Below, piece after piece: positions 1 through 64,000 of a stretch of 64,000 bases of DNA. The notes under the pieces were generated by a model, which saw only the letters and a list, made by a program, of their open reading frames with translations, ran no database searches and was not told the DNA's origin. The stretch is taken from positions 1 through 64,000 of IMG/VR virus record IMGVR_UViG_3300045741_000352; one strand, given 5' to 3'. Positions within the stretch are counted from its first letter, which is position 1. Each line of letters opens with the position of its first letter. The position numbers were made by a program, and so were the translations under genes. Origin of the DNA: a virus.

Positions 1-174
1 TTTTTTGTTTTTGTGGATGTTTGCCCACAATCCAACGATGTTCACATCCAGGCTAAAACTTCGTCCACAGTCACTACACGTGACCACCTCATCAACGTAG
101 ACCTCAACAGCTATGTCTTTACTGCACAGGCAGGTGAACTCACAGGTAAAATCAATCACACGTAATTCTGGCAT
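1..174 (-). CDS. hypothetical Cys-rich protein; C-terminus runs off the window edge
   Basis: ATG at 174-172 with AGAGGAG 8 nt upstream. Frame is open down to base 1 (58 codons). A CxxxCxC...CxxC pattern suggests a zinc ribbon. Confidence 0.4.
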   Translation of the reverse strand, partial: MPELRVIDFTCEFTCLCSKDIAVEVYVDEVVTCSDCGRSFSLDVNIVGLWANIHKNKK

Positions 175-216
175 CGACTCAACTCCTCTGTGTTTAGTCT
201 ACCAATGCGTCACTTT

Positions 217-657
217 TTACGAAAAATCACCTACGATACAATCGTAGGTACCATCCCCGTGTCCAATACACGTTGCACTAATGCGAGCACGTATTAAATT
301 GTTGGGACCGCGCTCACTATCGTTGCATGTATGAAAGTCCTGTTCATCTCTATAAAAAGAAGGCCAGATTCTCTCATTCAAATTCGTTAAACTTCTGCGC
401 TCCGTAATGATCGCCTCCATCTCCGCACCGCTGATTTCTGTGTCGTATTCGTCACAAATGAACGCTTCAGGTTTCGACCAGAGCGCAATCCAATCTTCAA
501 GTGTGTTGATATGCTGCTCTGGTATGACGTGCAACGAGAAACACCAACCTGCACTGCTTTTACCGATGTGCAAACGTTCAAAAGATCGTCCACATGCCGG
601 ACAAGCCGGTTGTATCGACAGATAGTAATTTGTGCCCACGCTACTCTTCCTTATCAA
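217..657 (-). CDS. hypothetical phage protein with N-terminal CxxC
   Basis: 146-codon ORF in the track. Start is TTG at 657 or, more likely, GTG at 639 (AAGGAAG upstream, next to the stop of the upstream gene). Tightly packed on the same strand as its neighbours. Confidence 0.5.
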   Translation of the reverse strand: MIRKSSVGTNYYLSIQPACPACGRSFERLHIGKSSAGWCFSLHVIPEQHINTLEDWIALWSKPEAFICDEYDTEISGAEMEAIITERRSLTNLNERIWPSFYRDEQDFHTCNDSERGPNNLIRARISATCIGHGDGTYDCIVGDFS

Positions 658-958
658 TGTCCCGAAGTGTCTCTATTACCTTTTTTACGTCTTCCAGATT
701 ATCAACCCAGATGGCGACTGCCTTGAACCTCTCTAAATCCCGTAATCTCTTTTTTTGTCGCTCTGTTGGTGTATTCCCCGGTTGTTTCACCTCTACATAA
801 AGTGGTATAGCATATTTCAAATAGGACACAGGGACTAAAATTTCAACATCCGGCCACCCGCCTGTGCCGTAACTAGAGCCATGCACTTTTCGGGCGAGAC
901 ATCCCTGTTTCGTCGCGTAGTTGATGATACGCTCCGTCAGGGATGTCTCACGCGGCAT
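641..958 (-). CDS. VRR-NUC domain nuclease (PD-(D/E)xK fold)
   Basis: 105 aa. GGWPDVEIL ... YVEVKQPG matches the D...ExK core of VRR-NUC proteins, and the following RQKKRL region is typical. Lies next to the helicase and primase genes. Confidence 0.75.
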   Translation of the reverse strand: MPRETSLTERIINYATKQGCLARKVHGSSYGTGGWPDVEILVPVSYLKYAIPLYVEVKQPGNTPTERQKKRLRDLERFKAVAIWVDNLEDVKKVIETLRDIDKEE

Positions 959-968
959 GCACTGTTAC

Positions 969-1739
969 CTAAAATTCAATGTCGTCATCATCGGGATCAG
1001 GGTCAGTGTCACCGGCATACGTGCCACCGTCCTGTGTGGGATCACCACCACCGGAGGCAGCAGAAGGTACGGAAGGAAAAGCAATGGACGCACGAAACGC
1101 CTGAGCATAGGCACGCACGATAGCAAGCATCTCAGGTGTCAGTTTCGGGCCAGGGGCGAATGTTGCCACCATCCCAGGACCGCTACGACGCTCTGTCAGG
1201 CCAATCTTCGTGATCAGCCCGTAGCAATGTGTACCCGTAAGTGCGAGCTTTCTCAGGTATTTACGCGCCGGATTCAGCGACGTGCGAGGCAAAACCAACA
1301 ACGTAGGTGCTTGATTCTCTGGAAAGAGCAAATACAGCACGCGATATTGCTTACACCCGCAGTTAAATTCACCAAAACGGCACTTAAGACAATCACCGCC
1401 CGGATTTCCCACCCCTCGCATACCATCTGCAGATGTACAACGTGGAGCTGTAGGTGTAGACGGGTCGTAATTCCCTTCGTAGAACTGACGAATAGGGTGG
1501 TGATGAAGCACGATAGCGTCCAGTGTCTCTACTGCACGCTTCTTTCCTTCATCCGTTGGGACCGCATACGTCAATGACCCCGCAGAGGGGAACTGAATAC
1601 GGTCCAAATCAAAAGGGGAAAGACCATCACCACCATCTAGGCTTGATTCCCGCATCACGTCAACAACAGTCTCAATGTCCATATTGGCGATAGCGAGTGT
1701 TTTGATAACGGCAGGCAGGTTGGAAGTCTTCTCAGCCAT
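969..1739 (-). CDS. putative ssDNA-binding / recombination accessory protein
   Basis: 256 aa with a Cys cluster (CLKCRFGEFNCGC). A Gly/Pro-rich linker ends in the acidic tail DPDPDDDDIEF, which resembles the SSB C-terminal tail. Sits between the VRR-NUC and SNF2 helicase genes. Function is inferred only. Confidence 0.45.
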   Translation of the reverse strand: MAEKTSNLPAVIKTLAIANMDIETVVDVMRESSLDGGDGLSPFDLDRIQFPSAGSLTYAVPTDEGKKRAVETLDAIVLHHHPIRQFYEGNYDPSTPTAPRCTSADGMRGVGNPGGDCLKCRFGEFNCGCKQYRVLYLLFPENQAPTLLVLPRTSLNPARKYLRKLALTGTHCYGLITKIGLTERRSGPGMVATFAPGPKLTPEMLAIVRAYAQAFRASIAFPSVPSAASGGGDPTQDGGTYAGDTDPDPDDDDIEF

Positions 1740-1804
1740 TGTACTTTGTCCTTAGTGTTTTGCTGCATTATTGATGTGCGTTATACGACTTACGCACCGA
1801 ATAA

Positions 1805-2002
1805 TCAGTCTACGTGCAAAGCTGCACCAATCTGCGCGCCATCGAAGCCATTGGTAGACCCTGGCACAGTGTGTGTGGCTTCTTGCATGACATTGCAGTC
1901 CATGACATGCCGCACGTGGTACGAACCATCGTCGTAGATATCCACAGTCGCAGAACCACCCTTTTTCGTCGCCTCAAAAGTAATACGCTCAACAATCTTC
2001 AC
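1805..2002 (-). CDS. small hypothetical protein (about 65 aa)
   Basis: GTG at 2002 with GGAG 8 nt upstream. Overlaps the helicase stop by 14 nt. The longer ORF to 2200 would lie inside the helicase gene. Confidence 0.35.
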   Translation of the reverse strand: MKIVERITFEATKKGGSATVDIYDDGSYHVRHVMDCNVMQEATHTVPGSTNGFDGAQIGAALHVD

Positions 2003-3617
2003 GGGGAATCTCCAGTAAACTTTCAATAATGTTTCGACGCTGCGCCAATGCACGCCGAATACGGTAGTCAACGGTTTTGTTCGCAACAATGTGATAAAAC
2101 GTACAATTGCGTGTTTGTCCCGGCCTTGCCAGGCGTTTGATAGATTGTTCGTATTCCTCCAGAGAAAATGTGTAGCTGTAATACACGCCCAGACAGGCAC
2201 GTGTCATATCGACACCCACGGCACCACTCCGCAGTTGTGCCGCTAAAATGGGTGCTTTACCATGTTGCCAGGCTTCGAGTTCGTGCTTACGACCTGAGAG
2301 TTCGCAGCAGCCTCTTCCGAGCTTTTTTGCCACGTCTTGAACGGCTTGAAGATCATACCTGAATCGACAAAAAATAACAATAGGTTCATTTTTATCCAGA
2401 TCAGTTAGCAGATCAAATAGTACATTTTGTTTTGCTTCATGTATTACCTTTGTCTCGACATGAGCTACATCGTCATCATCAAGGAGTTCTACTGGCATGT
2501 GACCAGACGTAAGTTGTTGTAAACGTGTGTAGTTCACAGCCGCATTTGCGGAAGTGACCTCACCGTTGCCAATACGCACGTATAAATCCTCTCGAAGTGT
2601 TTCATAAATCTTCCGTGCCCTGGCTGGTAGATCGACAACGATGTCAGTGTGCTGTTCATCAATGTCAAGTTTAGGTGGTTCCACGTGAAACCTGATGGAG
2701 TTGATCAACTCCTGCATCTTTGCAACATTTTTATACCCAATGATCTGCCTGTTTTCGAAACCTCCCATCTCAAAAAATTCATCCTGGTGGCGCTTATAAC
2801 TTGTCCCAAAAATAGTAGGATCAAGAGCGCGATACACACCATATACATCATCAGGTCCATGTGGAAATGGCGTGCCTGACAAACCGAATACTGTTGGTAC
2901 TTGTGCGCCTAGTTGGTAGCAAAACTTCCCTGTATTCGTGCCAGCACCTTTCGCCCTTTGCACTTCATCGAGTACTAAAAGATCTATGTCCGCTCTCAGT
3001 GCAAAGTCCGCAAAATCATCACGCCAAAAACTGTCATAGTTAATAACGAGCACAACAGGTGTGTCGCGGTAGCTCAACAACTGTTGCTCAAGTGTTATTT
3101 TTGCTTCACGTGCTTTTACTGCCACTTTACCACTTATAAGCGGTACCACACGTACTTCAAGACCAGCATGGCGCTCGAATTGCACAGGCCAGACAGGTAT
3201 GACCGCTTTAGGGCACACGATGAGTGTCCGCATGACTTTCTTGTTGCAGATATAGTCCACGATAATGCGTGATTTGCCGCCGCGTCCCATCGGCAAATCA
3301 ATAAGCGCTGCATCTTTGTTCCAGATGAATCTCAGAGCCTCAAGTTGGTGCGGCCACGGGTCTGTCTTGCGACAGGTGGGGTAGACCGTTTTCGGGTCTT
3401 GATAGGGCTTCTGGATTGCAGCAACAGCCGCTTTTCCCTCAATTTGATCTATGAAGCGCCTCAGTGCTCGCTGTGATGTTTTCGGTATGAGCCAGGCATT
3501 CCCCATGTCTTTACGGAACTGCCTTCCAGGGATGACTTTAATCAATTCAACAGCATGCGAAGAATACGGAAATTTGACTTTGAATGAATTTGCAAGCTCT
3601 GTCACCTCAACCTTCAT
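1989..3617 (-). CDS. SNF2-family DNA helicase/translocase
   Basis: Motif I GRGGKS, motif II LVLDEVQ, motif III LSGTPFP, motif VI-like LARPGQTR. Start chosen at MKVEV (ATG 3617) behind GGAGGTTGTA, rather than the upstream ATG at 3683. Confidence 0.85.
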   Translation of the reverse strand: MKVEVTELANSFKVKFPYSSHAVELIKVIPGRQFRKDMGNAWLIPKTSQRALRRFIDQIEGKAAVAAIQKPYQDPKTVYPTCRKTDPWPHQLEALRFIWNKDAALIDLPMGRGGKSRIIVDYICNKKVMRTLIVCPKAVIPVWPVQFERHAGLEVRVVPLISGKVAVKAREAKITLEQQLLSYRDTPVVLVINYDSFWRDDFADFALRADIDLLVLDEVQRAKGAGTNTGKFCYQLGAQVPTVFGLSGTPFPHGPDDVYGVYRALDPTIFGTSYKRHQDEFFEMGGFENRQIIGYKNVAKMQELINSIRFHVEPPKLDIDEQHTDIVVDLPARARKIYETLREDLYVRIGNGEVTSANAAVNYTRLQQLTSGHMPVELLDDDDVAHVETKVIHEAKQNVLFDLLTDLDKNEPIVIFCRFRYDLQAVQDVAKKLGRGCCELSGRKHELEAWQHGKAPILAAQLRSGAVGVDMTRACLGVYYSYTFSLEEYEQSIKRLARPGQTRNCTFYHIVANKTVDYRIRRALAQRRNIIESLLEIPREDC

Positions 3618-3706
3618 TACAACCTCCAAAACGCGATAACACAACCCGCAAGTAGTATTACCCACAAGAAAATGAGTGCCCACACATCTTCAACTTCCAA
3701 TGCCAT
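3617..3706 (-). CDS. possible 29-aa hydrophobic peptide
   Basis: MALEVEDVWALIFLWVILLAGCVIAFWRL. Its TAA shares a base with the helicase ATG (TAATG coupling). The AGGAG lies only 1 nt from the ATG, so the start is doubtful. Confidence 0.3.
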   Translation of the reverse strand: MALEVEDVWALIFLWVILLAGCVIAFWRL

Positions 3707-3710
3707 ACTC

Positions 3711-4064
3711 CTACAGCACATCGTACATATAGCACGTGTTAGAACAATACACGTGATTGCCGTTTCCACCGAAAACTGTTTCTGCTTCTGTTTGCTGCTT
3801 TCCACATACCTCACACGTCGTTATACCATTAAAAGATTCATAAAATCCTAAACCCTTTGATGGAAATTGATTTCTCGTTAAATCAATAATGATACCATTA
3901 TCTTCCACCCACCAATGTTGTTGTGGCCCCCATATTGGACAATGGTAGTATCCCCGAACCAGTGTTGCAGTTGGGTGTTCTTTCACATATTCTTCAGAAA
4001 GAATCTTACATTTCCCTCGGTACTTCATATAATCGCTACTATCGGTTGTCACGTCACGCTCCAC
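3711..4064 (-). CDS. hypothetical phage protein (C-terminal CxxC...CxxxC)
   Basis: 117-codon ORF and first gene of the leftward unit. A divergent intergenic region (4065-4175) lies upstream. Confidence 0.55.
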   Translation of the reverse strand: MERDVTTDSSDYMKYRGKCKILSEEYVKEHPTATLVRGYYHCPIWGPQQHWWVEDNGIIIDLTRNQFPSKGLGFYESFNGITTCEVCGKQQTEAETVFGGNGNHVYCSNTCYMYDVL

Positions 4065-4175
4065 TTTTGATTACCTCCTCTTTGTTTTTGCGCCTTGCAT
4101 TCACCAACTACCTGCAACTATAATTGCAAACGTGAATCAACGCAAGTCAAAAATATATACCAGGGAGGTGTCATT

Positions 4176-4409
4176 GTGGCGTGGTCAGAAATTGCCCTTT
4201 ATCATTTAGATGCGCTGCGAGAAGCGCTCTTGTCTCGCCCTGATTTATGGCCTACAATTGCCAAGCGTGCTAGAGTCGGCCCCCGCACTGTGATCGGTAT
4301 TGCCCGAAATCAGTCCGACTACCGCAATCCCACCCTTGAAACCCTTCTCAACATTGCCGATGCGTTTGAAGAACTCGACAGTAGGGAGCCGTCTCATGCC
4401 GTTATTTGA
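4176..4409 (+). CDS. small helix-turn-helix DNA-binding protein (Cro/XRE-like)
   Basis: GTG at 4176 with GGGAGG 7 nt upstream. IAKRARVGPRTVIGIARN reads as an HTH. Overlaps the primase start by 14 nt. Confidence 0.55.
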   Translation: MAWSEIALYHLDALREALLSRPDLWPTIAKRARVGPRTVIGIARNQSDYRNPTLETLLNIADAFEELDSREPSHAVI

Positions 4410-5895
4410 CTCGGAAAATATACCCAATATACCTGAAAACATGCGTGCTTTACTATGTTGGGTCAATTGGAAATACGTCACGAGGAAGGGGAAAAAAACT
4501 AAGGTTCCCATCAACAGCCGTACACTGAAAAACGCTTCATCGACTGACCCTGACAGTTGGAGCAGTTTTGCACAAGCTGTGGCAGTAGCGCAACAATATC
4601 CCGAACAGTATGGCATTGGTTTTGTTTTTACACAGCCGCACATCGGGGTTGACCTTGACCACTGCGTTATCGGTGATCCTTCAGACCAACGACTGAATGA
4701 TTTCGCCTGTGAACTCTTAGCAAACTACCGGCACACGTATGCGGAAATGAGCCCGTCAGGTTTAGGTGTGCATATCTACACACAAGGCGACTATCCTGGT
4801 GAAGATCAACGAGGCGTCAAATCACCGCAGGGTGAGATGTACACTACCGGACGCTTTTTCACCGTCACAGGTGAGCGCATCCCCGAACACCCAACCACAG
4901 TAGCCGCGTCATCTGATACACTTCTTGCTTTAACCTACCGACTTTTTGCACCACAAACTACGTCAAGCACACTTGCACAGCCTGTGCATGTCGAATCCAG
5001 CGACGACTCCCCACCAGACGCCACACTTTTTGAGGCACTGGTTGATCTCGAACCCCTATTTACTTCCACGTGGGAAATGCAACGGAAAATTGAAGGGCCG
5101 AAGGGTGACAACACACCTTCAGCATACCTCATGTCGCTTGCCAGGATGGCCGTATTTGCCCATTGGCCCGACCAGGAGATAGTGAGACTCCTGCAAACCT
5201 TTTTACGCAAGCACGGCCTTCCTAGAGGGCACAAACGTAAAATTGAGCGAACCATCGAGAAAGCACACGATGGAGAAAATGATGCACAGGATGATAGAGA
5301 GATTGACAAAGCGGCAGAAGACACAGAAACACAACTGCGACAGGGTAAAATCAATCAAGTCCTTCATCTTGGCATTGCTAAAATTGTGCAGATGGGTCGT
5401 GATGAGGCTGTCTACCGTCTCTACCTCCAATCGGGGTATGTTCTCGACCTGGGTACCTATAAAAATGCGTGGTCGTTTGGGACATGGCAGCGTATTTGTT
5501 TTGAACACACCGGGCGAGCCCCTGTTATGTCCGTGTCAAAATGGGGGAAGATCGTCAAGCTGCTGCACATGGATGTAATGTACGAGGAAAGTCCGGGTGT
5601 CTCAGTGACCGCAGAGACTCAGCATTGGATCAACGACTACACCGCCAATATCCAAAGGTACCCTGACGAAGCGGAAACACTGAGACGTAACCGACCTTTT
5701 CACTCTCCCCCGTATACCTATCTCCATCTTGACGCTTTCCTCCGCCACGTCCATATCAATTTCAGTGTGCGACTGACCCGCGTAGCTCTCGCCAACAAAC
5801 TACGTGTGCTCGGTTGGGAAGAAACCCCGCTGTCACGCACCGATGAGCTGACACAACTCACCGTCCAGAAAACCTACTGGCAGCACAGTGATTGA
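4396..5895 (+). CDS. bifunctional DNA primase-polymerase (archaeo-eukaryotic primase fold)
   Basis: Start MPLFD (ATG 4396, GGGAG upstream). GIGFVF...IGVDLDHC (DxD) and SPSGLGVHIY (sxH) are AEP prim-pol motifs. 499 aa, with no helicase domain visible. Confidence 0.8.
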   Translation: MPLFDSENIPNIPENMRALLCWVNWKYVTRKGKKTKVPINSRTLKNASSTDPDSWSSFAQAVAVAQQYPEQYGIGFVFTQPHIGVDLDHCVIGDPSDQRLNDFACELLANYRHTYAEMSPSGLGVHIYTQGDYPGEDQRGVKSPQGEMYTTGRFFTVTGERIPEHPTTVAASSDTLLALTYRLFAPQTTSSTLAQPVHVESSDDSPPDATLFEALVDLEPLFTSTWEMQRKIEGPKGDNTPSAYLMSLARMAVFAHWPDQEIVRLLQTFLRKHGLPRGHKRKIERTIEKAHDGENDAQDDREIDKAAEDTETQLRQGKINQVLHLGIAKIVQMGRDEAVYRLYLQSGYVLDLGTYKNAWSFGTWQRICFEHTGRAPVMSVSKWGKIVKLLHMDVMYEESPGVSVTAETQHWINDYTANIQRYPDEAETLRRNRPFHSPPYTYLHLDAFLRHVHINFSVRLTRVALANKLRVLGWEETPLSRTDELTQLTVQKTYWQHSD

Positions 5896-6065
5896 CATTT
5901 GCGGTGTCTCTTTGTATATTTATGTTGTCAGACCTACCCTCCATCCGTTTGACGCTTTGCATGTGCCTCTGTAGTCGGTAGACCCACACTACCGACTACA
6001 CAAAATCCACACCAAAAAATTGAACTACTCCCACGAAGCGAAACACCACCACGCCCTAAAACTGT

Positions 6066-6161
6066 GGACAGCGCCCAACTTCTTATATACAAATTTTAGA
6101 GCTGCCTATGATTTTAGCGTTGGCAGCTCTAAAATCAAAACAGAGAAGTTGGGCACTGTCC
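6066..6161. repeat. 96-bp imperfect palindrome (nested hairpin)
   Basis: Inner stem ATTTTAGAGCTGCC (6093-6106) pairs with GGCAGCTCTAAAAT (6122-6135) across a 15-nt loop. Outer arms 6066-6083 and 6144-6161 pair with one mismatch. Confidence 0.85.
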
Positions 6162-6175
6162 CAAATGTCTGTAAG
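6117..6175. repeat. left copy of the 59-bp inverted repeat (partner 14255-14313)
   Basis: The reverse complement of 14255-14313 matches 6117-6175 at 58 of 59 positions (checked base by base). Confidence 0.9.
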
Positions 6176-6199
6176 TATTTATATCTTATGTGCTTATCT

Positions 6200-6228
6200 G
6201 TGGACAGCTTCACGTGTATACTGTCCAC
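6200..6228. promoter_or_regulatory. GTGGACAG dyad (candidate operator)
   Basis: GTGGACAG-13 nt-CTGTCCAC. The same 8-mer also occurs at 6064, 6411 and 14002, and its GTGGAC core is the unit of the 13337-13413 array. Confidence 0.4.
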
Positions 6229-6265
6229 GACTTTGTATATTTCCCTATTTTTTCTCTGTATATAT

Positions 6266-6347
6266 GGGTGAAACACCCCACGAACAACCCTTGACAAATA
6301 CCCCATATTTTTTGTAGTGTATAAATGTAGTGTGAAACACCCTAAAA
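6266..6347 (+). promoter_or_regulatory. promoter-like module A upstream of the RHH gene
   Basis: Three motifs (GGGTGAAACACCCCACG, TTTTTTGTAGTG, GTGTGAAACACCCTAAAA) recur collinearly at 14077-14160. Contains TTGACA (6291) and TATAAA (6320), but they are 23 nt apart, which is non-canonical. Confidence 0.4.
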
Positions 6348-6359
6348 CGAGGATTATTT

Positions 6360-6815
6360 ATGAAAAAAATCGAGGTTATTCTTGATGATTCTGTGCATTC
6401 TCAGCTTGTTGTGGACAGCAAAAAACAAAGGCGGTCACTCAAACAGCATGTGCTGTGGCTCCTAGAGCAACATATACAATCCTGTGCTGTACCGACTACA
6501 CAGCATGATCCCGATGTGCTAGATGAGCACATCACGTCTTTTTTCGAGACGGAGACACTCGGACTTTCAAAGAAAGACGCCCTCCAGAGCTATGACAGCT
6601 TTGTAGAAGAAAACGGCACTCACTGGCTTGTACTTGACGACTTTCTTGAATATCTGCGAAATACAGCGCACGTGCAGGCACGGCGAGATCGTGTGACGCA
6701 GCGACTTACAAAAAACGGCTGGTTTTACGTGCGACTAGGCGAGAAGGACGTGCTCTCAGGTGTGGTAGAGGACCGTGTGTATTATTGTCACGAAAATTTT
6801 GGGGTTGCGGAATGA
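6360..6815 (+). CDS. ribbon-helix-helix DNA-binding protein with a C-terminal primase-C-terminus-like segment
   Basis: N-terminus KKIEVILDDSVHSQLVVDSKKQRRSLKQHVLWLLEQH has the RHH pattern. The C-terminal LDDFLEYLRN...GW resembles the prim-pol C-terminus. Confidence 0.6.
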   Translation: MKKIEVILDDSVHSQLVVDSKKQRRSLKQHVLWLLEQHIQSCAVPTTQHDPDVLDEHITSFFETETLGLSKKDALQSYDSFVEENGTHWLVLDDFLEYLRNTAHVQARRDRVTQRLTKNGWFYVRLGEKDVLSGVVEDRVYYCHENFGVAE

Positions 6816-7282
6816 CTGACGACTACATAAAAGTGATCGAACGACTAGATGAAATAGCCGATTGTGTACTACGGCTTGAAGCGAATATGATTGACCTTCA
6901 GGCGCAGCTAGACACACTGGTACCCCGGAGCCGCCGGAGTGCGTCTGTCGGCAATGAGGCGAGTTTTGCAACAATACAAGCAGCTCTAGCACATTATCTT
7001 ACGATGGCACAACCTGTCGGCTATGATAATTTTGCGACAGGTGTACCGCTGCTTGGCGCTCCCAATGGAGCGGAGTACGGCTATTACATACGGCTGACAC
7101 ATGCATGCCCCTGGCTTGCACAGAGGTACCCCCGTTTAACGTTCGGTCCACAATATGTGCGTCACTACCTCATGCTTCACCAATGGCACCAAACACGGCT
7201 TGTCATGCGTGACACGCACGGTAGACCGCATCGCTTGCGTTACTGGTACCATGCAGAAACAAAAAAAAGCCTCACAGCCTAG
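6812..7282 (+). CDS. hypothetical protein
   Basis: ATG 6812 overlaps the upstream stop (ATGA). 156 aa, followed directly by a strong terminator. Confidence 0.55.
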   Translation: MTDDYIKVIERLDEIADCVLRLEANMIDLQAQLDTLVPRSRRSASVGNEASFATIQAALAHYLTMAQPVGYDNFATGVPLLGAPNGAEYGYYIRLTHACPWLAQRYPRLTFGPQYVRHYLMLHQWHQTRLVMRDTHGRPHRLRYWYHAETKKSLTA

Positions 7283-7299
7283 GCTGTGAGGCTTTTTTT
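7261..7299. terminator. bidirectional intrinsic terminator
   Basis: A8-AGCCTCACAGCCTAGGCTGTGAGGCT-T7: a perfect 12-bp palindromic stem flanked by A and T runs, lying between convergent genes. Confidence 0.85.
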
Positions 7300-7636
7300 A
7301 GGTGAGTTGTCGCACCCACCACTCAGACAGAGGTATTTTCTGCGCTTGATGTTCGCTGTCGTTTTGCACTAAATACAGCACACCTTCTATCTCTTCTGTG
7401 TGCATGTTGCGCCAGAGTTGTACAGGTAAACGTTCTGAGAGTCGTACTGCAAGTGTTTCTGTGCGTATAGTGCGTATGAGACGTGTGATACTGTAGGTAT
7501 CTTCTTTCGCAATTTGCGCGAGACCGCGTTGTACGGCTTTGTCTATTTCTTTTTTACGCTCAAGGTACACGGTTCTTGCATATCCTGGGGTTGCTATAAT
7601 TTTGCTATCGTCATACGGTGTATATTGCACTGTCAC
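7298..7636 (-). CDS. hypothetical protein
   Basis: The ORF reaches 7726, but likely starts are GTG at 7636 or 7630 behind AGGGAG, just overlapping the stop of the upstream gene. Confidence 0.45.
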   Translation of the reverse strand: MTVQYTPYDDSKIIATPGYARTVYLERKKEIDKAVQRGLAQIAKEDTYSITRLIRTIRTETLAVRLSERLPVQLWRNMHTEEIEGVLYLVQNDSEHQAQKIPLSEWWVRQLT

Positions 7637-8231
7637 ATTCTCCCTGATCGTAAATACCACACCATGCGACATGCCAGTATGACACGTCGTCGGCGTTCTT
7701 GAATTTGTCGGGATACTTTGCCGCAATCAAACGACACCAACCGTCGTATAGATCACAGCAGAGTCCCAGACCGGCGCATGTGGCGATGTAGGTTTTGATG
7801 CGTGCCTCTAGCGCTGTCGCACTGACAGGCACACGTGCAAACGCTTTGGGGTCAAGGCCCAGCGTTTGTAGGTTGTGACGGTCCAAACAGCCTACAGTAC
7901 CGCATATGAGCTGCATAATAAAGCCGGCCTTGACAATACCGATGTGCGGTATATCAATCAACGCTCGCATTTTACTATGGTCTGATACATCAGGATTATG
8001 GAAAAGATCCAGGTACCTATCGGCGCTTTGTGTGACGTAAGCGATACCGTTTTTCTGAGTGCGTGTGAGGTACTTCGCGCTGTCCAGGCCAACACTATGC
8101 AAGTCTGCCAGCACAGCACCGACACGGTGGAAGTGTTGGTTTTGTGTGGCGATAACAAAAGTTACCACGTCGATAAACCCCCCGGCTGTTGTGGCATGCT
8201 GGGCTATGAGTGGTTGGTGTTCAGCGTACAT
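7611..8231 (-). CDS. hypothetical protein with a helix-hairpin-helix-like segment
   Basis: 206 aa. IDIPHIGIVKAGFIMQLICGTVGCLDRHNL resembles the HhH plus catalytic-Asp region of HhH-GPD-type enzymes. The family is not established. Confidence 0.5.
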   Translation of the reverse strand: MYAEHQPLIAQHATTAGGFIDVVTFVIATQNQHFHRVGAVLADLHSVGLDSAKYLTRTQKNGIAYVTQSADRYLDLFHNPDVSDHSKMRALIDIPHIGIVKAGFIMQLICGTVGCLDRHNLQTLGLDPKAFARVPVSATALEARIKTYIATCAGLGLCCDLYDGWCRLIAAKYPDKFKNADDVSYWHVAWCGIYDQGECDSAIYTV

Positions 8232-8730
8232 GGTGTGCTCCTATTAGTTGTCGTTCGGCAAATGAAAAGTAATCATATGTCGGGGCGTGTACAGGGAAAC
8301 CGACGATAACATGGTCAAGTACGGGAATTTCGAGATAGTTCCCAGCTTCCACGAGTTTAATCGTTAGCTTTTTATCGGCTTCTGATGGTTGGACATTACC
8401 GCTAGGGTGATTGTGCACGCAGACAATACTGGTCGCGTTTGCCAGTATGGCTGTCTTGAAAATTTCACGTACTGACACCAGAGAGGCGTTGATTGTGCCG
8501 ATACTAACAGTCTGTATGGCAATGACACGATTGCCGTTGTCCAGGCAACACACAAGGAAGTGTTCACGATCAGCATTTTCCAATAATTGTGCTGCGATGT
8601 GTGCCACAAGCGATGTGGTTGACGCTGGCTCGCCGATGGGGAATTGATAGCGTACCGTCTCTTCCCTGACCAATTGCAGCTTGTAGAGTTGTACATCATA
8701 CTGGTGCACTTTGTTGGCCTTAATTAACAT
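8221..8730 (-). CDS. radC: RadC-like JAB/MPN domain protein
   Basis: HNHPSGNVQPSEAD is the JAMM motif of the RadC family. Size (169 aa) and the C-terminal DYFSF region are typical. Confidence 0.85.
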   Translation of the reverse strand: MLIKANKVHQYDVQLYKLQLVREETVRYQFPIGEPASTTSLVAHIAAQLLENADREHFLVCCLDNGNRVIAIQTVSIGTINASLVSVREIFKTAILANATSIVCVHNHPSGNVQPSEADKKLTIKLVEAGNYLEIPVLDHVIVGFPVHAPTYDYFSFAERQLIGAHHVR

Positions 8731-8750
8731 GATGTGGCGCTCCTATGATG

Positions 8751-8785
8751 CAAAAAAAGCCCACACAGCATGTATGCTGTGTGGG
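8751..8785 (-). terminator. intrinsic terminator (minus strand)
   Basis: On the minus strand, GCCCACACAGCAT..ATGCTGTGTGGGC is followed by T7, immediately downstream of the 8796 stop. Confidence 0.8.
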
Positions 8786-8795
8786 CGTGTGTTGT

Positions 8796-9251
8796 CTACA
8801 CAATCCGTACTGGCGTTGATCCCTCTATGCGGTACATAACCGTTTCCGTTGCTTCACGAGCGACCTTGCGCGCAGCATAGGCTTCGGCACTCGCGCAGAT
8901 AGCCTGCAGCGCCTTGTGAGCCACCGTGCCAGCAGTAAACGCCTCACCATACAGCGCCGCAAATTGCCGTATGTCGTCGATGCTGTTGTATACGTGGATG
9001 CCTGCAACCTGTACGTGCCCATCGTCGTCCAAATACATGACGCACACGGGGCAATAGATACCAGGCTGCGGCTTGTTCCACACCAGGCCAGACTTGCGCG
9101 GGTTGCTGGTTTGTGCCATGACGCGAAAGCCAAACTTCGGCTTGTATTCAATCCACACGCGCTTGATACAACGCAGCTTAAAACCGTAGGGATAGTCGTC
9201 AATGTAATAGGCTGTATCGGGGCTATTGTGGGTCAATGGTAATACTGTCAT
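8796..9251 (-). CDS. hypothetical protein
   Basis: Start taken at MTVLPL (ATG 9251). The upstream part of the track ORF (to 9377) is Cys/Arg-rich and looks non-coding. Confidence 0.5.
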   Translation of the reverse strand: MTVLPLTHNSPDTAYYIDDYPYGFKLRCIKRVWIEYKPKFGFRVMAQTSNPRKSGLVWNKPQPGIYCPVCVMYLDDDGHVQVAGIHVYNSIDDIRQFAALYGEAFTAGTVAHKALQAICASAEAYAARKVAREATETVMYRIEGSTPVRIV

Positions 9252-9470
9252 AGTTCTACTTTCCCCATCCTTTGTTGTTGTGATAACGTCGATTGTTCGA
9301 CCAGTGTTGCTGTTCCCGACACGTCGCACAGTACGCACCGTACACACGCACGGTACGTATACAGCGCAGTGTTGCACACTTAAATACTTTTTTGGTATAG
9401 TACAATAATTACTCCTTCACTAGAATTTAGTATTAAGTTTCTAAACGTTCTGCATTCATAACACAATCCC

Positions 9471-9722
9471 CTATATGTAGGTGTAGACACGCCCGTCTGC
9501 GATAGCATCAAGCGCGTGTGACCATACTTCCGGCGCGTCTGCTGCGATAACGATCATACTGTTGTCAAAATTTGTACCGACACTGATGATGCAATCCGTA
9601 CCGTTTTGATAGAGGTCAACGGAACGTTGCCGCCATTCACTCACAGCTTTACCGATGTAGGGTAGTTGCCGTATGGCGTCTAGCGTGAGTGGTGTGTTAT
9701 TGTGAATTACCGGCTGTGTCAT
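9471..9722 (-). CDS. hypothetical protein
   Basis: 83-codon ORF with GAGGGA upstream of the ATG. Confidence 0.45.
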   Translation of the reverse strand: MTQPVIHNNTPLTLDAIRQLPYIGKAVSEWRQRSVDLYQNGTDCIISVGTNFDNSMIVIAADAPEVWSHALDAIADGRVYTYI

Positions 9723-9925
9723 TGCATAGTCCCTCTTGTTCGATTTTGATCCGCATACTCTTTATGCGTACAGGATATTATGGTTGGTTTTCTTTGTACT
9801 CCTTGAGTCACTTGATTGCGTCTACGTAGCGCGTTTCTGCTGTAACGTCCTCCTACCCTTGCGTTGTTTTTTGCTGCACAACAAAAATATCTCGCGTTTT
9901 GCGTATGTACATAAGTAGCTCCCAC

Positions 9926-9964
9926 AAAAAACCCCCTCGCCCTACGTAGGGCGAGGGGGTTTTT
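9926..9964. terminator. bidirectional intrinsic terminator
   Basis: A6-CCCCCTCGCCCTACGTAGGGCGAGGGGG-T5, right after the 9967 stop on the minus strand. Confidence 0.85.
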
Positions 9965-9966
9965 CT

Positions 9967-11052
9967 CTAGTCGATGTCGTCCACACTGTCCAGACCGTCA
10001 AGGAAAGCGTCTACACTGTCGGGAATACCGGCGGACGGGTAGACGTGTTCTTCTGTACCATCGGTCAGCACAAGAATCTGTTCGAGTGCCTTGGCTTTCA
10101 GCGCAGCACCAGAGCCAAGAATAGCGGATTCCGCACGGGAGGTGGCTCTGTCGTCGCCACGTGTAGCGCGAGAATGATCGACGTAGTTTGTCACCGCGTT
10201 ATACAGCGCATACGCCGTGTGCTCCCAGGGAAAAGCGTTGCCGTCATTGTGCGACCAGAGCGCGGTGATGTCGCGTTTGATATTCTCACTCTTGGTTGAT
10301 TCCCCAGGGAACAAGCTGTCCAGAATTGCCGTGTACCTCTCGCGTTTGATGATTTTACGCTGTGCAAGCGTCTCCAGCTTGGTTTGTAAATCTTGCTGCG
10401 TGGCGAGCACACCTTGCACGAGGTTGTGTGCCGCGTGCATTTTATGGTGCACGTTTTTGGTATGTTTGAACCGTAGCGTTGTGCCTGTCACGTTACCAAG
10501 GGAAAATTGTAACGTGTTCATGCATACGATCCGCGTGCCAGTAAGGTACGCTTGTGCTGCCAGGCTACCATCAAAAGAGTTGATAAACGCGAGGTAGGTA
10601 CGTGTTACGTCGCCACTGCCTAGCACGTCGATTTGCCCTACCCTGGCGCTAATAAACAGCACAGAGCCACCACGCAGAGCGCCAGCGCTGTCGTAGTGGA
10701 AACCGCTGCCTTCTATCATTGTATCGACGAAGTCAAACATATGGACAGGTTGAATGATGGCATAGCTTGCCCCTACCGTGCCGATATGCGCGCCAGTGTC
10801 GGAACGGAAAATGCCAACCTTGTCAGATTTGAAAAATTTACTACCCCATTGTTCCGCAAGTGCTGCTTGTGGGGAATCACACGGCGCGTGTGCATATAGC
10901 GCAAGGTCAAGTGCAGTCCATGGAATGACCTGTTGTATCGCGTCGCTCGCTGAGAATGCACCTTGCACAATCTGGCCCAGTCTGTGCCATGCACCTGTGT
11001 CGGCCAACAACAACTCAGCTTGGTTATTTTTGAAAGACAATTCATGTGCCAT
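9967..11052 (-). CDS. DUF932 / phage-plasmid-like protein (TIGR03299-type)
   Basis: 361 aa. GTRIVCMNTL, RFKHTKN and the AVTNYVDH region match what I recall of the DUF932 family, which is common beside radC in mobile elements. Confidence 0.7.
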   Translation of the reverse strand: MAHELSFKNNQAELLLADTGAWHRLGQIVQGAFSASDAIQQVIPWTALDLALYAHAPCDSPQAALAEQWGSKFFKSDKVGIFRSDTGAHIGTVGASYAIIQPVHMFDFVDTMIEGSGFHYDSAGALRGGSVLFISARVGQIDVLGSGDVTRTYLAFINSFDGSLAAQAYLTGTRIVCMNTLQFSLGNVTGTTLRFKHTKNVHHKMHAAHNLVQGVLATQQDLQTKLETLAQRKIIKRERYTAILDSLFPGESTKSENIKRDITALWSHNDGNAFPWEHTAYALYNAVTNYVDHSRATRGDDRATSRAESAILGSGAALKAKALEQILVLTDGTEEHVYPSAGIPDSVDAFLDGLDSVDDID

Positions 11053-11113
11053 GATGTACTGCTCCTATACGTTACTTTGTCGCGCTATGCCGCATACAGC
11101 ACACGCTGTATAC

Positions 11114-11165
11114 CCTGTTTTTTCAGGTAGTGCAGGCTTTTAGCCTGCACTCCGCACACTTACGC
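11114..11165. repeat. 52-bp intergenic repeat, copy 1
   Basis: Identical to 11391-11442. Contains the hairpin GTGCAGGC-TTTTA-GCCTGCAC. Confidence 0.9.
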
Positions 11166-11333
11166 ATGAGTACATGGACATGCCGGGCCTGTAATGCGCT
11201 CATAATGCAGACCGTTCACACAAAGCTGCACGGGGTATGCCGTTGCACGGCAATGAGCCGCAAGCGCTACCGCTTGCTGTTGTGGTAGTACCGCCAACCA
11301 TTCCTGCCGGGTGTCGTTAGTAATGACCGCGTG
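11160..11333 (-). CDS. small hypothetical protein (57 aa)
   Basis: ATG 11333 behind ATAGGAGCAAAAC. Its TAA lies inside repeat copy 1. Too short for the ORF track. Confidence 0.4.
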   Translation of the reverse strand, partial: HAVITNDTRQEWLAVLPQQQAVALAAHCRATAYPVQLCVNGLHYERITGPACPCTHA

Positions 11334-11390
11334 CATGTTTTGCTCCTATATGTTGTCGCGCTATGCCCTGACCAGTACCATACTGGTCAG

Positions 11391-11442
11391 CCTGTTTTTT
11401 CAGGTAGTGCAGGCTTTTAGCCTGCACTCCGCACACTTACGC
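11391..11442. repeat. 52-bp intergenic repeat, copy 2
   Basis: Identical to 11114-11165. The flanking TGCTCCTAT..GTCGCGCTATGCC segments are also similar. Confidence 0.9.
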
Positions 11443-11738
11443 TATTTGAGTATGGTGATATTAGATCGTCTGCCTTTTGCGTTGTACACCTGTAGGGTAC
11501 GGTATACGTGGTTGACACTTTCCCTGTACACGAGGTCAGCGCTGCGCCCATCGGGATGTACAGCACACGTGGTATCACCACGACGCACACAGGTAAACCC
11601 CAGGCTTTCGAGCCAGGCGGTAAACTCAGCATGCCGATTGTCTTCGTTACGTCTGCGCTGTGCTGCGCTGCCAGCAGGCGACCAGAAATAGACGTTAGCG
11701 GTCAAAAACGTCGGACGTGCTACTGTTGCTGTTGCCAT
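11442..11738 (-). CDS. hypothetical protein
   Basis: 98-codon ORF with ATAGGAGCAAAACATA upstream of the ATG. Its stop lies at the edge of repeat copy 2. Confidence 0.5.
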   Translation of the reverse strand: MATATVARPTFLTANVYFWSPAGSAAQRRRNEDNRHAEFTAWLESLGFTCVRRGDTTCAVHPDGRSADLVYRESVNHVYRTLQVYNAKGRRSNITILK

Positions 11739-11757
11739 TATGTTTTGCTCCTATCGG

Positions 11758-12294
11758 TTACGCTACATACTCACTACTGCGTTGCACCACATCATTTTTC
11801 GTGTGCCATGCGTCGATGTAGTCATCGACGTGATACCTGGCGCTGTTTGCCTGATCTGTCCAGTGCCACACACCGCTTGGCGATTGATAGGCGTATGTCG
11901 TCACACCCACCGCTTGCATCAGGTACACAATGTACTGTCCAAGCGACACAGGATAGGAAAAATTGTCGCATATCTTTTCAAACTTCTTTTGTATTACTTT
12001 CAGATACGGACCAAATTTGTCTATATCTTCCAGCGTAATCATATCAGAACGGTTCGATGTGAAACCGTAGCGCCAGCCATAGCTAACACTTTTTGTACTA
12101 CAGCTTGCATCGTATTGGGACGACAGGGTAAAATGACCGTAAATAGGGTCATCGTATGGCGCAGGATCAGGCTTGCTGTACACGTGATTAAACGGGCGCA
12201 GTATTGCCGTAGTATGGCCGTATTTTTCGCCATAATTCTCGTTACGGTGGTGAATGATACAGCACAGATCGTGCGACGGTTTAATGATAGCCAT
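11758..12294 (-). CDS. hypothetical protein
   Basis: 178-codon ORF with AGGAGCGTACCCC upstream. First gene of the leftward accessory unit. Confidence 0.55.
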   Translation of the reverse strand: MAIIKPSHDLCCIIHHRNENYGEKYGHTTAILRPFNHVYSKPDPAPYDDPIYGHFTLSSQYDASCSTKSVSYGWRYGFTSNRSDMITLEDIDKFGPYLKVIQKKFEKICDNFSYPVSLGQYIVYLMQAVGVTTYAYQSPSGVWHWTDQANSARYHVDDYIDAWHTKNDVVQRSSEYVA

Positions 12295-12429
12295 GGGGTA
12301 CGCTCCTAGTGTTTCGCGGTAACTCTTCGGTGTGCATATAGTGTGACCAATTGCAGGTATAGCTGCAACAAAAAAATAAGGCGTTAATTTACAAGGAGTT
12401 ATAAGGAATGAGGAGAAAGGTTATGCGTT

Positions 12430-13038
12430 ATGAGTGAAATTGTGGCGAATTCTGCGGTCATTGAACCACCCAGTGTCTTAAAAGAACTAAGCGCAAACTC
12501 CGTGAAATTCTGTGAGTATTACGCCTTAAATAACAATGCTTTACAGTCATGCATACTTGCTGGCTTTGCATCAAGTTCGGCACGAACATACGCCTATGAC
12601 ACATTGCTTAAAAATCCTAAAGTTTTGGAAGCGGTTGAATATTTCAGAGCTGTAAATGCCTCAAATTCAACGTATACACCTGCTAAAATTGTCGCGCAAT
12701 GGTCAGAAATGGCCTCATTTAACATTTTAGATTGCTGCGATGAAAATTATATACTCAAGCCGCTGAGTCAATTGGATGAAGAACAAAAACGCAGGCTTGG
12801 CATTGCGTTGACCGGATTGAAAATCACGGTAAAAAATGGCAGGCAATATGTTGAGCCGAAAATGGCGCGAGAAACCGCGTTGCAAGAGCTGGGTAAAATC
12901 CATCGCCTCTATGCCGACGATAAGCAGCAAGGGCAAGGTTTGAATCTCACGATCAATGTAGGGCAGCAAGTTGTTGTAGAACAAGAACTTAGCGAAAATA
13001 TCGGACACCTTGTCATGAAAGATGAAGAGCTGGCATAG
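12430..13038 (+). CDS. terS: terminase small subunit
   Basis: The N-terminus KFCEYYALNNNALQSCILAGFASSSARTYAYDTLLKNPKVLEAVEYF fits the Terminase_2-type HTH pattern. GAGGAGAAAGG lies upstream. Confidence 0.75.
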   Translation: MSEIVANSAVIEPPSVLKELSANSVKFCEYYALNNNALQSCILAGFASSSARTYAYDTLLKNPKVLEAVEYFRAVNASNSTYTPAKIVAQWSEMASFNILDCCDENYILKPLSQLDEEQKRRLGIALTGLKITVKNGRQYVEPKMARETALQELGKIHRLYADDKQQGQGLNLTINVGQQVVVEQELSENIGHLVMKDEELA

Positions 13039-13336
13039 TATTTGCATTCCTATATATATATAAGCATGTGGCGCATGGGCCTGCACTCTGGCTTTTCACT
13101 GGTGTGGTACCTCGCTGATCGTTGGCTTTTGCGTCACACGTGACATCCCACCAAACGCGCTACAATGCCTCTATTTTGCGTTTGCCTTTCCAGACGTGTC
13201 TCTACCCTACCTGGCCAGCCAGAATGCAATAGCGTCGAAATTATCACAGTGATAATAATGTAACCTTTTCTCGCCTCCATACTGTACACTTGAGCAGTAT
13301 ACGGGGAAAAGTGTTAGCATCTACATTGTACTATGG

Positions 13337-13413
13337 GTGGACCTAGAGTGGACCTAGAGTGGACCTAGAGTGGACCTAGAGTGGACCTAGAGTGGACCTA
13401 GAGTGGACCTAGT
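13337..13413. repeat. 7 tandem copies of the 11-bp unit GTGGACCTAGA
   Basis: Six perfect units plus a seventh ending in T. The period is about one helical turn. Confidence 0.95.
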
Positions 13414-13463
13414 GCCCATGCGTGCAGTATGTAGTCCAATGCGATACCTTATATGAGGTACGA

Positions 13464-13650
13464 TCCTACTTGATACAGTCTGTAGCTGTGTACTAATACT
13501 AATTGGACGCTACTAGATTGGATTAGTCCATGAGTACAGTCGCTATCGTATCGGTCGCGTCCTACTTGATACAGTCTATGGCTGTGTACTAATACTAATT
13601 GGACACTACTAGGTTGGCTTAGTCTGTATCTATGATCGCTATTTTTTTGG
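13464..13650. repeat. two tandem units of about 96 bp
   Basis: TCCTACTTGATACAGTCT..GTGTACTAATACTAATTGGAC..CTACTAG..TTGG recurs at 13464 and 13560 with a few substitutions. Confidence 0.85.
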
Positions 13651-13856
13651 CCGCGTTCTGTTCAGCATGGGCCATGGGTATATCCTAGTATGAGTTGATT
13701 GGTACAGGTTGGGGTATGGGGGCTTTGGAAAAGGGACCGGCTGCAAGAGTGGTGTATGCATCGACCTCCCGCGCACCCCGTGTGTTCCTCTGTATTTCTT
13801 CGCACCCTGGATATTCCACAGTATTTGCACGCCCCCAGCATTTCTCACCAGGTGAA

Positions 13857-13914
13857 GCACAGGAGGGGTACCGTACCGAGAGCACAGGAGGGGTACCGTA
13901 CCGAGAGCACAGGA
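13857..13914. repeat. 25-bp tandem repeat, 2.3 copies
   Basis: GCACAGGAGGGGTACCGTACCGAGA appears twice, followed by a partial third copy. Confidence 0.9.
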
Positions 13915-14076
13915 TGAACTACCCAGATTTTTGGGTGTGCGTAGAAAGTTTCTCTATACCATAGTAGTATATATTTTCATGTCGAAATGTGAATATATGT
14001 TGTGGACAGTTGACCAACTTAAATGGTGGGCAGCCGTCCACAAACACACAAAAAAGATAAAAATCACAGAATATTC

Positions 14077-14160
14077 GGGTGAAACACCCCACGTTTATAC
14101 ACTAAGAAAATTCGGGGGTGTTTTTTGTAGTGGTATTATGATGGGTAAAACATCCTAAAT
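14077..14160 (+). promoter_or_regulatory. promoter-like module B with an extended -10
   Basis: Same three motifs, order and spacing as 6266-6347. TGgTATTAT at 14131-14139 is a good extended -10 element reading rightward. Confidence 0.45.
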
Positions 14161-14254
14161 TTTTGTAAATTTTATGCTAAAAACACGGTTTTTTTTAGAA
14201 GTTTGCACGTCAAGTGTTTTCACTGTCCCGCCCTTATATAAGAAAAATCAATAT

Positions 14255-14313
14255 CTTACAGACATTTGGGACAGTGCCCAACTTCTCTGTTTTGATTTTG
14301 GAGCTGCCAACGC
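14255..14313. repeat. right copy of the 59-bp inverted repeat (partner 6117-6175)
   Basis: 58 of 59 positions identical to the reverse complement of 6117-6175. Confidence 0.9.
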
Positions 14314-14390
14314 TTTTTTCTGTGTCACCTATTTTTGCTCTCATATAGCGCGATGCGCGTACACACGCGCAGTATACCATGTTCAGACTT

Positions 14391-14470
14391 CCCCATCTGC
14401 CGTCCTGTGCTATTCCCATTCCCCATCTGCCGTCCTGTGCTATTCCCATTCCCCATCTGCCGTCCTGTGC
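14391..14470. repeat. 30-bp tandem repeat, 2.7 copies
   Basis: CCCCATCTGCCGTCCTGTGCTATTCCCATT appears twice, plus a 20-nt partial copy that ends exactly at the -35 hexamer. Confidence 0.95.
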
Positions 14471-14499
14471 TTGACAGTGGGTAGTAAAAATCGTATATT
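14471..14499 (+). promoter_or_regulatory. near-consensus sigma70-type promoter for the terL/late operon
   Basis: TTGACA, a 17-nt spacer, then TATATT, about 95 nt upstream of the terL ATG. Confidence 0.6.
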
Positions 14500-14593
14500 T
14501 TCTGCTAACATACGCAAAGGCCATACGTATGTACTTTTCCAGCCCTCGTTGAGAGTGGGCACGCTCCCTCACTCTCGACTTACGCGAGAAAAT

Positions 14594-16090
14594 ATGCCGC
14601 AACTTACACTTGAATACATCGCATCACCCACCATCGCAAAATTCATACGCTCGGATAAGTTTTATGCGTTGTGTTGTGGCGCTAGAGGGTCCGGCAAGTC
14701 CACGGCGGGGCTGATGCGAACGATTATTCGAGCGAATCAACTCCCACCACAATACCACCCGCTTCGTTGGGCCGTTGTACGCGATACCCGCAAAAACATT
14801 GGCCTTACTGTCGCACGCACCATACGCAAATGGTGCCCCGAACCTTATGCAAAATGGCGAGGTAAACCAGAAGAACCTGAATCCTGTGTGATCTACATCA
14901 AAGGCAAACCTCTGGTCCATTTTGATTTTTTTGGTGTGAACTCTCCAGGGGATCATGACCGCTTTCAGTCCTACGAAGCATCTGGTGGTATATGGCTCGA
15001 AGAACCCTGCCCCTTAGCCACCAACACCGAATTTGTGGCATCTGGTATCGCTGAATCTGTGCTGGCTTCGGCGCAAACATCAGTACGTGGTGGGCCAAAT
15101 CCCTCTATCCAGATTACCATGAACCCGCCTTCCGCTGATCACTGGACAGCACAACTTTTTCACTTACCAGGCTTTGAAGCTGCTGGTGATGATGAAATGG
15201 AAATGCCACCTGAAGCCATAGAGCAACGAAAGAGAATACGCGAATCCGCCGATGTCTTCATGGTGCCCCCCTCCGAATGTGCTGCTGAGAAAGAAACACC
15301 GGGGTATACCGAACGTAACCGACAGATACTTCTGGCGACAGGTCGAACGGACCTCCTTGCGCGTCTCGTGGATGGTCGTATTGGCTACGCACAGGTTGGG
15401 GAACGTGTCACACCTGAATTTTCGTCGATGCACATTGTCAATGGGCTCACCATTATCCCACGTGTGCCTATTATTCTCGCATTTGACTTTGGACTGAATG
15501 CCACGTGTATTGCAGCGCAAATTACCCCACAGGGATACTTACACATTCTGCGAGCCTGGACACGTGAGAACGCGGGAATGAAGCAATTACTTACCACCGA
15601 TGTGCAACCATGGCTTGCACAGCAGCCTGTGGAATCCTGGTGGTATTGTGGCGGACCTGAAGCACGTGAACGTGAGCAATCGGACTCTGAAGAAACTGCG
15701 CTACGCATGATTGTGAACACACTTGGTAATGCGTCGTATCGTGCCGGACCTGTCTCGTGGTCCGCACGTCGTGATGCACTGAGAGACGCGCTGACACGCA
15801 CGCCTGGCGGACTCACGTGGATTCGCGTTTCTCAACAAGGTGCCGCACTGCTTATACGGGCACTGGACGGTGGTTGGCATTACCCAACAGATAGTATGGG
15901 GCATATTAGAAATAACGGCCAACCAGATAAACGCAGCAAATGGGATCACTTAGGGGATGCTTTCTCGCACCTCTGCGCTGTGCTACTCAAGAAAACGGAC
16001 AATTCCTCCAGGTCTGTGCAAAAGCAGCGTCCCTCGCTTGTGCGTCATAACCATACGGTATATACTGGTTCAACACGAACAGGAGTGTAA
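14594..16090 (+). CDS. terL: terminase large subunit
   Basis: Walker A GARGSGKST, Walker B-like GGIWLEEP, and a nuclease-domain AFDFGLN. Start taken at MPQLTL; the track ORF from 14174 runs through non-coding repeats. Confidence 0.85.
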   Translation: MPQLTLEYIASPTIAKFIRSDKFYALCCGARGSGKSTAGLMRTIIRANQLPPQYHPLRWAVVRDTRKNIGLTVARTIRKWCPEPYAKWRGKPEEPESCVIYIKGKPLVHFDFFGVNSPGDHDRFQSYEASGGIWLEEPCPLATNTEFVASGIAESVLASAQTSVRGGPNPSIQITMNPPSADHWTAQLFHLPGFEAAGDDEMEMPPEAIEQRKRIRESADVFMVPPSECAAEKETPGYTERNRQILLATGRTDLLARLVDGRIGYAQVGERVTPEFSSMHIVNGLTIIPRVPIILAFDFGLNATCIAAQITPQGYLHILRAWTRENAGMKQLLTTDVQPWLAQQPVESWWYCGGPEAREREQSDSEETALRMIVNTLGNASYRAGPVSWSARRDALRDALTRTPGGLTWIRVSQQGAALLIRALDGGWHYPTDSMGHIRNNGQPDKRSKWDHLGDAFSHLCAVLLKKTDNSSRSVQKQRPSLVRHNHTVYTGSTRTGV

Positions 16091-16095
16091 GAACT

Positions 16096-16311
16096 ATGCC
16101 GCGAAAAACTGTGTGGGAACCGGCATCTTCGGACGAACTGAAGCGCTTTGATGGTTTGTTAGATACTATCATTCAGATGTCAACGACATACAAAGATAGC
16201 TTGCACACAGCACTCACGGCAAAGAGTAATCTTGATGTCGATGACGTGGTAAAATACACCACATCAATGCGTTCCGCTATTACCGAAATTGAAAGTCTGG
16301 TGCGTGATTAA
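16096..16311 (+). CDS. hypothetical protein
   Basis: 71-codon ORF starting 6 nt after the terL stop. Confidence 0.5.
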   Translation: MPRKTVWEPASSDELKRFDGLLDTIIQMSTTYKDSLHTALTAKSNLDVDDVVKYTTSMRSAITEIESLVRD

Positions 16312-16330
16312 CTAGAGGGGTCGTTAATAC

Positions 16331-17368
16331 ATGGAACCGTTTATGCTCGTGGCTCCGGGCGGTTTACGTGATCCGGGGAGTAGCGGGCTCCTGGTGCGTT
16401 CGGCGCTCAATACACTGCTGGCACGCACGCTTACCGCCCCGGCGGCAGGTATTACAGTGAGCAACGGGGATGGGGTCTCTGGTAATCCGACCCTGGCCCT
16501 TGCGAACGATCTTGCTGCATTGGAGGCGATGGCAGGTACAGGGTTGGTAGCGCGGACGGCCTCAGAAACGTATGCACAGCGCACGATCACTGGTACGGCC
16601 AATAAGATTGTGGTCACGAATGGAGACGGTGTGAGTGGGGCACCCGCGCTTAATACGGGCTCGCTCGTGGTCCACACCGACCAGGCAAATACGTGGAGTA
16701 CGGGTGCACAGGATATGAGTGCGGCGACGAGTCATCTTGTGCCTGTCAGTGCGGGTTATGCTCCAACGGTAGATGGGTCTATCGGCTTTGATTCGACGCA
16801 GAAAAAATATGTGTCGGGAAGTACCACCTCGGGGAATACCGGGAGTTTCCCACGTGTACTCTCCTTCCAACAAAGCACTTCAGATACGGTTGCGAACGTC
16901 GATGCAGGGGCAACGACTGGAAGTGGAAAAGCCTTTGCGACCACCTATACTATCCCCGCGAACACGTTGCGGACAGGAAAGGTTTTGCGCCTCTCTGTGG
17001 GTTTTCTCTATAATAGCCCAGCCTCTTCAGCGTCAGTACAATTCCGTGTCCGTATCAATGGTGTAGATATTTGCAAGAGTTCGGCAAATACGGCCAGCAG
17101 TATCACTAGCTTGAGTATGTTTGCCCAATATATCATCTGGGGCACAGCGGCTCCCGGCGCCAGCGTCAGCGTTGGATGTATGGCGGTGAACGGCACGATT
17201 GTGGGTGGAGGGGCAGCGGGGTTTGCTGCGAATACCATTGGACCAGAGGTGTCTGGCGTGACGACAAATGCCAATGAAACACTAGACATGACTATCCTCT
17301 ACGGAGCCAATACACCGACACCACATAACTATTCCATGCGCTTTATGATGATTGAGGAGCTGAATTAG
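16331..17368 (+). CDS. tail-fibre-like protein
   Basis: The repeated ITVSNGDGVSGNPTLAL / IVVTNGDGVSGAPALN motif and Gly/Ser/Thr-rich composition are typical of phage fibre proteins. Confidence 0.55.
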   Translation: MEPFMLVAPGGLRDPGSSGLLVRSALNTLLARTLTAPAAGITVSNGDGVSGNPTLALANDLAALEAMAGTGLVARTASETYAQRTITGTANKIVVTNGDGVSGAPALNTGSLVVHTDQANTWSTGAQDMSAATSHLVPVSAGYAPTVDGSIGFDSTQKKYVSGSTTSGNTGSFPRVLSFQQSTSDTVANVDAGATTGSGKAFATTYTIPANTLRTGKVLRLSVGFLYNSPASSASVQFRVRINGVDICKSSANTASSITSLSMFAQYIIWGTAAPGASVSVGCMAVNGTIVGGGAAGFAANTIGPEVSGVTTNANETLDMTILYGANTPTPHNYSMRFMMIEELN

Positions 17369-17649
17369 TGGCACTCGTACTCAACCAATTGCCCTATAAA
17401 GTCAAACTCACGTCCAGAGCTACGGACTCAGCGCAAACGGGATGGCTCGTAGGTTTGACAGTAACAGACACGACAGGGGCATTAAGTAAGCGAACGACCA
17501 CTATCAACGTTCCTCAAAATGTGAATTGGGAAGATTTTTCTCAGATGATCCGGTCAGAAATTGGTATCGCCATGGTAGTTGATGCAGGAGGGCGAGCAGC
17601 TTTTATTGATTTTCTGATTACCAACAATGTTTTACTAAATATCCTGTAG
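17368..17649 (+). CDS. hypothetical protein
   Basis: GTG overlaps the upstream TAG, with GAGGAG 8 nt upstream. Confidence 0.5.
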   Translation: MALVLNQLPYKVKLTSRATDSAQTGWLVGLTVTDTTGALSKRTTTINVPQNVNWEDFSQMIRSEIGIAMVVDAGGRAAFIDFLITNNVLLNIL

Positions 17650-17656
17650 GGCTCAT

Positions 17657-18688
17657 ATGCCAGCGCCAAAGAAAAATGTCGCTTACAGCTTTGATGTGAT
17701 GTTGCCGGATAGCGCGAACCCCGGCAAGTATAAAAGCAATCCGACGCTTGCAGCCGGAGACGTGAAAGTCACAAGTGACGAAGGCGCTCTTGCCAACATT
17801 ACGAGCTTGCCAACGGTGAGCCCCGCAGCCGGGCGCAATGTGAAGGTTTCTCTTAGTCAGACGGAAATGAATGCTGACCGTATCTCTATTGTTTTTAGCG
17901 ATCAAACTGTTCCGCAAGAATGGGATGACCTTTTCATTTTCCTGTGTACAGAAAGTGCAACTCTAACAGATATTGACGGTAGGATTCCGAGTGCATTGGC
18001 AAGCAGTGGAAACATCAAAGCAGACATTGATACCATAAAAACAAATCCTGTTGTGAATGCAGGTACAGTAACATTTCCAACAACGGCGACACTTGCAAGT
18101 ACAACAAATATTACTTCTGTCGGCGCTGTCACAGGTGCAGTTGGTTCTGTCACAGGTGCAGTTGGTTCTGTCACAGCAGGTGTGACTGTTACAACGAACA
18201 ACGATAAAACAGGTTACGGTTTATCTGCTGCGGCAGTACAAGCTGTATGGGATGCGTTGACATCAGCACTGACTACAGCGGGAAGTATTGGAAAATACCT
18301 ACTTGATCACATTGTAGGAACACTTGCTGCGGGGACGCATAATCCACAGACAGGTGACGCATACGCACGTCTCGGTGCTCCAGTTGGGGCGAGTATAAGC
18401 GCGGATATTGCCGCAGTAAAAACGCAGGTAACGTCTACAGGTGTCGCGCTTACATCAGCAGAAAGAAACTCAGTTGCCGATGCCTTACTTGACCGCACTG
18501 ATGGAGTAGAAACGAGCGTCACAGTACGTCAGTCGTTGCGCCTTGCGAATGCCGCAAATGGTGGAAAAACAGACGGTATGGCGACAACAACTGCACATTT
18601 GCGTGATCTCGCTGACACAAAAAACCGTGTAACAGCTACCGTAGATGCAAATGGAAATAGAACCGCAGTAACGAGGGATTTGACGTAA
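17657..18688 (+). CDS. virion-associated hypothetical protein (fibre-like, Ala/Thr/Gly-rich)
   Basis: 343 aa with an internal duplicated GAVGSVT segment. Function is inferred from composition and position. Confidence 0.5.
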   Translation: MPAPKKNVAYSFDVMLPDSANPGKYKSNPTLAAGDVKVTSDEGALANITSLPTVSPAAGRNVKVSLSQTEMNADRISIVFSDQTVPQEWDDLFIFLCTESATLTDIDGRIPSALASSGNIKADIDTIKTNPVVNAGTVTFPTTATLASTTNITSVGAVTGAVGSVTGAVGSVTAGVTVTTNNDKTGYGLSAAAVQAVWDALTSALTTAGSIGKYLLDHIVGTLAAGTHNPQTGDAYARLGAPVGASISADIAAVKTQVTSTGVALTSAERNSVADALLDRTDGVETSVTVRQSLRLANAANGGKTDGMATTTAHLRDLADTKNRVTATVDANGNRTAVTRDLT

Positions 18689-18819
18689 TGTGGGGTGCTG
18701 CGTATTTTGCACCAAGATACTTTGCTGCACGATATTGGGGAGAAGTGGGGGCTGCACCATCTGGTAACAGCGCTACACGCATCTTTACCATGGGACTTGT
18801 GCAAAATACAGGAGCATAA
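18688..18819 (+). CDS. small hypothetical protein (43 aa, YF/YW-rich)
   Basis: TAATG start coupling. The protein begins MWGAAYFAPRYFAARYWGEVG. Confidence 0.35.
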   Translation: MWGAAYFAPRYFAARYWGEVGAAPSGNSATRIFTMGLVQNTGA

Positions 18820-18822
18820 TAT

Positions 18823-19209
18823 ATGCCCACATCTCTTGTGCGAACAAAATTTCAAGTAGGTGCTACCTATCAGAACGATCTATCTTTTGGTCCGTGGATT
18901 TTTGAACGGGCAACACCTTTTGATTTATTTCTTGCAGTAGAAATTCAGATTGCAGCGACAACATTGGCGCAAATCATTGGTGGGGCGAACCCTTCTATTG
19001 CAGCGATTACAACGATACAATTCTTAGTTATTCAACCAGATCAAAACGTGAAGATTGGTTTACATGGCGTCAACGCACAAAGTAGTGGATTCAGTCAGGT
19101 TGCAGATGGTGTTATTATCATGGACAACATAAGCATGACATCTTTGAACATTTATAATACTGCATCTGTAACAACGACCATCTTTGTTGGCGTCGGAGGA
19201 ACGGCGTAA
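18823..19209 (+). CDS. hypothetical structural protein
   Basis: 128-codon ORF with GGAG upstream, immediately before the portal gene. Confidence 0.5.
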   Translation: MPTSLVRTKFQVGATYQNDLSFGPWIFERATPFDLFLAVEIQIAATTLAQIIGGANPSIAAITTIQFLVIQPDQNVKIGLHGVNAQSSGFSQVADGVIIMDNISMTSLNIYNTASVTTTIFVGVGGTA

Positions 19210-19210
19210 T

Positions 19211-21277
19211 ATGCCGCAAACTCTCTATAACTTTATTGATCTCACGTCTGAGCAAGAGCGCAAACTTACGGAGCAGGTACTTCGTCACAAAGATGAAGCA
19301 ATGCTTGCACGTGGTGATTTCCCACTGCGCCATGCTGACCGTTATCGTCGTTACCTTGCTGATCCCACACTACGCCCACCCGGACCCTGGCCTGAATCTG
19401 CGCGTTTATTTGTTCCAACGACCCGCGATGTGCTTGAAAGACTACACGCTGAAGTATGGCAGGCGCTTTTTTCAAACATGCTTCAAATACAGATGAGACC
19501 TTTTGGTGACACAGATATCGCAGGAACAGAGATTGCCACACGCTTTTTACGTTGGACACTTGAACAGACGATTGAGTGGGAACAGGTGACAGGTGATCTC
19601 ATTTTTGATGCGCTACTTGATTCCGTAGGTGTAGCGCGTGTCTCTTCGTGGGAACCCCCCTGGCCTGCACCTTCAGAAGATGCACGACGTTTTTTACGGC
19701 GTCAGACACGCATTGAAGCGCTTGATCTTGGTATGCTGCTGGTCGCACCTGATGCAGAAGGGCTGCAATACCCGGAATGTCGTTTCATCCATCAAGAGTT
19801 TTTCCTGTCATATGACGATCTGGATCGTTTAGAACGTCGTGGTTTTGATGTGCCTGATTATGACAACATGGGCGATTCGCAGGTTCTTACTGATCGTAAA
19901 CGTATAGAGTTAGAGCGTGAAGGTGAGCGAGTCATTGAGTTCAAACCGGATTCCATTTATTACATTGACGCCTATGAACGATTCGTGTTTGACAAAGATA
20001 TCGGGGAAGAAGATTGCATCGTGTCAATCTTTCCAGACGCGCAAGTGTTTGGTACCTCAGACAACACAGAATCGAACCACGGACGTATCGCAGGGGTCAG
20101 ACGCCTTACAGACGTATTTCCACAGGATGACCGCCCACGACGACCATTCTTTCCCGTGAATTTTTGGCCCCAACCAAGGCAGTGGCGCGGCTTAAACATC
20201 CCGGATCGTCTTGAATCCATGCAGGACATGATCAACCGCTTGCACGAACAGTTGATCAATTACGGCGAAGTGTCGATGTTGCCGTTTGTATTCGTCAATA
20301 CCTTTCTCACAGGTGAGATACCTGACTTGCGTACAGTGCGACCAGGCACCACTGTGCCGATTGATGACATATCTGGTGTACAATTTGCACCAACACGCTC
20401 ACTCAACCGCCATTTCGCAGAACAAATTCAGATGATGCAGGCTAACGTTGAGCGTGATTCCAACGTGACAGACTTCAATCTTGGGCGGCAAGAAGGTGGT
20501 GCGACAGCGCCACGTACTGCCTCAGCAACCATGGCACTGCTCGCGCAATCGCGTAAGTCATTCGGTGTGCTTGTGCGTAGATCCGCTGTGCAGTTTTCGC
20601 GTATGTTGAGTTTTCATTTTCGCTTGTGGCAAGAGATTATCCCAGATGATACGTATGCAGGTATTTTTGATCCTGCTGAGAATGGTGCAACTCACGTAGT
20701 GGCAAATAGCGACCAATACACAGAAGAGTCGCCAAATTTGTGGGATAGACTTTTCAATAAACAGGCGCTCACAGATAATGGACGTGTTCCTGATAAGCGC
20801 CGAGTAGCTTTACCCATCTCGAAAGAACAGTTGTCAGGTTTTTTTGACGCAAAAATTGAAGTGAATCCAGAACAGCAATTTGATCAACAGGTAATGGGTA
20901 CACTGTACCAACTCACGGCACCTTCTTTGCAGCTCTACCCTGTTGGCCAGCGTTTACTTTTGCAGCGTATTTGGGGCGCATACGATCAAAAAGGTTTTGA
21001 CGATGTGTACCCGGAAGAAATTGCACTTATGCAGACACAAAATGTGATGCTGGCGATGCAGGTACAGATTGCGACCTATGAAGGTCAGCTCAAGCAAATA
21101 CAAGCACAGGAAGCACAGCAGCAGCTTCAACAATTGCAACAGGAAGCGCAGCAGTTTCATCAAACAGGCCAGGTTGGTCCCAATTTATTCGAGCTTGGAC
21201 AGCACGCGCTTGGACCCGGCCCGGAGCAAAGTCAAAATGGAGCGGCACCAGCGGCACCTGCACCACAAGGAGCGTAG
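19211..21277 (+). CDS. portal protein
   Basis: 688 aa located a few genes downstream of terL, with a Gln-rich coiled C-terminus. Start is at TAATATG. The call rests on size, position and general portal-like sequence character. Confidence 0.65.
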   Translation: MPQTLYNFIDLTSEQERKLTEQVLRHKDEAMLARGDFPLRHADRYRRYLADPTLRPPGPWPESARLFVPTTRDVLERLHAEVWQALFSNMLQIQMRPFGDTDIAGTEIATRFLRWTLEQTIEWEQVTGDLIFDALLDSVGVARVSSWEPPWPAPSEDARRFLRRQTRIEALDLGMLLVAPDAEGLQYPECRFIHQEFFLSYDDLDRLERRGFDVPDYDNMGDSQVLTDRKRIELEREGERVIEFKPDSIYYIDAYERFVFDKDIGEEDCIVSIFPDAQVFGTSDNTESNHGRIAGVRRLTDVFPQDDRPRRPFFPVNFWPQPRQWRGLNIPDRLESMQDMINRLHEQLINYGEVSMLPFVFVNTFLTGEIPDLRTVRPGTTVPIDDISGVQFAPTRSLNRHFAEQIQMMQANVERDSNVTDFNLGRQEGGATAPRTASATMALLAQSRKSFGVLVRRSAVQFSRMLSFHFRLWQEIIPDDTYAGIFDPAENGATHVVANSDQYTEESPNLWDRLFNKQALTDNGRVPDKRRVALPISKEQLSGFFDAKIEVNPEQQFDQQVMGTLYQLTAPSLQLYPVGQRLLLQRIWGAYDQKGFDDVYPEEIALMQTQNVMLAMQVQIATYEGQLKQIQAQEAQQQLQQLQQEAQQFHQTGQVGPNLFELGQHALGPGPEQSQNGAAPAAPAPQGA

Positions 21278-21280
21278 TAG

Positions 21281-21667
21281 TTGCTTAATCACACACAGCT
21301 CACAGCCGAAGAACGTGGAGTACTTCGTACTTTAGTGCAGTCACCGGGGTGGAAATTACTTGTTAAAGAGTGGATGTTGCCGTGTATTCAACAGGCGACA
21401 GAACAACTTGATCGGCCTGGAAATCAATCCTGGCACCAGGACTATCAACGTGGTGTGAAAGCTATTCTCAAATCAATGATTGAGATAGCATATAAGGCAG
21501 CAGAATTGCCAACACCTTTTGAGCGTAGTACACTGACACTACTTGCACTTTTTGATGATACGAAAGTTGAACAAATTGAAGTGCAAGATAGCGACACACT
21601 TTCTGTGCTATCAAACAACATACCGGAACCTGTAAGGCGATCACAACGTGTCAGCCATCCAGTGTGA
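21281..21667 (+). CDS. hypothetical protein
   Basis: TTG start with AAGGAG 7 nt upstream. Confidence 0.45.
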   Translation: MLNHTQLTAEERGVLRTLVQSPGWKLLVKEWMLPCIQQATEQLDRPGNQSWHQDYQRGVKAILKSMIEIAYKAAELPTPFERSTLTLLALFDDTKVEQIEVQDSDTLSVLSNNIPEPVRRSQRVSHPV

Positions 21668-21872
21668 CAAACAAAAATTCACACTAAAAAAGGCTGCTAC
21701 AACTGAAATTGTGCCTATAAATTGCCCACAGTGTAAAAAATGCTTGTGCGTAGCACAAATTCTATGTATCATAGAGCTGAAATGTACGCGATGTAACTCT
21801 GTGATACGCATTGAACCACAAGAGTCGCAAAGTTACCTACGTATCGGGGAGCTGTACGATGTGACACCATAA
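21648..21872 (+). CDS. Com-like zinc-ribbon protein
   Basis: INCPQCKKCL...LKCTRCNSVI: two CxxC pairs arranged like phage Mu Com. GTG start; last gene before a terminator. Confidence 0.4.
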   Translation: MSAIQCDKQKFTLKKAATTEIVPINCPQCKKCLCVAQILCIIELKCTRCNSVIRIEPQESQSYLRIGELYDVTP

Positions 21873-21927
21873 ATAGCAGTACAACACACATAGTTTATGT
21901 GTGTCAACAATTGTATACAGAGCCCCT

Positions 21928-21968
21928 AGAGGGCCAGCATTTTACACTTGCTGGCCCTCTTTTTTTTA
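21928..21968 (+). terminator. intrinsic terminator
   Basis: AGAGGGCCAGCA-9 nt-TGCTGGCCCTCT followed by T8. Confidence 0.85.
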
Positions 21969-22071
21969 TTTACGGTGTTCTCCGTAGAGCGTTGTCATCT
22001 GGGAATTGACAAAGGCTGCATACGCAGGACATTCCCAACTTTGTTAAGACACAGAAAAGGAAGAAACATCA

Positions 22072-23094
22072 ATGGCTGAAACCACCATAACTCAATCTGA
22101 CAGTGGCCCGGCTACGCTGGAACCCACGGCGATTGACCTGGAAACGGGCAGCACGTTTGTTGTAGATACTGAGACACACTCTACGGGGACAGCACAAACA
22201 CCACAGGAAATTGAACGTCTTCGTCTTGAAAATCAACAACTTGCACAGCAATTAGAGCGTCAACGGCAACAGAACTCAGGCGCACAGGCTGAAGCACGGA
22301 AGCTCGCAGAGCGCATCGCACGCCTCGAAGGTCGTGCTGAGGCTACGCCTGCAGATCAACGTGCAGCGGACAATGTTTTGCAGTCAACAGGTGGCCGTCG
22401 TCCAACGAAAGCACAAATTGCTGAAGGTCTTAATAAGTGGCTGCATAACGATGACAGTGGCCTTGATGTGTTTGAATCGCTGCTTACGACGCAATCACAA
22501 TCCGGCACGTCACTCACTGAAGATACTGTGCGCCGTATTGCAACGGAATCATTGCAACAGGCGGGTCGTGAGAGAACACTACGTGATATCGTAGGGACAA
22601 GGCACCCGGAACTCGCTGACCCACGAAGCGATTTCTCAAAAGCGGTGTGGGATAACATCGACGCTTACAGTGATGATCCGATCAATCAGGCGCTTTACCC
22701 GAAAAGTAATGAACACATGGTGCTCATGGTTGGCCCAGATGGCTCAACAAAGCCGGTATCTGCTCAACACGTAGATCGTCTGGCGGTTGAAATGAAAGCA
22801 CGTCTTGGTGTGTCGGAAGGGCGTAGGCAAGAAGCCCGTGATTCAACCATCGGCTCTGTGCAGTCGCGTGGAAATGGCAATCGATCATCGCGCAACGTTG
22901 TCGAAGCAGTTGATCTTTTAACACCCGGCGAAAAAGCCATGTTAAATGATCCGAAAATCCGTAAAGCGTGGCCGAAACTACCCGCAGATGAAAAAGCCGC
23001 AGCAAAATATATCTACGACGGTTTATCGTCTGCTGAAAAAGCCAAGCGACTTGAAAACTATCGCACTACACAAGCACAAAGGCGGACAGCGTGA
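22072..23094 (+). CDS. scaffolding-like protein
   Basis: 340 aa with coiled-coil QQLAQQLERQRQQ and charged low complexity. Lies between the portal and capsid genes. Confidence 0.45.
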   Translation: MAETTITQSDSGPATLEPTAIDLETGSTFVVDTETHSTGTAQTPQEIERLRLENQQLAQQLERQRQQNSGAQAEARKLAERIARLEGRAEATPADQRAADNVLQSTGGRRPTKAQIAEGLNKWLHNDDSGLDVFESLLTTQSQSGTSLTEDTVRRIATESLQQAGRERTLRDIVGTRHPELADPRSDFSKAVWDNIDAYSDDPINQALYPKSNEHMVLMVGPDGSTKPVSAQHVDRLAVEMKARLGVSEGRRQEARDSTIGSVQSRGNGNRSSRNVVEAVDLLTPGEKAMLNDPKIRKAWPKLPADEKAAAKYIYDGLSSAEKAKRLENYRTTQAQRRTA

Positions 23095-23408
23095 GCCGAC
23101 GTACACCGCAAATGTTCAAATATCCCAATGCCGCCTACAATCCCTGGGAACAGCGGGTTGATTGGCGTTGGTCGTGCTCTGTGTGCGGTTTTAAGGGTAT
23201 TGATCCTGAAGTCACACAGGAGCCTGAACAAGCGGTGTTCTCGACGCAAACAACAGGATCGACGTACAGCGTTGTAGCCGGTACATCTGTTGAAGGACTG
23301 TCGGCCATTGATAAAAATGTCTTTACGCAAGTAGGTACACACGCTGGCTGCCCTTTTTGCGGATCACCCAACTGGTCCTTCGGATCAGCTCCAGACCTTT
23401 TGTGGTAA
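23091..23408 (+). CDS. hypothetical zinc-ribbon protein
   Basis: GTGA start-stop overlap. Contains CSVC ... CPFC pairs. Confidence 0.45.
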   Translation: MSRRTPQMFKYPNAAYNPWEQRVDWRWSCSVCGFKGIDPEVTQEPEQAVFSTQTTGSTYSVVAGTSVEGLSAIDKNVFTQVGTHAGCPFCGSPNWSFGSAPDLLW

Positions 23409-23419
23409 GGACAGACATC

Positions 23420-23608
23420 ATGGCGAAGAATTTCATCCAGAAAGCCATCAAACACAAGGGTGCTTTTACAAAAAAAGCAAAAGCAGCCGGTGAAACGGTG
23501 TCAGAGTATGCGGCAGAAGTCACAAAACCTGGATCAAAAGCATCGACACAGACAAAACGTCAAGCAAATCTGGCTAAAACGTTGAAAAAACTCTCAAAAA
23601 AGAGCTGA
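23420..23608 (+). CDS. small basic protein (DUF3008-like)
   Basis: MAKNFIQKAIKHKGAFTKKAKAAGETVSEYA matches the pattern I recall for DUF3008. Confidence 0.4.
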   Translation: MAKNFIQKAIKHKGAFTKKAKAAGETVSEYAAEVTKPGSKASTQTKRQANLAKTLKKLSKKS

Positions 23609-23609
23609 G

Positions 23610-23843
23610 ATGTCTGACATAACTTATGTATGCAAAGATGACCCCGAAGCGAACGGAAGAACACCGCAATTCGGAGATGTGCGGTATGTTTTGATGTTCC
23701 CACTTGAAGATGGACGCACTTTAAGTGTGTATATGGGACAAGACGGTTTGAATCACATAAAAGAAATAGTCAATCAAGCGCATAGTGAGACGGCGATGGA
23801 ACGCTTGATTGCGACGGTTGAGGGATACCATGAGAATCAATGA
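23610..23843 (+). CDS. hypothetical protein
   Basis: 77-codon ORF, tightly packed with its neighbours. Confidence 0.45.
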   Translation: MSDITYVCKDDPEANGRTPQFGDVRYVLMFPLEDGRTLSVYMGQDGLNHIKEIVNQAHSETAMERLIATVEGYHENQ

Positions 23844-24213
23844 ACCTCTGAAGACACTTTCAGGCTACGTTGCACGCGCACTCCCCCTGCACAAGTGGCG
23901 GCGTCCTGATGGTCTAACGAGCTTCTTAGCCGACATGGTTGCACTGCGTAAAACGCTCTCCCTGTGCTATTCGTGCGAGCATAAAATGCCGCGAGCCTGG
24001 GAAGATCGTTACAACTACCAGCGTGTGCGTCAATTTTACGCTGAGTGTGCCAACTGTGATTGGTGCAGACATCCTGATTCTACAACGATGTTCGTAGCTG
24101 TTGAAGGTAGGTACGCTCAACAGATACGCGAAGAGAAAGCCGCCTTTGAGCGGATACGGTCTGCAGAGCGCGCTGATGAACAGCGTACTAGGCAGTATTT
24201 GATAGGTGCCTAA
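23830..24213 (+). CDS. hypothetical Cys-rich protein
   Basis: ATG 23830 behind GAGGGA. Contains CYSCEH ... CANCDWC. Confidence 0.45.
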   Translation: MRINEPLKTLSGYVARALPLHKWRRPDGLTSFLADMVALRKTLSLCYSCEHKMPRAWEDRYNYQRVRQFYAECANCDWCRHPDSTTMFVAVEGRYAQQIREEKAAFERIRSAERADEQRTRQYLIGA

Positions 24214-24230
24214 ATAGGGGGAGAACCGAA

Positions 24231-24995
24231 ATGGCACGTGCAATTGGTTCCTTGGTTGGTGGAAAAGACTACCTTGCTGATTATTTTGTGTCAGCAGCGG
24301 TCACTGTATCTCAGATTCTTGTTCGAGAAGCTACTGCATCTAACGCAGGTGAAGCGGCTGATCCGACAACGACAACGGCAACAGATTGCCTTGGCTGTGC
24401 CACAGACCAAGCGACATACACTGCGACTCCAACGCAGAACCCCGGTGCTTTCTGGCCCCCCACTTCTGGTACGCTTGAAAACCTTGTGCGTATCGAAGTA
24501 AATCCGTTTGCTATCTACCGTTTCCCCATTTCAGGAGGTGCGACGGCTGGTACGGCGCTTTCCAATGGTGCAAGCGGTGCAGGACGTAACATCCTGATTA
24601 TCAGCACAGCGGGGTCTAAGACGGTGCTCACGGCGGCTGGTACAACGGGAAATTCAGGTACAAACGATTTATCTGGTGGTTTGGTCATCGGTAAATCTGG
24701 TGCCAATGTGGGACAGATTCGTAAACTTGTGTCTCACGTTGATAACACCTCTGACACGGTGACAGTTGGTTTTCTTAACAACACTGTTCTCAATGATATG
24801 TTTATCAAAGTACCTTTTGGGCGTTCTGTGCAACGTATTCAGATGACATCTGACTTTACACAGGCAAATGGCGTCATTGCTACAGGTACGGGTGCCTTTT
24901 TCCGTGTGTTGAACGTGGTGTTCGATGAACAAAATAGTCTGGCCTGGGTTGACGCAGTTTCAGGTGATCATATGTATAACCCGGAATCTGCGTGA
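24231..24995 (+). CDS. capsid-associated protein (possible decoration or second head protein)
   Basis: 254 aa with a strong GGGGGAG site, immediately upstream of the major capsid gene. Function is inferred from position only. Confidence 0.4.
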   Translation: MARAIGSLVGGKDYLADYFVSAAVTVSQILVREATASNAGEAADPTTTTATDCLGCATDQATYTATPTQNPGAFWPPTSGTLENLVRIEVNPFAIYRFPISGGATAGTALSNGASGAGRNILIISTAGSKTVLTAAGTTGNSGTNDLSGGLVIGKSGANVGQIRKLVSHVDNTSDTVTVGFLNNTVLNDMFIKVPFGRSVQRIQMTSDFTQANGVIATGTGAFFRVLNVVFDEQNSLAWVDAVSGDHMYNPESA

Positions 24996-25003
24996 CAGAA
25001 CTA

Positions 25004-25033
25004 GTACAGCTTGTACTAATATACAAGCTGTAC
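25004..25033 (+). terminator. stem-loop between the decoration-like and capsid genes
   Basis: GTACAGCTTGTA-6 nt-TACAAGCTGTAC with no clear T-run. Could be a partial terminator or a processing site. Confidence 0.35.
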
Positions 25034-25060
25034 AGTTGTTTACATAGAAAGGATCAATAA

Positions 25061-25978
25061 GTGGCTGAAATTATTGATGTTGCAAGTTACCAAACTCTTC
25101 TGGACAGACGCTATCGTGAAATCTACGATGAGCAGATGGCGTCTACGGTGGATCAGTTGCCCATGTTTTTCAACATGGACACTTCGGATTCCTTCGAGGA
25201 ACGGCGCGGGTCTGTTGGCGAACTTCCCATCTGGCAAGCGTTTGGCGGTAATTTGACGTACACGCGGTTCTACGAGCAGTACAATGCTGTCGCTACCCAC
25301 ATCGAATTTCATCAAGCGATGCGTTTTACGCGCCGTATGATGGACGACGATCAAACGGGTATCATGCGCGGCGACCGCTATAAGAAAATGGTGGATGCGT
25401 CGATCATCACTCGTCAGGTACACGGGGCGCGTCTTTGGAACTTCATTGCATCCAACGACACGTATTTCTACAACCGTTCTGAAGCTGTACCGATTGCGTC
25501 AGCGAGTCACACAACACGCTCGCCTGGTGTTTCGACATCCACAGGTTTTAACAACACAACGACAGCCGAGTTGAGCCAGACATCGTTTCGGGCCGAGCGC
25601 CAAAAAATGCGCCGGTTTAATAATGATCAAGGCTACATTGCGAACGTCATTCCTGACACGCTGGTTGTGCCTATCGAGCTTGAACAGCGCGGTATGGAAG
25701 TGTTGTACTCGCCTGGTGATCCCGATAATGCACGTCGTAGCATGAACCCGGAAGCCAATACGGCGAAGATCATGGTGCCTCTCTACATGACTTCGAGTAC
25801 GAATTGGGGTCTGGTCAATGAAAGTATGATGCACGACAACTGCGTGTGGTTTGATCACACGAAACCGGATTTTCGTTCGATTATCGACTTTGAGACTTTT
25901 CAACTCAAAGTATCTGGCTACGGTCGTTGGTCTTTCATGGTGTTCGGTTGGCGCTGGGTGGATTGGTCCACTGCGTAA
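25061..25978 (+). CDS. major capsid protein (Mu gpT-like, HK97 fold)
   Basis: SFEERRGSVGELPIWQAFGGN and RFTRRMMDDDQTG resemble gpT-family signatures. 305 aa, with GTG behind AAAGGA. Confidence 0.7.
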   Translation: MAEIIDVASYQTLLDRRYREIYDEQMASTVDQLPMFFNMDTSDSFEERRGSVGELPIWQAFGGNLTYTRFYEQYNAVATHIEFHQAMRFTRRMMDDDQTGIMRGDRYKKMVDASIITRQVHGARLWNFIASNDTYFYNRSEAVPIASASHTTRSPGVSTSTGFNNTTTAELSQTSFRAERQKMRRFNNDQGYIANVIPDTLVVPIELEQRGMEVLYSPGDPDNARRSMNPEANTAKIMVPLYMTSSTNWGLVNESMMHDNCVWFDHTKPDFRSIIDFETFQLKVSGYGRWSFMVFGWRWVDWSTA

Positions 25979-26012
25979 CAGTACAAAATGTAATTACACA
26001 GGAGTACACACG

Positions 26013-26213
26013 ATGCCTGGATTCAATGAAACGTGTCACATGATGCCACAGTTCAAAGGTTTGTCGGGCGGACCGCACAAATTGCCTGACCTTCCGATGG
26101 AACACGACATCAGCGGCCAGGGAAATCAATCGTCTGGCAAGAGCAACAACGGTGCTGCTTATACGGCCCACAAATCGCGGGCTACCATGGGCAGTAAGGT
26201 ACTTTCCAAATAG
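26013..26213 (+). CDS. small hypothetical protein
   Basis: ATG 26013 behind CAGGAG. 66 aa. Confidence 0.4.
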   Translation: MPGFNETCHMMPQFKGLSGGPHKLPDLPMEHDISGQGNQSSGKSNNGAAYTAHKSRATMGSKVLSK

Positions 26214-26227
26214 AGGATGTTCCCCCT

Positions 26228-27250
26228 ATGCCCGTCTCAGAACGTGAATTGACCATCCCTGTATTGGCTGAACAGAACTATCTGCGCTACGATCAACGTC
26301 AGGAATTAGAGCGTTCATCGTCTGCAGTGCGCGAAGTGCTTGATAATCCAGCAATGCGTGCTGAAGCGGAACGTGATGGTGCTGACCTGGAGTCTATGGA
26401 ACAGCAGTATCACCGCGAACGTGAGATGTTGGAGCGCGGCACACCGCCGTCATACGATTCACAGACGAAAAATAAATTGAATCGAGTGCGGCGGCATCTC
26501 GAAGAAGAAATGGTCTCGACTGCATTGTCACGAGATGAGATGGAGCGCGGTACGCCTGAAAATGTCGATAAGTATTTTCAGTGGCATTACGGGCAGTATA
26601 ACGGTGATCAAAAAATGCGTGCATATCGCACCATTTTACAGATACTGGACCCTAACAACGGAGAGCCTAACTTTTTATCGCTTTCTCGTTTACGGGCAAA
26701 AGTGGGTCAATCACCACGCCGTAATCTTCCGGCTTTTCGTGACAATTTTGATGAAATCAAGTGGGAAGAAGTGCTTGAAGAAGATTTAATTCGAGATATG
26801 GACAACGACGAATATCAAAAATTTCTCGAACTCAGATTGCTTGATTGGACGCGCCCATCTATCTGTAAAGAGCTTTCGTGGACTGCAAAACAGTATGAAG
26901 CGGCCATGGAGCGTGTACGCAATTCTCGTGGTATTCGGTCACGTCGCGTAGAACCAGAACCCGAACCTGAAGCGCAGCCCGAAGCGCAGCTTCGCCCCTA
27001 CGATCCCATTCTTGATAAAGAAGTGGAACGTGTACCGGGATGGCCGCGTGAGGAAATCAAAATACTCGGCATGACCAATGCAGAGTTTATCAGACAATCA
27101 GGCATAAGACAAGAATACTTTTATAAGTATTCCCATGACGACAGTTGGCCTGAGCATTACCGCAGAGATATTCTCGTACTACTTGATCGTTTGAAGTCGG
27201 AAGCGACGGAGCATGACGTAGAAGATGATGTACCTGTGAATGCGTCATAG
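26228..27250 (+). CDS. acidic hypothetical virion-module protein
   Basis: 340 aa, with GAGGAT upstream and a PEPEPEAQPEAQ linker. Confidence 0.5.
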   Translation: MPVSERELTIPVLAEQNYLRYDQRQELERSSSAVREVLDNPAMRAEAERDGADLESMEQQYHREREMLERGTPPSYDSQTKNKLNRVRRHLEEEMVSTALSRDEMERGTPENVDKYFQWHYGQYNGDQKMRAYRTILQILDPNNGEPNFLSLSRLRAKVGQSPRRNLPAFRDNFDEIKWEEVLEEDLIRDMDNDEYQKFLELRLLDWTRPSICKELSWTAKQYEAAMERVRNSRGIRSRRVEPEPEPEAQPEAQLRPYDPILDKEVERVPGWPREEIKILGMTNAEFIRQSGIRQEYFYKYSHDDSWPEHYRRDILVLLDRLKSEATEHDVEDDVPVNAS

Positions 27251-27314
27251 CCCGTCGTGGGTATTTCTCGTAGCCTGTGCTACATACACACAGAGCACAT
27301 GAAAGGACACTATC

Positions 27315-28232
27315 GTGGCACTTACAGCGTATCCTGGTATGTTAGCGGGTGTTGGCGCACCGTATCTTAATGTGTTACCAATGCTGACGCCTGGTAAAGT
27401 TTTCTTCGTACACGCAACGCTGGGTAAGACAAATAACACGGGTGACGACCCGACGCGACCCATGACGACCATTCAAGCGGCGTATAATAAATGTCGCGCC
27501 ACACGTGGTGATATGGTTGTAGCTTTGCCGGGACATACCGAGGCGATCTCTGCTGCCGCTGGTATTGTACTGAACCTTGCCGGTGTTCGTGTCATAGGTA
27601 TAGGAGACGGCAATGCGCGTCCTGTGCTCACTTTGGGCACAGCAACGTCAGCGTCATTTGACATCACAGCGGCAAATAACCTTGTCAGCGGTTTTGTTTT
27701 TGATATGACAGGTGTTGATGCGATTACTGCTGGTATGAATGTTCAGGCGGCAGACACGCTGATTGTGAATAATCGCTTCATTCTTGCTTCAGCATCAGCA
27801 CAGGCGACTCTCGGTATTTTGACAACTGCTGCTGCAAACCGTATGACGTTGATGGCGAATCGCTTTGAAGGGACATCAGATGCCGGTACGACTGCCGCTG
27901 TACGTATTGTCGGCGGTGACGGTATTACTATCGGCGGTCTTGATTTAAGTCAAGGTAATTGGTTTTACGGAGCGTATTCATCTGGTGTCGGTGCGATTCA
28001 GGGTCTTACGACAGACACAACGAATATCCTTGTGGCAAGCAACGCGATTTCAAATGTCACCGCAAATTCAACGAAAGCGATGGTGTTTACAGCGTCGTCT
28101 ACTGGTGTATTCACGAACAACCGCATGGCGATCCTTTCTGGTACCGCTCCTGTGACGTTTGCGGCTGGTAATAACGGCGGTGGTGGCTATTACAGCGCGG
28201 CTGCAGGTGTGGCGGCTGGTACGCTCATCTAA
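27315..28232 (+). CDS. right-handed beta-helix (pectate-lyase-fold) protein
   Basis: Repetitive Ala/Gly/Thr/Asn-rich segments of about 22 aa (NNRF, ANRF, NNRM turns) are typical of parallel beta-helices. Confidence 0.5.
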   Translation: MALTAYPGMLAGVGAPYLNVLPMLTPGKVFFVHATLGKTNNTGDDPTRPMTTIQAAYNKCRATRGDMVVALPGHTEAISAAAGIVLNLAGVRVIGIGDGNARPVLTLGTATSASFDITAANNLVSGFVFDMTGVDAITAGMNVQAADTLIVNNRFILASASAQATLGILTTAAANRMTLMANRFEGTSDAGTTAAVRIVGGDGITIGGLDLSQGNWFYGAYSSGVGAIQGLTTDTTNILVASNAISNVTANSTKAMVFTASSTGVFTNNRMAILSGTAPVTFAAGNNGGGGYYSAAAGVAAGTLI

Positions 28233-28246
28233 CGAGGATACACACA

Positions 28247-28465
28247 ATGTTCGATATGTCGGTATATTTTAACTATGAGCTGGAGCGTACCGCACGCTCC
28301 AGCGGGTGTGACGATGAAACACGCAGCATGATTAAAGAAGAACTCATGTTGCGTAAAAAAGACAAGACACGGGAACCTGTGAATCCACAAGATGAGGTAG
28401 TACCACATGGCCCAGAAAAAGTTGAGCTTCAAAAAGGGGACAGTAGCACGGGCAGCACGCGGTAA
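28247..28465 (+). CDS. small hypothetical protein
   Basis: 72 codons with GAGGAT upstream. Confidence 0.4.
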   Translation: MFDMSVYFNYELERTARSSGCDDETRSMIKEELMLRKKDKTREPVNPQDEVVPHGPEKVELQKGDSSTGSTR

Positions 28466-28589
28466 AATAGCAGAGCAGTTCAAAGCAGAAGGTGATTCGG
28501 CTGATAGTGCCTTTGCGAAGGCAACGGCTATCACGAAACGTGCCTCAAAAGGTGGACAGAAGAAGCTCGCACAGAAAGGGTTGAAGTGA
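28407..28589 (+). CDS. small Lys-rich protein
   Basis: 60 codons with GAGGTAG upstream. Overlaps the previous ORF by 59 nt in another frame. Confidence 0.4.
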   Translation: MAQKKLSFKKGTVARAARGKIAEQFKAEGDSADSAFAKATAITKRASKGGQKKLAQKGLK

Positions 28590-28699
28590 AACGCAAACTC
28601 AACGAAGAAAACAAAAAGCACGAAAAGACTGAAAGTGCAGCGAAAGAAAAGCAAGAAGAAAAAATGCTCAAGATGATGAAGAAGAAAGGCAAGAAATGA
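28586..28699 (+). CDS. tiny Lys/Glu-rich ORF (37 aa)
   Basis: GTGA overlap with the upstream stop. Confidence 0.3.
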   Translation: MKRKLNEENKKHEKTESAAKEKQEEKMLKMMKKKGKK

Positions 28700-28827
28700 A
28701 CGGGAATACCAACGGCACCAGTCAAACTGTTCCTACGGTAAAAAACCCGGAAGAGGACATCAATAAAGAACTCATGGCACGTAAAGCGCCGTGGTCGAAA
28801 CCTGACAAAACACGCGGCACTTCCTGA
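28696..28827 (+). CDS. tiny ORF (43 aa)
   Basis: ATGA overlap with the upstream stop. Confidence 0.3.
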   Translation: MNGNTNGTSQTVPTVKNPEEDINKELMARKAPWSKPDKTRGTS

Positions 28828-28875
28828 CATTCTCGTTCAATGAACGAGATTTAAGTGTTTGATATGAGGTGAGTT

Positions 28876-29850
28876 GTGGCACTACCCTACCTATTTGAGT
28901 GCAATTTTGAAGACGGGACAAGTTCACCGTTTGACAGTGAAACTGACACGGAAAATAAACTCTCTGTCGAGCACTACTCTGTACTCTCGAAGTTGCCGTT
29001 TGTTGACTCCATTCCCTATCGCGGTGCGTATGCGGCATTGATAGATGTATCAATTGGTACGGCTGATGCCTATTACCAGGAAGATACAGGCTTTGATGTT
29101 GCAGCAAACACCGCCGCTGCCTGTCGCTTTGCCTTCTGGATTTCCAGCAATCTTGTCATGGCGACTAATGACACATTTGATGTGCTGGAGTGGCAATCTG
29201 CGGGTCCGGTCAATGAGTTTTCAGCTCGTATCATTAACACAGCCGGTGTTATTACATTTTCTGCGGGTGATCCAGGCGGTGCAACATTCCGCACCTCTCC
29301 TATCACACTGAATACCTGGCATATCGCAGAGCTTGTCATCAATACAGGTACAGGCGTAAATGCCACGTGTACAGTGTATCTTGATGGCCAACAACTTGGG
29401 GCACAGATAACAGGTATCACCTGTGCGGCACTCACACAGGCGCGTATGGGGGCCATTGGCATTGATGCAGGTACGACACGTGGTCGTATCCTTCTTGATC
29501 AGATCGTTGCTGACGACACACGTGTAGGTACTTTCTCAAAACGCTTTGACATGACACGTTTTGCAACGAAGTCAGGACACGTAGCGTTAGGACCGGGTTC
29601 AATTGTTGAAGCTGATCTCGTGCAGTCAAGTGCTCTTGATGAGACGATGACGATGTGGGATACTGACACAGCAGACACCACAGATGTAAGTCGTCGTATC
29701 GTGGCTTTTCAGGCATTCAGACCTATTTTCTTCAATAAAGGTGTGTATGTCACACTTAGCGGCACAAATCCGGTAGGTGTGGTGAAATGCAAAGATGCGT
29801 TAGATATGTCGGAAGGCGGTATTAAGAATTTGGGGGTGCGTCATCTATGA
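28876..29850 (+). CDS. concanavalin/LamG-like jelly-roll virion protein
   Basis: NTWHIAELVINTG...VYLDGQQLG is the W-H-hydrophobic ... Y-hydrophobic-DG pattern of LamG-like domains. Confidence 0.45.
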   Translation: MALPYLFECNFEDGTSSPFDSETDTENKLSVEHYSVLSKLPFVDSIPYRGAYAALIDVSIGTADAYYQEDTGFDVAANTAAACRFAFWISSNLVMATNDTFDVLEWQSAGPVNEFSARIINTAGVITFSAGDPGGATFRTSPITLNTWHIAELVINTGTGVNATCTVYLDGQQLGAQITGITCAALTQARMGAIGIDAGTTRGRILLDQIVADDTRVGTFSKRFDMTRFATKSGHVALGPGSIVEADLVQSSALDETMTMWDTDTADTTDVSRRIVAFQAFRPIFFNKGVYVTLSGTNPVGVVKCKDALDMSEGGIKNLGVRHL

Positions 29851-31964
29851 AAAAATTACTGACGTGGCTTTGTATTCTTTGTACCGCTTTTCCGGTGTAT
29901 GCACAGGTGGTGAGACCTCCGACTGGAAGTAGCGGCAGCTCACTAGAAGTGAAAGAGGTTGACGGTACACCAGATGTCACCAGTGTACGTACAATGGTCG
30001 TACCAAATGGATCACTCACTGATAATGGCAATGGTAGTGTTACTTTAACAATATCTGGGTCTGGTACTGTAACGAATACTGGCACGCTGACGGCGAATCG
30101 GCTCATGCTTGGTAATGGTGCTAATGATATTACCGCGTCATCCTCGCTCACCGGATTGGTGCTGGGCAATGGAGCATCTGCTCCGACAGCCATTACAACC
30201 TCGGCTGGACTTGCGGGGGCACTCTCCGATGAGACGGGTAGTGGATTGGCGGTCTTTGCGACATCTCCAACCCTTGTAACGCCGACGCTTGGTGTAGCTT
30301 CAGCTACAAGCATCAACAAGGTCACGATCACGGCTCCGGCAACTGGGTCAACCCTGACGATTCCTGATGGCGTAACGCTGACCGGGCCATCGTCCTCTGC
30401 GACCGTCGCAACGCTTGGTTTGACCAATACGTTTACAGGGCGGCAAGATGCCAGTGGCGCAGCGTCAACGTCTCCTATGAAGGTAGGGACCACGGCAGGA
30501 AAACCTGGAACGTGTATTGTTGGTGACGAATATTTTGCCAATGATGCCACCGCAGGGCAAAACATTTTCTTTTGCACAGCCACAAATACCTGGACGCAGC
30601 AGCTCAATTCAGGCGGTGGTGGTGGGAGCCCTGGTGGCTCGAATACACAAATTCAGTACAACAACTCTAGCGCATTCGGCGGTGCGGCCAACTTCACCTT
30701 TACGAGTGCGACGGGGGTTGTTGGCCTCACGCAAAAGGCCAACGGCAATGAGACGTTGACGGGGAATCGCTTTACTGATACCTCCCCGACTGGTAATTTT
30801 ATTCATTACCAAAACGCCGCATTGAATCAGGATTTGCTCTTAGGCGATGTGACGGGAAAGTTCACGGCTGTATCTTTTGCCACTAATGCCACAGGGGGCG
30901 GGACGCTTGCCTTGAATGGCGCTACCAGTGGCTCTGTGACGTTGAATGTGCCTGCGACAGCAGGTAGCAATACGATGACCTTGCCAGCGGCCACCGATAC
31001 CTTGATTGGCAAGGCCACCACGGACACCTTGACGAACAAGACCTACGACACGGCAGGCGCGGGGAATACGTTCAAGATCAATGGCACCTCGATCACCGCC
31101 ATCAAGGGCAACACGGCGACGGTGGCGACGGTCTCTGGGGCGCTGACGACCGGGAATGTGGTGAAAAGTGACGCTTCAGGGAATCTCATTGATGGCGGGT
31201 CGGCGGGCGGAGGGTTTGATGCCAACGATGTGACGGTTGTGTGGTTCCGTGATGACTTTCCTAGCAGCAATACCAGCTCAAGCAACTTTTTTGGGCAGCT
31301 CCGCTGGCAGCCGAACGCTATCACCTCGTGTTCCACCGGAGGTGCCGGCACGGCAGACCAGAATGGCGTCTTTCCCCATGTCGGGATCACGCAGCAGACC
31401 ACCCCAGTTACAGCAGGGTCTGGGTGCGTACTCCATATGTCGACAGCCAGTAATGGCATGTTTGGCACGCTCTTTAATCAAGGTACCAATAGCCCGTGGA
31501 CATCGAAAACCATTGCACGTATCTGTGCGCCATCGGGTGCAAATACCTGCGGCGGCGGCGGCGCACCGAGTAGGGTCATTTTCAAGACCGGCCTGGTGGA
31601 CGGGGCGGCGAGTGTCACAACCATTACCCCGGCAGGCGGGTGCTGGATTCGCCACGACACGAACGCAGGGGATACGGACTTTATCGGGGAATGTTGTTCA
31701 GCCTCAACGTGTACGGCGACCACCGGCTTGACTGGGAGCGCGGCGGATCAGGGGTGGCACACTTTCAAGATTTCCAGTACGACCAATGGGCAGATAACGT
31801 TCACCGTTGATACAGGCACCCCACAAACCGTCACAACGAATGTTCCTACGGGCAAGGACATTGCTCCCTGGCATGGGATTGTGGCTGGCACGGGCGTCTC
31901 TGGCTCAGAGAATCGCCGCTATCAGCTCGATTTCTGGTCCTTTAGCGGGACGGTGGCACGATGA
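29847..31964 (+). CDS. fibre-like protein with a Sec-type signal peptide
   Basis: MKKLLTWLCILCTAFPVYA-Q has the n-h-c organisation of a signal peptide. The rest is Gly/Thr/Ser/Ala-rich with fibre-type repeats. Confidence 0.6.
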   Translation: MKKLLTWLCILCTAFPVYAQVVRPPTGSSGSSLEVKEVDGTPDVTSVRTMVVPNGSLTDNGNGSVTLTISGSGTVTNTGTLTANRLMLGNGANDITASSSLTGLVLGNGASAPTAITTSAGLAGALSDETGSGLAVFATSPTLVTPTLGVASATSINKVTITAPATGSTLTIPDGVTLTGPSSSATVATLGLTNTFTGRQDASGAASTSPMKVGTTAGKPGTCIVGDEYFANDATAGQNIFFCTATNTWTQQLNSGGGGGSPGGSNTQIQYNNSSAFGGAANFTFTSATGVVGLTQKANGNETLTGNRFTDTSPTGNFIHYQNAALNQDLLLGDVTGKFTAVSFATNATGGGTLALNGATSGSVTLNVPATAGSNTMTLPAATDTLIGKATTDTLTNKTYDTAGAGNTFKINGTSITAIKGNTATVATVSGALTTGNVVKSDASGNLIDGGSAGGGFDANDVTVVWFRDDFPSSNTSSSNFFGQLRWQPNAITSCSTGGAGTADQNGVFPHVGITQQTTPVTAGSGCVLHMSTASNGMFGTLFNQGTNSPWTSKTIARICAPSGANTCGGGGAPSRVIFKTGLVDGAASVTTITPAGGCWIRHDTNAGDTDFIGECCSASTCTATTGLTGSAADQGWHTFKISSTTNGQITFTVDTGTPQTVTTNVPTGKDIAPWHGIVAGTGVSGSENRRYQLDFWSFSGTVAR

Positions 31965-33478
31965 AAACCTATGGGTTGGCCTTGTGTCTCGCGCTCCTCA
32001 CTGCCCCATGCGTCCAGGCGCAAGCGTCGTGGACGATGACGGGGGGCGTGACTATTGGTGGCACCGCAACGCTCGCGGGTACCTATTCCCCTATCCCTAC
32101 GCTTGCGGCAGGATGGTATCAACTCAGTGGGACCAATGCCCAAACAAGTTGCTGCCCCAACACGACGCAGCTTCCAGCACCACAGGGCGGCACGGGCTGC
32201 AAGAGTGTGATGGATGCTCAGTCAGGCGGTGCCTTTGATTGGCTCAATCGTAAATTCTATGTCCATGGCGGTGGCCATAATGATTGGTATGGCAATAGCG
32301 TGTGTTCATTGGACATCGGGGCTTCGCTGACCAGTAGCCCGTCAGGCATAAATTTCTTTGTGCAACCAACAGCTTTGCACGCAGCGCAGACGACAGGGCC
32401 GAATATCGGTGCTCAGGCTGGAGGAGCCGAAGGATTACCGGCACGTGGAATTACGAACGTTGTACGTACCAGTAATGTCGTCACACTCACGTGTGATATT
32501 TCTTGTCCGTTTTCGGTCAATGACCATGTTCAGGTGGCGAATACCGCGCTGGTCGATAGCACAGATGTTGTTGTCACAGGTACGCCTTCAAGCACAACCT
32601 TTACATATACCTTGGCTGGTAGTGATATTGGCAGTACGGGTGTGACAGCGCGTGCCAGTGGCTACACAGCGCCGAATGCACGCCACACGTACCAGGGTGA
32701 TGTGATTGACCCGACATCTGGGAAGCTCGTCACTATTGGTGGCTTTTTATCGCCAAACGCGACCGGCACCAATCAAGCATGGTCGCTTAATCTCAGCTCA
32801 GGAGTGTGGACGTGGGAAGGAACGCCGTCTGGGACACCGCCGTCCGCAGCCAACGCCGGGAGTAATCCCGTTCTGCTTGGTATTAAGAACAGCACGCGAG
32901 GGGACAGGTTGTGGCTTGGAAGCAATGGCGACCTCTACGAGTGGGATCATACCTCTGCGCCAGGCACGATGACCAAGCGCACGAGTGGGAGCCCCATGCT
33001 CACTAACGGAGCCTGGACGCAGTGTAGCGGCGGAATTGATCCGATTAACGAGTATGCTGTGTTTATTTGTGGTGATTCTCGCGCTGCTCATAGTGCAGGG
33101 TATTATGCTGTCAGTATCGCTTCTGGGAGCAGCTTTACTGTCAAGACACTCACGCAAACAAGCTGTGATACGGCTAACGGTTTTACGGCTAATGTTTACA
33201 CAAGTGGGCTCAACATTACAAGTCCGGGGCTTGATTGGGACTGGAAACATAGTGAGATGGTTGGCTACCTCGGAAATGGCAACGATCTATACAAAATGGC
33301 CATTAACTACGGGGCTAACACGGTCACTTGTACTACTGAGACGGTGGCAAGTGGGCCTTCGACATACAATATGGGCATCAGTGGGGTGTTTAACCGCTGG
33401 GCTTACTCACGGCAGGATGATCTCTGGCTGTTGTGCCAGGGTGGCAACACTAATTGCTATGTACTCAAGCGGAATTAG
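31961..33478 (+). CDS. secreted protein, possibly a beta-propeller
   Basis: MKTYGLALCLALLTAPCVQA-QA reads as a signal peptide. YVHGGGHNDWYGN resembles a Kelch-type blade. ATGA coupling to the upstream gene. Confidence 0.55.
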   Translation: MKTYGLALCLALLTAPCVQAQASWTMTGGVTIGGTATLAGTYSPIPTLAAGWYQLSGTNAQTSCCPNTTQLPAPQGGTGCKSVMDAQSGGAFDWLNRKFYVHGGGHNDWYGNSVCSLDIGASLTSSPSGINFFVQPTALHAAQTTGPNIGAQAGGAEGLPARGITNVVRTSNVVTLTCDISCPFSVNDHVQVANTALVDSTDVVVTGTPSSTTFTYTLAGSDIGSTGVTARASGYTAPNARHTYQGDVIDPTSGKLVTIGGFLSPNATGTNQAWSLNLSSGVWTWEGTPSGTPPSAANAGSNPVLLGIKNSTRGDRLWLGSNGDLYEWDHTSAPGTMTKRTSGSPMLTNGAWTQCSGGIDPINEYAVFICGDSRAAHSAGYYAVSIASGSSFTVKTLTQTSCDTANGFTANVYTSGLNITSPGLDWDWKHSEMVGYLGNGNDLYKMAINYGANTVTCTTETVASGPSTYNMGISGVFNRWAYSRQDDLWLLCQGGNTNCYVLKRN

Positions 33479-33499
33479 AAATATGACAGAGAGTATATT

Positions 33500-33727
33500 T
33501 TGAAAAAAATACTACTTTTAGCGTTTCTTGCGGGTTTGGTGAATCTCGGTTCGACACTCGGTGCGATTGCTCAAGGGTCGTCTTCGGTTACAGCAGCACA
33601 GTGGTATTGGGTTATTGGAGCATTCGTAACCGCATTTGCAAAAGACCTGCAATCATTGTTTGTAGTGCCACCAAAAAAAGAATTACAATCAGGTGACTCA
33701 ACTGTGACCATTGAGACAAAGAGCTAG
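33500..33727 (+). CDS. small membrane or secreted protein
   Basis: TTG start with a hydrophobic N-terminus and a second hydrophobic segment. Confidence 0.35.
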   Translation: MKKILLLAFLAGLVNLGSTLGAIAQGSSSVTAAQWYWVIGAFVTAFAKDLQSLFVVPPKKELQSGDSTVTIETKS

Positions 33728-33737
33728 GAGTGTATCC

Positions 33738-34412
33738 GTGCTCGCTACGACACTCGCTGCCCAACTACGTACCAGAGTGCAAACGTTGAAACTCGTTGAT
33801 GAACAGACGGGTTTTCTTGATGAAGATGAGTTGGAGCAGTACATTGGTATTGCGATTACCTATCTAACATCGCTGTATCAACTGCAACATTTCATTGACA
33901 TCAATCGTGAGCTGTTTCGCACGACGGCTAACGTAGAAACATATGAAATTCCAGAAAATCTTGGTTTTTGGGCACCAGAGCAGACAAGGCAGTCCGGGCT
34001 CGCTGTGCGTCAAACGGACAACGAAAATCAAATCACGAATCTGGAATACTACGACCCTGCACGTTTTAATTTGTATCGTACAGGGACAACAGGCAAACCG
34101 GCGTGGTTCACTTTTGCGAATAATCTGATGTGGCTTCAACCTGTACCTGATACAGTGTACATCATTGAAGCAATTCTTCGTCCTGTGCATGACAATATGG
34201 ACATACCAGATGCGTATGCACCGGCAATCGGCATTCAAACTCTCTATCAACTTGCCTCGGATAAAAACAAACTTACACCACAGTTGCAAGATGAACATAC
34301 AAGGCTTGTACGTACTTTAGTTAACAATGAAAGTCGCTTTCGTCAAAGATTTTACACATCACGCGAGCGCATAGGTTTCGGCAGAGGGCGGAGGCGTCGG
34401 TATGGCTACTAA
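33738..34412 (+). CDS. adaptor-like protein, paralogue 1
   Basis: GTG 33738 behind AGGAG. Shares the Y-x-hydrophobic-P-x-(D/N)-(F/L) ... W-L-x-P-x-P ... Y layout with 36288, 37486 and 38139. Confidence 0.4.
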   Translation: MLATTLAAQLRTRVQTLKLVDEQTGFLDEDELEQYIGIAITYLTSLYQLQHFIDINRELFRTTANVETYEIPENLGFWAPEQTRQSGLAVRQTDNENQITNLEYYDPARFNLYRTGTTGKPAWFTFANNLMWLQPVPDTVYIIEAILRPVHDNMDIPDAYAPAIGIQTLYQLASDKNKLTPQLQDEHTRLVRTLVNNESRFRQRFYTSRERIGFGRGRRRRYGY

Positions 34413-36279
34413 TGGCGAATCAATTATAACATTACCGAGTACCACACCAAATAGTTCGAGTTATAGTACATCACGAACATGGATGCAGCAAGAAATTGCC
34501 GCTGTACTTGCACGGTATCTCGTACATAAAGGTTTTGTATATTCAGGTGGTATACATGGTACTGCGTCTGGTATGATATCGAGTGCCTTTGCGACAGAAG
34601 CATTCACATCAAACCATAATCGTATACGTGCGGGTGTAGGAGGTGTGGGTGGAACGGCTGCTATCAACTACAGTGCCATGGGAGCTGCTTCAAATGACAC
34701 AGCATGGGTAGTCATTTGTGCGGCACAGGGTAACAGTTTTAATAATTTTTCACGTGTAACAGGTACGAACTATTTTGTTGATGTAGTGTCTACTACACAG
34801 CCAACATGGCCTGACGACAGTACGCCGCTTATGAAGGTGACTATTAGTGGTGGGAATATCACTGCGGTGCTTGATTTACGCTATCCCGCGTCCTTTGTGT
34901 TGTTTGGTCGGTATGATGTAACAGATGCACTTTACGGGGCCGTGGGTGACGGGATAACAGATGATACGTCGGCCTTTGTAGCAGCGTTGGCTGCGTATGG
35001 CTCCGGTTTTCCGAATCCGGCTGGTGTACCACCGCTCACATCAAATCCACCGACAGTTAGTATTGAAGGTAAACTCGTTTTTGTTCCGCGTGGTTGGTAC
35101 AAGGTTTCAAGTACACTCACTGTCCCTAAGAATACTATTCTACAGGGTCAGGGCATGGATGCTTCACGTATTTTGCAGTTTGGTAACATTGATCAAATTA
35201 TATTGAGTGATAACAGCCATTTATATGACTTGGGTTTAGTTGGTGGCGGTTCTCTTGGATACACAGGTCGTGGTATTGTGATTCCTGAAGGTCACTTCAA
35301 TGGTGGGTATCAACGTATCGAACGTTGCCGTGTTGAAGAACATCTTAACTTTTGCCTTGAATTGCCACAAGCGGCTGACCCTCTTAATAATACACCGGGA
35401 GCATATCTTACACTTCGTGATTGTTTTATGGGTCGATACGATGGAGCAACTTTCGATGCTACCATTCGTGAAGCTGTGAAATTACCTAATTCAGACGCAA
35501 CTGGTGGTATTAAACGTACTTTTGATAATTTGATTACTTACGGTTTTCGTGGTATCCACTTAGGCGGCTCTACTCTCACGTCAGTGTATAATTGCCGCAT
35601 GGGTAGTATAGTTTTCACAGCAAACACCTCAAAATGTGTCGTACAAAATTGCAGAATTACTGGTTTTGAAAAACTGACGGGAACTGAAAATGTAGTGGCG
35701 GGTAATATCATTGGAAGTAACCCAAATGCAGATCACATCACACTTGATGCTAACGCATTTTATTGCCGCCTTGGTCCTAATGCATATGGAAATGAATTTA
35801 CAAGCAGCCCACGTGCACAACCGTTAGATAGCAGCGGTAATAATACTAATTGGCTCATTATTGTTGATCTTGATTATGCAATGCCATGGAAAGCAGACAC
35901 AGTTGATCCAGTTATAGGAAACGGATCAATTGTATCGACATATTCACGTGAAGGTCATACTGTAACATGGACAGGTCATATTACTATTGGATCGACAACG
36001 ACACTCGGAACGGGTAACTGGTATTTCACACCGCCGTTTCCTGCATATCCATCAAATACAACTGCACGCGCTACAGGTACTTTTTATACGACACGTGACA
36101 GCGTGTCGTATCGTATTGGAGTGTGCCGTATTATTTCAGGTGCAGGGAGTCCTGGTCAATTGTATTGCTATACAGAAAACCAGGAGGGAGTGCTTCATTC
36201 TACGGTTCCTGCTGCATGGTGGATTGCAGGTGACACCTTGGATTTTACAATCACCTATAACATGGCAGCAACACCATAG
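34402..36279 (+). CDS. tailspike with pectate-lyase-3-type beta-helix (polysaccharide depolymerase)
   Basis: DVTDALYGAVGDGITDDTSAFVAAL is the hallmark start of the Pectate_lyase_3 / tailspike beta-helix. Confidence 0.75.
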   Translation: MATNGESIITLPSTTPNSSSYSTSRTWMQQEIAAVLARYLVHKGFVYSGGIHGTASGMISSAFATEAFTSNHNRIRAGVGGVGGTAAINYSAMGAASNDTAWVVICAAQGNSFNNFSRVTGTNYFVDVVSTTQPTWPDDSTPLMKVTISGGNITAVLDLRYPASFVLFGRYDVTDALYGAVGDGITDDTSAFVAALAAYGSGFPNPAGVPPLTSNPPTVSIEGKLVFVPRGWYKVSSTLTVPKNTILQGQGMDASRILQFGNIDQIILSDNSHLYDLGLVGGGSLGYTGRGIVIPEGHFNGGYQRIERCRVEEHLNFCLELPQAADPLNNTPGAYLTLRDCFMGRYDGATFDATIREAVKLPNSDATGGIKRTFDNLITYGFRGIHLGGSTLTSVYNCRMGSIVFTANTSKCVVQNCRITGFEKLTGTENVVAGNIIGSNPNADHITLDANAFYCRLGPNAYGNEFTSSPRAQPLDSSGNNTNWLIIVDLDYAMPWKADTVDPVIGNGSIVSTYSREGHTVTWTGHITIGSTTTLGTGNWYFTPPFPAYPSNTTARATGTFYTTRDSVSYRIGVCRIISGAGSPGQLYCYTENQEGVLHSTVPAAWWIAGDTLDFTITYNMAATP

Positions 36280-36287
36280 GGATACGC

Positions 36288-36899
36288 ATGTCACTCAAGT
36301 ATAGTGATCTTCTTGATATTATGGAGCAACGTGCAGAGCGCTTAGGGCTTATAGATGTTGATGAGGGTCGCGCTGACTCAGTTGAACTCATGTTGTATGT
36401 ATTTCAAGCATTACTTGAAATAGTTGAATCAGCAGATATTCCAGCGTATATGACATACGACGCACTCATTGCACAGACTACAACAGGCAAAGCTGACTAC
36501 AATCTACCAGATGAATTTGGCAGACTTATCCTTCCCCGTGTACACAATAAACGCGGTTTTTATTTATTCGACACTGTGAATAATGTTCAACTTGAATACA
36601 TGGAGCCGCCTTCTTTTTTTGCACGTACAGAAATGTCAAATAATGTACCAATTTTTTTTACTGTAGCAGAAGAAAAAATGTGGCTTTCACCACCGCCTAA
36701 TGGTGTATATACTATAAGGGCGACCTACATCAAGCAAATAACACGACCAGAACTTGATGACACAGTTACGCTGCAATATCCAACAGCACTTATTGAGACA
36801 GCGTTACAGCGTTTTGCAACTGATGTAGGTAAACAAGCACAGGGACTCACCACATCAAAACAAGAGTCCCTTGTGCGTCTCACACAGGGAAGCAGGTAA
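36288..36899 (+). CDS. adaptor-like protein, paralogue 2
   Basis: YNLPDEFGRLI ... MWLSPPPNGVYTIRATY. See 33738. Confidence 0.4.
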   Translation: MSLKYSDLLDIMEQRAERLGLIDVDEGRADSVELMLYVFQALLEIVESADIPAYMTYDALIAQTTTGKADYNLPDEFGRLILPRVHNKRGFYLFDTVNNVQLEYMEPPSFFARTEMSNNVPIFFTVAEEKMWLSPPPNGVYTIRATYIKQITRPELDDTVTLQYPTALIETALQRFATDVGKQAQGLTTSKQESLVRLTQGSR

Positions 36900-37114
36900 T
36901 GACACCTCTTAAATCATCGGCCATCGCCAGTTCGGATTACAATCCTGTGGACAAAACACTCAGTGTGACTTTTAATAGCGGCGACACATATGTATACAAT
37001 GGTGTCCCACAAGAAGTAGCCCAGGGATTGAATAGAGCTGAATCGGCTGGCAAATACTTTCAAACAGTTATCCGTGCAAATTATGTCGGCGCGAAACAGA
37101 AGGAAGAAAGCTGA
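36899..37114 (+). CDS. KTSC domain protein
   Basis: SSAIASSDYNPVDKTLSVTFNSGDTYVYNGVPQEVAQGLNRAESAGKYF matches the KTSC pattern. Confidence 0.6.
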   Translation: MTPLKSSAIASSDYNPVDKTLSVTFNSGDTYVYNGVPQEVAQGLNRAESAGKYFQTVIRANYVGAKQKEES

Positions 37115-37485
37115 TGTCAGGAGTTGCACGTGCAGAAGCGAAACTCACCGTAGACAGCAATCAAGGTATAGCCGGACCATTTTCTGTGTTGTGTGCTGAA
37201 TCAGTGACGAATTGGGTTGGACCTTTTACAATTCAAATCGCCACTGGTGCATCAGAACAATCTGTTATTGTTATAGGTACGCAGGGACTCACGACAATCA
37301 CAGATATTATGATCACATCAGATACAGCTATTTCAGTGACGTATGGCGCGGCGGCATCAAATGTCCCTGTACCACTTGGTGCAAACAAAGTGCATCTTGT
37401 AACAGGAACAAGTTTGACAGCGTTGTCAATTACGAATGCGTCAGGTGTTACAGCGACGGTAACGTATCTCGTTGCAGGTGCGTAA
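37114..37485 (+). CDS. hypothetical virion protein
   Basis: TGATG coupling. 123 aa with beta-rich composition. Confidence 0.45.
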   Translation: MSGVARAEAKLTVDSNQGIAGPFSVLCAESVTNWVGPFTIQIATGASEQSVIVIGTQGLTTITDIMITSDTAISVTYGAAASNVPVPLGANKVHLVTGTSLTALSITNASGVTATVTYLVAGA

Positions 37486-38142
37486 ATGACGACAGCGGAG
37501 CTTATTCAATACGTATCAATAAAGCTCGGAGAACAGACTGCGTTCTACACACAAGATGAGATCGTGAAGAACGGCCTGAATCCGGCCCAACGTTTACTGT
37601 GCCTGGCACACCCCCGTGTGCTCAATCAACGTGCGGTATTTACCATAGGCGCAGAGCGGCCATTCGTTGATCTTCGTCTTGTGCAAAACAGTAATGGTGA
37701 TATCGTCGGGAACCGTGTACGCAAAATTAACCGGGTTGTACTTGGTGACGTGAGTGATGATGTGGAACTTCCGAGTAGTACAACGGGGGAGCTACGAAGG
37801 TTGCGAAGCACCACACTCACGGCTCTCATTACAGAAAAAAACTGGCTCAAACAACGCGGAGAAGTGCGACGTTACTGGCAATGGGGTAAAGTGTGGCTCG
37901 GTGTGTATAAACGACCCGTTGTTGACACAACAGTAACACTCATTTATGAAAGTATGCCAACACCTTTGAGCATAGACAACCCTGACGTGTCCCCAGATGT
38001 GCAGGATGTCTATCACACAGTTATTGCTGAAACTGCTGTTGGATTACTTATCACAAAAGAAGGCGCACCAGACGGTGTTCGTGGTGTACAAAAAGTAATG
38101 CAAGCACTACAAATTCAACAAACAACAGGTGTTACAGCGTGA
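37486..38142 (+). CDS. adaptor-like protein, paralogue 3
   Basis: 218 aa. VWLGVYKRPVVDTTVTLIY. See 33738. Confidence 0.4.
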   Translation: MTTAELIQYVSIKLGEQTAFYTQDEIVKNGLNPAQRLLCLAHPRVLNQRAVFTIGAERPFVDLRLVQNSNGDIVGNRVRKINRVVLGDVSDDVELPSSTTGELRRLRSTTLTALITEKNWLKQRGEVRRYWQWGKVWLGVYKRPVVDTTVTLIYESMPTPLSIDNPDVSPDVQDVYHTVIAETAVGLLITKEGAPDGVRGVQKVMQALQIQQTTGVTA

Positions 38143-38768
38143 CACAGGTAAGAGATCAAATAGAACGCATACAGTGGTTGTTGCAAGATAATAGTACATC
38201 GCCAACAATAAAAGAAACTATTATCGCAGCACACCGAGACAGCGCACAGCGGCTTGCACGCCATAATATGTTTACACAAATTCAATGGATAAACGCTGTA
38301 GCAAATCAATCATTGTACACGCTGGATATGCCAGCGGTCGATGTGATATATGTTCTGTATGACGAACGTGTGTTGCGTTATGCGTCAGAAAACGCTCTGG
38401 ATCGCTTCGTAGGTACATGGGAAAGTCAGAAAAGCCAACCGGAATACTGGACACAGGACAATCAAAATCCTAATATCATTCGGATTGTACCTGCACCTCA
38501 AGCCACAGGAAGCGCGGTGCCGGTGTATCCATCTCCTCTCATACAAGACACACGCGGCAATTTAATCATATTTTACGTCGAAGATGTTGAATCACAAATT
38601 ACCGCAGAGGACAACACACTACCGACCTTACTTGATTGGGATGATGTGCTGGTGTGGGATACAACACGGATGCTCGCAGAACGTGAAACACATACACAAA
38701 ATCTACCAGTTGCACAACTATGTAAGCAATTAACAGATTTGTGGATGCAACTCATGGAGAAAAAATAA
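38139..38768 (+). CDS. adaptor-like protein, paralogue 4
   Basis: GTGA overlap. YTLDMPAVDVI ... IIRIVPAPQ. See 33738. Confidence 0.4.
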   Translation: MTQVRDQIERIQWLLQDNSTSPTIKETIIAAHRDSAQRLARHNMFTQIQWINAVANQSLYTLDMPAVDVIYVLYDERVLRYASENALDRFVGTWESQKSQPEYWTQDNQNPNIIRIVPAPQATGSAVPVYPSPLIQDTRGNLIIFYVEDVESQITAEDNTLPTLLDWDDVLVWDTTRMLAERETHTQNLPVAQLCKQLTDLWMQLMEKK

Positions 38769-38971
38769 TGGCACGTAAAAAAAGCTCAATGATGATGTAT
38801 GAGCCCACACCGCAAGATCAAATGGATTACGCCATGAACAGTGCAGTTGAGAAAGCGGTGTTGAATCACCCACACACAATTAAATTGCGTAAAACCATTG
38901 AAAAGGAAATGCAGAAAGCGGCAAAAGTTATGCCTCAACAGAACAAAGTTACAACTGCGAAGAAAAAGTAA
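38768..38971 (+). CDS. small hypothetical protein
   Basis: TAATG coupling. 67 aa and basic. Confidence 0.4.
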   Translation: MARKKSSMMMYEPTPQDQMDYAMNSAVEKAVLNHPHTIKLRKTIEKEMQKAAKVMPQQNKVTTAKKK

Positions 38972-39871
38972 ATGGCACAAACGCAGTCACTAGGTAATCC
39001 ACAAATTACAGGTCAAACTCTTGAAGATTTGCAGCGTTCAACACAATTTTGGATGCAGCAAGTTTTTAATCATCTTGATCGTATGACAGGTTTGCGTGGT
39101 ACACCAAAGTTATACAATAACCTTGATGCGAATGGCATGACGCTGCAAAACATTGGAAATGGTGTCAATCCGACAGATGCAGTCGCACGTCAACAAACAC
39201 TTGTGCTTACAATGGACCCGCAAAATGGTATACCACAATTTGATGCACAGGGGATCGGCATCTTCAATGCTGCGAATGCAGATCATTCTACTGATCTTGT
39301 TACACTTCAACAACTTATTCAAACTATCAACGATTCTATAACAAACGCTGGTATGGGCGCATCGTTTGTAACCGTCAATGCGGAGCCACTACTTACAAAC
39401 GAACGTCAAGCTGCGGTCGAAGCCACTGTGCTAACATTGACAGACGGTGGTGCAGGTAGCACTCTAACGTGGGCTGTGGCGGCTAACGGGATTACTAATG
39501 CTAAGTTACGTCAAGGTGCAGCTACGTCGATTATGGGTCGCTCTGCGAACTCTGTAGGCAACGTCGCTGATATCGCAGCATCTGCAGATGGTCAAATTTT
39601 AGTAAGACAGGCAGCGGCACTTACTTTTACTGCAACGCCGACGATTACAGGTCCGGTAATCATTGGTACTGATCCAGGTGGTGCCAACACACTGCGTATC
39701 GGAGGGGCGCTGACAATCAACAGTGCAACGATGATTAGCACGAAAACGAGCTTCACGAATGGTGCAGCCGCAGCCGCAGGAACATTGCTTAACGCACCAG
39801 CAGCGGGAAATCCTACGAAATGGATACCCGTAGACGATAACGGTACAACACGCTACATACCGGCATGGTGA
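38972..39871 (+). CDS. tail fibre protein
   Basis: LDANGMTLQNIGNGVNPTDAVARQQ is a typical fibre N-terminal motif. The C-terminus is Ala/Gly/Thr-rich. Confidence 0.6.
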   Translation: MAQTQSLGNPQITGQTLEDLQRSTQFWMQQVFNHLDRMTGLRGTPKLYNNLDANGMTLQNIGNGVNPTDAVARQQTLVLTMDPQNGIPQFDAQGIGIFNAANADHSTDLVTLQQLIQTINDSITNAGMGASFVTVNAEPLLTNERQAAVEATVLTLTDGGAGSTLTWAVAANGITNAKLRQGAATSIMGRSANSVGNVADIAASADGQILVRQAAALTFTATPTITGPVIIGTDPGGANTLRIGGALTINSATMISTKTSFTNGAAAAAGTLLNAPAAGNPTKWIPVDDNGTTRYIPAW

Positions 39872-39874
39872 GAT

Positions 39875-40030
39875 ATGATCACACTTATTGATGTCGTTCA
39901 ACTGTGTATTCAGCTCATTCAACGTGCGGAAAAGGCCGAAGAACAGATAAAAGAACTCAAAGCGCAAATTGCAAGTAACTATCACATTTGTGAAAATTGT
40001 CAACGTGTTTTATCGGAAACAATGCCATGA
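39875..40030 (+). CDS. small coiled-coil ORF (51 aa)
   Basis: ATG 4 nt after the fibre stop. Ends in an ATGA overlap with the next ORF. Confidence 0.35.
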   Translation: MITLIDVVQLCIQLIQRAEKAEEQIKELKAQIASNYHICENCQRVLSETMP

Positions 40031-40239
40031 GTTTTCAAACACAAGAATTTATAATACACAGATTTGAACTTAATTTTGATGAATACACATGGATATGTGT
40101 ACCACCTAAAATAACATCAAATTCACGAGACGTGTGTAGTGGTTGCGGTACAAAAATAACATATAGAGATGTAGAAAAATTTCAAACAAATCAATTAAAT
40201 GTAATAGCTTTTCTAAAAGCTGCGAAAACAGCATCATAG
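40027..40239 (+). CDS. small hypothetical protein
   Basis: ATGA coupling. Contains a CSGC motif. Confidence 0.35.
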   Translation: MSFQTQEFIIHRFELNFDEYTWICVPPKITSNSRDVCSGCGTKITYRDVEKFQTNQLNVIAFLKAAKTAS

Positions 40240-40249
40240 AAAGCATATT

Positions 40250-42949
40250 GTGCCTTTTCAATCATTTCATATACCAAGATGGACACGCGGTGCTACACTT
40301 ATCGGTGAGCCCGATGCAATTCCTGATGACGCTCTGCGTCATGCTGTCAATGTACGCCTTGACCGTACACTTGGAATTGTCGAGGCACGTCCGGGTTGGA
40401 CGTTAAAAACTGCTGTAGCATTGAGTGGATCAATTTCATATATTTCAAAATTATTTAGCACTTCTTTAACGTATGCATACGCCCAGGTAAGTACATCACT
40501 GTACAGGCTAACTTCATTATGGGTTGCCCCGACTTTGATTGCTACCATAGCTGCGGATACGTTATCTGACGCAAACAGCCCGGATGGGAACGGACACTTA
40601 CTCAAGTATTTTGTGAATAGTACCACGGCACTTAAAGACGATGGTACGACGACAACGACTATGGGCATAGCGCCGCCAACAGCAGCGCCTACATCAGCGG
40701 CACTTGCCACAGATTTGAAAACCACCATTGATGCCATGAATAATGCAGCAAGCTGGACTGGAAGTGGCCTCAGTGCTGGACCTGCTGATGATACAACGCA
40801 ATATCAAGAAAATGGCAACAGTGTTTCTTTTTCAATTGCTGCATCGACGTTTGGGAGTATCGCGCAGTTTCTTGGTGGTGTCGTTAATCTGGATACTCTC
40901 ACAGGTGGTGACAATCTTGTCAAAGATGATGATTATATTTTTTTATGGGTGAGAGCAGATAGACCTGAACGTGTAACTTTTATGCAAGTTGACGTTGACG
41001 TTGATTCAACATCAACGGGTGTTGCAGATTCTTTTCGTCATAACTATTACTCGGTACGTCTTGGCGGCACAATAACACTGTCGCAAGGTATTAATGAGTG
41101 GACAAAAGTACAGATTCGCAAATCATCATTTGCTCGGTACGGCACAGATACGTCACGTAGTTGGGCACACGCACGTGGATTTCGTATTGGCTTTCTCACC
41201 AATTCACAGGGGACGGTAGCTTTCAATGTTGATGATTTTAAGTTACGAGGTGGTGTGGGCATTGAAGGTGACATCGAGTATACAGTCACATACCGTAATT
41301 CTTCCACGGGCGCACGCGGTAATCCGCCCAAAGACAGTGACGGCATCGTACAGTACACCACGGCAATCACCACGGATCGCCAGCGGATCAACCTCACAAC
41401 AACCAATGTAATTCAGGGTGGTGCGAACCATCCAGGTGATGCACAGATTGACAAACTCATGATATGGCGTCGTGGAAGCGCATTTACCACCGCTGTGCTT
41501 GTTGATACTATTAGTGACACCGTAGCGAGTCCGTATCTTGATGACAATTCTGACGCCACACTTGTGCTCACAAATAAACTACTTGAGACAGACAATGATG
41601 TACCGCCAACTGGTACGACACGTATAGTGTTCGGACCAGATGCCACCGGGCATTTTTTTATGATCGTCAATGGGTATCGTCTTTATATTTCAAAGCCATA
41701 CGAAGATACGGAGAATCGTGTTGAGAACTGGCCTGCACTTGGTTTTGCACTCGTTGGTGACGGTTCATCACGTGCGGTAGCAGGCATAGCAACCGCAACT
41801 CAAATTCGTGTGTGGACGACAGAGCGCACATATAACGTGGTCGGCGTTGGGCAAGACACTTTTTTACCTGTCGCCATAGAAGGATCACGCGGAGCTGTTG
41901 GTAAAGATGCTGTAACAGCCGGAGACGGAGTTATTTTCTTTGTCGCACAGGATGGTATTTATATAGATGTGGGTGGTCGTCAATCAAAACTCACTGCGGC
42001 GATTGATCCATTTTTTCAGGGACTTACTGTTGAAGGGCAAGCTGGTTTAGGTGTACCACTGTCTACAACTAAACTCCGTTTCTTGCATCAACCAAAAGGT
42101 TCGTTGCTTGTAATGACATATTCAACTGGTTTCCTTGTGCTCAAGCCAAATTTACAAAATGCTCAACTAACAGAGTGCTTTTTTTCTTCAAGTACAAAAA
42201 CCACACTGGCATCATTGTACACAGATACACTGAATTTGAACCTATTAGCCGGTTGCGATGATGGTAATGTGTACCAAATTGAAGATGAAACAACATACAA
42301 TGATGCTGGTACGAGTTTAAGTATTCAAATGCGTACAAAATCGTATGATTTTGGTGATCCACAGCACTTAAAATATGTGGCATCAGCAGTCTTTGAAGGT
42401 CAGACAAATGGTCAAAATTTAACACTGAATGCCTATTACGATAGAGCCACTATTGCTCAAAGTGTGTCAACAACAGTAAATACAAGCTCTGAAATAGGCT
42501 TAGTGCCCCTCCCTGTGCAGACACCAGACACAAGGCGACGTGACGTAGCACTAGAAATCATAGGAACCGTAAGTCAACGTATAGCCATTACGCGATTGGG
42601 TTGTCTGTATGAGCCACAACCCGAACTTCAGACATACATGGATTCGGGTATTATTTCATTCGATTTTGTACAGCAATTAAAGCGTTTTGAAGCTGATATC
42701 AATTTACAATCACAGAGCACTTTGGTGGTATATGCAGATGGTGTAGTAGTATTCAATCAAATGCTTGTTGTAACATCTGGGCGTGTAAACATGCCCATCT
42801 ATCTACCAGCAGGGATGCGAGGAAGATACTGGCGTATCACATTAACTGCATCAAGTAGTGCGTTTTTATGCTATCATTGGAGTGGGTTCTTTAAGCAGCT
42901 CGGAACAGATCAGCAGTACATAGAACGTGTAATGGTGCAAGGGGTGTAG
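40250..42949 (+). CDS. large tail/nozzle-like virion protein
   Basis: 899 aa, immediately before the internal-virion-protein block. The comparison with T7 gp12 is by size and position only. Confidence 0.4.
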   Translation: MPFQSFHIPRWTRGATLIGEPDAIPDDALRHAVNVRLDRTLGIVEARPGWTLKTAVALSGSISYISKLFSTSLTYAYAQVSTSLYRLTSLWVAPTLIATIAADTLSDANSPDGNGHLLKYFVNSTTALKDDGTTTTTMGIAPPTAAPTSAALATDLKTTIDAMNNAASWTGSGLSAGPADDTTQYQENGNSVSFSIAASTFGSIAQFLGGVVNLDTLTGGDNLVKDDDYIFLWVRADRPERVTFMQVDVDVDSTSTGVADSFRHNYYSVRLGGTITLSQGINEWTKVQIRKSSFARYGTDTSRSWAHARGFRIGFLTNSQGTVAFNVDDFKLRGGVGIEGDIEYTVTYRNSSTGARGNPPKDSDGIVQYTTAITTDRQRINLTTTNVIQGGANHPGDAQIDKLMIWRRGSAFTTAVLVDTISDTVASPYLDDNSDATLVLTNKLLETDNDVPPTGTTRIVFGPDATGHFFMIVNGYRLYISKPYEDTENRVENWPALGFALVGDGSSRAVAGIATATQIRVWTTERTYNVVGVGQDTFLPVAIEGSRGAVGKDAVTAGDGVIFFVAQDGIYIDVGGRQSKLTAAIDPFFQGLTVEGQAGLGVPLSTTKLRFLHQPKGSLLVMTYSTGFLVLKPNLQNAQLTECFFSSSTKTTLASLYTDTLNLNLLAGCDDGNVYQIEDETTYNDAGTSLSIQMRTKSYDFGDPQHLKYVASAVFEGQTNGQNLTLNAYYDRATIAQSVSTTVNTSSEIGLVPLPVQTPDTRRRDVALEIIGTVSQRIAITRLGCLYEPQPELQTYMDSGIISFDFVQQLKRFEADINLQSQSTLVVYADGVVVFNQMLVVTSGRVNMPIYLPAGMRGRYWRITLTASSSAFLCYHWSGFFKQLGTDQQYIERVMVQGV

Positions 42950-42951
42950 CA

Positions 42952-43731
42952 ATGTTATTTGATCGCCTCATATACGGCTATAGATGTCAAGAAGGCGATG
43001 ACGACGGAAGTAGTGGTGGTGGGGCGAGCAACAACGGTGGTGGAAGTGCCAGTGGTGGTGTAAGTAGCAGCGGTGCAGGTACTTCTGATAATGGCGGAGA
43101 TGATAGTGGTGCTGCCAATGCTCTCACCAACATAAATAACACCACTGATCCAACAGACCCCGCTGCACTCATTTCCAATGAAGATGTGCTCAAGCGTGGT
43201 CGAGAGCTTGCTATTGCTGGTGTACCTTTACAGGTTGGTAATCTATTTGATGCTATCAATCGGTTACGAGCACAGGCGAAGGGCTCTACTGCTGAGATTT
43301 TTCCGCAGGTACTTGGTCAGCTTTCAACGATTCGTGGTACGCTCGCTGATGCGTCGTCAGCTATAAGTCGCCGTCTTGGCTACGCAGGTGGTGGACAAAC
43401 TGTACGCGGGAGACAGGTGGCACTTGGACAAGCAGCAAATCAATACGGCAATCTCATATCACAGGGGCAGCAGTCTGCTTTTTCAAATTTGATTAAAAAC
43501 TTAGGTGGTCTGCAGCCTGTATTATCTGGTGCAGCGCGACCACCAAACACAAGCGTATCGACTAAACCGGCTGACTTTACCAATGTAGGAAGAAGCCTGG
43601 CGGGTTTCGGGAGTGCATATAACGCTTTTGCTGCGAATTTGGATGCAAATAACGCAGCATCGACTATTGCAGGATTTAGAAACAATCCTGATATCTACAA
43701 TGCCGCATTTGGCCCACCGAGTGTAGGGTAA
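42952..43731 (+). CDS. internal virion protein candidate (Gly/Ser-rich N-terminus)
   Basis: 259 aa. GGGASNNGGGSASGGVSSSGAG low complexity is followed by a Gln/Ala-rich region. Confidence 0.4.
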   Translation: MLFDRLIYGYRCQEGDDDGSSGGGASNNGGGSASGGVSSSGAGTSDNGGDDSGAANALTNINNTTDPTDPAALISNEDVLKRGRELAIAGVPLQVGNLFDAINRLRAQAKGSTAEIFPQVLGQLSTIRGTLADASSAISRRLGYAGGGQTVRGRQVALGQAANQYGNLISQGQQSAFSNLIKNLGGLQPVLSGAARPPNTSVSTKPADFTNVGRSLAGFGSAYNAFAANLDANNAASTIAGFRNNPDIYNAAFGPPSVG

Positions 43732-43734
43732 TAC

Positions 43735-44268
43735 ATGAGTGACACACTTACATTAGCTACACAAAAAAAACAAGCACTTGTGGATGCGAAGATATTTGAA
43801 CAATCTCATGTGCAGCGTACAGAGCAAGAACGCATGAGAGTGCGTCAAGGTATTATTGAATTTGAGCAGGCGCTTACAAAAGTACCCGGTGCGGTCCTGG
43901 GTGACTCTATGCCGCTACGCCATTCATTTGCTGATGGCTGCTACGTGAGAGAAATTCTTGTACCTAAGAATACATTAGTTGTTGGAAAAATACACAAACA
44001 CAGCCATCCTCGTTTTCTATTACGCGGTGAAGCACTTGTTTTTACAGAACATACTGGATGGCGATATTTTAGAGCGCCTTCATATGTCATCAGTCAATCA
44101 GGTCGCAAAAGCATTTTTTTCGCTCTGGAAGACACAATCGTCGTCACTGTGCATGTTACCGATGAAACTGATCTTGAGAAAATCGAAGACTTTGTTATTG
44201 CAAAAACATATGACGATTATGAAACTTTCAAAAAAGAACAATTAGCTCTTATGGAGCCCGCGATATGA
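43735..44268 (+). CDS. hypothetical protein (cupin-like beta-barrel?)
   Basis: 177 aa. GKIHKHSHPRFLLRGEALVF hints at a cupin metal site. Confidence 0.35.
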   Translation: MSDTLTLATQKKQALVDAKIFEQSHVQRTEQERMRVRQGIIEFEQALTKVPGAVLGDSMPLRHSFADGCYVREILVPKNTLVVGKIHKHSHPRFLLRGEALVFTEHTGWRYFRAPSYVISQSGRKSIFFALEDTIVVTVHVTDETDLEKIEDFVIAKTYDDYETFKKEQLALMEPAI

Positions 44269-44816
44269 CATACGCAGCTATCGCCGTTGCTGCTGTTGGT
44301 GCTGTATCAACCATCGCAAGTGTCGCATCAGGGGGCAATAAACAAACATCATCCTCGTCATCGCAGCTTGAGTTTCCCGATGAGACACGTCGTCTTTTTC
44401 AAGATGTTGAAGAACCTATACTTTCTGGTAGTTTGAATGAACAAAGCTCTCTTTTACAACCGTTCCTGGGTGGTTTCAAACCCGGACAGGCAAAAGAGGC
44501 GGGTTTTGGTGGATTGAAAGACATCGTACAGGGTGCTACACGCAAAGGCGGACAAACCGCAGGCGTAAATGATTTAGGGCCAATTTTTGAAGACACAGCG
44601 GGACTGCCTCCAGCACTTATAAACGCACTACGATCACTTGTGCTTCAACGTGGGGCATCGCTCAATTCAGTAGTACCAGCAGGATACGGGCAATTTTTAT
44701 CACCTTCGACGTTTACGCAGTCAACACAGGCGGGTCCGTCAGCATTTGATTCCGGGTTTCAGATTGCAGGAAGTCTTGCAAACGTAGCTGGTGCCTACTA
44801 CGGCAAAGCGGGGTAG
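44265..44816 (+). CDS. internal virion protein candidate
   Basis: ATGA coupling. Hydrophobic N-terminus with Gly/Ala/Ser/Gln-rich composition. Confidence 0.4.
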   Translation: MTYAAIAVAAVGAVSTIASVASGGNKQTSSSSSQLEFPDETRRLFQDVEEPILSGSLNEQSSLLQPFLGGFKPGQAKEAGFGGLKDIVQGATRKGGQTAGVNDLGPIFEDTAGLPPALINALRSLVLQRGASLNSVVPAGYGQFLSPSTFTQSTQAGPSAFDSGFQIAGSLANVAGAYYGKAG

Positions 44817-44819
44817 TGT

Positions 44820-47630
44820 ATGGCAGGATTTGGTGACTTCTTACAGGCAATTCACTTTGGCGTAGGTCTCGCGGGTGGTTTTGCTGCACAGGCGGCACAG
44901 GAGCGTGCAGCGGCGCAGCAACAACGCCTTGAAGGTTTGAAACTCCTCAAAGATGATGAACATGAATTTGTGCCTGCTGGTGATGTGCCAAATCAAGCAG
45001 GCTTTTTAGGTACACTGTTCGGAGCACCTGCCGCTCCTGACGTGTACAACATTGCTGGAAGTAATTTTCGTCTTCAACGTAGACCACCTATTAGTCTTAC
45101 ACCGCTCACAGATACCACAGCTTCGCAAACAGAAGTGAAACCAAGCGCAACGAGTTTCGGCACTGTACAACCACTCAGCGATGTGCAACCTGCTGCACCA
45201 AATATCACAACACCGGAACAGAAACCAAGCGCAAACAATGCGGTGACACAACCAAATGCTGCCGCAGTTGCACCTTCGCTCATAAAAGCAGCGAGAACAA
45301 TAAATGTCGCGCCGTCTGATTTATTCGCACTTGCACACGTTGAAAGTAGTTTTAATCCAAAAGCTGTTGGTCGTGTAACTAAATATGGTTGGCAAGCACA
45401 GGGACTTTTACAATTGAGTCCTGATACTGCTCGTGATTATGGTGTACGTGATGTGTTTGATCCTGATCAAAATGCACTTGGCGGCGCACAGAAATGGGCA
45501 TATTCGCTACGTAAGGCTGATGGAGACCCTGCTGAGGCGTACAGGCGCTTCTATAATCCTGGTGCAAGTGATGCAGATGTACGGAAGTTTCTGGACGCTC
45601 GTGATCGGTTTCAAAATTTACCAGCACTTACTGATAAAGTAGTGAATGCACGCTTTGCCGGACCCGGAGCTGCGGCACCTGCTGAAGTGCCGGTACCCAC
45701 AGAGAAGCCCGAAAATACCGACTTGAATGTACAGAACGCATCGACGCAAGGTGCAACTGAGCAACCGACAACGGCGCAAGGTGCAACTGAGCAACCGACA
45801 ACGGCACAACCGACAACGGCACAACCGACAACGGCACAACCGACAACGGCACAACCGACAACGGCACAACCGACAACGGCACAACCTGTCGCACCCAAGC
45901 CGTCACTCATTGAGACACCATACGAGACGCCAGAGCAGCGCGGTATTAAAGCCTATAACAAAACACTTCAGCAATTTCAACCGTTCACACGCACAAAGAA
46001 GGATGCTGAAGCCGCAGTCAAAGCCGCACTTATTGCTCAGGAAAAAGCAGAAAAGGACCACGAAACTGAAGTCTCTGTGCGTGTACCAGCGGAAGTAAAA
46101 AAGTTTCTTGAAAATGAGCACCGCCCACAGGTGATCGAAGCGGCAAAAGATGTGCGTACTTTGCCGCAATTTGGTGAATTACTTCTCAAGGCACGTAACA
46201 CACCCGAAGTGCCCTGGATTCAGCAAGCTACAGCGGCTATGCAGCAAGCACTTGCACAATCACCAGAGGTGCAAAAACAGGTTGCATCCAACATCTATCA
46301 AAAGATGCTCGCAGCGAACTTCACACCGCAGGTTATCAATGACACGTTGACAAACGCAGGTTATACTGGCGCACTCAAAACACAAGAAGAAGTTGAGCGT
46401 ACAAATGCACTGGCCGGTCCCCAGGCAAAAGCGGCAGCGCAATCTCGTGAAGCTGTGCTGACGACGGAATTAAACAAACGCGCCGCTGCGGTAAAATCTG
46501 CAGAAAGTTTGCTGGCGAAAGATGATTTTGAAGGCGCACAGCAGGCACTTAGTGTTGGACAAATCCCATTTACTGACTGGCCTGAAAAACTCAAAACACA
46601 CCTCGCAGTAGCGGAAATATCTGGAACTGCTACTGCCAAAGCTGAAGCAAAAGCACAGGAAACTAAGGCGACCACAGAGGTCACAAAACGATTTGCGAAT
46701 CTCGGTACACCTGAATATCAAGCTATACGCGAGCGTGTGTATAAAAAAGGCATCGCAGATGGTGAGATAGAGCCTGGTACGCCCTATGGTGATCTACCGT
46801 ATTCATTCGACCAAAAAGTACACGAACAGGCTGTACAAGATGATCTCAAATTACAGGTGCAAAAATCTGGAGATCAACGTGTACCTGAAGCGACACTGCG
46901 TGATTATATCGACCCCATCACACACCACTCTGTTCGCGCTCCTATTGGTGTAACGTGGTCACAGCTACAAGAGTTGACAAAAAATTTACCAGAATCTCCT
47001 GTGCTTGTTACGCCGAAAGATAGAGAAGCTGTACAAACTCTTGATTCATTTACCGCAGTAGCAAACGACCTTAAAACACGTCTTGAACGTTTATCTCAAC
47101 CAGGTAAGCCGTTATATGGCGTCACTTCGGGTCTCTTTGATCGCGTAGCACTGGCGGCAAGTCTGATAAAATCGGCAAGAACACAAGATGAGCAAGATCT
47201 TAAAGTGCTTCAACAGCGTCTAAGTGAATGGGGCACAAAAACTATTGTGAACATTGAAGGTCTAAAAGGACGCCCCGCGTTTCAATTATTACAACCGGCA
47301 CTTGAGTTGCGCCCGAATCTCAACGTGGGAATAACCAAATTACCAGACACACCAGCACAGATACTTGCACAAATAAACGGCGACTTAGACCTTGTGCATC
47401 ATTTGACAAATAACATCATCTACGGTCGTCGTGAAACGGACATTCCAGAATACCTACGTGACCCTGAGTATTACAAAAAAGCGATACCGCAACAGAGTAC
47501 GTCAGCGATACCTGCAACGACTACACCCACAGCGACATCGGCTACACCAGCAGCGCGAGCGCAAGCGGCTGGCACGACGCCAGCAGCGTCACCAACAAAT
47601 GATCCATTAGATATCAACATAAATAAATAA
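44820..47630 (+). CDS. internal virion protein with a lytic transglycosylase (SLT) domain
   Basis: ALAHVESSFNPKAVG ... GLLQLSPDTARDYG is the SLT catalytic region. 936 aa with long coiled-coil stretches, comparable to T7 gp16-type ejection proteins. Confidence 0.75.
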   Translation: MAGFGDFLQAIHFGVGLAGGFAAQAAQERAAAQQQRLEGLKLLKDDEHEFVPAGDVPNQAGFLGTLFGAPAAPDVYNIAGSNFRLQRRPPISLTPLTDTTASQTEVKPSATSFGTVQPLSDVQPAAPNITTPEQKPSANNAVTQPNAAAVAPSLIKAARTINVAPSDLFALAHVESSFNPKAVGRVTKYGWQAQGLLQLSPDTARDYGVRDVFDPDQNALGGAQKWAYSLRKADGDPAEAYRRFYNPGASDADVRKFLDARDRFQNLPALTDKVVNARFAGPGAAAPAEVPVPTEKPENTDLNVQNASTQGATEQPTTAQGATEQPTTAQPTTAQPTTAQPTTAQPTTAQPTTAQPVAPKPSLIETPYETPEQRGIKAYNKTLQQFQPFTRTKKDAEAAVKAALIAQEKAEKDHETEVSVRVPAEVKKFLENEHRPQVIEAAKDVRTLPQFGELLLKARNTPEVPWIQQATAAMQQALAQSPEVQKQVASNIYQKMLAANFTPQVINDTLTNAGYTGALKTQEEVERTNALAGPQAKAAAQSREAVLTTELNKRAAAVKSAESLLAKDDFEGAQQALSVGQIPFTDWPEKLKTHLAVAEISGTATAKAEAKAQETKATTEVTKRFANLGTPEYQAIRERVYKKGIADGEIEPGTPYGDLPYSFDQKVHEQAVQDDLKLQVQKSGDQRVPEATLRDYIDPITHHSVRAPIGVTWSQLQELTKNLPESPVLVTPKDREAVQTLDSFTAVANDLKTRLERLSQPGKPLYGVTSGLFDRVALAASLIKSARTQDEQDLKVLQQRLSEWGTKTIVNIEGLKGRPAFQLLQPALELRPNLNVGITKLPDTPAQILAQINGDLDLVHHLTNNIIYGRRETDIPEYLRDPEYYKKAIPQQSTSAIPATTTPTATSATPAARAQAAGTTPAASPTNDPLDININK
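45746..45886 (+). repeat. in-frame 30-bp x2 plus 15-bp x5 tandem repeats (PTTAQ linker)
   Basis: ACAACCGACAACGGC units encode (PTTAQ)n inside the SLT protein. Confidence 0.9.
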
Positions 47631-47642
47631 TGGAGTATACAC

Positions 47643-50600
47643 GTGGGTCCGTATGATGCAATGGATGACACTGAACTCGCAGTAAAAATCAAAGCACTTG
47701 ATGATGAAACACTTGGCAGCAAAATTAAACAGTTGTTGCCAGGTGTGTATGACGCACTAGATAATGTTGAAATCGGAAAGCGCGTGAAAAGACTGCCTGA
47801 TGTGCAACTTGGACAAAAAATCAAACAAATTACAACACAACTTCAAGTAGAACAAAAAGCTACACAAAAAACAACACCACCGGATATTACACGACCTTCA
47901 ACACAGATGCGTACCCCAGACAACGCATCCATCAATAAAGAAGATTTAGGTACAATACAACAACAACTACAAGAAGCCGATACAACGCACGAAGTTGGTC
48001 AGCCGTCATTTCTCGAACGTGTGCTTCCTCAAAGTGTGCTTGATAGTGCTCACACTGCACAGAACTTCATTTCAGGCAGCGCACCGACTGATATAGATAC
48101 TACCACGGGTGGTGCCGCACCCGTGGTAAAAGGTGTTGTACAGGGTCTTGACAGCATGGTAGGTGCTATAACTCGTCCTGTAGGTAAAGCACTGGAGTGG
48201 TATGGTCTAATACCTGAAGCGCTCGGTGTTGTCCCTGAAGGTACAGGGAACGTGTCTTCATCTGTCGGTCAGGCGCTACAGTCACCCGCAGCTACACAGC
48301 CAATCGAGAACACCGTAACAGCCGGACAAGGCTTTCACCCATCAGAAGGCCCCGCTGCTGTGTTACAGCACGTGATTAGTAGTGTAGTAGGGGCAGCAGC
48401 ACCTCTGGCACTCTCAGCACGCCTCTTGCCGCTATTAGGCGCAGGTTTCGAGTTACCAACTTCTGAGCAAATCATACAGGCGATGAGATTAGGTCGTAAC
48501 GGTGCATTAACTGGTGAAGCGGCAAAGGCACGTGGCATAGGGCCATGGGGTCAGTTTTTTTCAGAACTTGCTGGTGGCGCTATGGAACCGAAACAGGTAG
48601 TGCAGATATTCAGAGCACTGCGAGAGCGACCTGAATTGCGTAGTTACCTGACAGCATCAACAGGTAAGATACTTGATAAAAATACGAAAAACGTGGGCCA
48701 ATTCGCAGAACAGGCTTTTGGCGGTCGCCCACTTTCAGAGCAATTTGCCAGCCCTGAATCGACCAATCCTGGTACACTTGAGCGACGAAAAAATGCGTTA
48801 CAGAATTTTGTAGGTGAACAACAGAAATCAGTTTTTGAAGCGCAGCAAACAGCACAAGAAACAGCGCAAACTGCCGCCACAGCTCGTGATCGTCTTCATG
48901 TGCTTAACTCAGGTGCCGTAGAACGTCAGTTCGCTGCTGATGATATCGCAGCGTCTCAAATCGAAAATGCACAACAAAAAATGCAGGATATTGAGGACAA
49001 AATTACACAGGTGCGTAATAGTGGTGCTATTGATGCACATGAGCAAGAAGTTGCACTTGTGAGGCAAAAAGCTGACGTGCGCGACCAGTATACGCAAGCA
49101 ACACGTGCAGCGAGAGATGCACATAACGCTATCGCAGATACAATATACAATGATAACAAATCTGTACAGCGTAGTATCGCAGATATTCAAGATCAATCAG
49201 AACAACTTGCTGCTGCAAATACAAAAACTATCAATGATGTGCTTGACTACGCACAAAAAAACGCAGCAAAAGTTGGTTCTGAGGTTGCAAACGCTGGAAG
49301 TAGGCAAACAGATGTGGGTCGTGGTTTGCTCGAAGCTGGTGGTACAAACTTACAACAATTTTACGACATTATTGTACAACGCATTAAATCTGTTTTAGGT
49401 CGGCAGTATGAGGATTTACTTGCAGATACAAACATTACAGGAAATGCCAAGAAATTAGATGAAATCATACAAAGGTATAAGCCAACTATTGAACCAGAAT
49501 CAATTCCTACCGCAGAAGTAGCTGGTAGGTACGCACCGAAAGGCTTGCTAAAAGATTTTGAAAACAAGTTAGCACAGTTGGGTGAAAATGTAACAACAGT
49601 CTCCTTCAAAGATATACATGAGTTCAGGTCAAATGTGTACGATGAGATACGACGTACAGCGTATGGTGATCCCAGACGACGCTCGCTTATGCAGCTTGCA
49701 GGTGAACTCGAAGCGTACATCAATAACATCGGAGACGGGCACCCTGACTTACCGCAATACCGAACATTGAATGACAGTTATCGCACAGAAATTCGACGTG
49801 TAACTGGTGGACCCGGTTATTATACCCAACTGAAAAATCCAATTACGGGTGACGTAATTCATACACCTATTGAAGATGTAGCACACATCTTCGGACCCGG
49901 ACCTACGCTTGAACGTACAACTGGTGTAGCAGCACAGCGTGCAAATAACTTCAGCACTTTTCTCCGTGATGTGGGCGATGTTGCTGAGTCTGCGCGTCTG
50001 CAAAATGATACTGCGACACAGAACATGGCAGAGGGCGCAAAAGCAGCTATATTTGACATTATTCGTAACCACTTTTATCAAAGTGTCATGAAGGATGGTG
50101 TTTACACACCCAAGCTCGCTGAAAAGTGGTTCAACGATTACAGCTCGTATCTCAATGAATCGCCAGAACTTGCAAGAATTTTTAGCACACCGAAAGATCG
50201 TCTCGCCGCAGTACGTCAGGTGGAAGCAAATGCACAGGCGGCACAAGAACTACCTCAGACATATATAGAAGCGATGCGTAAAGAGTTGAGTGCACGCACT
50301 ATTGCAGATAGGGACGCTTTACGTGAGTCACAACGTGCCCGAACTGCCGCTACGGACAATGCCACAGACACGAGAGCACTCAGTAATGACATACTTGAAG
50401 AGGATCGTTTAGCACTTGCCCGTCAAAAAATTGAAAATAGCCAGAGAACCACAGAAGAGTTGACAAAGGCACAGCGTGCTCGTGATGCTGAGATCAGACA
50501 GGCAAAAATGGAAAGAGAAGCTACGAGACGAGATATTACACGCGAAAAAGTGAAGCAGCAAGATGTGGTGTATGACGCTGATAAGCGTGCAAAAGAAGCC

Positions 50601-51368
50601 GCAGACCTCGAAGCACAGGCGGTGAAATACTACAAAGAGACTTTTGGTAACACCGACGCAGCACAAGCATCACTGGAAGAAGACCTTGTGCATGAACACA
50701 TCGGGTCACGTCCATCTGACATTATCGCACAGATGAATGACATCGGTGCGAATACGCCGGGTGGTGACGCACAGCGTGGGAAATACTTTGGGTTTTTCTT
50801 CCGCAAGGCTGGCGGTAATCAACATGGTGAAGTTGAGCAGGCGTTGTTACATGAAATGTGGCGACAATTTCTAGGAACAGATGCCGAAGGTAGACTGAAT
50901 CCTCCTGACGTAGATAAAGCTGAAAAATTTATCACAAGAAATAGTCAGTTCCTTCGTGATTACTACCCTGACTACTATGATGACATCACCAAAGTACACA
51001 GTGTTTTGAAGGAATTACAAGATTTACGTGATTTGTCGAACAAACTTTTCCCCGGTGGCGGTTCGCTCTTTTCACATGCAAGTGTCGCATCTGGTGCAGC
51101 ATACGCTCTGCACATCCTGGGGGCAATACCCTGGAATGCTGCGGTAGGTATTATTTTGGGATACGAGATTCCAGCTAACTTGCTCTGGCGACGTAGAGTA
51201 GCGGGACTCTCGAATATATATCTCAATGCAGACAACGCAGCTCTCGTGCGTAACAACATACTCACAAAGAATCCAGTGCCAAATGTCGCCAATGGAGCCG
51301 CGTACAGTATAGCAGTGCGTTCTGGTATTATCGCACGCGAAGCTGCTGATTTAGCAAAAAGTGAGTAA
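47643..51368 (+). CDS. very large internal virion / ejection protein candidate
   Basis: 1241 aa, with GTG behind TGGAG. Highly alpha-helical, charged composition. Last large gene of the virion block. Confidence 0.45.
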   Translation: MGPYDAMDDTELAVKIKALDDETLGSKIKQLLPGVYDALDNVEIGKRVKRLPDVQLGQKIKQITTQLQVEQKATQKTTPPDITRPSTQMRTPDNASINKEDLGTIQQQLQEADTTHEVGQPSFLERVLPQSVLDSAHTAQNFISGSAPTDIDTTTGGAAPVVKGVVQGLDSMVGAITRPVGKALEWYGLIPEALGVVPEGTGNVSSSVGQALQSPAATQPIENTVTAGQGFHPSEGPAAVLQHVISSVVGAAAPLALSARLLPLLGAGFELPTSEQIIQAMRLGRNGALTGEAAKARGIGPWGQFFSELAGGAMEPKQVVQIFRALRERPELRSYLTASTGKILDKNTKNVGQFAEQAFGGRPLSEQFASPESTNPGTLERRKNALQNFVGEQQKSVFEAQQTAQETAQTAATARDRLHVLNSGAVERQFAADDIAASQIENAQQKMQDIEDKITQVRNSGAIDAHEQEVALVRQKADVRDQYTQATRAARDAHNAIADTIYNDNKSVQRSIADIQDQSEQLAAANTKTINDVLDYAQKNAAKVGSEVANAGSRQTDVGRGLLEAGGTNLQQFYDIIVQRIKSVLGRQYEDLLADTNITGNAKKLDEIIQRYKPTIEPESIPTAEVAGRYAPKGLLKDFENKLAQLGENVTTVSFKDIHEFRSNVYDEIRRTAYGDPRRRSLMQLAGELEAYINNIGDGHPDLPQYRTLNDSYRTEIRRVTGGPGYYTQLKNPITGDVIHTPIEDVAHIFGPGPTLERTTGVAAQRANNFSTFLRDVGDVAESARLQNDTATQNMAEGAKAAIFDIIRNHFYQSVMKDGVYTPKLAEKWFNDYSSYLNESPELARIFSTPKDRLAAVRQVEANAQAAQELPQTYIEAMRKELSARTIADRDALRESQRARTAATDNATDTRALSNDILEEDRLALARQKIENSQRTTEELTKAQRARDAEIRQAKMEREATRRDITREKVKQQDVVYDADKRAKEAADLEAQAVKYYKETFGNTDAAQASLEEDLVHEHIGSRPSDIIAQMNDIGANTPGGDAQRGKYFGFFFRKAGGNQHGEVEQALLHEMWRQFLGTDAEGRLNPPDVDKAEKFITRNSQFLRDYYPDYYDDITKVHSVLKELQDLRDLSNKLFPGGGSLFSHASVASGAAYALHILGAIPWNAAVGIILGYEIPANLLWRRRVAGLSNIYLNADNAALVRNNILTKNPVPNVANGAAYSIAVRSGIIAREAADLAKSE

Positions 51369-51391
51369 CACTTTCTAGTAGGAGTTTTTCC

Positions 51392-51640
51392 ATGGCACAT
51401 GAAGCTGCTGTCCAGGTGGTTAATACAATACACGAACAACTCGCTGGAATTGTTCGTGACGCCATAAATGCCCTGAAAGATGGACACATAGATGCGATGG
51501 AAGGTATGATGCTCGGTATGCGAGCAATGAGCTTATCAAGCGCCATCATCCCTTTACTCGGACAGGCAACACCCCAAGTACGCAATGATGTGCTATATGT
51601 ACTGGAGCATGGGCAAATTGTCATGCCCGACACTCCCTGA
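51392..51640 (+). CDS. hypothetical protein
   Basis: 82 codons with TAGGAG upstream. Confidence 0.45.
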   Translation: MAHEAAVQVVNTIHEQLAGIVRDAINALKDGHIDAMEGMMLGMRAMSLSSAIIPLLGQATPQVRNDVLYVLEHGQIVMPDTP

Positions 51641-51675
51641 CAACAACACTTTTCATTGAATGTGGGAAATACTCT

Positions 51676-51945
51676 ATGGCGCAATCCACTCCATTTGCAG
51701 ATGTTTCAGCAGTCTTTTTCGCTCTGCAATGTATCGGCGCACTCTTTGCTTCTTTCCTCTGGTGGTGGATGCGTGATCTAGTACGGCAGTTTCGGGAACA
51801 CGATGCTGCCGCAGATCGAGCCATGGGAGCCATGCGAGAGCAAATAGCTACACTCATGGCGTTCCAGCAATCTATGTCTCAATCACTTGATGAGCTGCGT
51901 AATGAAGTACGCGAACTTCGGCACGCTTTAATCGAGCGTAGGTGA
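51676..51945 (+). CDS. single-pass membrane protein with coiled coil (lysis-module candidate)
   Basis: TM segment VSAVFFALQCIGALFASFLWWW followed by a charged helix. Lies at the end of the late operon. Confidence 0.4.
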   Translation: MAQSTPFADVSAVFFALQCIGALFASFLWWWMRDLVRQFREHDAAADRAMGAMREQIATLMAFQQSMSQSLDELRNEVRELRHALIERR

Positions 51946-51946
51946 T

Positions 51947-52315
51947 GTGCGGAATGTCTGGCGGACTTTACAAAATTGTTTACTCATCCTGGCAAATATC
52001 TGGGCGTTTCGGCAATTATGGCGAGTGATGCGATACAATGAAAAACCTGCTGTATTTTATTCTATATTACTATTTTTTGTAATAGTTCTCTGGTTTTACA
52101 GTGTGTATGAGTTGCAACATGATACTGCACAATTTGTGTGGGGAAATAATGGAAGTCACATTTATCACTGGTCAGGTTGTCCCAACTATCCTGCACAGGT
52201 AAATCCTCTTTCAAATTGGCAGCGCTTTAACAGTCGCGCAGATGCAGAGGCGGCGGGTTTTCGTCCAGCACGTAATTGTCCTGTGAGTGTCCCGTCCTCA
52301 GAGAAAGAACGTTAG
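51947..52315 (+). CDS. membrane protein with a C-terminal Cys/His motif
   Basis: Two hydrophobic segments, then YHWSGCPNY...AEAAGFRPARNC. Confidence 0.4.
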   Translation: MRNVWRTLQNCLLILANIWAFRQLWRVMRYNEKPAVFYSILLFFVIVLWFYSVYELQHDTAQFVWGNNGSHIYHWSGCPNYPAQVNPLSNWQRFNSRADAEAAGFRPARNCPVSVPSSEKER

Positions 52316-52342
52316 CGACGGGACGCCACATCAGTAACATGG

Positions 52343-52648
52343 TCAGTTGTCAGTGATTGAATTTACGATGCTTAACAGGAGATCACGGTAGGCTGGAATC
52401 GACCCAAAATGTTTGGTGACGGTTTCAGCACTCGGCATGTGCTCCTCAGTGCAAAAATCCTGTATTCTGGGCACATGATGATGTGCTTGAAAAAAAAGCA
52501 CTCCCAACGCAAGACAATCGAAGGGAGAAAAAATAATGCCAGTTGAAAATTCTTTCCCTTCGACCTTGTATCGGTACTTTTTACAACAGTAGTGACGAAC
52601 CATTAAAGCGTGGGCGGCTTTTTTATCTGTGACGGGTAGTGTTGCCAT
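52343..52648 (-). CDS. hypothetical protein
   Basis: 101 codons, last gene of the leftward operon. PSAETVTKHFGSIPAYRDLL resembles the repeat associated with homing endonucleases. Confidence 0.4.
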   Translation of the reverse strand: MATLPVTDKKAAHALMVRHYCCKKYRYKVEGKEFSTGIIFSPFDCLALGVLFFQAHHHVPRIQDFCTEEHMPSAETVTKHFGSIPAYRDLLLSIVNSITDN

Positions 52649-52659
52649 CGCTTTTTCTG

Positions 52660-53070
52660 TTAACGTTTAATAAGTGGTGGATTACGCACACCGAAATAGA
52701 CACGGTAGTGTTTATTACCAGCCGCGTCTGTATCGTCTCTCCGCGTCTTCAAGATGTAAACCTCACCGCTGTACCACTGGTTTGAAAGCCAGTAAGCTAC
52801 TGCTTGCCACAGCGTAGGCTCATCAAGAGCTAAAGTCAGGACGCGCAGCTTTTTTCCGTCTTGCAGAGCTTCACTTTTGCTCTGGATGATAGGATCAAGA
52901 GTGGTTAAACTCCGGTTGGCCCAATAGGTAATAGCTACCCAGAGTTCATCTACCGTCTCAAACTCAAACTCTCCTGTGTCGGTCCACTCAACACTTTGAT
53001 AGGCATGAACCGGAACGATAAAAATCAACAACAACATCAGACAGATTATCAGCATTTTTTGACGTAGCAC
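52660..53070 (-). CDS. secreted hypothetical protein
   Basis: GTG behind AAGGAG. Signal-like N-terminus LIICLMLLLIFIVPVHA-YQ. Confidence 0.5.
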   Translation of the reverse strand: MLRQKMLIICLMLLLIFIVPVHAYQSVEWTDTGEFEFETVDELWVAITYWANRSLTTLDPIIQSKSEALQDGKKLRVLTLALDEPTLWQAVAYWLSNQWYSGEVYILKTRRDDTDAAGNKHYRVYFGVRNPPLIKR

Positions 53071-53088
53071 AATTGGGGTCTCCTTGTT

Positions 53089-53376
53089 TTATACGCCACG
53101 AAAGTCGTCAGACTTTGGAAGTTGAACTTCAACATCACTAGGAATAATCAACTCACCTTGCAGAGCCACAGCTTGAATGGCACGCATACTCGCTTCTTCA
53201 AGATGTGTGAGAGCAAGACTCTGTGAGCGCCCCGCTGGTGTCGTGCGTAAAATGAGCGCACCGAGGTCAACAACCTTCTCACGAATCTTTTCCATCGTAT
53301 CGGCTTGCACCCCGTCTACCTTATGGTAAAAAAGCGGTGTAAGTCGCTGTGCTTCTTCTGTGGTTAAGATTGTCAT
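53089..53376 (-). CDS. small helical protein (possible Acb2/Tad1-type hairpin)
   Basis: ATG 53376 behind GAGGAAG. RSQSLALTHLEEASMRAIQA motif. The assignment is from memory only. Confidence 0.35.
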   Translation of the reverse strand: MTILTTEEAQRLTPLFYHKVDGVQADTMEKIREKVVDLGALILRTTPAGRSQSLALTHLEEASMRAIQAVALQGELIIPSDVEVQLPKSDDFRGV

Positions 53377-53636
53377 TTCTTCCTCTTTTCTTGTGTTGGT
53401 GCATCGCACCGTATCGTTTCATCTCCGATTTGTACCAGCTGCAAACCATTCGGTAATTTATAGACGGCAACAGCCGCACAGTAACCAGCTTTGAATCCTT
53501 GATCCCACTCTGTAATTTTTGTAGCTGCACTAACCCACACAACGACACTCAGGATGAATATCAAAATCAATTCAACAGTGTAGTATCTAGTAATCCTCTT
53601 CCTCCCTTTCCTCCTTCTCAGCTTTGATGCGCTCAT
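53373..53636 (-). CDS. membrane-anchored hypothetical protein
   Basis: Basic N-terminus followed by the TM segment ELILIFILSVVVWV. GAGGTAG upstream. Confidence 0.4.
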   Translation of the reverse strand: MSASKLRRRKGRKRITRYYTVELILIFILSVVVWVSAATKITEWDQGFKAGYCAAVAVYKLPNGLQLVQIGDETIRCDAPTQEKRKK

Positions 53637-53751
53637 TTTCTACCTCAATTGCAAACAATCCAATTTTGTAATTGAGGTATCGACCGACAAGGTACGCCGC
53701 GATGAGCCACAACACAGCAAACAATAACAAAGGTCCAATCTCAAATGTCAT
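53587..53751 (-). CDS. small membrane protein with an acidic tail (54 aa)
   Basis: ATG 53751 behind GGAAGAG. MTFEIGPLLLFAVLWLIAAYLVG...EEREEEDY. Confidence 0.35.
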   Translation of the reverse strand: MTFEIGPLLLFAVLWLIAAYLVGRYLNYKIGLFAIEVENERIKAEKEEREEEDY

Positions 53752-53771
53752 AATCTCTTCCTTTAGTCTTC

Positions 53772-54188
53772 CTATTTACTCAGGCACCCCCCCAGATTGC
53801 ACACGTATGATCTTCCTATTTGGTAATTCATATTTCCTAACTGCAAAGTCTCCCAACATGGTTGCTTAATAAAGTCGAGAGAGACGCCATGAAAGAACTC
53901 TCCCTCCCTCTCCCCTTTCGGCATCGATACTGCCTTGAGGGCGTAACACCACCCCACGGCAGGCTCACCATGAAACCACTGACGTATGATATTCCTCGCA
54001 TCCTCAGCGGTCCCCCCTCGCCCCTCGAAATACATCGCCCATGATTCCCCACCCTTAGAATCAGCGCCGGAGTGGAAGTTCCCCTCTTCGGCATAGCCCT
54101 GCTCACTCAGGCCAAGACAGAGCATCAGAAGTACGATAGTTAAAAGCCAGACAGATAGTCGCGTCATCACTTTCCCCTGTTTACTCAT
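53772..54188 (-). CDS. secreted hypothetical protein
   Basis: ATGA coupling. Signal-like MTRLSVWLLTIVLLMLCLGLSEQGYA. Confidence 0.5.
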   Translation of the reverse strand: MSKQGKVMTRLSVWLLTIVLLMLCLGLSEQGYAEEGNFHSGADSKGGESWAMYFEGRGGTAEDARNIIRQWFHGEPAVGWCYALKAVSMPKGEREGEFFHGVSLDFIKQPCWETLQLGNMNYQIGRSYVCNLGGCLSK

Positions 54189-54394
54189 TCCACACCCTTG
54201 TGAGTATTCAACCGCTTTGCAATAGCCACAAGTGCTTTGGCATAGATTGGCTCAATTTTCTGTTGAAACTGCTTGGGTGTGTCGCGCCGTATTGTATGTT
54301 CTACGTAAGTTACCTTCTCCAGAATCGCTCGTATATGATGGATGTCGGCAGCAGAAGAATCTTCATCCAATAAAAGTGGTAACTCATTACTCAC
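54185..54394 (-). CDS. hypothetical protein
   Basis: GTG behind AAAGGAG. 69 aa. Confidence 0.45.
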   Translation of the reverse strand: MSNELPLLLDEDSSAADIHHIRAILEKVTYVEHTIRRDTPKQFQQKIEPIYAKALVAIAKRLNTHKGVE

Positions 54395-54406
54395 AACACT
54401 ACTCCT

Positions 54407-54580
54407 TTAATCTTCGTGCTGATCTTTCTGTCCCTGCTCATATCCTCGCTCCCAACCTACTTCGTATGCCACTTGTAAATGATCGACCATGCTTTCAAGT
54501 AGCTCACGATCCAAGCGACCTACACGAGAAAACAATTGACCGATCCACCGCTGAAAATGTCTCTCTTCTGTGCTGTCCAT
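54407..54580 (-). CDS. small hypothetical protein
   Basis: TAATG coupling to the RNR stop. Begins MDSTEERHFQRW. Confidence 0.4.
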   Translation of the reverse strand: MDSTEERHFQRWIGQLFSRVGRLDRELLESMVDHLQVAYEVGWERGYEQGQKDQHED

Positions 54581-57261
54581 TAGCTGCACCCCGCACTCAT
54601 ACCGCATGTATCGCACACGAAACAGTTACCAGTACGACGAAGCATTAAAACACCGCAGTCAGGGCACAGTGGTGCATCGTGTGATTGCAGTGCCGGACCA
54701 GCTTCATTGTCGTCCGTGCTCGGCTGCACTACATCGCCGTCAAATTGGATAGAAAGCCAGCGAAAAATATAGTCAATCACACTACTTGCCATAGGTAGCT
54801 TTGGATTACCTGTAAAACCTGATGGCTCAAACCGAGTGTGACGCAGCTTGTCAGTAAGCACAGACAGGGGGACGCCGTATTGAAGCAGCAGTGACGTGAG
54901 TACACCAACGGTGTCCATCAACCCCCGCACTGTGCTACCTTCTTTTGACATGGTGATGAACAGCTCGCCGGGCCTGTTTGTATCTGGGTACATACCAACA
55001 TTCAAATATCCCTCATGATTACCCACCTTAAATTTGTGGTTGTGTGCTGGACGATCCACAGGAAGTCGTACACGCGGAGGTTGTGCAGGTGTAATTTCTT
55101 CGATGTTAAACATAGCTTTTGCGAGATTTTCACTCGCTTCTTGGATAGGGTTCACTTTGGGTAAGTACCAGTTCGTATCTGGCTCCGCCCATCTGATTTT
55201 ACCAGATTTCAATGTAGCGATATCCGAAAACTGTTCTGGTGGAATTTGTGCAATGGGTGCAGCAGATTGCTGCACAGTGACGGGTTGTACGGTTTTACAA
55301 CCATCACGATACACGGCCACAGACTTAAGCCCAAGCTGCCACGCTATAATGAACGCTTGTTCAATGTCTTCAACAGTGGACTCATTTGGCATGTTGATAG
55401 TCTTTGACACAGCGCCACTGAGTAAGGGTTGCACAATGGCTACCATCGCTATGTGATCACGCCAGGAGATTGTGTTGTCTCCAAGTGCTGTGGCAAACAC
55501 CGCCATGTGCGTCGGGTCCAGTAAGCCACTCTCAACACTGTGCTGTAATGAGCCCGTGTTTTCAAGTTCAACCTGTATTTTGTTACGTGTGTGTTGATCG
55601 TAACCAAGTGCGGTGAGTCCGGCCATAAAAGACTTATTGATCATTTTGACAGAGCCGCCGCCTACAAGTTTTTTATCCTGAATAAGCCCCAGGCACGGCT
55701 CAATGCCGGTCGTTTCACAGTCCATCAGAAAACTGATCGTGCCCGTTGGCGCAAGCAGTGTGACCTGGCAGTTACGAAAACCGTGCTCTTTGCCCATCTG
55801 TAGGGCCTTGCGCCATATATCAGCCGCGTAAGGTCGTCCGTTTTTTTTGTGCTTTTCAATGACTGCCAACATTTCGTCACCGTTCTCAGGATAACCAGAG
55901 AAAGGCCCTTTCTTCTTTGCAATCTTAGCCGATTGTAGATATGCCTCACCTGTCATGAGTGAGGTAATGTCACACGCCGTCAAACGTCCAGCCGCGCTGC
56001 TATACGGCAAGCCTTTCGCCATGAGCAATGCGCCCAAATTTGCATAGCCTAGACCAAGAGAACGAAAGTCGTGCGAGTTCTTTGCAATGCTGTCCGTTGG
56101 GTAGCTCGAACGATCTACGATAATGTCCATCGCTGTAATGAGCACATCAACGGTGTGCTTAAATGCCTCTGCATCGAAACTGCCGTCCGGTCGTAAAAAT
56201 GGTAAAAGGTTGATTGAGGCCAGATTGCAGGCTTCATCAGGTGGTCGCATAAATTCGGAACATGGATTTGTCGATACTATTCTTCCTTGTCCTGGTGTAG
56301 TGTGCCAACTATTGATTGTATCGACAAAAAATAACCCAGGATCACCACACATCCATGCGGCAGAGGCTATTTTATGCAACAAAAGACCTTTCTCACCGTG
56401 CGGTCTTGGCCAAGATGCAAGTTGCATGAAGTCATCGGTAACACTTACACTGTTGTTTGCATTTTGAAATGGGATGTACTCCTGTACTGCACTTTCCATG
56501 CTTCCATCATATCCCGCGTCAATTAACGCATGAGCCATTTCTTCCGCTCTGACTTTACACCAGATAAACTCTTCAATATCTGGGTGATCGTGGTCCATAA
56601 TAACCATCTTCGCGGCACGTCGTGTTGTGCCGCCCGACTTGATGACACCCGCATTGGTGTCTGCACCGCGCATAAAAGATACCGGGCCGCTCGCTTTACC
56701 CCCACTTGTAATTGCCGCATTTTTTGGACGTAATTTTGAAATGTTGACACCAGCACCGGAACCATTCTTGAAAATCATCCCTTCGGTGCGGTACCACTCA
56801 AGAATGGACTCCATGTTATCTTCAACGTCCAAAATGAAACAAGCACTACATTGTGGTTCTGTTTGTACTCCTACGTTGAACCACACAGGCGAATTAAAAG
56901 CTGCGAGCTGGTGAAGTAAGATAAAGCACAACTCTTGATTGAAAATGATGGCATTCTTGTCGTCAAAATAACTATCAAGTAAACCCCACGTCGCTATTGT
57001 ATTAACTACACGTTGAATCATTTGCCGTACCGAGGTCTCTTGTACACCGTCCACCACACGAAAATACTTACTGGCAACGATGTTCGACGCTCGAACAGAC
57101 CAGGAAATTGGGAACTCTGCGTCTCGCATTTCAAAAGCAATACTGCCGTCATCGCGTTCAATTTTGACGTGGCGTTTTTCCCAAATTACTAAATCAAATG
57201 GGTTTACACTTTCTTTTGTGAAGTATCCTGGTATTTCTAGCAGCGACATCATGCACTCCAT
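54580..57261 (-). CDS. nrdJ: class II (adenosylcobalamin-dependent) ribonucleotide reductase
   Basis: Active-site TNPCSEF, an N-terminal WSVRASNIVASKYFR region, and a C-terminal zinc ribbon CPDCG...CDTCG. Single chain, with no nrdB nearby. Confidence 0.85.
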   Translation of the reverse strand: MECMMSLLEIPGYFTKESVNPFDLVIWEKRHVKIERDDGSIAFEMRDAEFPISWSVRASNIVASKYFRVVDGVQETSVRQMIQRVVNTIATWGLLDSYFDDKNAIIFNQELCFILLHQLAAFNSPVWFNVGVQTEPQCSACFILDVEDNMESILEWYRTEGMIFKNGSGAGVNISKLRPKNAAITSGGKASGPVSFMRGADTNAGVIKSGGTTRRAAKMVIMDHDHPDIEEFIWCKVRAEEMAHALIDAGYDGSMESAVQEYIPFQNANNSVSVTDDFMQLASWPRPHGEKGLLLHKIASAAWMCGDPGLFFVDTINSWHTTPGQGRIVSTNPCSEFMRPPDEACNLASINLLPFLRPDGSFDAEAFKHTVDVLITAMDIIVDRSSYPTDSIAKNSHDFRSLGLGYANLGALLMAKGLPYSSAAGRLTACDITSLMTGEAYLQSAKIAKKKGPFSGYPENGDEMLAVIEKHKKNGRPYAADIWRKALQMGKEHGFRNCQVTLLAPTGTISFLMDCETTGIEPCLGLIQDKKLVGGGSVKMINKSFMAGLTALGYDQHTRNKIQVELENTGSLQHSVESGLLDPTHMAVFATALGDNTISWRDHIAMVAIVQPLLSGAVSKTINMPNESTVEDIEQAFIIAWQLGLKSVAVYRDGCKTVQPVTVQQSAAPIAQIPPEQFSDIATLKSGKIRWAEPDTNWYLPKVNPIQEASENLAKAMFNIEEITPAQPPRVRLPVDRPAHNHKFKVGNHEGYLNVGMYPDTNRPGELFITMSKEGSTVRGLMDTVGVLTSLLLQYGVPLSVLTDKLRHTRFEPSGFTGNPKLPMASSVIDYIFRWLSIQFDGDVVQPSTDDNEAGPALQSHDAPLCPDCGVLMLRRTGNCFVCDTCGMSAGCS

Positions 57262-57515
57262 TTCGCAAGTGTATCAACGGTAACTTTTTCTACAGCGTTG
57301 AGTCTTTGTGCGATTTGCCCAAGTGGAAAATGGTCTTTATGCCTACTCCAAAAACCAGCACAGCACACATCATCTGAGTGGTGACAAATGCGGTGACCTG
57401 TGAACTCGCCTGCCATACGTGGGTCGGCAACTTGATTTTCCAGCGCTTGTACATCCAGTGGACTTTCTTTTCTGTAGATACAAGTTGCACACATGGATTT
57501 TTGCACGCGGAACAT
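57249..57515 (-). CDS. Cys-rich hypothetical protein
   Basis: 88 codons with TGATG coupling. Contains CATC ... CHH ... CC. Confidence 0.5.
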   Translation of the reverse strand: MFRVQKSMCATCIYRKESPLDVQALENQVADPRMAGEFTGHRICHHSDDVCCAGFWSRHKDHFPLGQIAQRLNAVEKVTVDTLAKWSA

Positions 57516-57766
57516 CAGTTTTTTCCATTAAAGCCTGGTATGTACACCAATGGCGGCTTCTGTACTTCGCTGCGAGACTTCTCTAAAGCCTCCATCGCCG
57601 CATTCAAAGCCATCTCCTGTGCTGTTATCAACAACCTGAGAACAGCAAACCAACCACCTCCTATATTAGCGTGCTGCATTTGCACTGTGGGTGTGTCGCT
57701 GCCAGGTTGAGGCGGCAGCACATCAATAACAAGTCTCGGATGATCAACTTCATTTGGTTGGCTCAT
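57515..57766 (-). CDS. hypothetical protein
   Basis: ATG 57766 behind AAAGAGG. The longer track ORF would overlap the upstream gene. Confidence 0.45.
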   Translation of the reverse strand: MSQPNEVDHPRLVIDVLPPQPGSDTPTVQMQHANIGGGWFAVLRLLITAQEMALNAAMEALEKSRSEVQKPPLVYIPGFNGKN

Positions 57767-58337
57767 AGCACACCTCTTTCGATTCCAGACGCTCAATTTC
57801 CATTTGTGTACAGCAAAACCAGGCAACTTTGGCGAGATCGTCTTCAGGCTCTCCGTTCCTACATTCACCGACATACTCACCTGTAGTAAGCAAGTGAATG
57901 TAAATTTTTAGGTGTTTTAGTGCGTGATTAGCCCTTTCAATTTGAAAAGGTGTATTGTCTGCGCCCAGACGCCAGTTGTCACGCCCGTACTTCACTTCAC
58001 CTTCTCTGAACACCGCGCCAATACGCTTTTCCGCCTCAAGAGGTATCTGCGTCAGGTCGTATGGTTCCACATCGGTGCGAGCTGCGGCGTCTTTGGTTTT
58101 TACAGTAGGCGTCAAAGGAGTGTTCTCGCTCAAACCACAGTGTACACACTGGCGTGTACCGTTGCTGTAATCAATGAACTCGTGACCTTTGCACAAATCG
58201 TGACCTTTGCGTAACTCGTGTGCAATTTCTTGGGGAGTTTTCATAGATGGTGACTCCAAAATTTTGCGGATTTTATTACATTCTGGGCAAGTGTCAGTTC
58301 TGTAATACCCGTGATATTTACACGTATACATCGGCAT
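57750..58337 (-). CDS. zinc-ribbon plus MazG-like dNTP pyrophosphohydrolase domain protein
   Basis: The C-terminal half (IPLEAEKRIGAVFREGEVKYGRDNWR ... ERANHALKHL ... EDDLAKVAWF) fits the phage dATP/dGTP diphosphohydrolase (all-alpha NTP-PPase) pattern. Confidence 0.5.
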   Translation of the reverse strand: MPMYTCKYHGYYRTDTCPECNKIRKILESPSMKTPQEIAHELRKGHDLCKGHEFIDYSNGTRQCVHCGLSENTPLTPTVKTKDAAARTDVEPYDLTQIPLEAEKRIGAVFREGEVKYGRDNWRLGADNTPFQIERANHALKHLKIYIHLLTTGEYVGECRNGEPEDDLAKVAWFCCTQMEIERLESKEVCYEPTK

Positions 58338-58879
58338 CAATTATACGCCTTCGTAGGCCCTTGCTGGCCCTTATATCTTCCTACATAAGACTGCACAGTT
58401 CTCTCTGTCAGTCGATCATAAACGAGCTGCACAATACGCTCCCCCTGTGCTATACGAACGGGTAGATGTGTTTCGAGTTCGAGTGTAATCTGTCCCTCAA
58501 ATCCTGGATCGATGAAACCCGCCATTTTATGCCCGAGCCCTTTTCGTGCAGGGGATGAACGCATTTGCAAAAATGCACAGTGTGTGCTGGGTACAATGAT
58601 GTTCTCAATCGTAGAGCACAGGTAAAAATACCCAGGTCTGAAGGTATATTTCTCACCGTCAAACAACCTGACTTCGCGCCAGTCTACAAATTGATCTTCT
58701 CTCGTGCACCAAAACAAGAACCGTAAATGACACCACAAACGACGCCACCGCGAAGGTCTCTTTGCGAATTTAATAATGTTGTGCAGTCGCAAATCAACGG
58801 ACGCCGGACCCACATTGTTACGCACATAACCAAACTCTGCTGCATGTTTTGCCAACCATTGATGCGGCTCAACCGCCAT
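58337..58879 (-). CDS. dcd: dCTP deaminase family protein
   Basis: ASVDLRL ... RSSPARKGL ... GFIDPGFEGQITLEL ... GERIVQL are Dcd/dUTPase-fold motifs. TAATG coupling to thyX. Confidence 0.8.
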   Translation of the reverse strand: MAVEPHQWLAKHAAEFGYVRNNVGPASVDLRLHNIIKFAKRPSRWRRLWCHLRFLFWCTREDQFVDWREVRLFDGEKYTFRPGYFYLCSTIENIIVPSTHCAFLQMRSSPARKGLGHKMAGFIDPGFEGQITLELETHLPVRIAQGERIVQLVYDRLTERTVQSYVGRYKGQQGPTKAYN

Positions 58880-59733
58880 TACGCACGCTCCTGAAAAAGA
58901 TTCGGCCAACGTTCAATGCACTTATTTTTCCACAAAGATGCCAAACGTTGAAACTCCAGGTCTGCATATTCGTTGGTACGTTCAAGGAAAAGTTTTTTAA
59001 GTGCTTCCGGGTTGGTTGTCCACACCAGAGATGTCATCGCACTGTGCGGCAAGAAAGACGAAGCAGCTTCGTAGATACGTTTACGGTTGAGACCTTTGGG
59101 GTCTTTTCCTTCGTGCATCTCACGATAGTTATGCTCTTGTTGGTGTATGTACGCACGATAGTTGTTGTAAGCCGCTAACATACTGTCTTGGAAAAAACTG
59201 GTATCAGCTTCACTGTGGTATACCCATGGGTGTACCACGAACCAACCAGGGTGCTCGACATAGCGTGTCGATTCTTGTGACGGCGAACCTTCCTCATCAC
59301 GATCAGCGCCAACGTAGTGTCGGATAAGTTCGTGTGTCAATCGACGACTGATACCAGAAAGAAAAAAGGTCATTTTGGGGTGATACATGAGAGATTTGTG
59401 AGGTATTTGACCGAGTTGTGTATTAGCGATGTATCCAGCGTTGTCTGGTGTACCCGCTTTAGCGCCAAATGAATAATAGCATAATCGTCCACTCAACTCG
59501 ACAAGAAGCTCATTGTCAGTGATCTGTCGTGTGCGCTCCCAACCTTCATGGGGAAAGAGCATTGCTTTACACCACGCATCACCTTCAAAATCAGAAAACG
59601 CCTTGGCATAGCCAGACGGGTAACACTCAGGATGTGCCTCTCTTATACTTTGAATTACCTGTTGCAGTGCCCCAGGAATGAAGCGTTGTTCGCTCAAAGG
59701 TATGACTGTAGGCTCCGTGACAATATGTATCAC
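58879..59733 (-). CDS. thyX: flavin-dependent thymidylate synthase
   Basis: LIRHYVG...SPSQESTRY corresponds to the ThyX RHR...SxxSxRY motif. Confidence 0.8.
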   Translation of the reverse strand: MIHIVTEPTVIPLSEQRFIPGALQQVIQSIREAHPECYPSGYAKAFSDFEGDAWCKAMLFPHEGWERTRQITDNELLVELSGRLCYYSFGAKAGTPDNAGYIANTQLGQIPHKSLMYHPKMTFFLSGISRRLTHELIRHYVGADRDEEGSPSQESTRYVEHPGWFVVHPWVYHSEADTSFFQDSMLAAYNNYRAYIHQQEHNYREMHEGKDPKGLNRKRIYEAASSFLPHSAMTSLVWTTNPEALKKLFLERTNEYADLEFQRLASLWKNKCIERWPNLFQERA

Positions 59734-59912
59734 CCTGTGCTCCTATTCAAGTGGTGGTATGTCAGGATTGAGGCGTAACAGCTCAGTGGCAAGCTCAGAG
59801 GCATAAGAGCGAGAATGATCATAATAAGATTTGACATCTTTATAATTGGAGAGCTTTTGTGCAGTCGCACGTAGCTGCTTAATTTTTCCCAACAATCACA
59901 CGCATTCTTCAC
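59730..59912 (-). CDS. small membrane protein
   Basis: GTGA and ATGA overlaps at its two ends. Hydrophobic segment LIMIILALMPLSLPL. Confidence 0.4.
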   Translation of the reverse strand: MKNACDCWEKLSSYVRLHKSSPIIKMSNLIMIILALMPLSLPLSCYASILTYHHLNRSTG

Positions 59913-60205
59913 TCGTTTCCAATGGGTACCTCACTACTCCCCTGTGCCATTTCGAGCTGTTGTTTCAGCACACGGAGCGCGAGTCGGATCACCTCTGTGC
60001 GCCACCGCAAACCTGTAAGCCTGTGCAATTCGTCAATCAGCTCTAAATCATCTTTATAGAGATAGAGACCGATTTGCTTCTGTCCCGAAATTGTCGATGG
60101 TATATATTTCCTCGTCACGTGTTCTTCCAAACGCTGCCGGGTAGAGTTGTTTAATTGTCTCACCAACCTCAAATGCGTATCTTGTGATTGTATCTTCCTT
60201 TGCAT
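59909..60205 (-). CDS. ribbon-helix-helix protein
   Basis: KQIGLYLYKDDLELIDELHRLTGLRWRTEVIRLALRVL has the RHH pattern. The true start may be GTG at 60118. Confidence 0.5.
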   Translation of the reverse strand: MQRKIQSQDTHLRLVRQLNNSTRQRLEEHVTRKYIPSTISGQKQIGLYLYKDDLELIDELHRLTGLRWRTEVIRLALRVLKQQLEMAQGSSEVPIGNE

Positions 60206-60362
60206 CAGGGAGATTACGTGTGATTATACGCCCGTGTGTAATCAAATTTGCTTGAATACACCACTGAGGTACCTCACTGCTGTGTGCGCCGTAGAGTAGA
60301 CTTACGACATACGTTGCACTTGCACGCTTGGCAATAGCCGCTACATAAGCCAGAGGTCTCAA
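60054..60362 (-). CDS. hypothetical protein
   Basis: TTG at 60362 overlaps the upstream TGA (TTGA), with AAGGAG 8 nt upstream. Confidence 0.4.
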   Translation of the reverse strand: MRPLAYVAAIAKRASATYVVSLLYGAHSSEVPQWCIQANLITHGRIITRNLPDAKEDTITRYAFEVGETIKQLYPAAFGRTRDEEIYTIDNFGTEANRSLSL

Positions 60363-60583
60363 AACACACTCTCCTTTATGGTATTCACTAGAAACAGGAT
60401 GCTCCAAGAAACTGTGTAATATGTACACGGGAATCCGATAAGTACAATAAACCAGTCAATCCAATCTTTAAGTAATGGTGCGGTGTTCTCGCTTCCACAC
60501 TGTTTTGAATTTACGATAGAGCGCATACACACCGCGACGACGAATAACACCAGTACGGTTGTCTTTTTCATAATACGCACCAC
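60359..60583 (-). CDS. two-TM membrane protein candidate (holin-like)
   Basis: MKKTTVLVLFVVAVCM... and WFIVLIGFPCTYYTVSWSILFLV. Conflicts with 60468-60644 in another frame. Confidence 0.35.
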   Translation of the reverse strand: MVRIMKKTTVLVLFVVAVCMRSIVNSKQCGSENTAPLLKDWIDWFIVLIGFPCTYYTVSWSILFLVNTIKESVF

Positions 60584-60644
60584 TCATGTCGTAGTTTACA
60601 CTGGTTGCAGCTCTACGTAATATCTTTGCGCGTTTTCCTGACAT
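60468..60644 (-). CDS. small basic protein candidate (58 aa)
   Basis: ATG 60644 with GAGGTG 7 nt upstream. Begins MSGKRAKILRRAATS. Overlaps 60359-60583 by 116 nt. Confidence 0.35.
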   Translation of the reverse strand: MSGKRAKILRRAATSVNYDMSGAYYEKDNRTGVIRRRGVYALYRKFKTVWKREHRTIT

Positions 60645-60678
60645 GAACAGTCACCTCAAAATTCACGTAAAAAGTACG

Positions 60679-60984
60679 TTAACCGGAGCCGTCGCCGTCG
60701 CCGTCGCCGGAGCCGTAGCCGTAGCCGTAGCCGTAGCCGTCGCCGTCGCCGTCGCCGTCGCCGGAGCCGTAGCCGTAGCCGGAGCCGTAGCCGTAGCCGT
60801 AGCCGGAGCCGTAGCCGGAGCCGTCGCCGGAGCCGTAGCCGTCGCCGGAGCCGTAGCCGTCACCGTAGCCGTTACCGTAGCCGTTACCGTTACCGGAGCC
60901 GTAGCCGTCTCCGGAACCGTAGCCGTAGCCGTAGCCGTAGCCGTCACCGTAGCCGAAGCCGGAGCCGTCGTCTATTCTTTCCAT
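60679..60984 (-). CDS. (Gly-X)n repeat protein, copy 4 (101 aa)
   Basis: ATGGAAAGAATAGAC start and TAA stop. Begins MERIDDGSGFGYGDGYGYGYG. Shares its leader and upstream spacer with copies 2 and 3. Confidence 0.6.
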   Translation of the reverse strand: MERIDDGSGFGYGDGYGYGYGYGSGDGYGSGNGNGYGNGYGDGYGSGDGYGSGDGSGYGSGYGYGYGSGYGYGSGDGDGDGDGYGYGYGYGSGDGDGDGSG

Positions 60985-61003
60985 GTGTATATTTTCACTT
61001 ATT

Positions 61004-61285
61004 TTAGCCGTAGCCGTAGCCGTCACCGTTACCGTTACCGTTACCGTAGCCGTAGCCGTAGCCGGAGCCGTCACCGTTACCGTAGCCGTCGCCGTCGCCG
61101 GAGCCGTAGCCGTAGCCGTCGCCGGAGCCGTAGCCGTAGCCGTAGCCGTAGCCGTAGCCGTAGCCGGAGCCGGAGCCGGAGCCGGAGCCGTCGCCGTCGC
61201 CGTCGCCGTAGCCGTCGCCGGAGTCGTCGCCGTAGCCGTAGCCGTCGCCGGAGCCGTAGCCGTAGCCGTCGCCTATTCTTTCCAT
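61004..61285 (-). CDS. (Gly-X)n repeat protein, copy 3 (93 aa)
   Basis: Begins MERIGDGYGYGSGDGYGYG. Its TAA lies 19 nt before the copy 4 ATG. Confidence 0.6.
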   Translation of the reverse strand: MERIGDGYGYGSGDGYGYGDDSGDGYGDGDGDGSGSGSGSGYGYGYGYGYGYGSGDGYGYGSGDGDGYGNGDGSGYGYGYGNGNGNGDGYGYG

Positions 61286-61304
61286 GTGTATATCTTCGCT
61301 TATT

Positions 61305-61550
61305 TTAGCCGGAGCCGTAGCCGTAGCCGTAGCCGTCGCCGTCGCCGTCGCCGTCGCCGTAGCCAGAGCCGTAGCCGTCGCCGGAGCCGTAGCCGTCACC
61401 GGAGCCGTAGCCGTCACCGGAGCCGTAGCCGTCGCCGTCGCCGGAGCCGTAGCCGGAGCCGTAGCCGGAGCCGTCGCCGTCACCGTAGCCGTAGCCGGAG
61501 CCGGAGCCGGAGCCGTCACCGTAGCCGGAGCCGTTGTCTATTCTTTCCAT
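61305..61550 (-). CDS. (Gly-X)n repeat protein, copy 2 (81 aa)
   Basis: Begins MERIDNGSGYGDGSGSGSGYG. Conserved spacer TAAAATAAGCGAAGATATACAC lies before copy 3. Confidence 0.6.
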   Translation of the reverse strand: MERIDNGSGYGDGSGSGSGYGYGDGDGSGYGSGYGSGDGDGYGSGDGYGSGDGYGSGDGYGSGYGDGDGDGDGYGYGYGSG

Positions 61551-61569
61551 GTGAATATCTTTACTTATG

Positions 61570-61910
<341 letters not shown>

Positions 61911-61923
<13 letters not shown>

Positions 61924-62312
61924 ACAGGCACTTTTGCTATGGATTCTTTTGCCTGTGGTGTAACAGCCAGAATTTCAATAGCCTCTGTCAAAATAACTTC
62001 TTTGACCTCCGTAGGAAACTTACAATCTTTTGGTTTCTTGACTCCTTCCATAGCAAGTTGTGACAAGCTAGCCGCCCCTGCCCAATACCAAATACGGCGT
62101 GCGTCAGTAAGCGTCACTTCTTTGTCATCACGAGCCGCTAGAGTACCTGCAAAAACACCAGCAGAGTATGTACGACAAATAACGTAATCACCGATTTTCG
62201 TACCAACATTTTTTTGCTCGTGATTTGAAATCCACTTCTTTATTAAGGTCATTTCTTCTGTATGACCCCAATTCTCACTTTCAAGATCACCAAGTAATCG
62301 TTCCCAATTCAT
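61911..62312 (-). CDS. conserved phage hypothetical protein
   Basis: 133 aa with AAGGAG 7 nt upstream. YSAGVFAGTL...ARRIWYWAGAASLSQLA is a motif I recall from many phage genomes; its function is unknown. Confidence 0.6.
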
Positions 62313-62335
62313 ACTAAATTCTCCTTTACAGACAG

Positions 62336-62387
62336 TAAAAAACCACAGGTTGTAACATCATACACCGGGATGGTGCTACAACCTGTG
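62336..62387 (-). terminator. intrinsic terminator or attenuator (minus strand)
   Basis: CCACAGGTTGTA-22 nt-TACAACCTGTGG followed by T6 on the minus strand, only 24 nt upstream of the 62312 start codon. Confidence 0.7.
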
Positions 62388-62610
62388 GCGAAGTGGTTGA
62401 GAGTTATGCAAGTTGCAATGGCGGCTGAGTGTGTACGGCAGCGTTCTATACGCACAAAGTCACAATTGAAACACTCCCAACCCGGCAACTAGCTACGAGC
62501 TAGCCACCGTTTCTCAATGCTACAAAGTGTTTTTACAACATAGCCGTATGCTGGCTTGTTTACACAGAATGTGCCTACTAGAAATAGACAAAATCCGCAC
62601 TTTGTAGCAA
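62388..62610 (-). ncRNA. structured leader or candidate ncRNA between the tRNA and the terminator
   Basis: No ORF of 60 codons or more. A 12-bp long-range pairing (TGCTACAAAGTG 62519-62530 with CACTTTGTAGCA 62599-62610) and the CTAGCT-ACG-AGCTAG hairpin. The class is unknown. Confidence 0.3.
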
Positions 62611-62684
62611 CTGCGAGGGTGTGAGTCGAACACACTGATTTTCAGGTTCAAAGCCTGACGGGCCACCGTTGCCCCATCCTCGCA
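62611..62684 (-). tRNA. tRNA-Gln (anticodon UUG), slightly non-canonical
   Basis: Acceptor TGCGAGG/CCTCGCA with discriminator G. Anticodon arm TCAGG-CTTTGAA-CCTGA. T-arm GTGTG-TTCGACT-CACAC. The D-arm/variable region is 1 nt longer than standard, and no CCA is encoded. Confidence 0.6.
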
Positions 62685-62733
62685 ACCGACATTAGATACT
62701 ATACCACCATAGTATTATCTATGCAAATAAATT

Positions 62734-64000
62734 TTACGTATACACCATCTCCTTCGCCGTAGCCTCAAGCACTTTTCGCTCAGGGAGTTCCTTGAACTCT
62801 TTCTTTTCCCCGTAATTACTTCCCATACTGAACTCAGCGGGTACACTGAGTGCTACACCGTCATATTCACGTTCGACCTCAAGATGACTTTTGAGAAACA
62901 TCGCCACGTCGTACACTTCGTGTGGTGGACAACTGCATACAAGTGCATCGTGCTCCTGCATCATAACGACACTTTGCATATTTTCCGCATTCAACCAATT
63001 CCAGAGTGGCACCAGGGTACCGATATTGGTCAAATCCGCACACTCGGATTGCGGAAGAAAGTTATAACCTTTTCTGAAGAGATCGTCGTTCATCTCTTCG
63101 TAATGCACATCCCATATCCGGTCCCAACTATTTTTCAGGTATTTCTTGGTTCGCAGTTCTCGGCGTATCAATTGCTGCCATAACCTGATAGCAGGAAAGG
63201 CTCTATAGTAAGCTTCAAGCAGCACATCGCATTCTTCTGCCAGGTATGGCGTACCATCAGGATGTAGCGCACCATCTTTCATCAATCTGTCAGCCATCGT
63301 CTTCCCTTGCATGTCTCGCATGGCTGCGTGATTGACTGACTTTGCCATTTGCCTCTCTTCAGTGCCTTTCCCCACCTGTGCTATTGGCTTGTTGAACACA
63401 AGTGATGCAACGTAACTATGTTGATCAAAGTCGATACGTGCGCGTCCGAGCTTAATTAAGTCCGGGTCTTTTGTGCGTACAAAAACTATGCGACCTTCAA
63501 TTTGTGAGGCGTCAGCTTCCAATATGACGTGACCCGGTTCCGGCAGCACAGTGCGACGTATAGAAGGCCACTTCTTTGTGGAATCATCCCGGCTTGTATT
63601 TTGACTGTTCCTCCCTAGACCGTTGGGCGCTTTGCTGCTCGCTAATCGTGCCGCTTCTGTGTTGAGCTTCAACGTGAATCTGAAGCGACCATCGGTGTCG
63701 AACGTATTTGGGTAGAGAAAAGAGGCGAGTTTTTGGGCTTTATTGTGGTCAGCAGCGAGGTCTAGTATTTCGGTGATAGTGTGATCATCGGCGTACTGAA
63801 GTCGTAGCGTTCTAAGAGCCACTGCGTCAGCACTTGCCGTTTCCTCTCCTCCGCTACGGCGTCGTACCTGAACAGGAAGACCCAACGTCCCGTACAGTAA
63901 CTCCTTTAACTGTGTATTGGACACTGTTTTTTCTTCGATGGTCTGCAGCGACTTCTCGACTTGCTCTTTCCCGTACTTCAATTCAAGTCGTGCGAGAGTA
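62734..64000 (-). CDS. polA: family A DNA polymerase, C-terminal part (5' end beyond the window)
   Basis: Motif A ILEADASQIEGR, motif B RQMAKSVNHAAMRDMQ, motif C MQEHDAL. The reading frame stays open to base 64000. Confidence 0.85.
   Translation of the reverse strand, partial: TLARLELKYGKEQVEKSLQTIEEKTVSNTQLKELLYGTLGLPVQVRRRSGGEETASADAVALRTLRLQYADDHTITEILDLAADHNKAQKLASFLYPNTFDTDGRFRFTLKLNTEAARLASSKAPNGLGRNSQNTSRDDSTKKWPSIRRTVLPEPGHVILEADASQIEGRIVFVRTKDPDLIKLGRARIDFDQHSYVASLVFNKPIAQVGKGTEERQMAKSVNHAAMRDMQGKTMADRLMKDGALHPDGTPYLAEECDVLLEAYYRAFPAIRLWQQLIRRELRTKKYLKNSWDRIWDVHYEEMNDDLFRKGYNFLPQSECADLTNIGTLVPLWNWLNAENMQSVVMMQEHDALVCSCPPHEVYDVAMFLKSHLEVEREYDGVALSVPAEFSMGSNYGEKKEFKELPERKVLEATAKEMVYT

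Follow-up and report, generated by a model that had tools for sequence, protein, structure and literature searches.

The interval between the terminase genes

The window, by which we mean the whole 64 kb stretch of viral DNA that was analysed, carries the genes for the small and large terminase subunits (terS and terL) on the same strand with 1555 nt between them:

12430-13038, + strand: terS, small terminase (PF03592, E = 1e-10; phrog_51, E = 1e-17)
13039-14593, no strand assigned: non-coding terS-terL interval
14594-16090, + strand: terL, large terminase (phrog_2, E = 3e-16), first gene of the structural module

The original prediction stated that these 1.55 kb contain no convincing ORF and that the ORFs of the stretch lack ribosome-binding sites, and both statements hold: the interval is truly non-coding DNA. 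All gap ORFs of at least 35 aa have codon-usage scores of -0.32 to +0.11 per codon, like those of shadow ORFs (mean -0.11, maximum 0.18) and against 0.10-0.28 for the 22 trusted genes, a Shine-Dalgarno sequence is absent from every one of them, and tblastx of the gap against relatives, including their cargo genes, revealed no coding similarity. A hidden gene is ruled out on these three grounds. The in-frame ATG at 14174 was rejected as the TerL start; it would add 140 aa running through the 30-bp array and promoter described below, and the TerL homologues in the profile (150-640 aa) begin at or near the 14594 ATG. No tRNA or known RNA was found in the gap, a covariance-model scan of the interval with Rfam 15 gave no family at threshold and no match with E < 0.5, and the terS-to-terL stretch has no match among 50,697 phage records.

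The lineage is known only from metagenomes. All 51 TerL homologues with E <= 1e-30 are metagenomic, the best matches of TerL among the same 50,697 phage records are 22-25% identical (nine records, from other phage groups), the portal protein has no match in that set, and no relative turned up among representative genomes from 185,579 species of bacteria and archaea. Nor did TerL give any match in PDB or Pfam that is informative on the packaging type. Separation of terS from terL had been taken as an anomaly, a view that the relatives (denoted below by L numbers) overturn: the two genes are never adjacent in the lineage, being split by 0.97-4.5 kb in 7 of the 7 relatives with enough upstream DNA to show terS. 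The gap is thus a normal cargo slot of the lineage, often occupied by genes (Bro-N, AntA, HNH, an integrase-like gene and small ORFs). Leftward and rightward gene blocks diverge from the non-coding region in most relatives, and on a circular map of the window and its relatives this region is where opposed transcription units meet back to back, with predicted host-type promoters nearby. Elsewhere in the window, apparent equal-length gene pairs at 22-28 kb proved not to be paralogues.

Tandem arrays and a duplicated cassette

Four tandem-repeat families, described as unrelated in the original prediction, were all recovered by TRF:

13337-13412, no strand assigned: 11-bp array, GTGGACCTAGA x 6.9, perfect copies (TRF score 152, 100% matches)
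13464-13655, no strand assigned: 96-bp direct repeat x 2, 81-84% identical (TRF: 13464-13642, x 1.9, 84% matches)
13856-13914, no strand assigned: 25-bp array x 2.4 (TRF, 100% matches), with GGGGTACCGTACC in each unit
14389-14471 by TRF, to 14478 as an element, no strand assigned: 30-bp array x 2.8 (100% matches)

The density of arrays in the gap is far above background: of the 10 arrays with a score of 50 or more in the 64 kb, 4 fall in the gap, which makes up 2.4% of the window; the other six have periods that are multiples of 3 and lie mostly in coding DNA. All four families are head-to-tail tandem without spacers, which rules out a CRISPR-like array. The arrays are not conserved. Their sequence and period differ in each relative, no array unit is common to the gap and any relative, and the 11-bp unit is absent from every relative. 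Three of the four can be regarded as young because their copies are 100% perfect. Assemblies of relatives also break inside arrays, and such variable tandem repeats would explain the frequent assembly breaks just upstream of terL in the lineage. Contig ends near the interval scatter, mostly in array interiors and otherwise between X and Y, at V and upstream of V (motifs introduced below), so they are assembly breaks and were rejected as physical genome ends.

A second component of the gap has a partner further to the left in the window:

6064-6346, no strand assigned: partner region downstream of the primase gene, sharing a 60-nt element, a dyad and a promoter segment with 14002-14314
14002-14041, no strand assigned: dyad of GTGGACAG (14002-14009) and GTCCAC (14036-14041), counterpart of the dyad at 6200-6228
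14064-14159, + strand: copy of the promoter/operator segment of gene 6360 (6253-6346), detected as direct repeats D14 (83%) and D12 (74%) with an offset of 7811-7813
14077-14089: palindrome GGGTGAAACACCC in this copy
14131-14139: extended -10 element TGgTATTAT in this copy, found by eye
14143-14155: palindrome GGGTAAAACATCC in this copy
14255-14314, + strand: 60-nt terminator-like element, inverted copy of 6116-6175

The dyad named in the original prediction is present as described, and 5 of the 6 occurrences of GTGGACAG in the window fall within 6064-6418 or at this dyad. The arm of a 59-bp inverted repeat noted earlier was likewise confirmed, as 60 nt that are 98% complementary to 6116-6175; this element holds the hairpin TTGGGACAGTGCCCAA followed by a T-rich tail, and the motif GGACAGYGCCCAACTTCT occurs three times against 0.10 expected. 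The promoter segment matches that of gene 6360 at 67% over 135 nt by blastn, and no gene follows it; a pseudogene of gene 6360 behind the copied promoter was ruled out, as protein-level similarity is absent beyond the non-coding elements. Taken together, 14002-14314 (~260 nt) is a rearranged, window-specific copy of the regulatory region 6064-6346 that lies outside the lineage-wide core. An RHH regulator for the GTGGAC motifs was considered and dropped: gene 6360 has no Pfam or NCBIfam match, and the sole weak RHH_1 match (59909-60205, E = 0.0017) misses the cutoff.

Repeats and cassette together raise the possibility that the interval has no dedicated function beyond the terL promoter, being a hypervariable cargo slot that has lost its genes and taken in slippage-prone repeats and a stray copy of another regulatory cassette. 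The unrelated cargo of relatives in the same position, the youth of the three perfect arrays, the lack of any shared array unit and a duplicate with no gene behind it all fit such an account. The arrays and the duplicated cassette can be accounted for in this way. The core cannot, as the conserved blocks V and W-X-Y described below are left unexplained, and for the interval as a whole we regard the account as decidedly unlikely.

The same features could alternatively mark a replication origin, in which the phage primase/helicase would bind to iteron-like arrays, to palindromes and to an AT-rich stretch, and a second cis site would be provided by the 6.1 kb partner, as in P4 ori/crr. GTGGAC(AG) is concentrated in two places, at 6064-6418 directly behind the primase gene and in the gap itself, where the copies include the helically phased 11-bp x 7 array; seven of the eight GTGGAC in the gap come from that array, and the motif occurs at 0.27 per kb elsewhere in the window. 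The gap also has a low-GC segment (GC 0.29-0.34 at 14050-14250), non-coding regions of relatives contain long inverted repeats, and the cumulative GC skew reaches its minimum near 11-12 kb. However, the skew tracks gene orientation, with the + strand terS positive and the minus-strand genes to its left not (four relatives), so that its minimum is uninformative on an origin; a TTWTNCACA search found no DnaA box in the gap. The GTGGAC motifs and the 6.1 kb partner are phage-specific, L008 has no intergenic region after its primase gene, and the conserved chain described below tracks terL, not the replication genes. The origin proposed in the original prediction, to be checked by GC skew, thus finds no backing there. 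An origin of the iteron/DnaA type was rejected on the DnaA-box and skew results and on the distance of at least 7 kb to the replication genes, and an origin of any kind in the interval seems to us quite improbable.

The terL promoter and leader

Two promoter-like sites and a leader structure were located in the interval:

13993-13966, - strand: leftward candidate promoter TTCACA-16-TATACT (10/12 sigma-70 matches; consensus match only)
14471-14499, + strand: candidate terL/late-operon promoter TTGACA-17-TATATT (11/12 sigma-70 matches, near-consensus), 95 nt before terL
14535-14592, + strand: terL 5'-UTR stem-loop; core stem of 12 bp (14548-14559 paired to 14568-14579)

Both promoter-like elements of the original prediction are present and the terL-proximal one recurs in relatives, but such sites are no more frequent in 11000-15000 than chance predicts (9 observed, 7.1 +/- 2.9 expected). 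The terL-proximal site, whose -35 box is overlapped by the final partial unit of the 30-bp array, is a predicted sigma-70 promoter by virtue of its conservation. Five relatives (L004, L005, L006, L015 and L016) have a TTGACA-16/18-TAnnnT site at a distance of 71-135 nt upstream of terL, a TTGACA-type site lies 305 nt upstream in L007 and ahead of inserted cargo genes in L019/L020, and further terL-upstream sites were found by eye in L074, L076 and L077. A recognisable TTGACA promoter downstream of the motif Z is missing in L001, L009, L022 and L081. The stem-loop (MFE -29.6 kcal/mol, z = -2.85) has comparable long hairpins, seen by eye between promoter and ATG, in L005 (17-bp stem) and L006. 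The predicted sigma-70-type promoter and leader hairpin would start terL and ~38 kb of structural genes, and the interval probably represents the lineage's conserved non-coding control region heading the structural/packaging operon.

A conserved motif chain upstream of terL

Between the arrays, a series of short motifs, termed V, W, X, Y and Z, is shared with the relatives:

13234-13305, + strand: block V, with the core CGAAATTATCACAGTGATAATAATGTAACCTTTT at 13236-13269
13240-13256: 17-bp palindrome ATTATCAC-A-GTGATAAT within the V core
13290-13302: TTGAGCAGTATAC, after the V core in block V
13707-13782, + strand: block W-X-Y, as matched by the relatives' profile
13711-13723: W, GGGGTATGGGGGC
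13731-13739: X, the 9-mer AAGGGACCG
13758-13779: Y, the C-rich GCATCGACCTCCCGCGCACCCC

Z (AAAAGTACCCTACC) is represented in the window by the variant GGGGTACCGTACC in the 25-bp unit. Profiles built from relatives with the window excluded were searched against both of its strands (128 kb in total), and each gave a single match: that of V, from four relatives, at 13234-13305 (E = 5.4e-14) and that of W-X-Y, from 9 relatives, at 13707-13782 (E = 5e-7). In V, 33 nt are 94% identical to L006, a relative whose TerL has 64% protein identity, and V also occurs in L022, L076 and L078. Exact X was found on the terL strand upstream of terL in L001/L003, L006, L007, L009/L011, L018/L021, L022, L023 and L081, with TAGGGACCG in its place in L076. 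The V palindrome occurs once in the 64 kb and X once in the window, and in every relative Z is confined essentially to one locus; when IMG/VR was scanned for exact V and X patterns, only chance matches without extended similarity came up.

The motifs form an ordered, same-strand, single-copy, non-coding chain that in all cases is found on the same strand as terL and 200-1900 nt ahead of it, including those with + strand genes upstream (L021) or cargo genes before terL (L006, L007, L008). V and W-X-Y are kept in order and orientation in about ten lineages with a conservation above that of the flanking protein genes, and the chain is retained among relatives whose TerL and TerS are 54-73% and 36-50% identical to those of the window. 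Spacing is elastic. The whole chain fits in ~320 nt in one relative, V and X are ~110 nt apart in L076 and 490 nt in the window, and X and Z are separated by 70-73 nt in four relatives, 89 nt in L018/L021, ~129 nt in L081 and 137 nt in the window. The comparison across related genomes suggested earlier therefore has a divided outcome, with the V-Z chain conserved and the arrays and the 14002-14314 cassette not.

The conserved signal sits between the arrays, or has been copied by them. Z lies within duplicated units in L001 (62 bp x 2.4), L005 (59 bp x 2) and L022 (~95 bp x 2), so that with the 25-bp unit of the window Z-bearing units are tandemly duplicated in four lineages with differing unit lengths (25, 59, 62 and ~95 bp), and the duplications in relatives are independent. 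By eye, the 96-bp repeat carries a looser shared motif, as each copy contains GTGTACTAATACTA, which resembles the GTGTACTAGTA-type sequence that precedes W in L007, L008 and L009.

V-Z would act as a DNA-level element, a reading that follows from the lack of a consensus RNA structure, an Rfam match or a coding signal. RNAalifold on W-Z from 10 lineages returned zero pairs, and folding z-scores against shuffles are +0.7 for W-Y and -0.3 for V. These values, with the Rfam scan, also count against non-coding RNAs expressed from the blocks or arrays, whether a structured leader or a small RNA with the 60-nt terminator-like element at its end. What speaks for such RNAs is the 98% conservation of the 60-nt element between two otherwise diverged copies, both of which would be transcribed in the same sense from adjacent promoter-like sites and carry a hairpin and U-rich tail. 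Its fold is strong in the 6.1 kb copy (z = -4.7) but not significant in the gap copy (z = -1.1), and we find an RNA product highly improbable.

A purely transcriptional switch is an unlikely alternative, in which V, X and Y would be operator or activator sites, Z and/or the TTGACA site the late promoter, and the leftward candidate would serve the early side, timing the late operon without any part in packaging. The position of the region at the divergence of gene blocks in most relatives and the recurrence of the terL-proximal sigma-70 promoter agree with it, as does the tight X-Z spacing in the four lineages with 70-73 nt. The V palindrome holds back-to-back TGnGATAAT-like extended -10 elements, TACCCT of Z lies 65-270 nt before terL in relatives without another recognisable promoter, and the window adds the dyad and promoter cassette common with gene 6360. 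Against this, V is intact in the window although no leftward gene lies between terS and V, the chain of L021 lies between + strand genes away from the divergence point, and the motifs are single-copy, yet several promoters, early and late, must exist in the phage. Scans of 43 ORFs with Pfam, PHROGs and NCBIfam revealed neither a phage sigma factor or RNA polymerase nor a clear regulator. V matches the phiEco32 late-promoter motif tAATGTATAtA (PMC4281155) only in part and only once, and with no sigma factor among the scanned ORFs a late promoter of the phiEco32 type in V was rejected.

A putative packaging site

We consider a DNA-packaging recognition site the most likely role of the interval, though unproven: a region of pac or end-forming type that is recognised by terminase and joined to a late promoter. 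In absolute terms we hold this tentatively, at a little short of an even chance. The chain V-Z would be the place where terminase recognises and first cuts the replicated phage DNA, as a pac-type site for headful packaging or, less likely, as a junction generating fixed ends. A profile of seven TerS proteins of the lineage (N-terminal domain) matches the SF6 small-terminase DNA-binding domain (E = 6e-5 to 8e-5; PDB 2CMP, 4ZC3, 3ZQP), which suggests that TerS carries a DNA-binding domain of the SPP1/SF6 type (G1P, PF03592). TerS is more diverged than TerL among relatives, a pattern that parallels the variable arrays and invariant core motifs. We infer that the more conserved TerL acts on the invariant motifs and that a faster-evolving SPP1/SF6-type TerS ring binds the repeated DNA around them. 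Replication slippage would recently have multiplied four segments, one copying Z and another the looser shared motif, and a second regulatory cassette of ~260 nt, also found at 6.1-6.35 kb, would have been copied into the slot that holds cargo in relatives. Slippage duplications and the copied cassette would thereby explain why the interval measures 1.55 kb rather than ~0.3 kb.

As X, V and Z are single-copy, a one-per-genome site fits better than a reiterated promoter or operator, and repeated amplification of Z would be expected of a binding site that tolerates or profits from extra copies. One relative is represented by three ~69 kb contigs with terL at contig coordinates ~25.3 kb, 51.9 kb and 0.4 kb, as would be expected of a circular or permuted assembly. 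The points for a packaging site are thus the position, uniqueness, conservation and DNA-level nature of the chain, the amplification of Z, the type of TerS, the divergence pattern and the circular-looking assemblies.

Several considerations weigh against a packaging site. The usual location of known pac and cos sites is within terS or upstream of it rather than downstream. The elastic spacing of the chain would not easily be tolerated by a tight cos-type nucleoprotein site, the scattered contig ends lend no support to a physical end at the interval, and Z, whose TACCCT fits TAnnnT, could serve as the -10 box of a promoter, with the chain as an activator platform. In SF6, the isolated TerS DNA-binding domain shows little preference for box repeats (PMC4737164), so that the equation of repeats with TerS sites is weak even in the model system.

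The suggestion that repeat density points to a cis-acting hub is borne out in part. The single-copy motif chain and the recurring terL promoter and hairpin do indicate selected cis-acting DNA, but the repeat arrays themselves are not conserved. Of the roles listed for such a hub (pac/cos, terminal repeat, origin or late control), that of a late promoter alone has direct support in the sequence. A more specific proposal, which we rate as rather unlikely, is that V-W-X-Y-Z is a previously undescribed packaging signal between the terminase genes, with the changing arrays as specificity determinants read by a co-evolving TerS ring and the invariant core cut by TerL. In that case terS and terL would lie at opposite ends of the packaged or first-cut chromosome, and the arrays would set packaging specificity between co-infecting relatives. 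The two conserved blocks, of ~70 nt each, offer a concrete short target for the study of packaging start and structural-gene switch-on.

Comparison with known systems

The site resembles lambda cos (cosQ-cosN-cosB) in being a single-copy site adjoining the terminase genes and in having a symmetric element (here V) followed by repeated elements; Y can be likened to lambda-type cos as a GC-rich block in the style of cohesive-end sequences. It differs in having no Nu1-like TerS, in its place after terS and in internal spacings that vary by hundreds of bases, and many assemblies read straight through it. A lambda-type cos was rejected, given a TerS of PF03592 rather than the Nu1/gpA type and the location downstream of terS. 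Iteron origins (lambda ori, P4 ori/crr, plasmid iterons) likewise combine phased short repeats, palindromes, an AT-rich segment and a second, primase-adjacent locus with shared motifs, whereas the interval has no DnaA boxes, is not beside an initiator gene, and its shared motifs are not conserved in relatives.

Podoviruses with short terminal repeats (T7; phiEco32/SU10; LUZ24/tf) are comparable in their podovirus-like gene set, with an SU10-type portal (PF23899) in relatives, and in the divergence of early/replication and structural genes from one non-coding region on the circular map. A terminal repeat would be invisible in a collapsed assembly. In T7, short-repeat arrays and strong host promoters lie just inside the 160-bp repeat. 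The terL and portal genes of SU10 are CDS 5-6 beside a 193-bp repeat with an internal variable-length short direct repeat (PMC4281155), and in phage tf the repeat measures 186 bp, transcription units are two and convergent, and a palindrome forms the putative terminase core site (PMC3517423). The TerL of the window differs in having no detectable affinity to this group, and no phage RNA polymerase or sigma factor was found.

In the Bacillus phages SPP1 and SF6, whose pac (pacL-pacC-pacR) contains boxA/B/C direct repeats, the small terminase is of the same type, as judged from PF03592 and the SF6 DNA-binding domain match. Like their pac, the interval is a non-coding or leader region that heads a terminase gene and contains promoters (predicted ones in the interval) and several sets of direct repeats; here the region precedes terL, not terS. 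Some of the SPP1/SF6 repeats vary between related phages, with the box at the cleavage site conserved (PMC4737164). The arrays of the window are longer and tandem, sequence similarity is absent, and cleavage at the interval is putative. The SPP1 site spans promoters and the start of terS, whereas the region described here lies after terS and before terL, and if it is indeed a packaging site it would extend the SPP1-type pac organisation to a site downstream of terS.

The Interval Between terS and terL

In the phage, terS (12430-13038) and terL (14594-16090) lie 1555 nt apart, and the original prediction of a gap of about 1.55 kb with no convincing ORF was borne out, as every ORF in it behaved like a shadow ORF in a codon-usage test and no ribosome-binding site was found for any of them. 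The four unrelated tandem-repeat families, the inverted-repeat arm, the dyad and the promoter-like element that it had described were all recovered:

Contents of the gap
11 bp x 6.9, tandem array (TRF)
96 bp x 1.9, tandem array (TRF)
25 bp x 2.4, tandem array (TRF)
30 bp x 2.8, tandem array (TRF)
14002-14009 and 14036-14041, GTGGACAG/GTCCAC dyad
14255-14314, 60-nt inverted repeat of 6116-6175 (98%)
14471-14499, near-consensus promoter TTGACA-17-TATATT

Of the ten arrays that score 50 or more across the window, four are these mutually unrelated ones; in the other six the period is a multiple of three, and they lie mostly in coding DNA.

The window is part of a contig of 70,489 nt from a lytic, podovirus-like phage, whose structural module (+ strand; portal, internal virion proteins and lytic tail protein included) runs from terS to about 52.7 kb, with replication and nucleotide-metabolism genes on both sides, mostly on the - strand (SNF2 helicase, primase, DUF932, RadC, ribonucleotide reductase, ThyX, dCTP-deaminase-like protein, DNA polymerase). 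Among 50,697 deposited phage genomes no DNA-level similarity was found and TerL reached 22-25% identity at most, and a search of representative genomes for 185,579 species of bacteria and archaea yielded no relative. At E of 1e-30 or lower, TerL matches 51 homologues, every one of them metagenomic, and about 20 distinct loci (L numbers below) were retrieved for comparison.

Distance from terS end to terL start in relatives
L081, 966 nt
L009, 1474 nt
L008, 2176 nt
L019, 2199 nt
L021, 2776 nt
L006, 2974 nt
L007, 4490 nt

The split had been thought odd on the premise that terS and terL are normally adjacent, which these seven loci (966-4490 nt) overturn: separation is normal for the lineage. No terS was found within 2-3 kb upstream of terL in L001 and L023. 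The usual order in relatives is terS, a few small leftward genes, a non-coding region, in some cases rightward cargo genes (Bro-N, AntA, HNH, small ORFs), and terL, and the window is a case in which every gene has gone from the interval.

Mobile or accessory genes surround terL in relatives (L081 8451-9617; L076 1998-2918; L021 3601-4197 and 11229-12707), comprising an IS605 OrfB/Cas12f-like TnpB, an ART-PolyVal protein, whose gene lies directly 3' of terL, a MobA/MobL relaxase-like gene and a short gene resembling a tyrosine recombinase; some relatives may have a lifestyle that is not strictly lytic. Two TerL homologues (P0022, P0043; 854 aa each) carry intein/homing-endonuclease domains (PF05204, PF05203, PF14528), which makes TerL a target of inteins in the lineage. 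In several relatives, genes or ORFs with repeats of 15-bp period occupy the - strand close to terS or the non-coding region (L006 3066-3665, pentapeptide repeats by reading; L001 1-240; L009 5452-6066), and the window has no counterpart at that position.

Further features of the window were recorded. A - strand cluster (54580-59733) of ribonucleotide reductase, a protein with PF18909 (N-terminal domain of dATP/dGTP diphosphohydrolases), dCTP-deaminase-like protein and ThyX gives a hint, by its gene combination, that the nucleotide pool may be modified or biased. A tRNA-Gln (anticodon TTG; 62610-62685, - strand) adjoins the DNA polymerase gene and is probably phage-borne rather than an attachment site, because no integrase was seen. 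Between the replication genes and this tRNA sits a 1.2 kb array (60683-61907) of about 205 CCGTAG-like 6-bp units (78% matches; GC 66% vs about 47% for the phage), in which several frames on both strands are open as long ORFs, one reading (AV)n then (RS)n. A second repeat-rich stretch (11054-11760), amid small - strand genes, holds a perfect 52-nt direct repeat (11114-11165, 11391-11442) with hairpins within, and a near-identical translation-start context, AGGAGCAnnACAT (- strand), recurs at gene starts 8230, 11054, 11335 and 11740.

A Conserved Motif Chain and the Putative terL Promoter

Between and inside the arrays runs a chain of non-coding motifs, V to Z, all on the terL strand and in constant order:

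V, CGAAATTATCACAGTGATAATAWTGTAACCTTTT including a 17-bp palindrome, then TGAGCAGT about 22 nt on
W, G-rich GGTATGGGGG-type stretch
X, AAGGGACCG(TTA)
Y, C-rich block (GCATCGTCTCCCCCCGCCCGC in L007 and L076)
Z, AAAAGTACCCTACC

Profiles were made with nhmmer from relatives only, the window being excluded to avoid circularity, and each gave one match in the window: V (4 lineages) at 13234-13305 (E = 5.4e-14) and W-X-Y (9 lineages) at 13707-13782 (E = 5e-7). V, X and Z occur once each in the window and are essentially single-locus in every relative; in L076 the complete chain, from V through to the ATG of terL, fits into about 320 nt.

The chain gave no coding signal. That the region encodes a non-coding RNA is very improbable: the chain matches no described RNA and has no conserved fold (RNAalifold 0 pairs; z-scores +0.7, -0.3). 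A replication origin is also quite doubtful, and a DnaA-box origin was rejected as the gap has no DnaA box. GC skew, which the original prediction had proposed as a check, proved uninformative: its minimum near 12 kb is unusable as an origin marker because skew reports coding strand in four relatives, being positive at + strand terS and not at the minus-strand genes to its left.

Promoter sites before terL in relatives
L004, L005, L006, L015, L016: TTGACA-16/18-TAnnnT, 71-135 nt before terL
L007: TTGACA-16/18-TAnnnT, 305 nt before terL
L019/L020: TTGACA-16/18-TAnnnT, ahead of inserted cargo genes
L074, L076, L077: similar sites, by eye

In the window a 12-bp stem (z = -2.85) lies between the promoter and the ATG of terL, with comparable or longer stems in L005 and L006. 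The promoter and leader are the best-supported functional element, the putative start of the late transcript, their activity being predicted from sequence. A purely transcriptional switch, with no packaging role, is somewhat unlikely for the region as a whole; consistent with it, V has back-to-back extended -10-like elements, and Z fits TAnnnT, with nothing else promoter-like preceding terL in several GC-rich relatives.

Tandem Arrays and the Duplicated Cassette

By comparison of the loci, the arrays belong to the place and not to one sequence, the units of relatives having no likeness to those of the window:

L001, 23 bp x 9, 20 bp x 2, 62 bp x 2.4
L004, 19 bp x 3 or more
L005, 59 bp x 2
L007, 5-, 10- and 20-bp, palindromic
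L009, 8 bp x 10

Ten contigs begin at points 170-750 nt before terL, and in four cases (L003, L004, L005, L011) the start falls within an array; the arrays break assemblies, and variation within populations is therefore probable. Two window arrays duplicate shared motifs, the 25-bp unit including a Z variant, GGGGTACCGTACC, and the 96-bp unit, by eye, a GTGTACTA-type sequence that occurs upstream of W in L007-L009; Z-containing units were duplicated independently, with differing lengths, in L001, L005 and L022.

Segment 14002-14159 runs collinear to 6200-6346, a region that immediately precedes gene 6360, both holding in order the dyad, the palindrome GGGTGAAACACCC, a T-run, an extended -10 and a second palindrome; the 60-nt element follows this segment in the gap and precedes it, inverted, at 6.1 kb. 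No gene lies behind the gap copy. No candidate for a protein that would read GTGGAC(AG) emerged, and gene 6360 has no family match. The gap cassette fills the slot used for cargo genes in relatives and represents either a leftover or a further regulatory input for terL. The partner of 14002-14314 is the intergenic stretch that follows the primase gene (5896-6359), with a terminator hairpin, four GTGGACAG motifs and an imperfect palindrome of roughly 100 nt (6064-6165) formed by two copies of the GGACAGYGCCCAACTTCT element; relatives lack this region, and in L008 the primase gene directly abuts the next gene.

That arrays and cassette have no function beyond the promoter is improbable as an account of the region; it may well hold for these two parts but leaves the conserved core unexplained. 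The proposed cis-acting hub is partly upheld: its signal lies in a compact motif chain and a promoter rather than in the eye-catching repeats.

A Possible Packaging Region

We tentatively favour, with a confidence approaching even, a region that combines the late promoter with a site for terminase, at which the enzyme would recognise the conserved chain and make its first cut. The chain is single-copy, orientation-fixed and conserved above neighbouring proteins, and it tracks terL even where the gene-block divergence point is elsewhere (L021), all of which favours a one-per-genome terminase site. TerS is of the SPP1/SF6 type and more diverged than TerL (36-50% vs 54-73% identity for the same loci), a pattern that would match variable arrays around an invariant core. 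The pac site of SPP1/SF6 joins three direct-repeat sets with operon promoters, one set not being common to the two phages (PMC4737164), and together with the TerS type, the divergence pattern and the chain this favours a terminase region. However, the site lies downstream of terS, spacing inside the chain is very elastic, and the SF6 DNA-binding domain has little repeat specificity in vitro.

Within the packaging reading, a pac/headful site would receive roughly two thirds of the weight and a fixed-end junction the other third; the latter is suggested by likeness of layout. In SU10/phiEco32 and tf/LUZ24-type podoviruses short terminal repeats lie between opposed transcription units, and SU10 counts terL and portal among its first genes, its repeat holding within it a short repeat that varies (PMC4281155, PMC3517423). 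The region would then be one for phage packaging and late control, unusual in its position and in how far it is inflated, resembling SPP1/SF6 in TerS type and in its direct repeats with promoters, and SU10/phiEco32 and tf/LUZ24 in having repeats between opposed transcription units.
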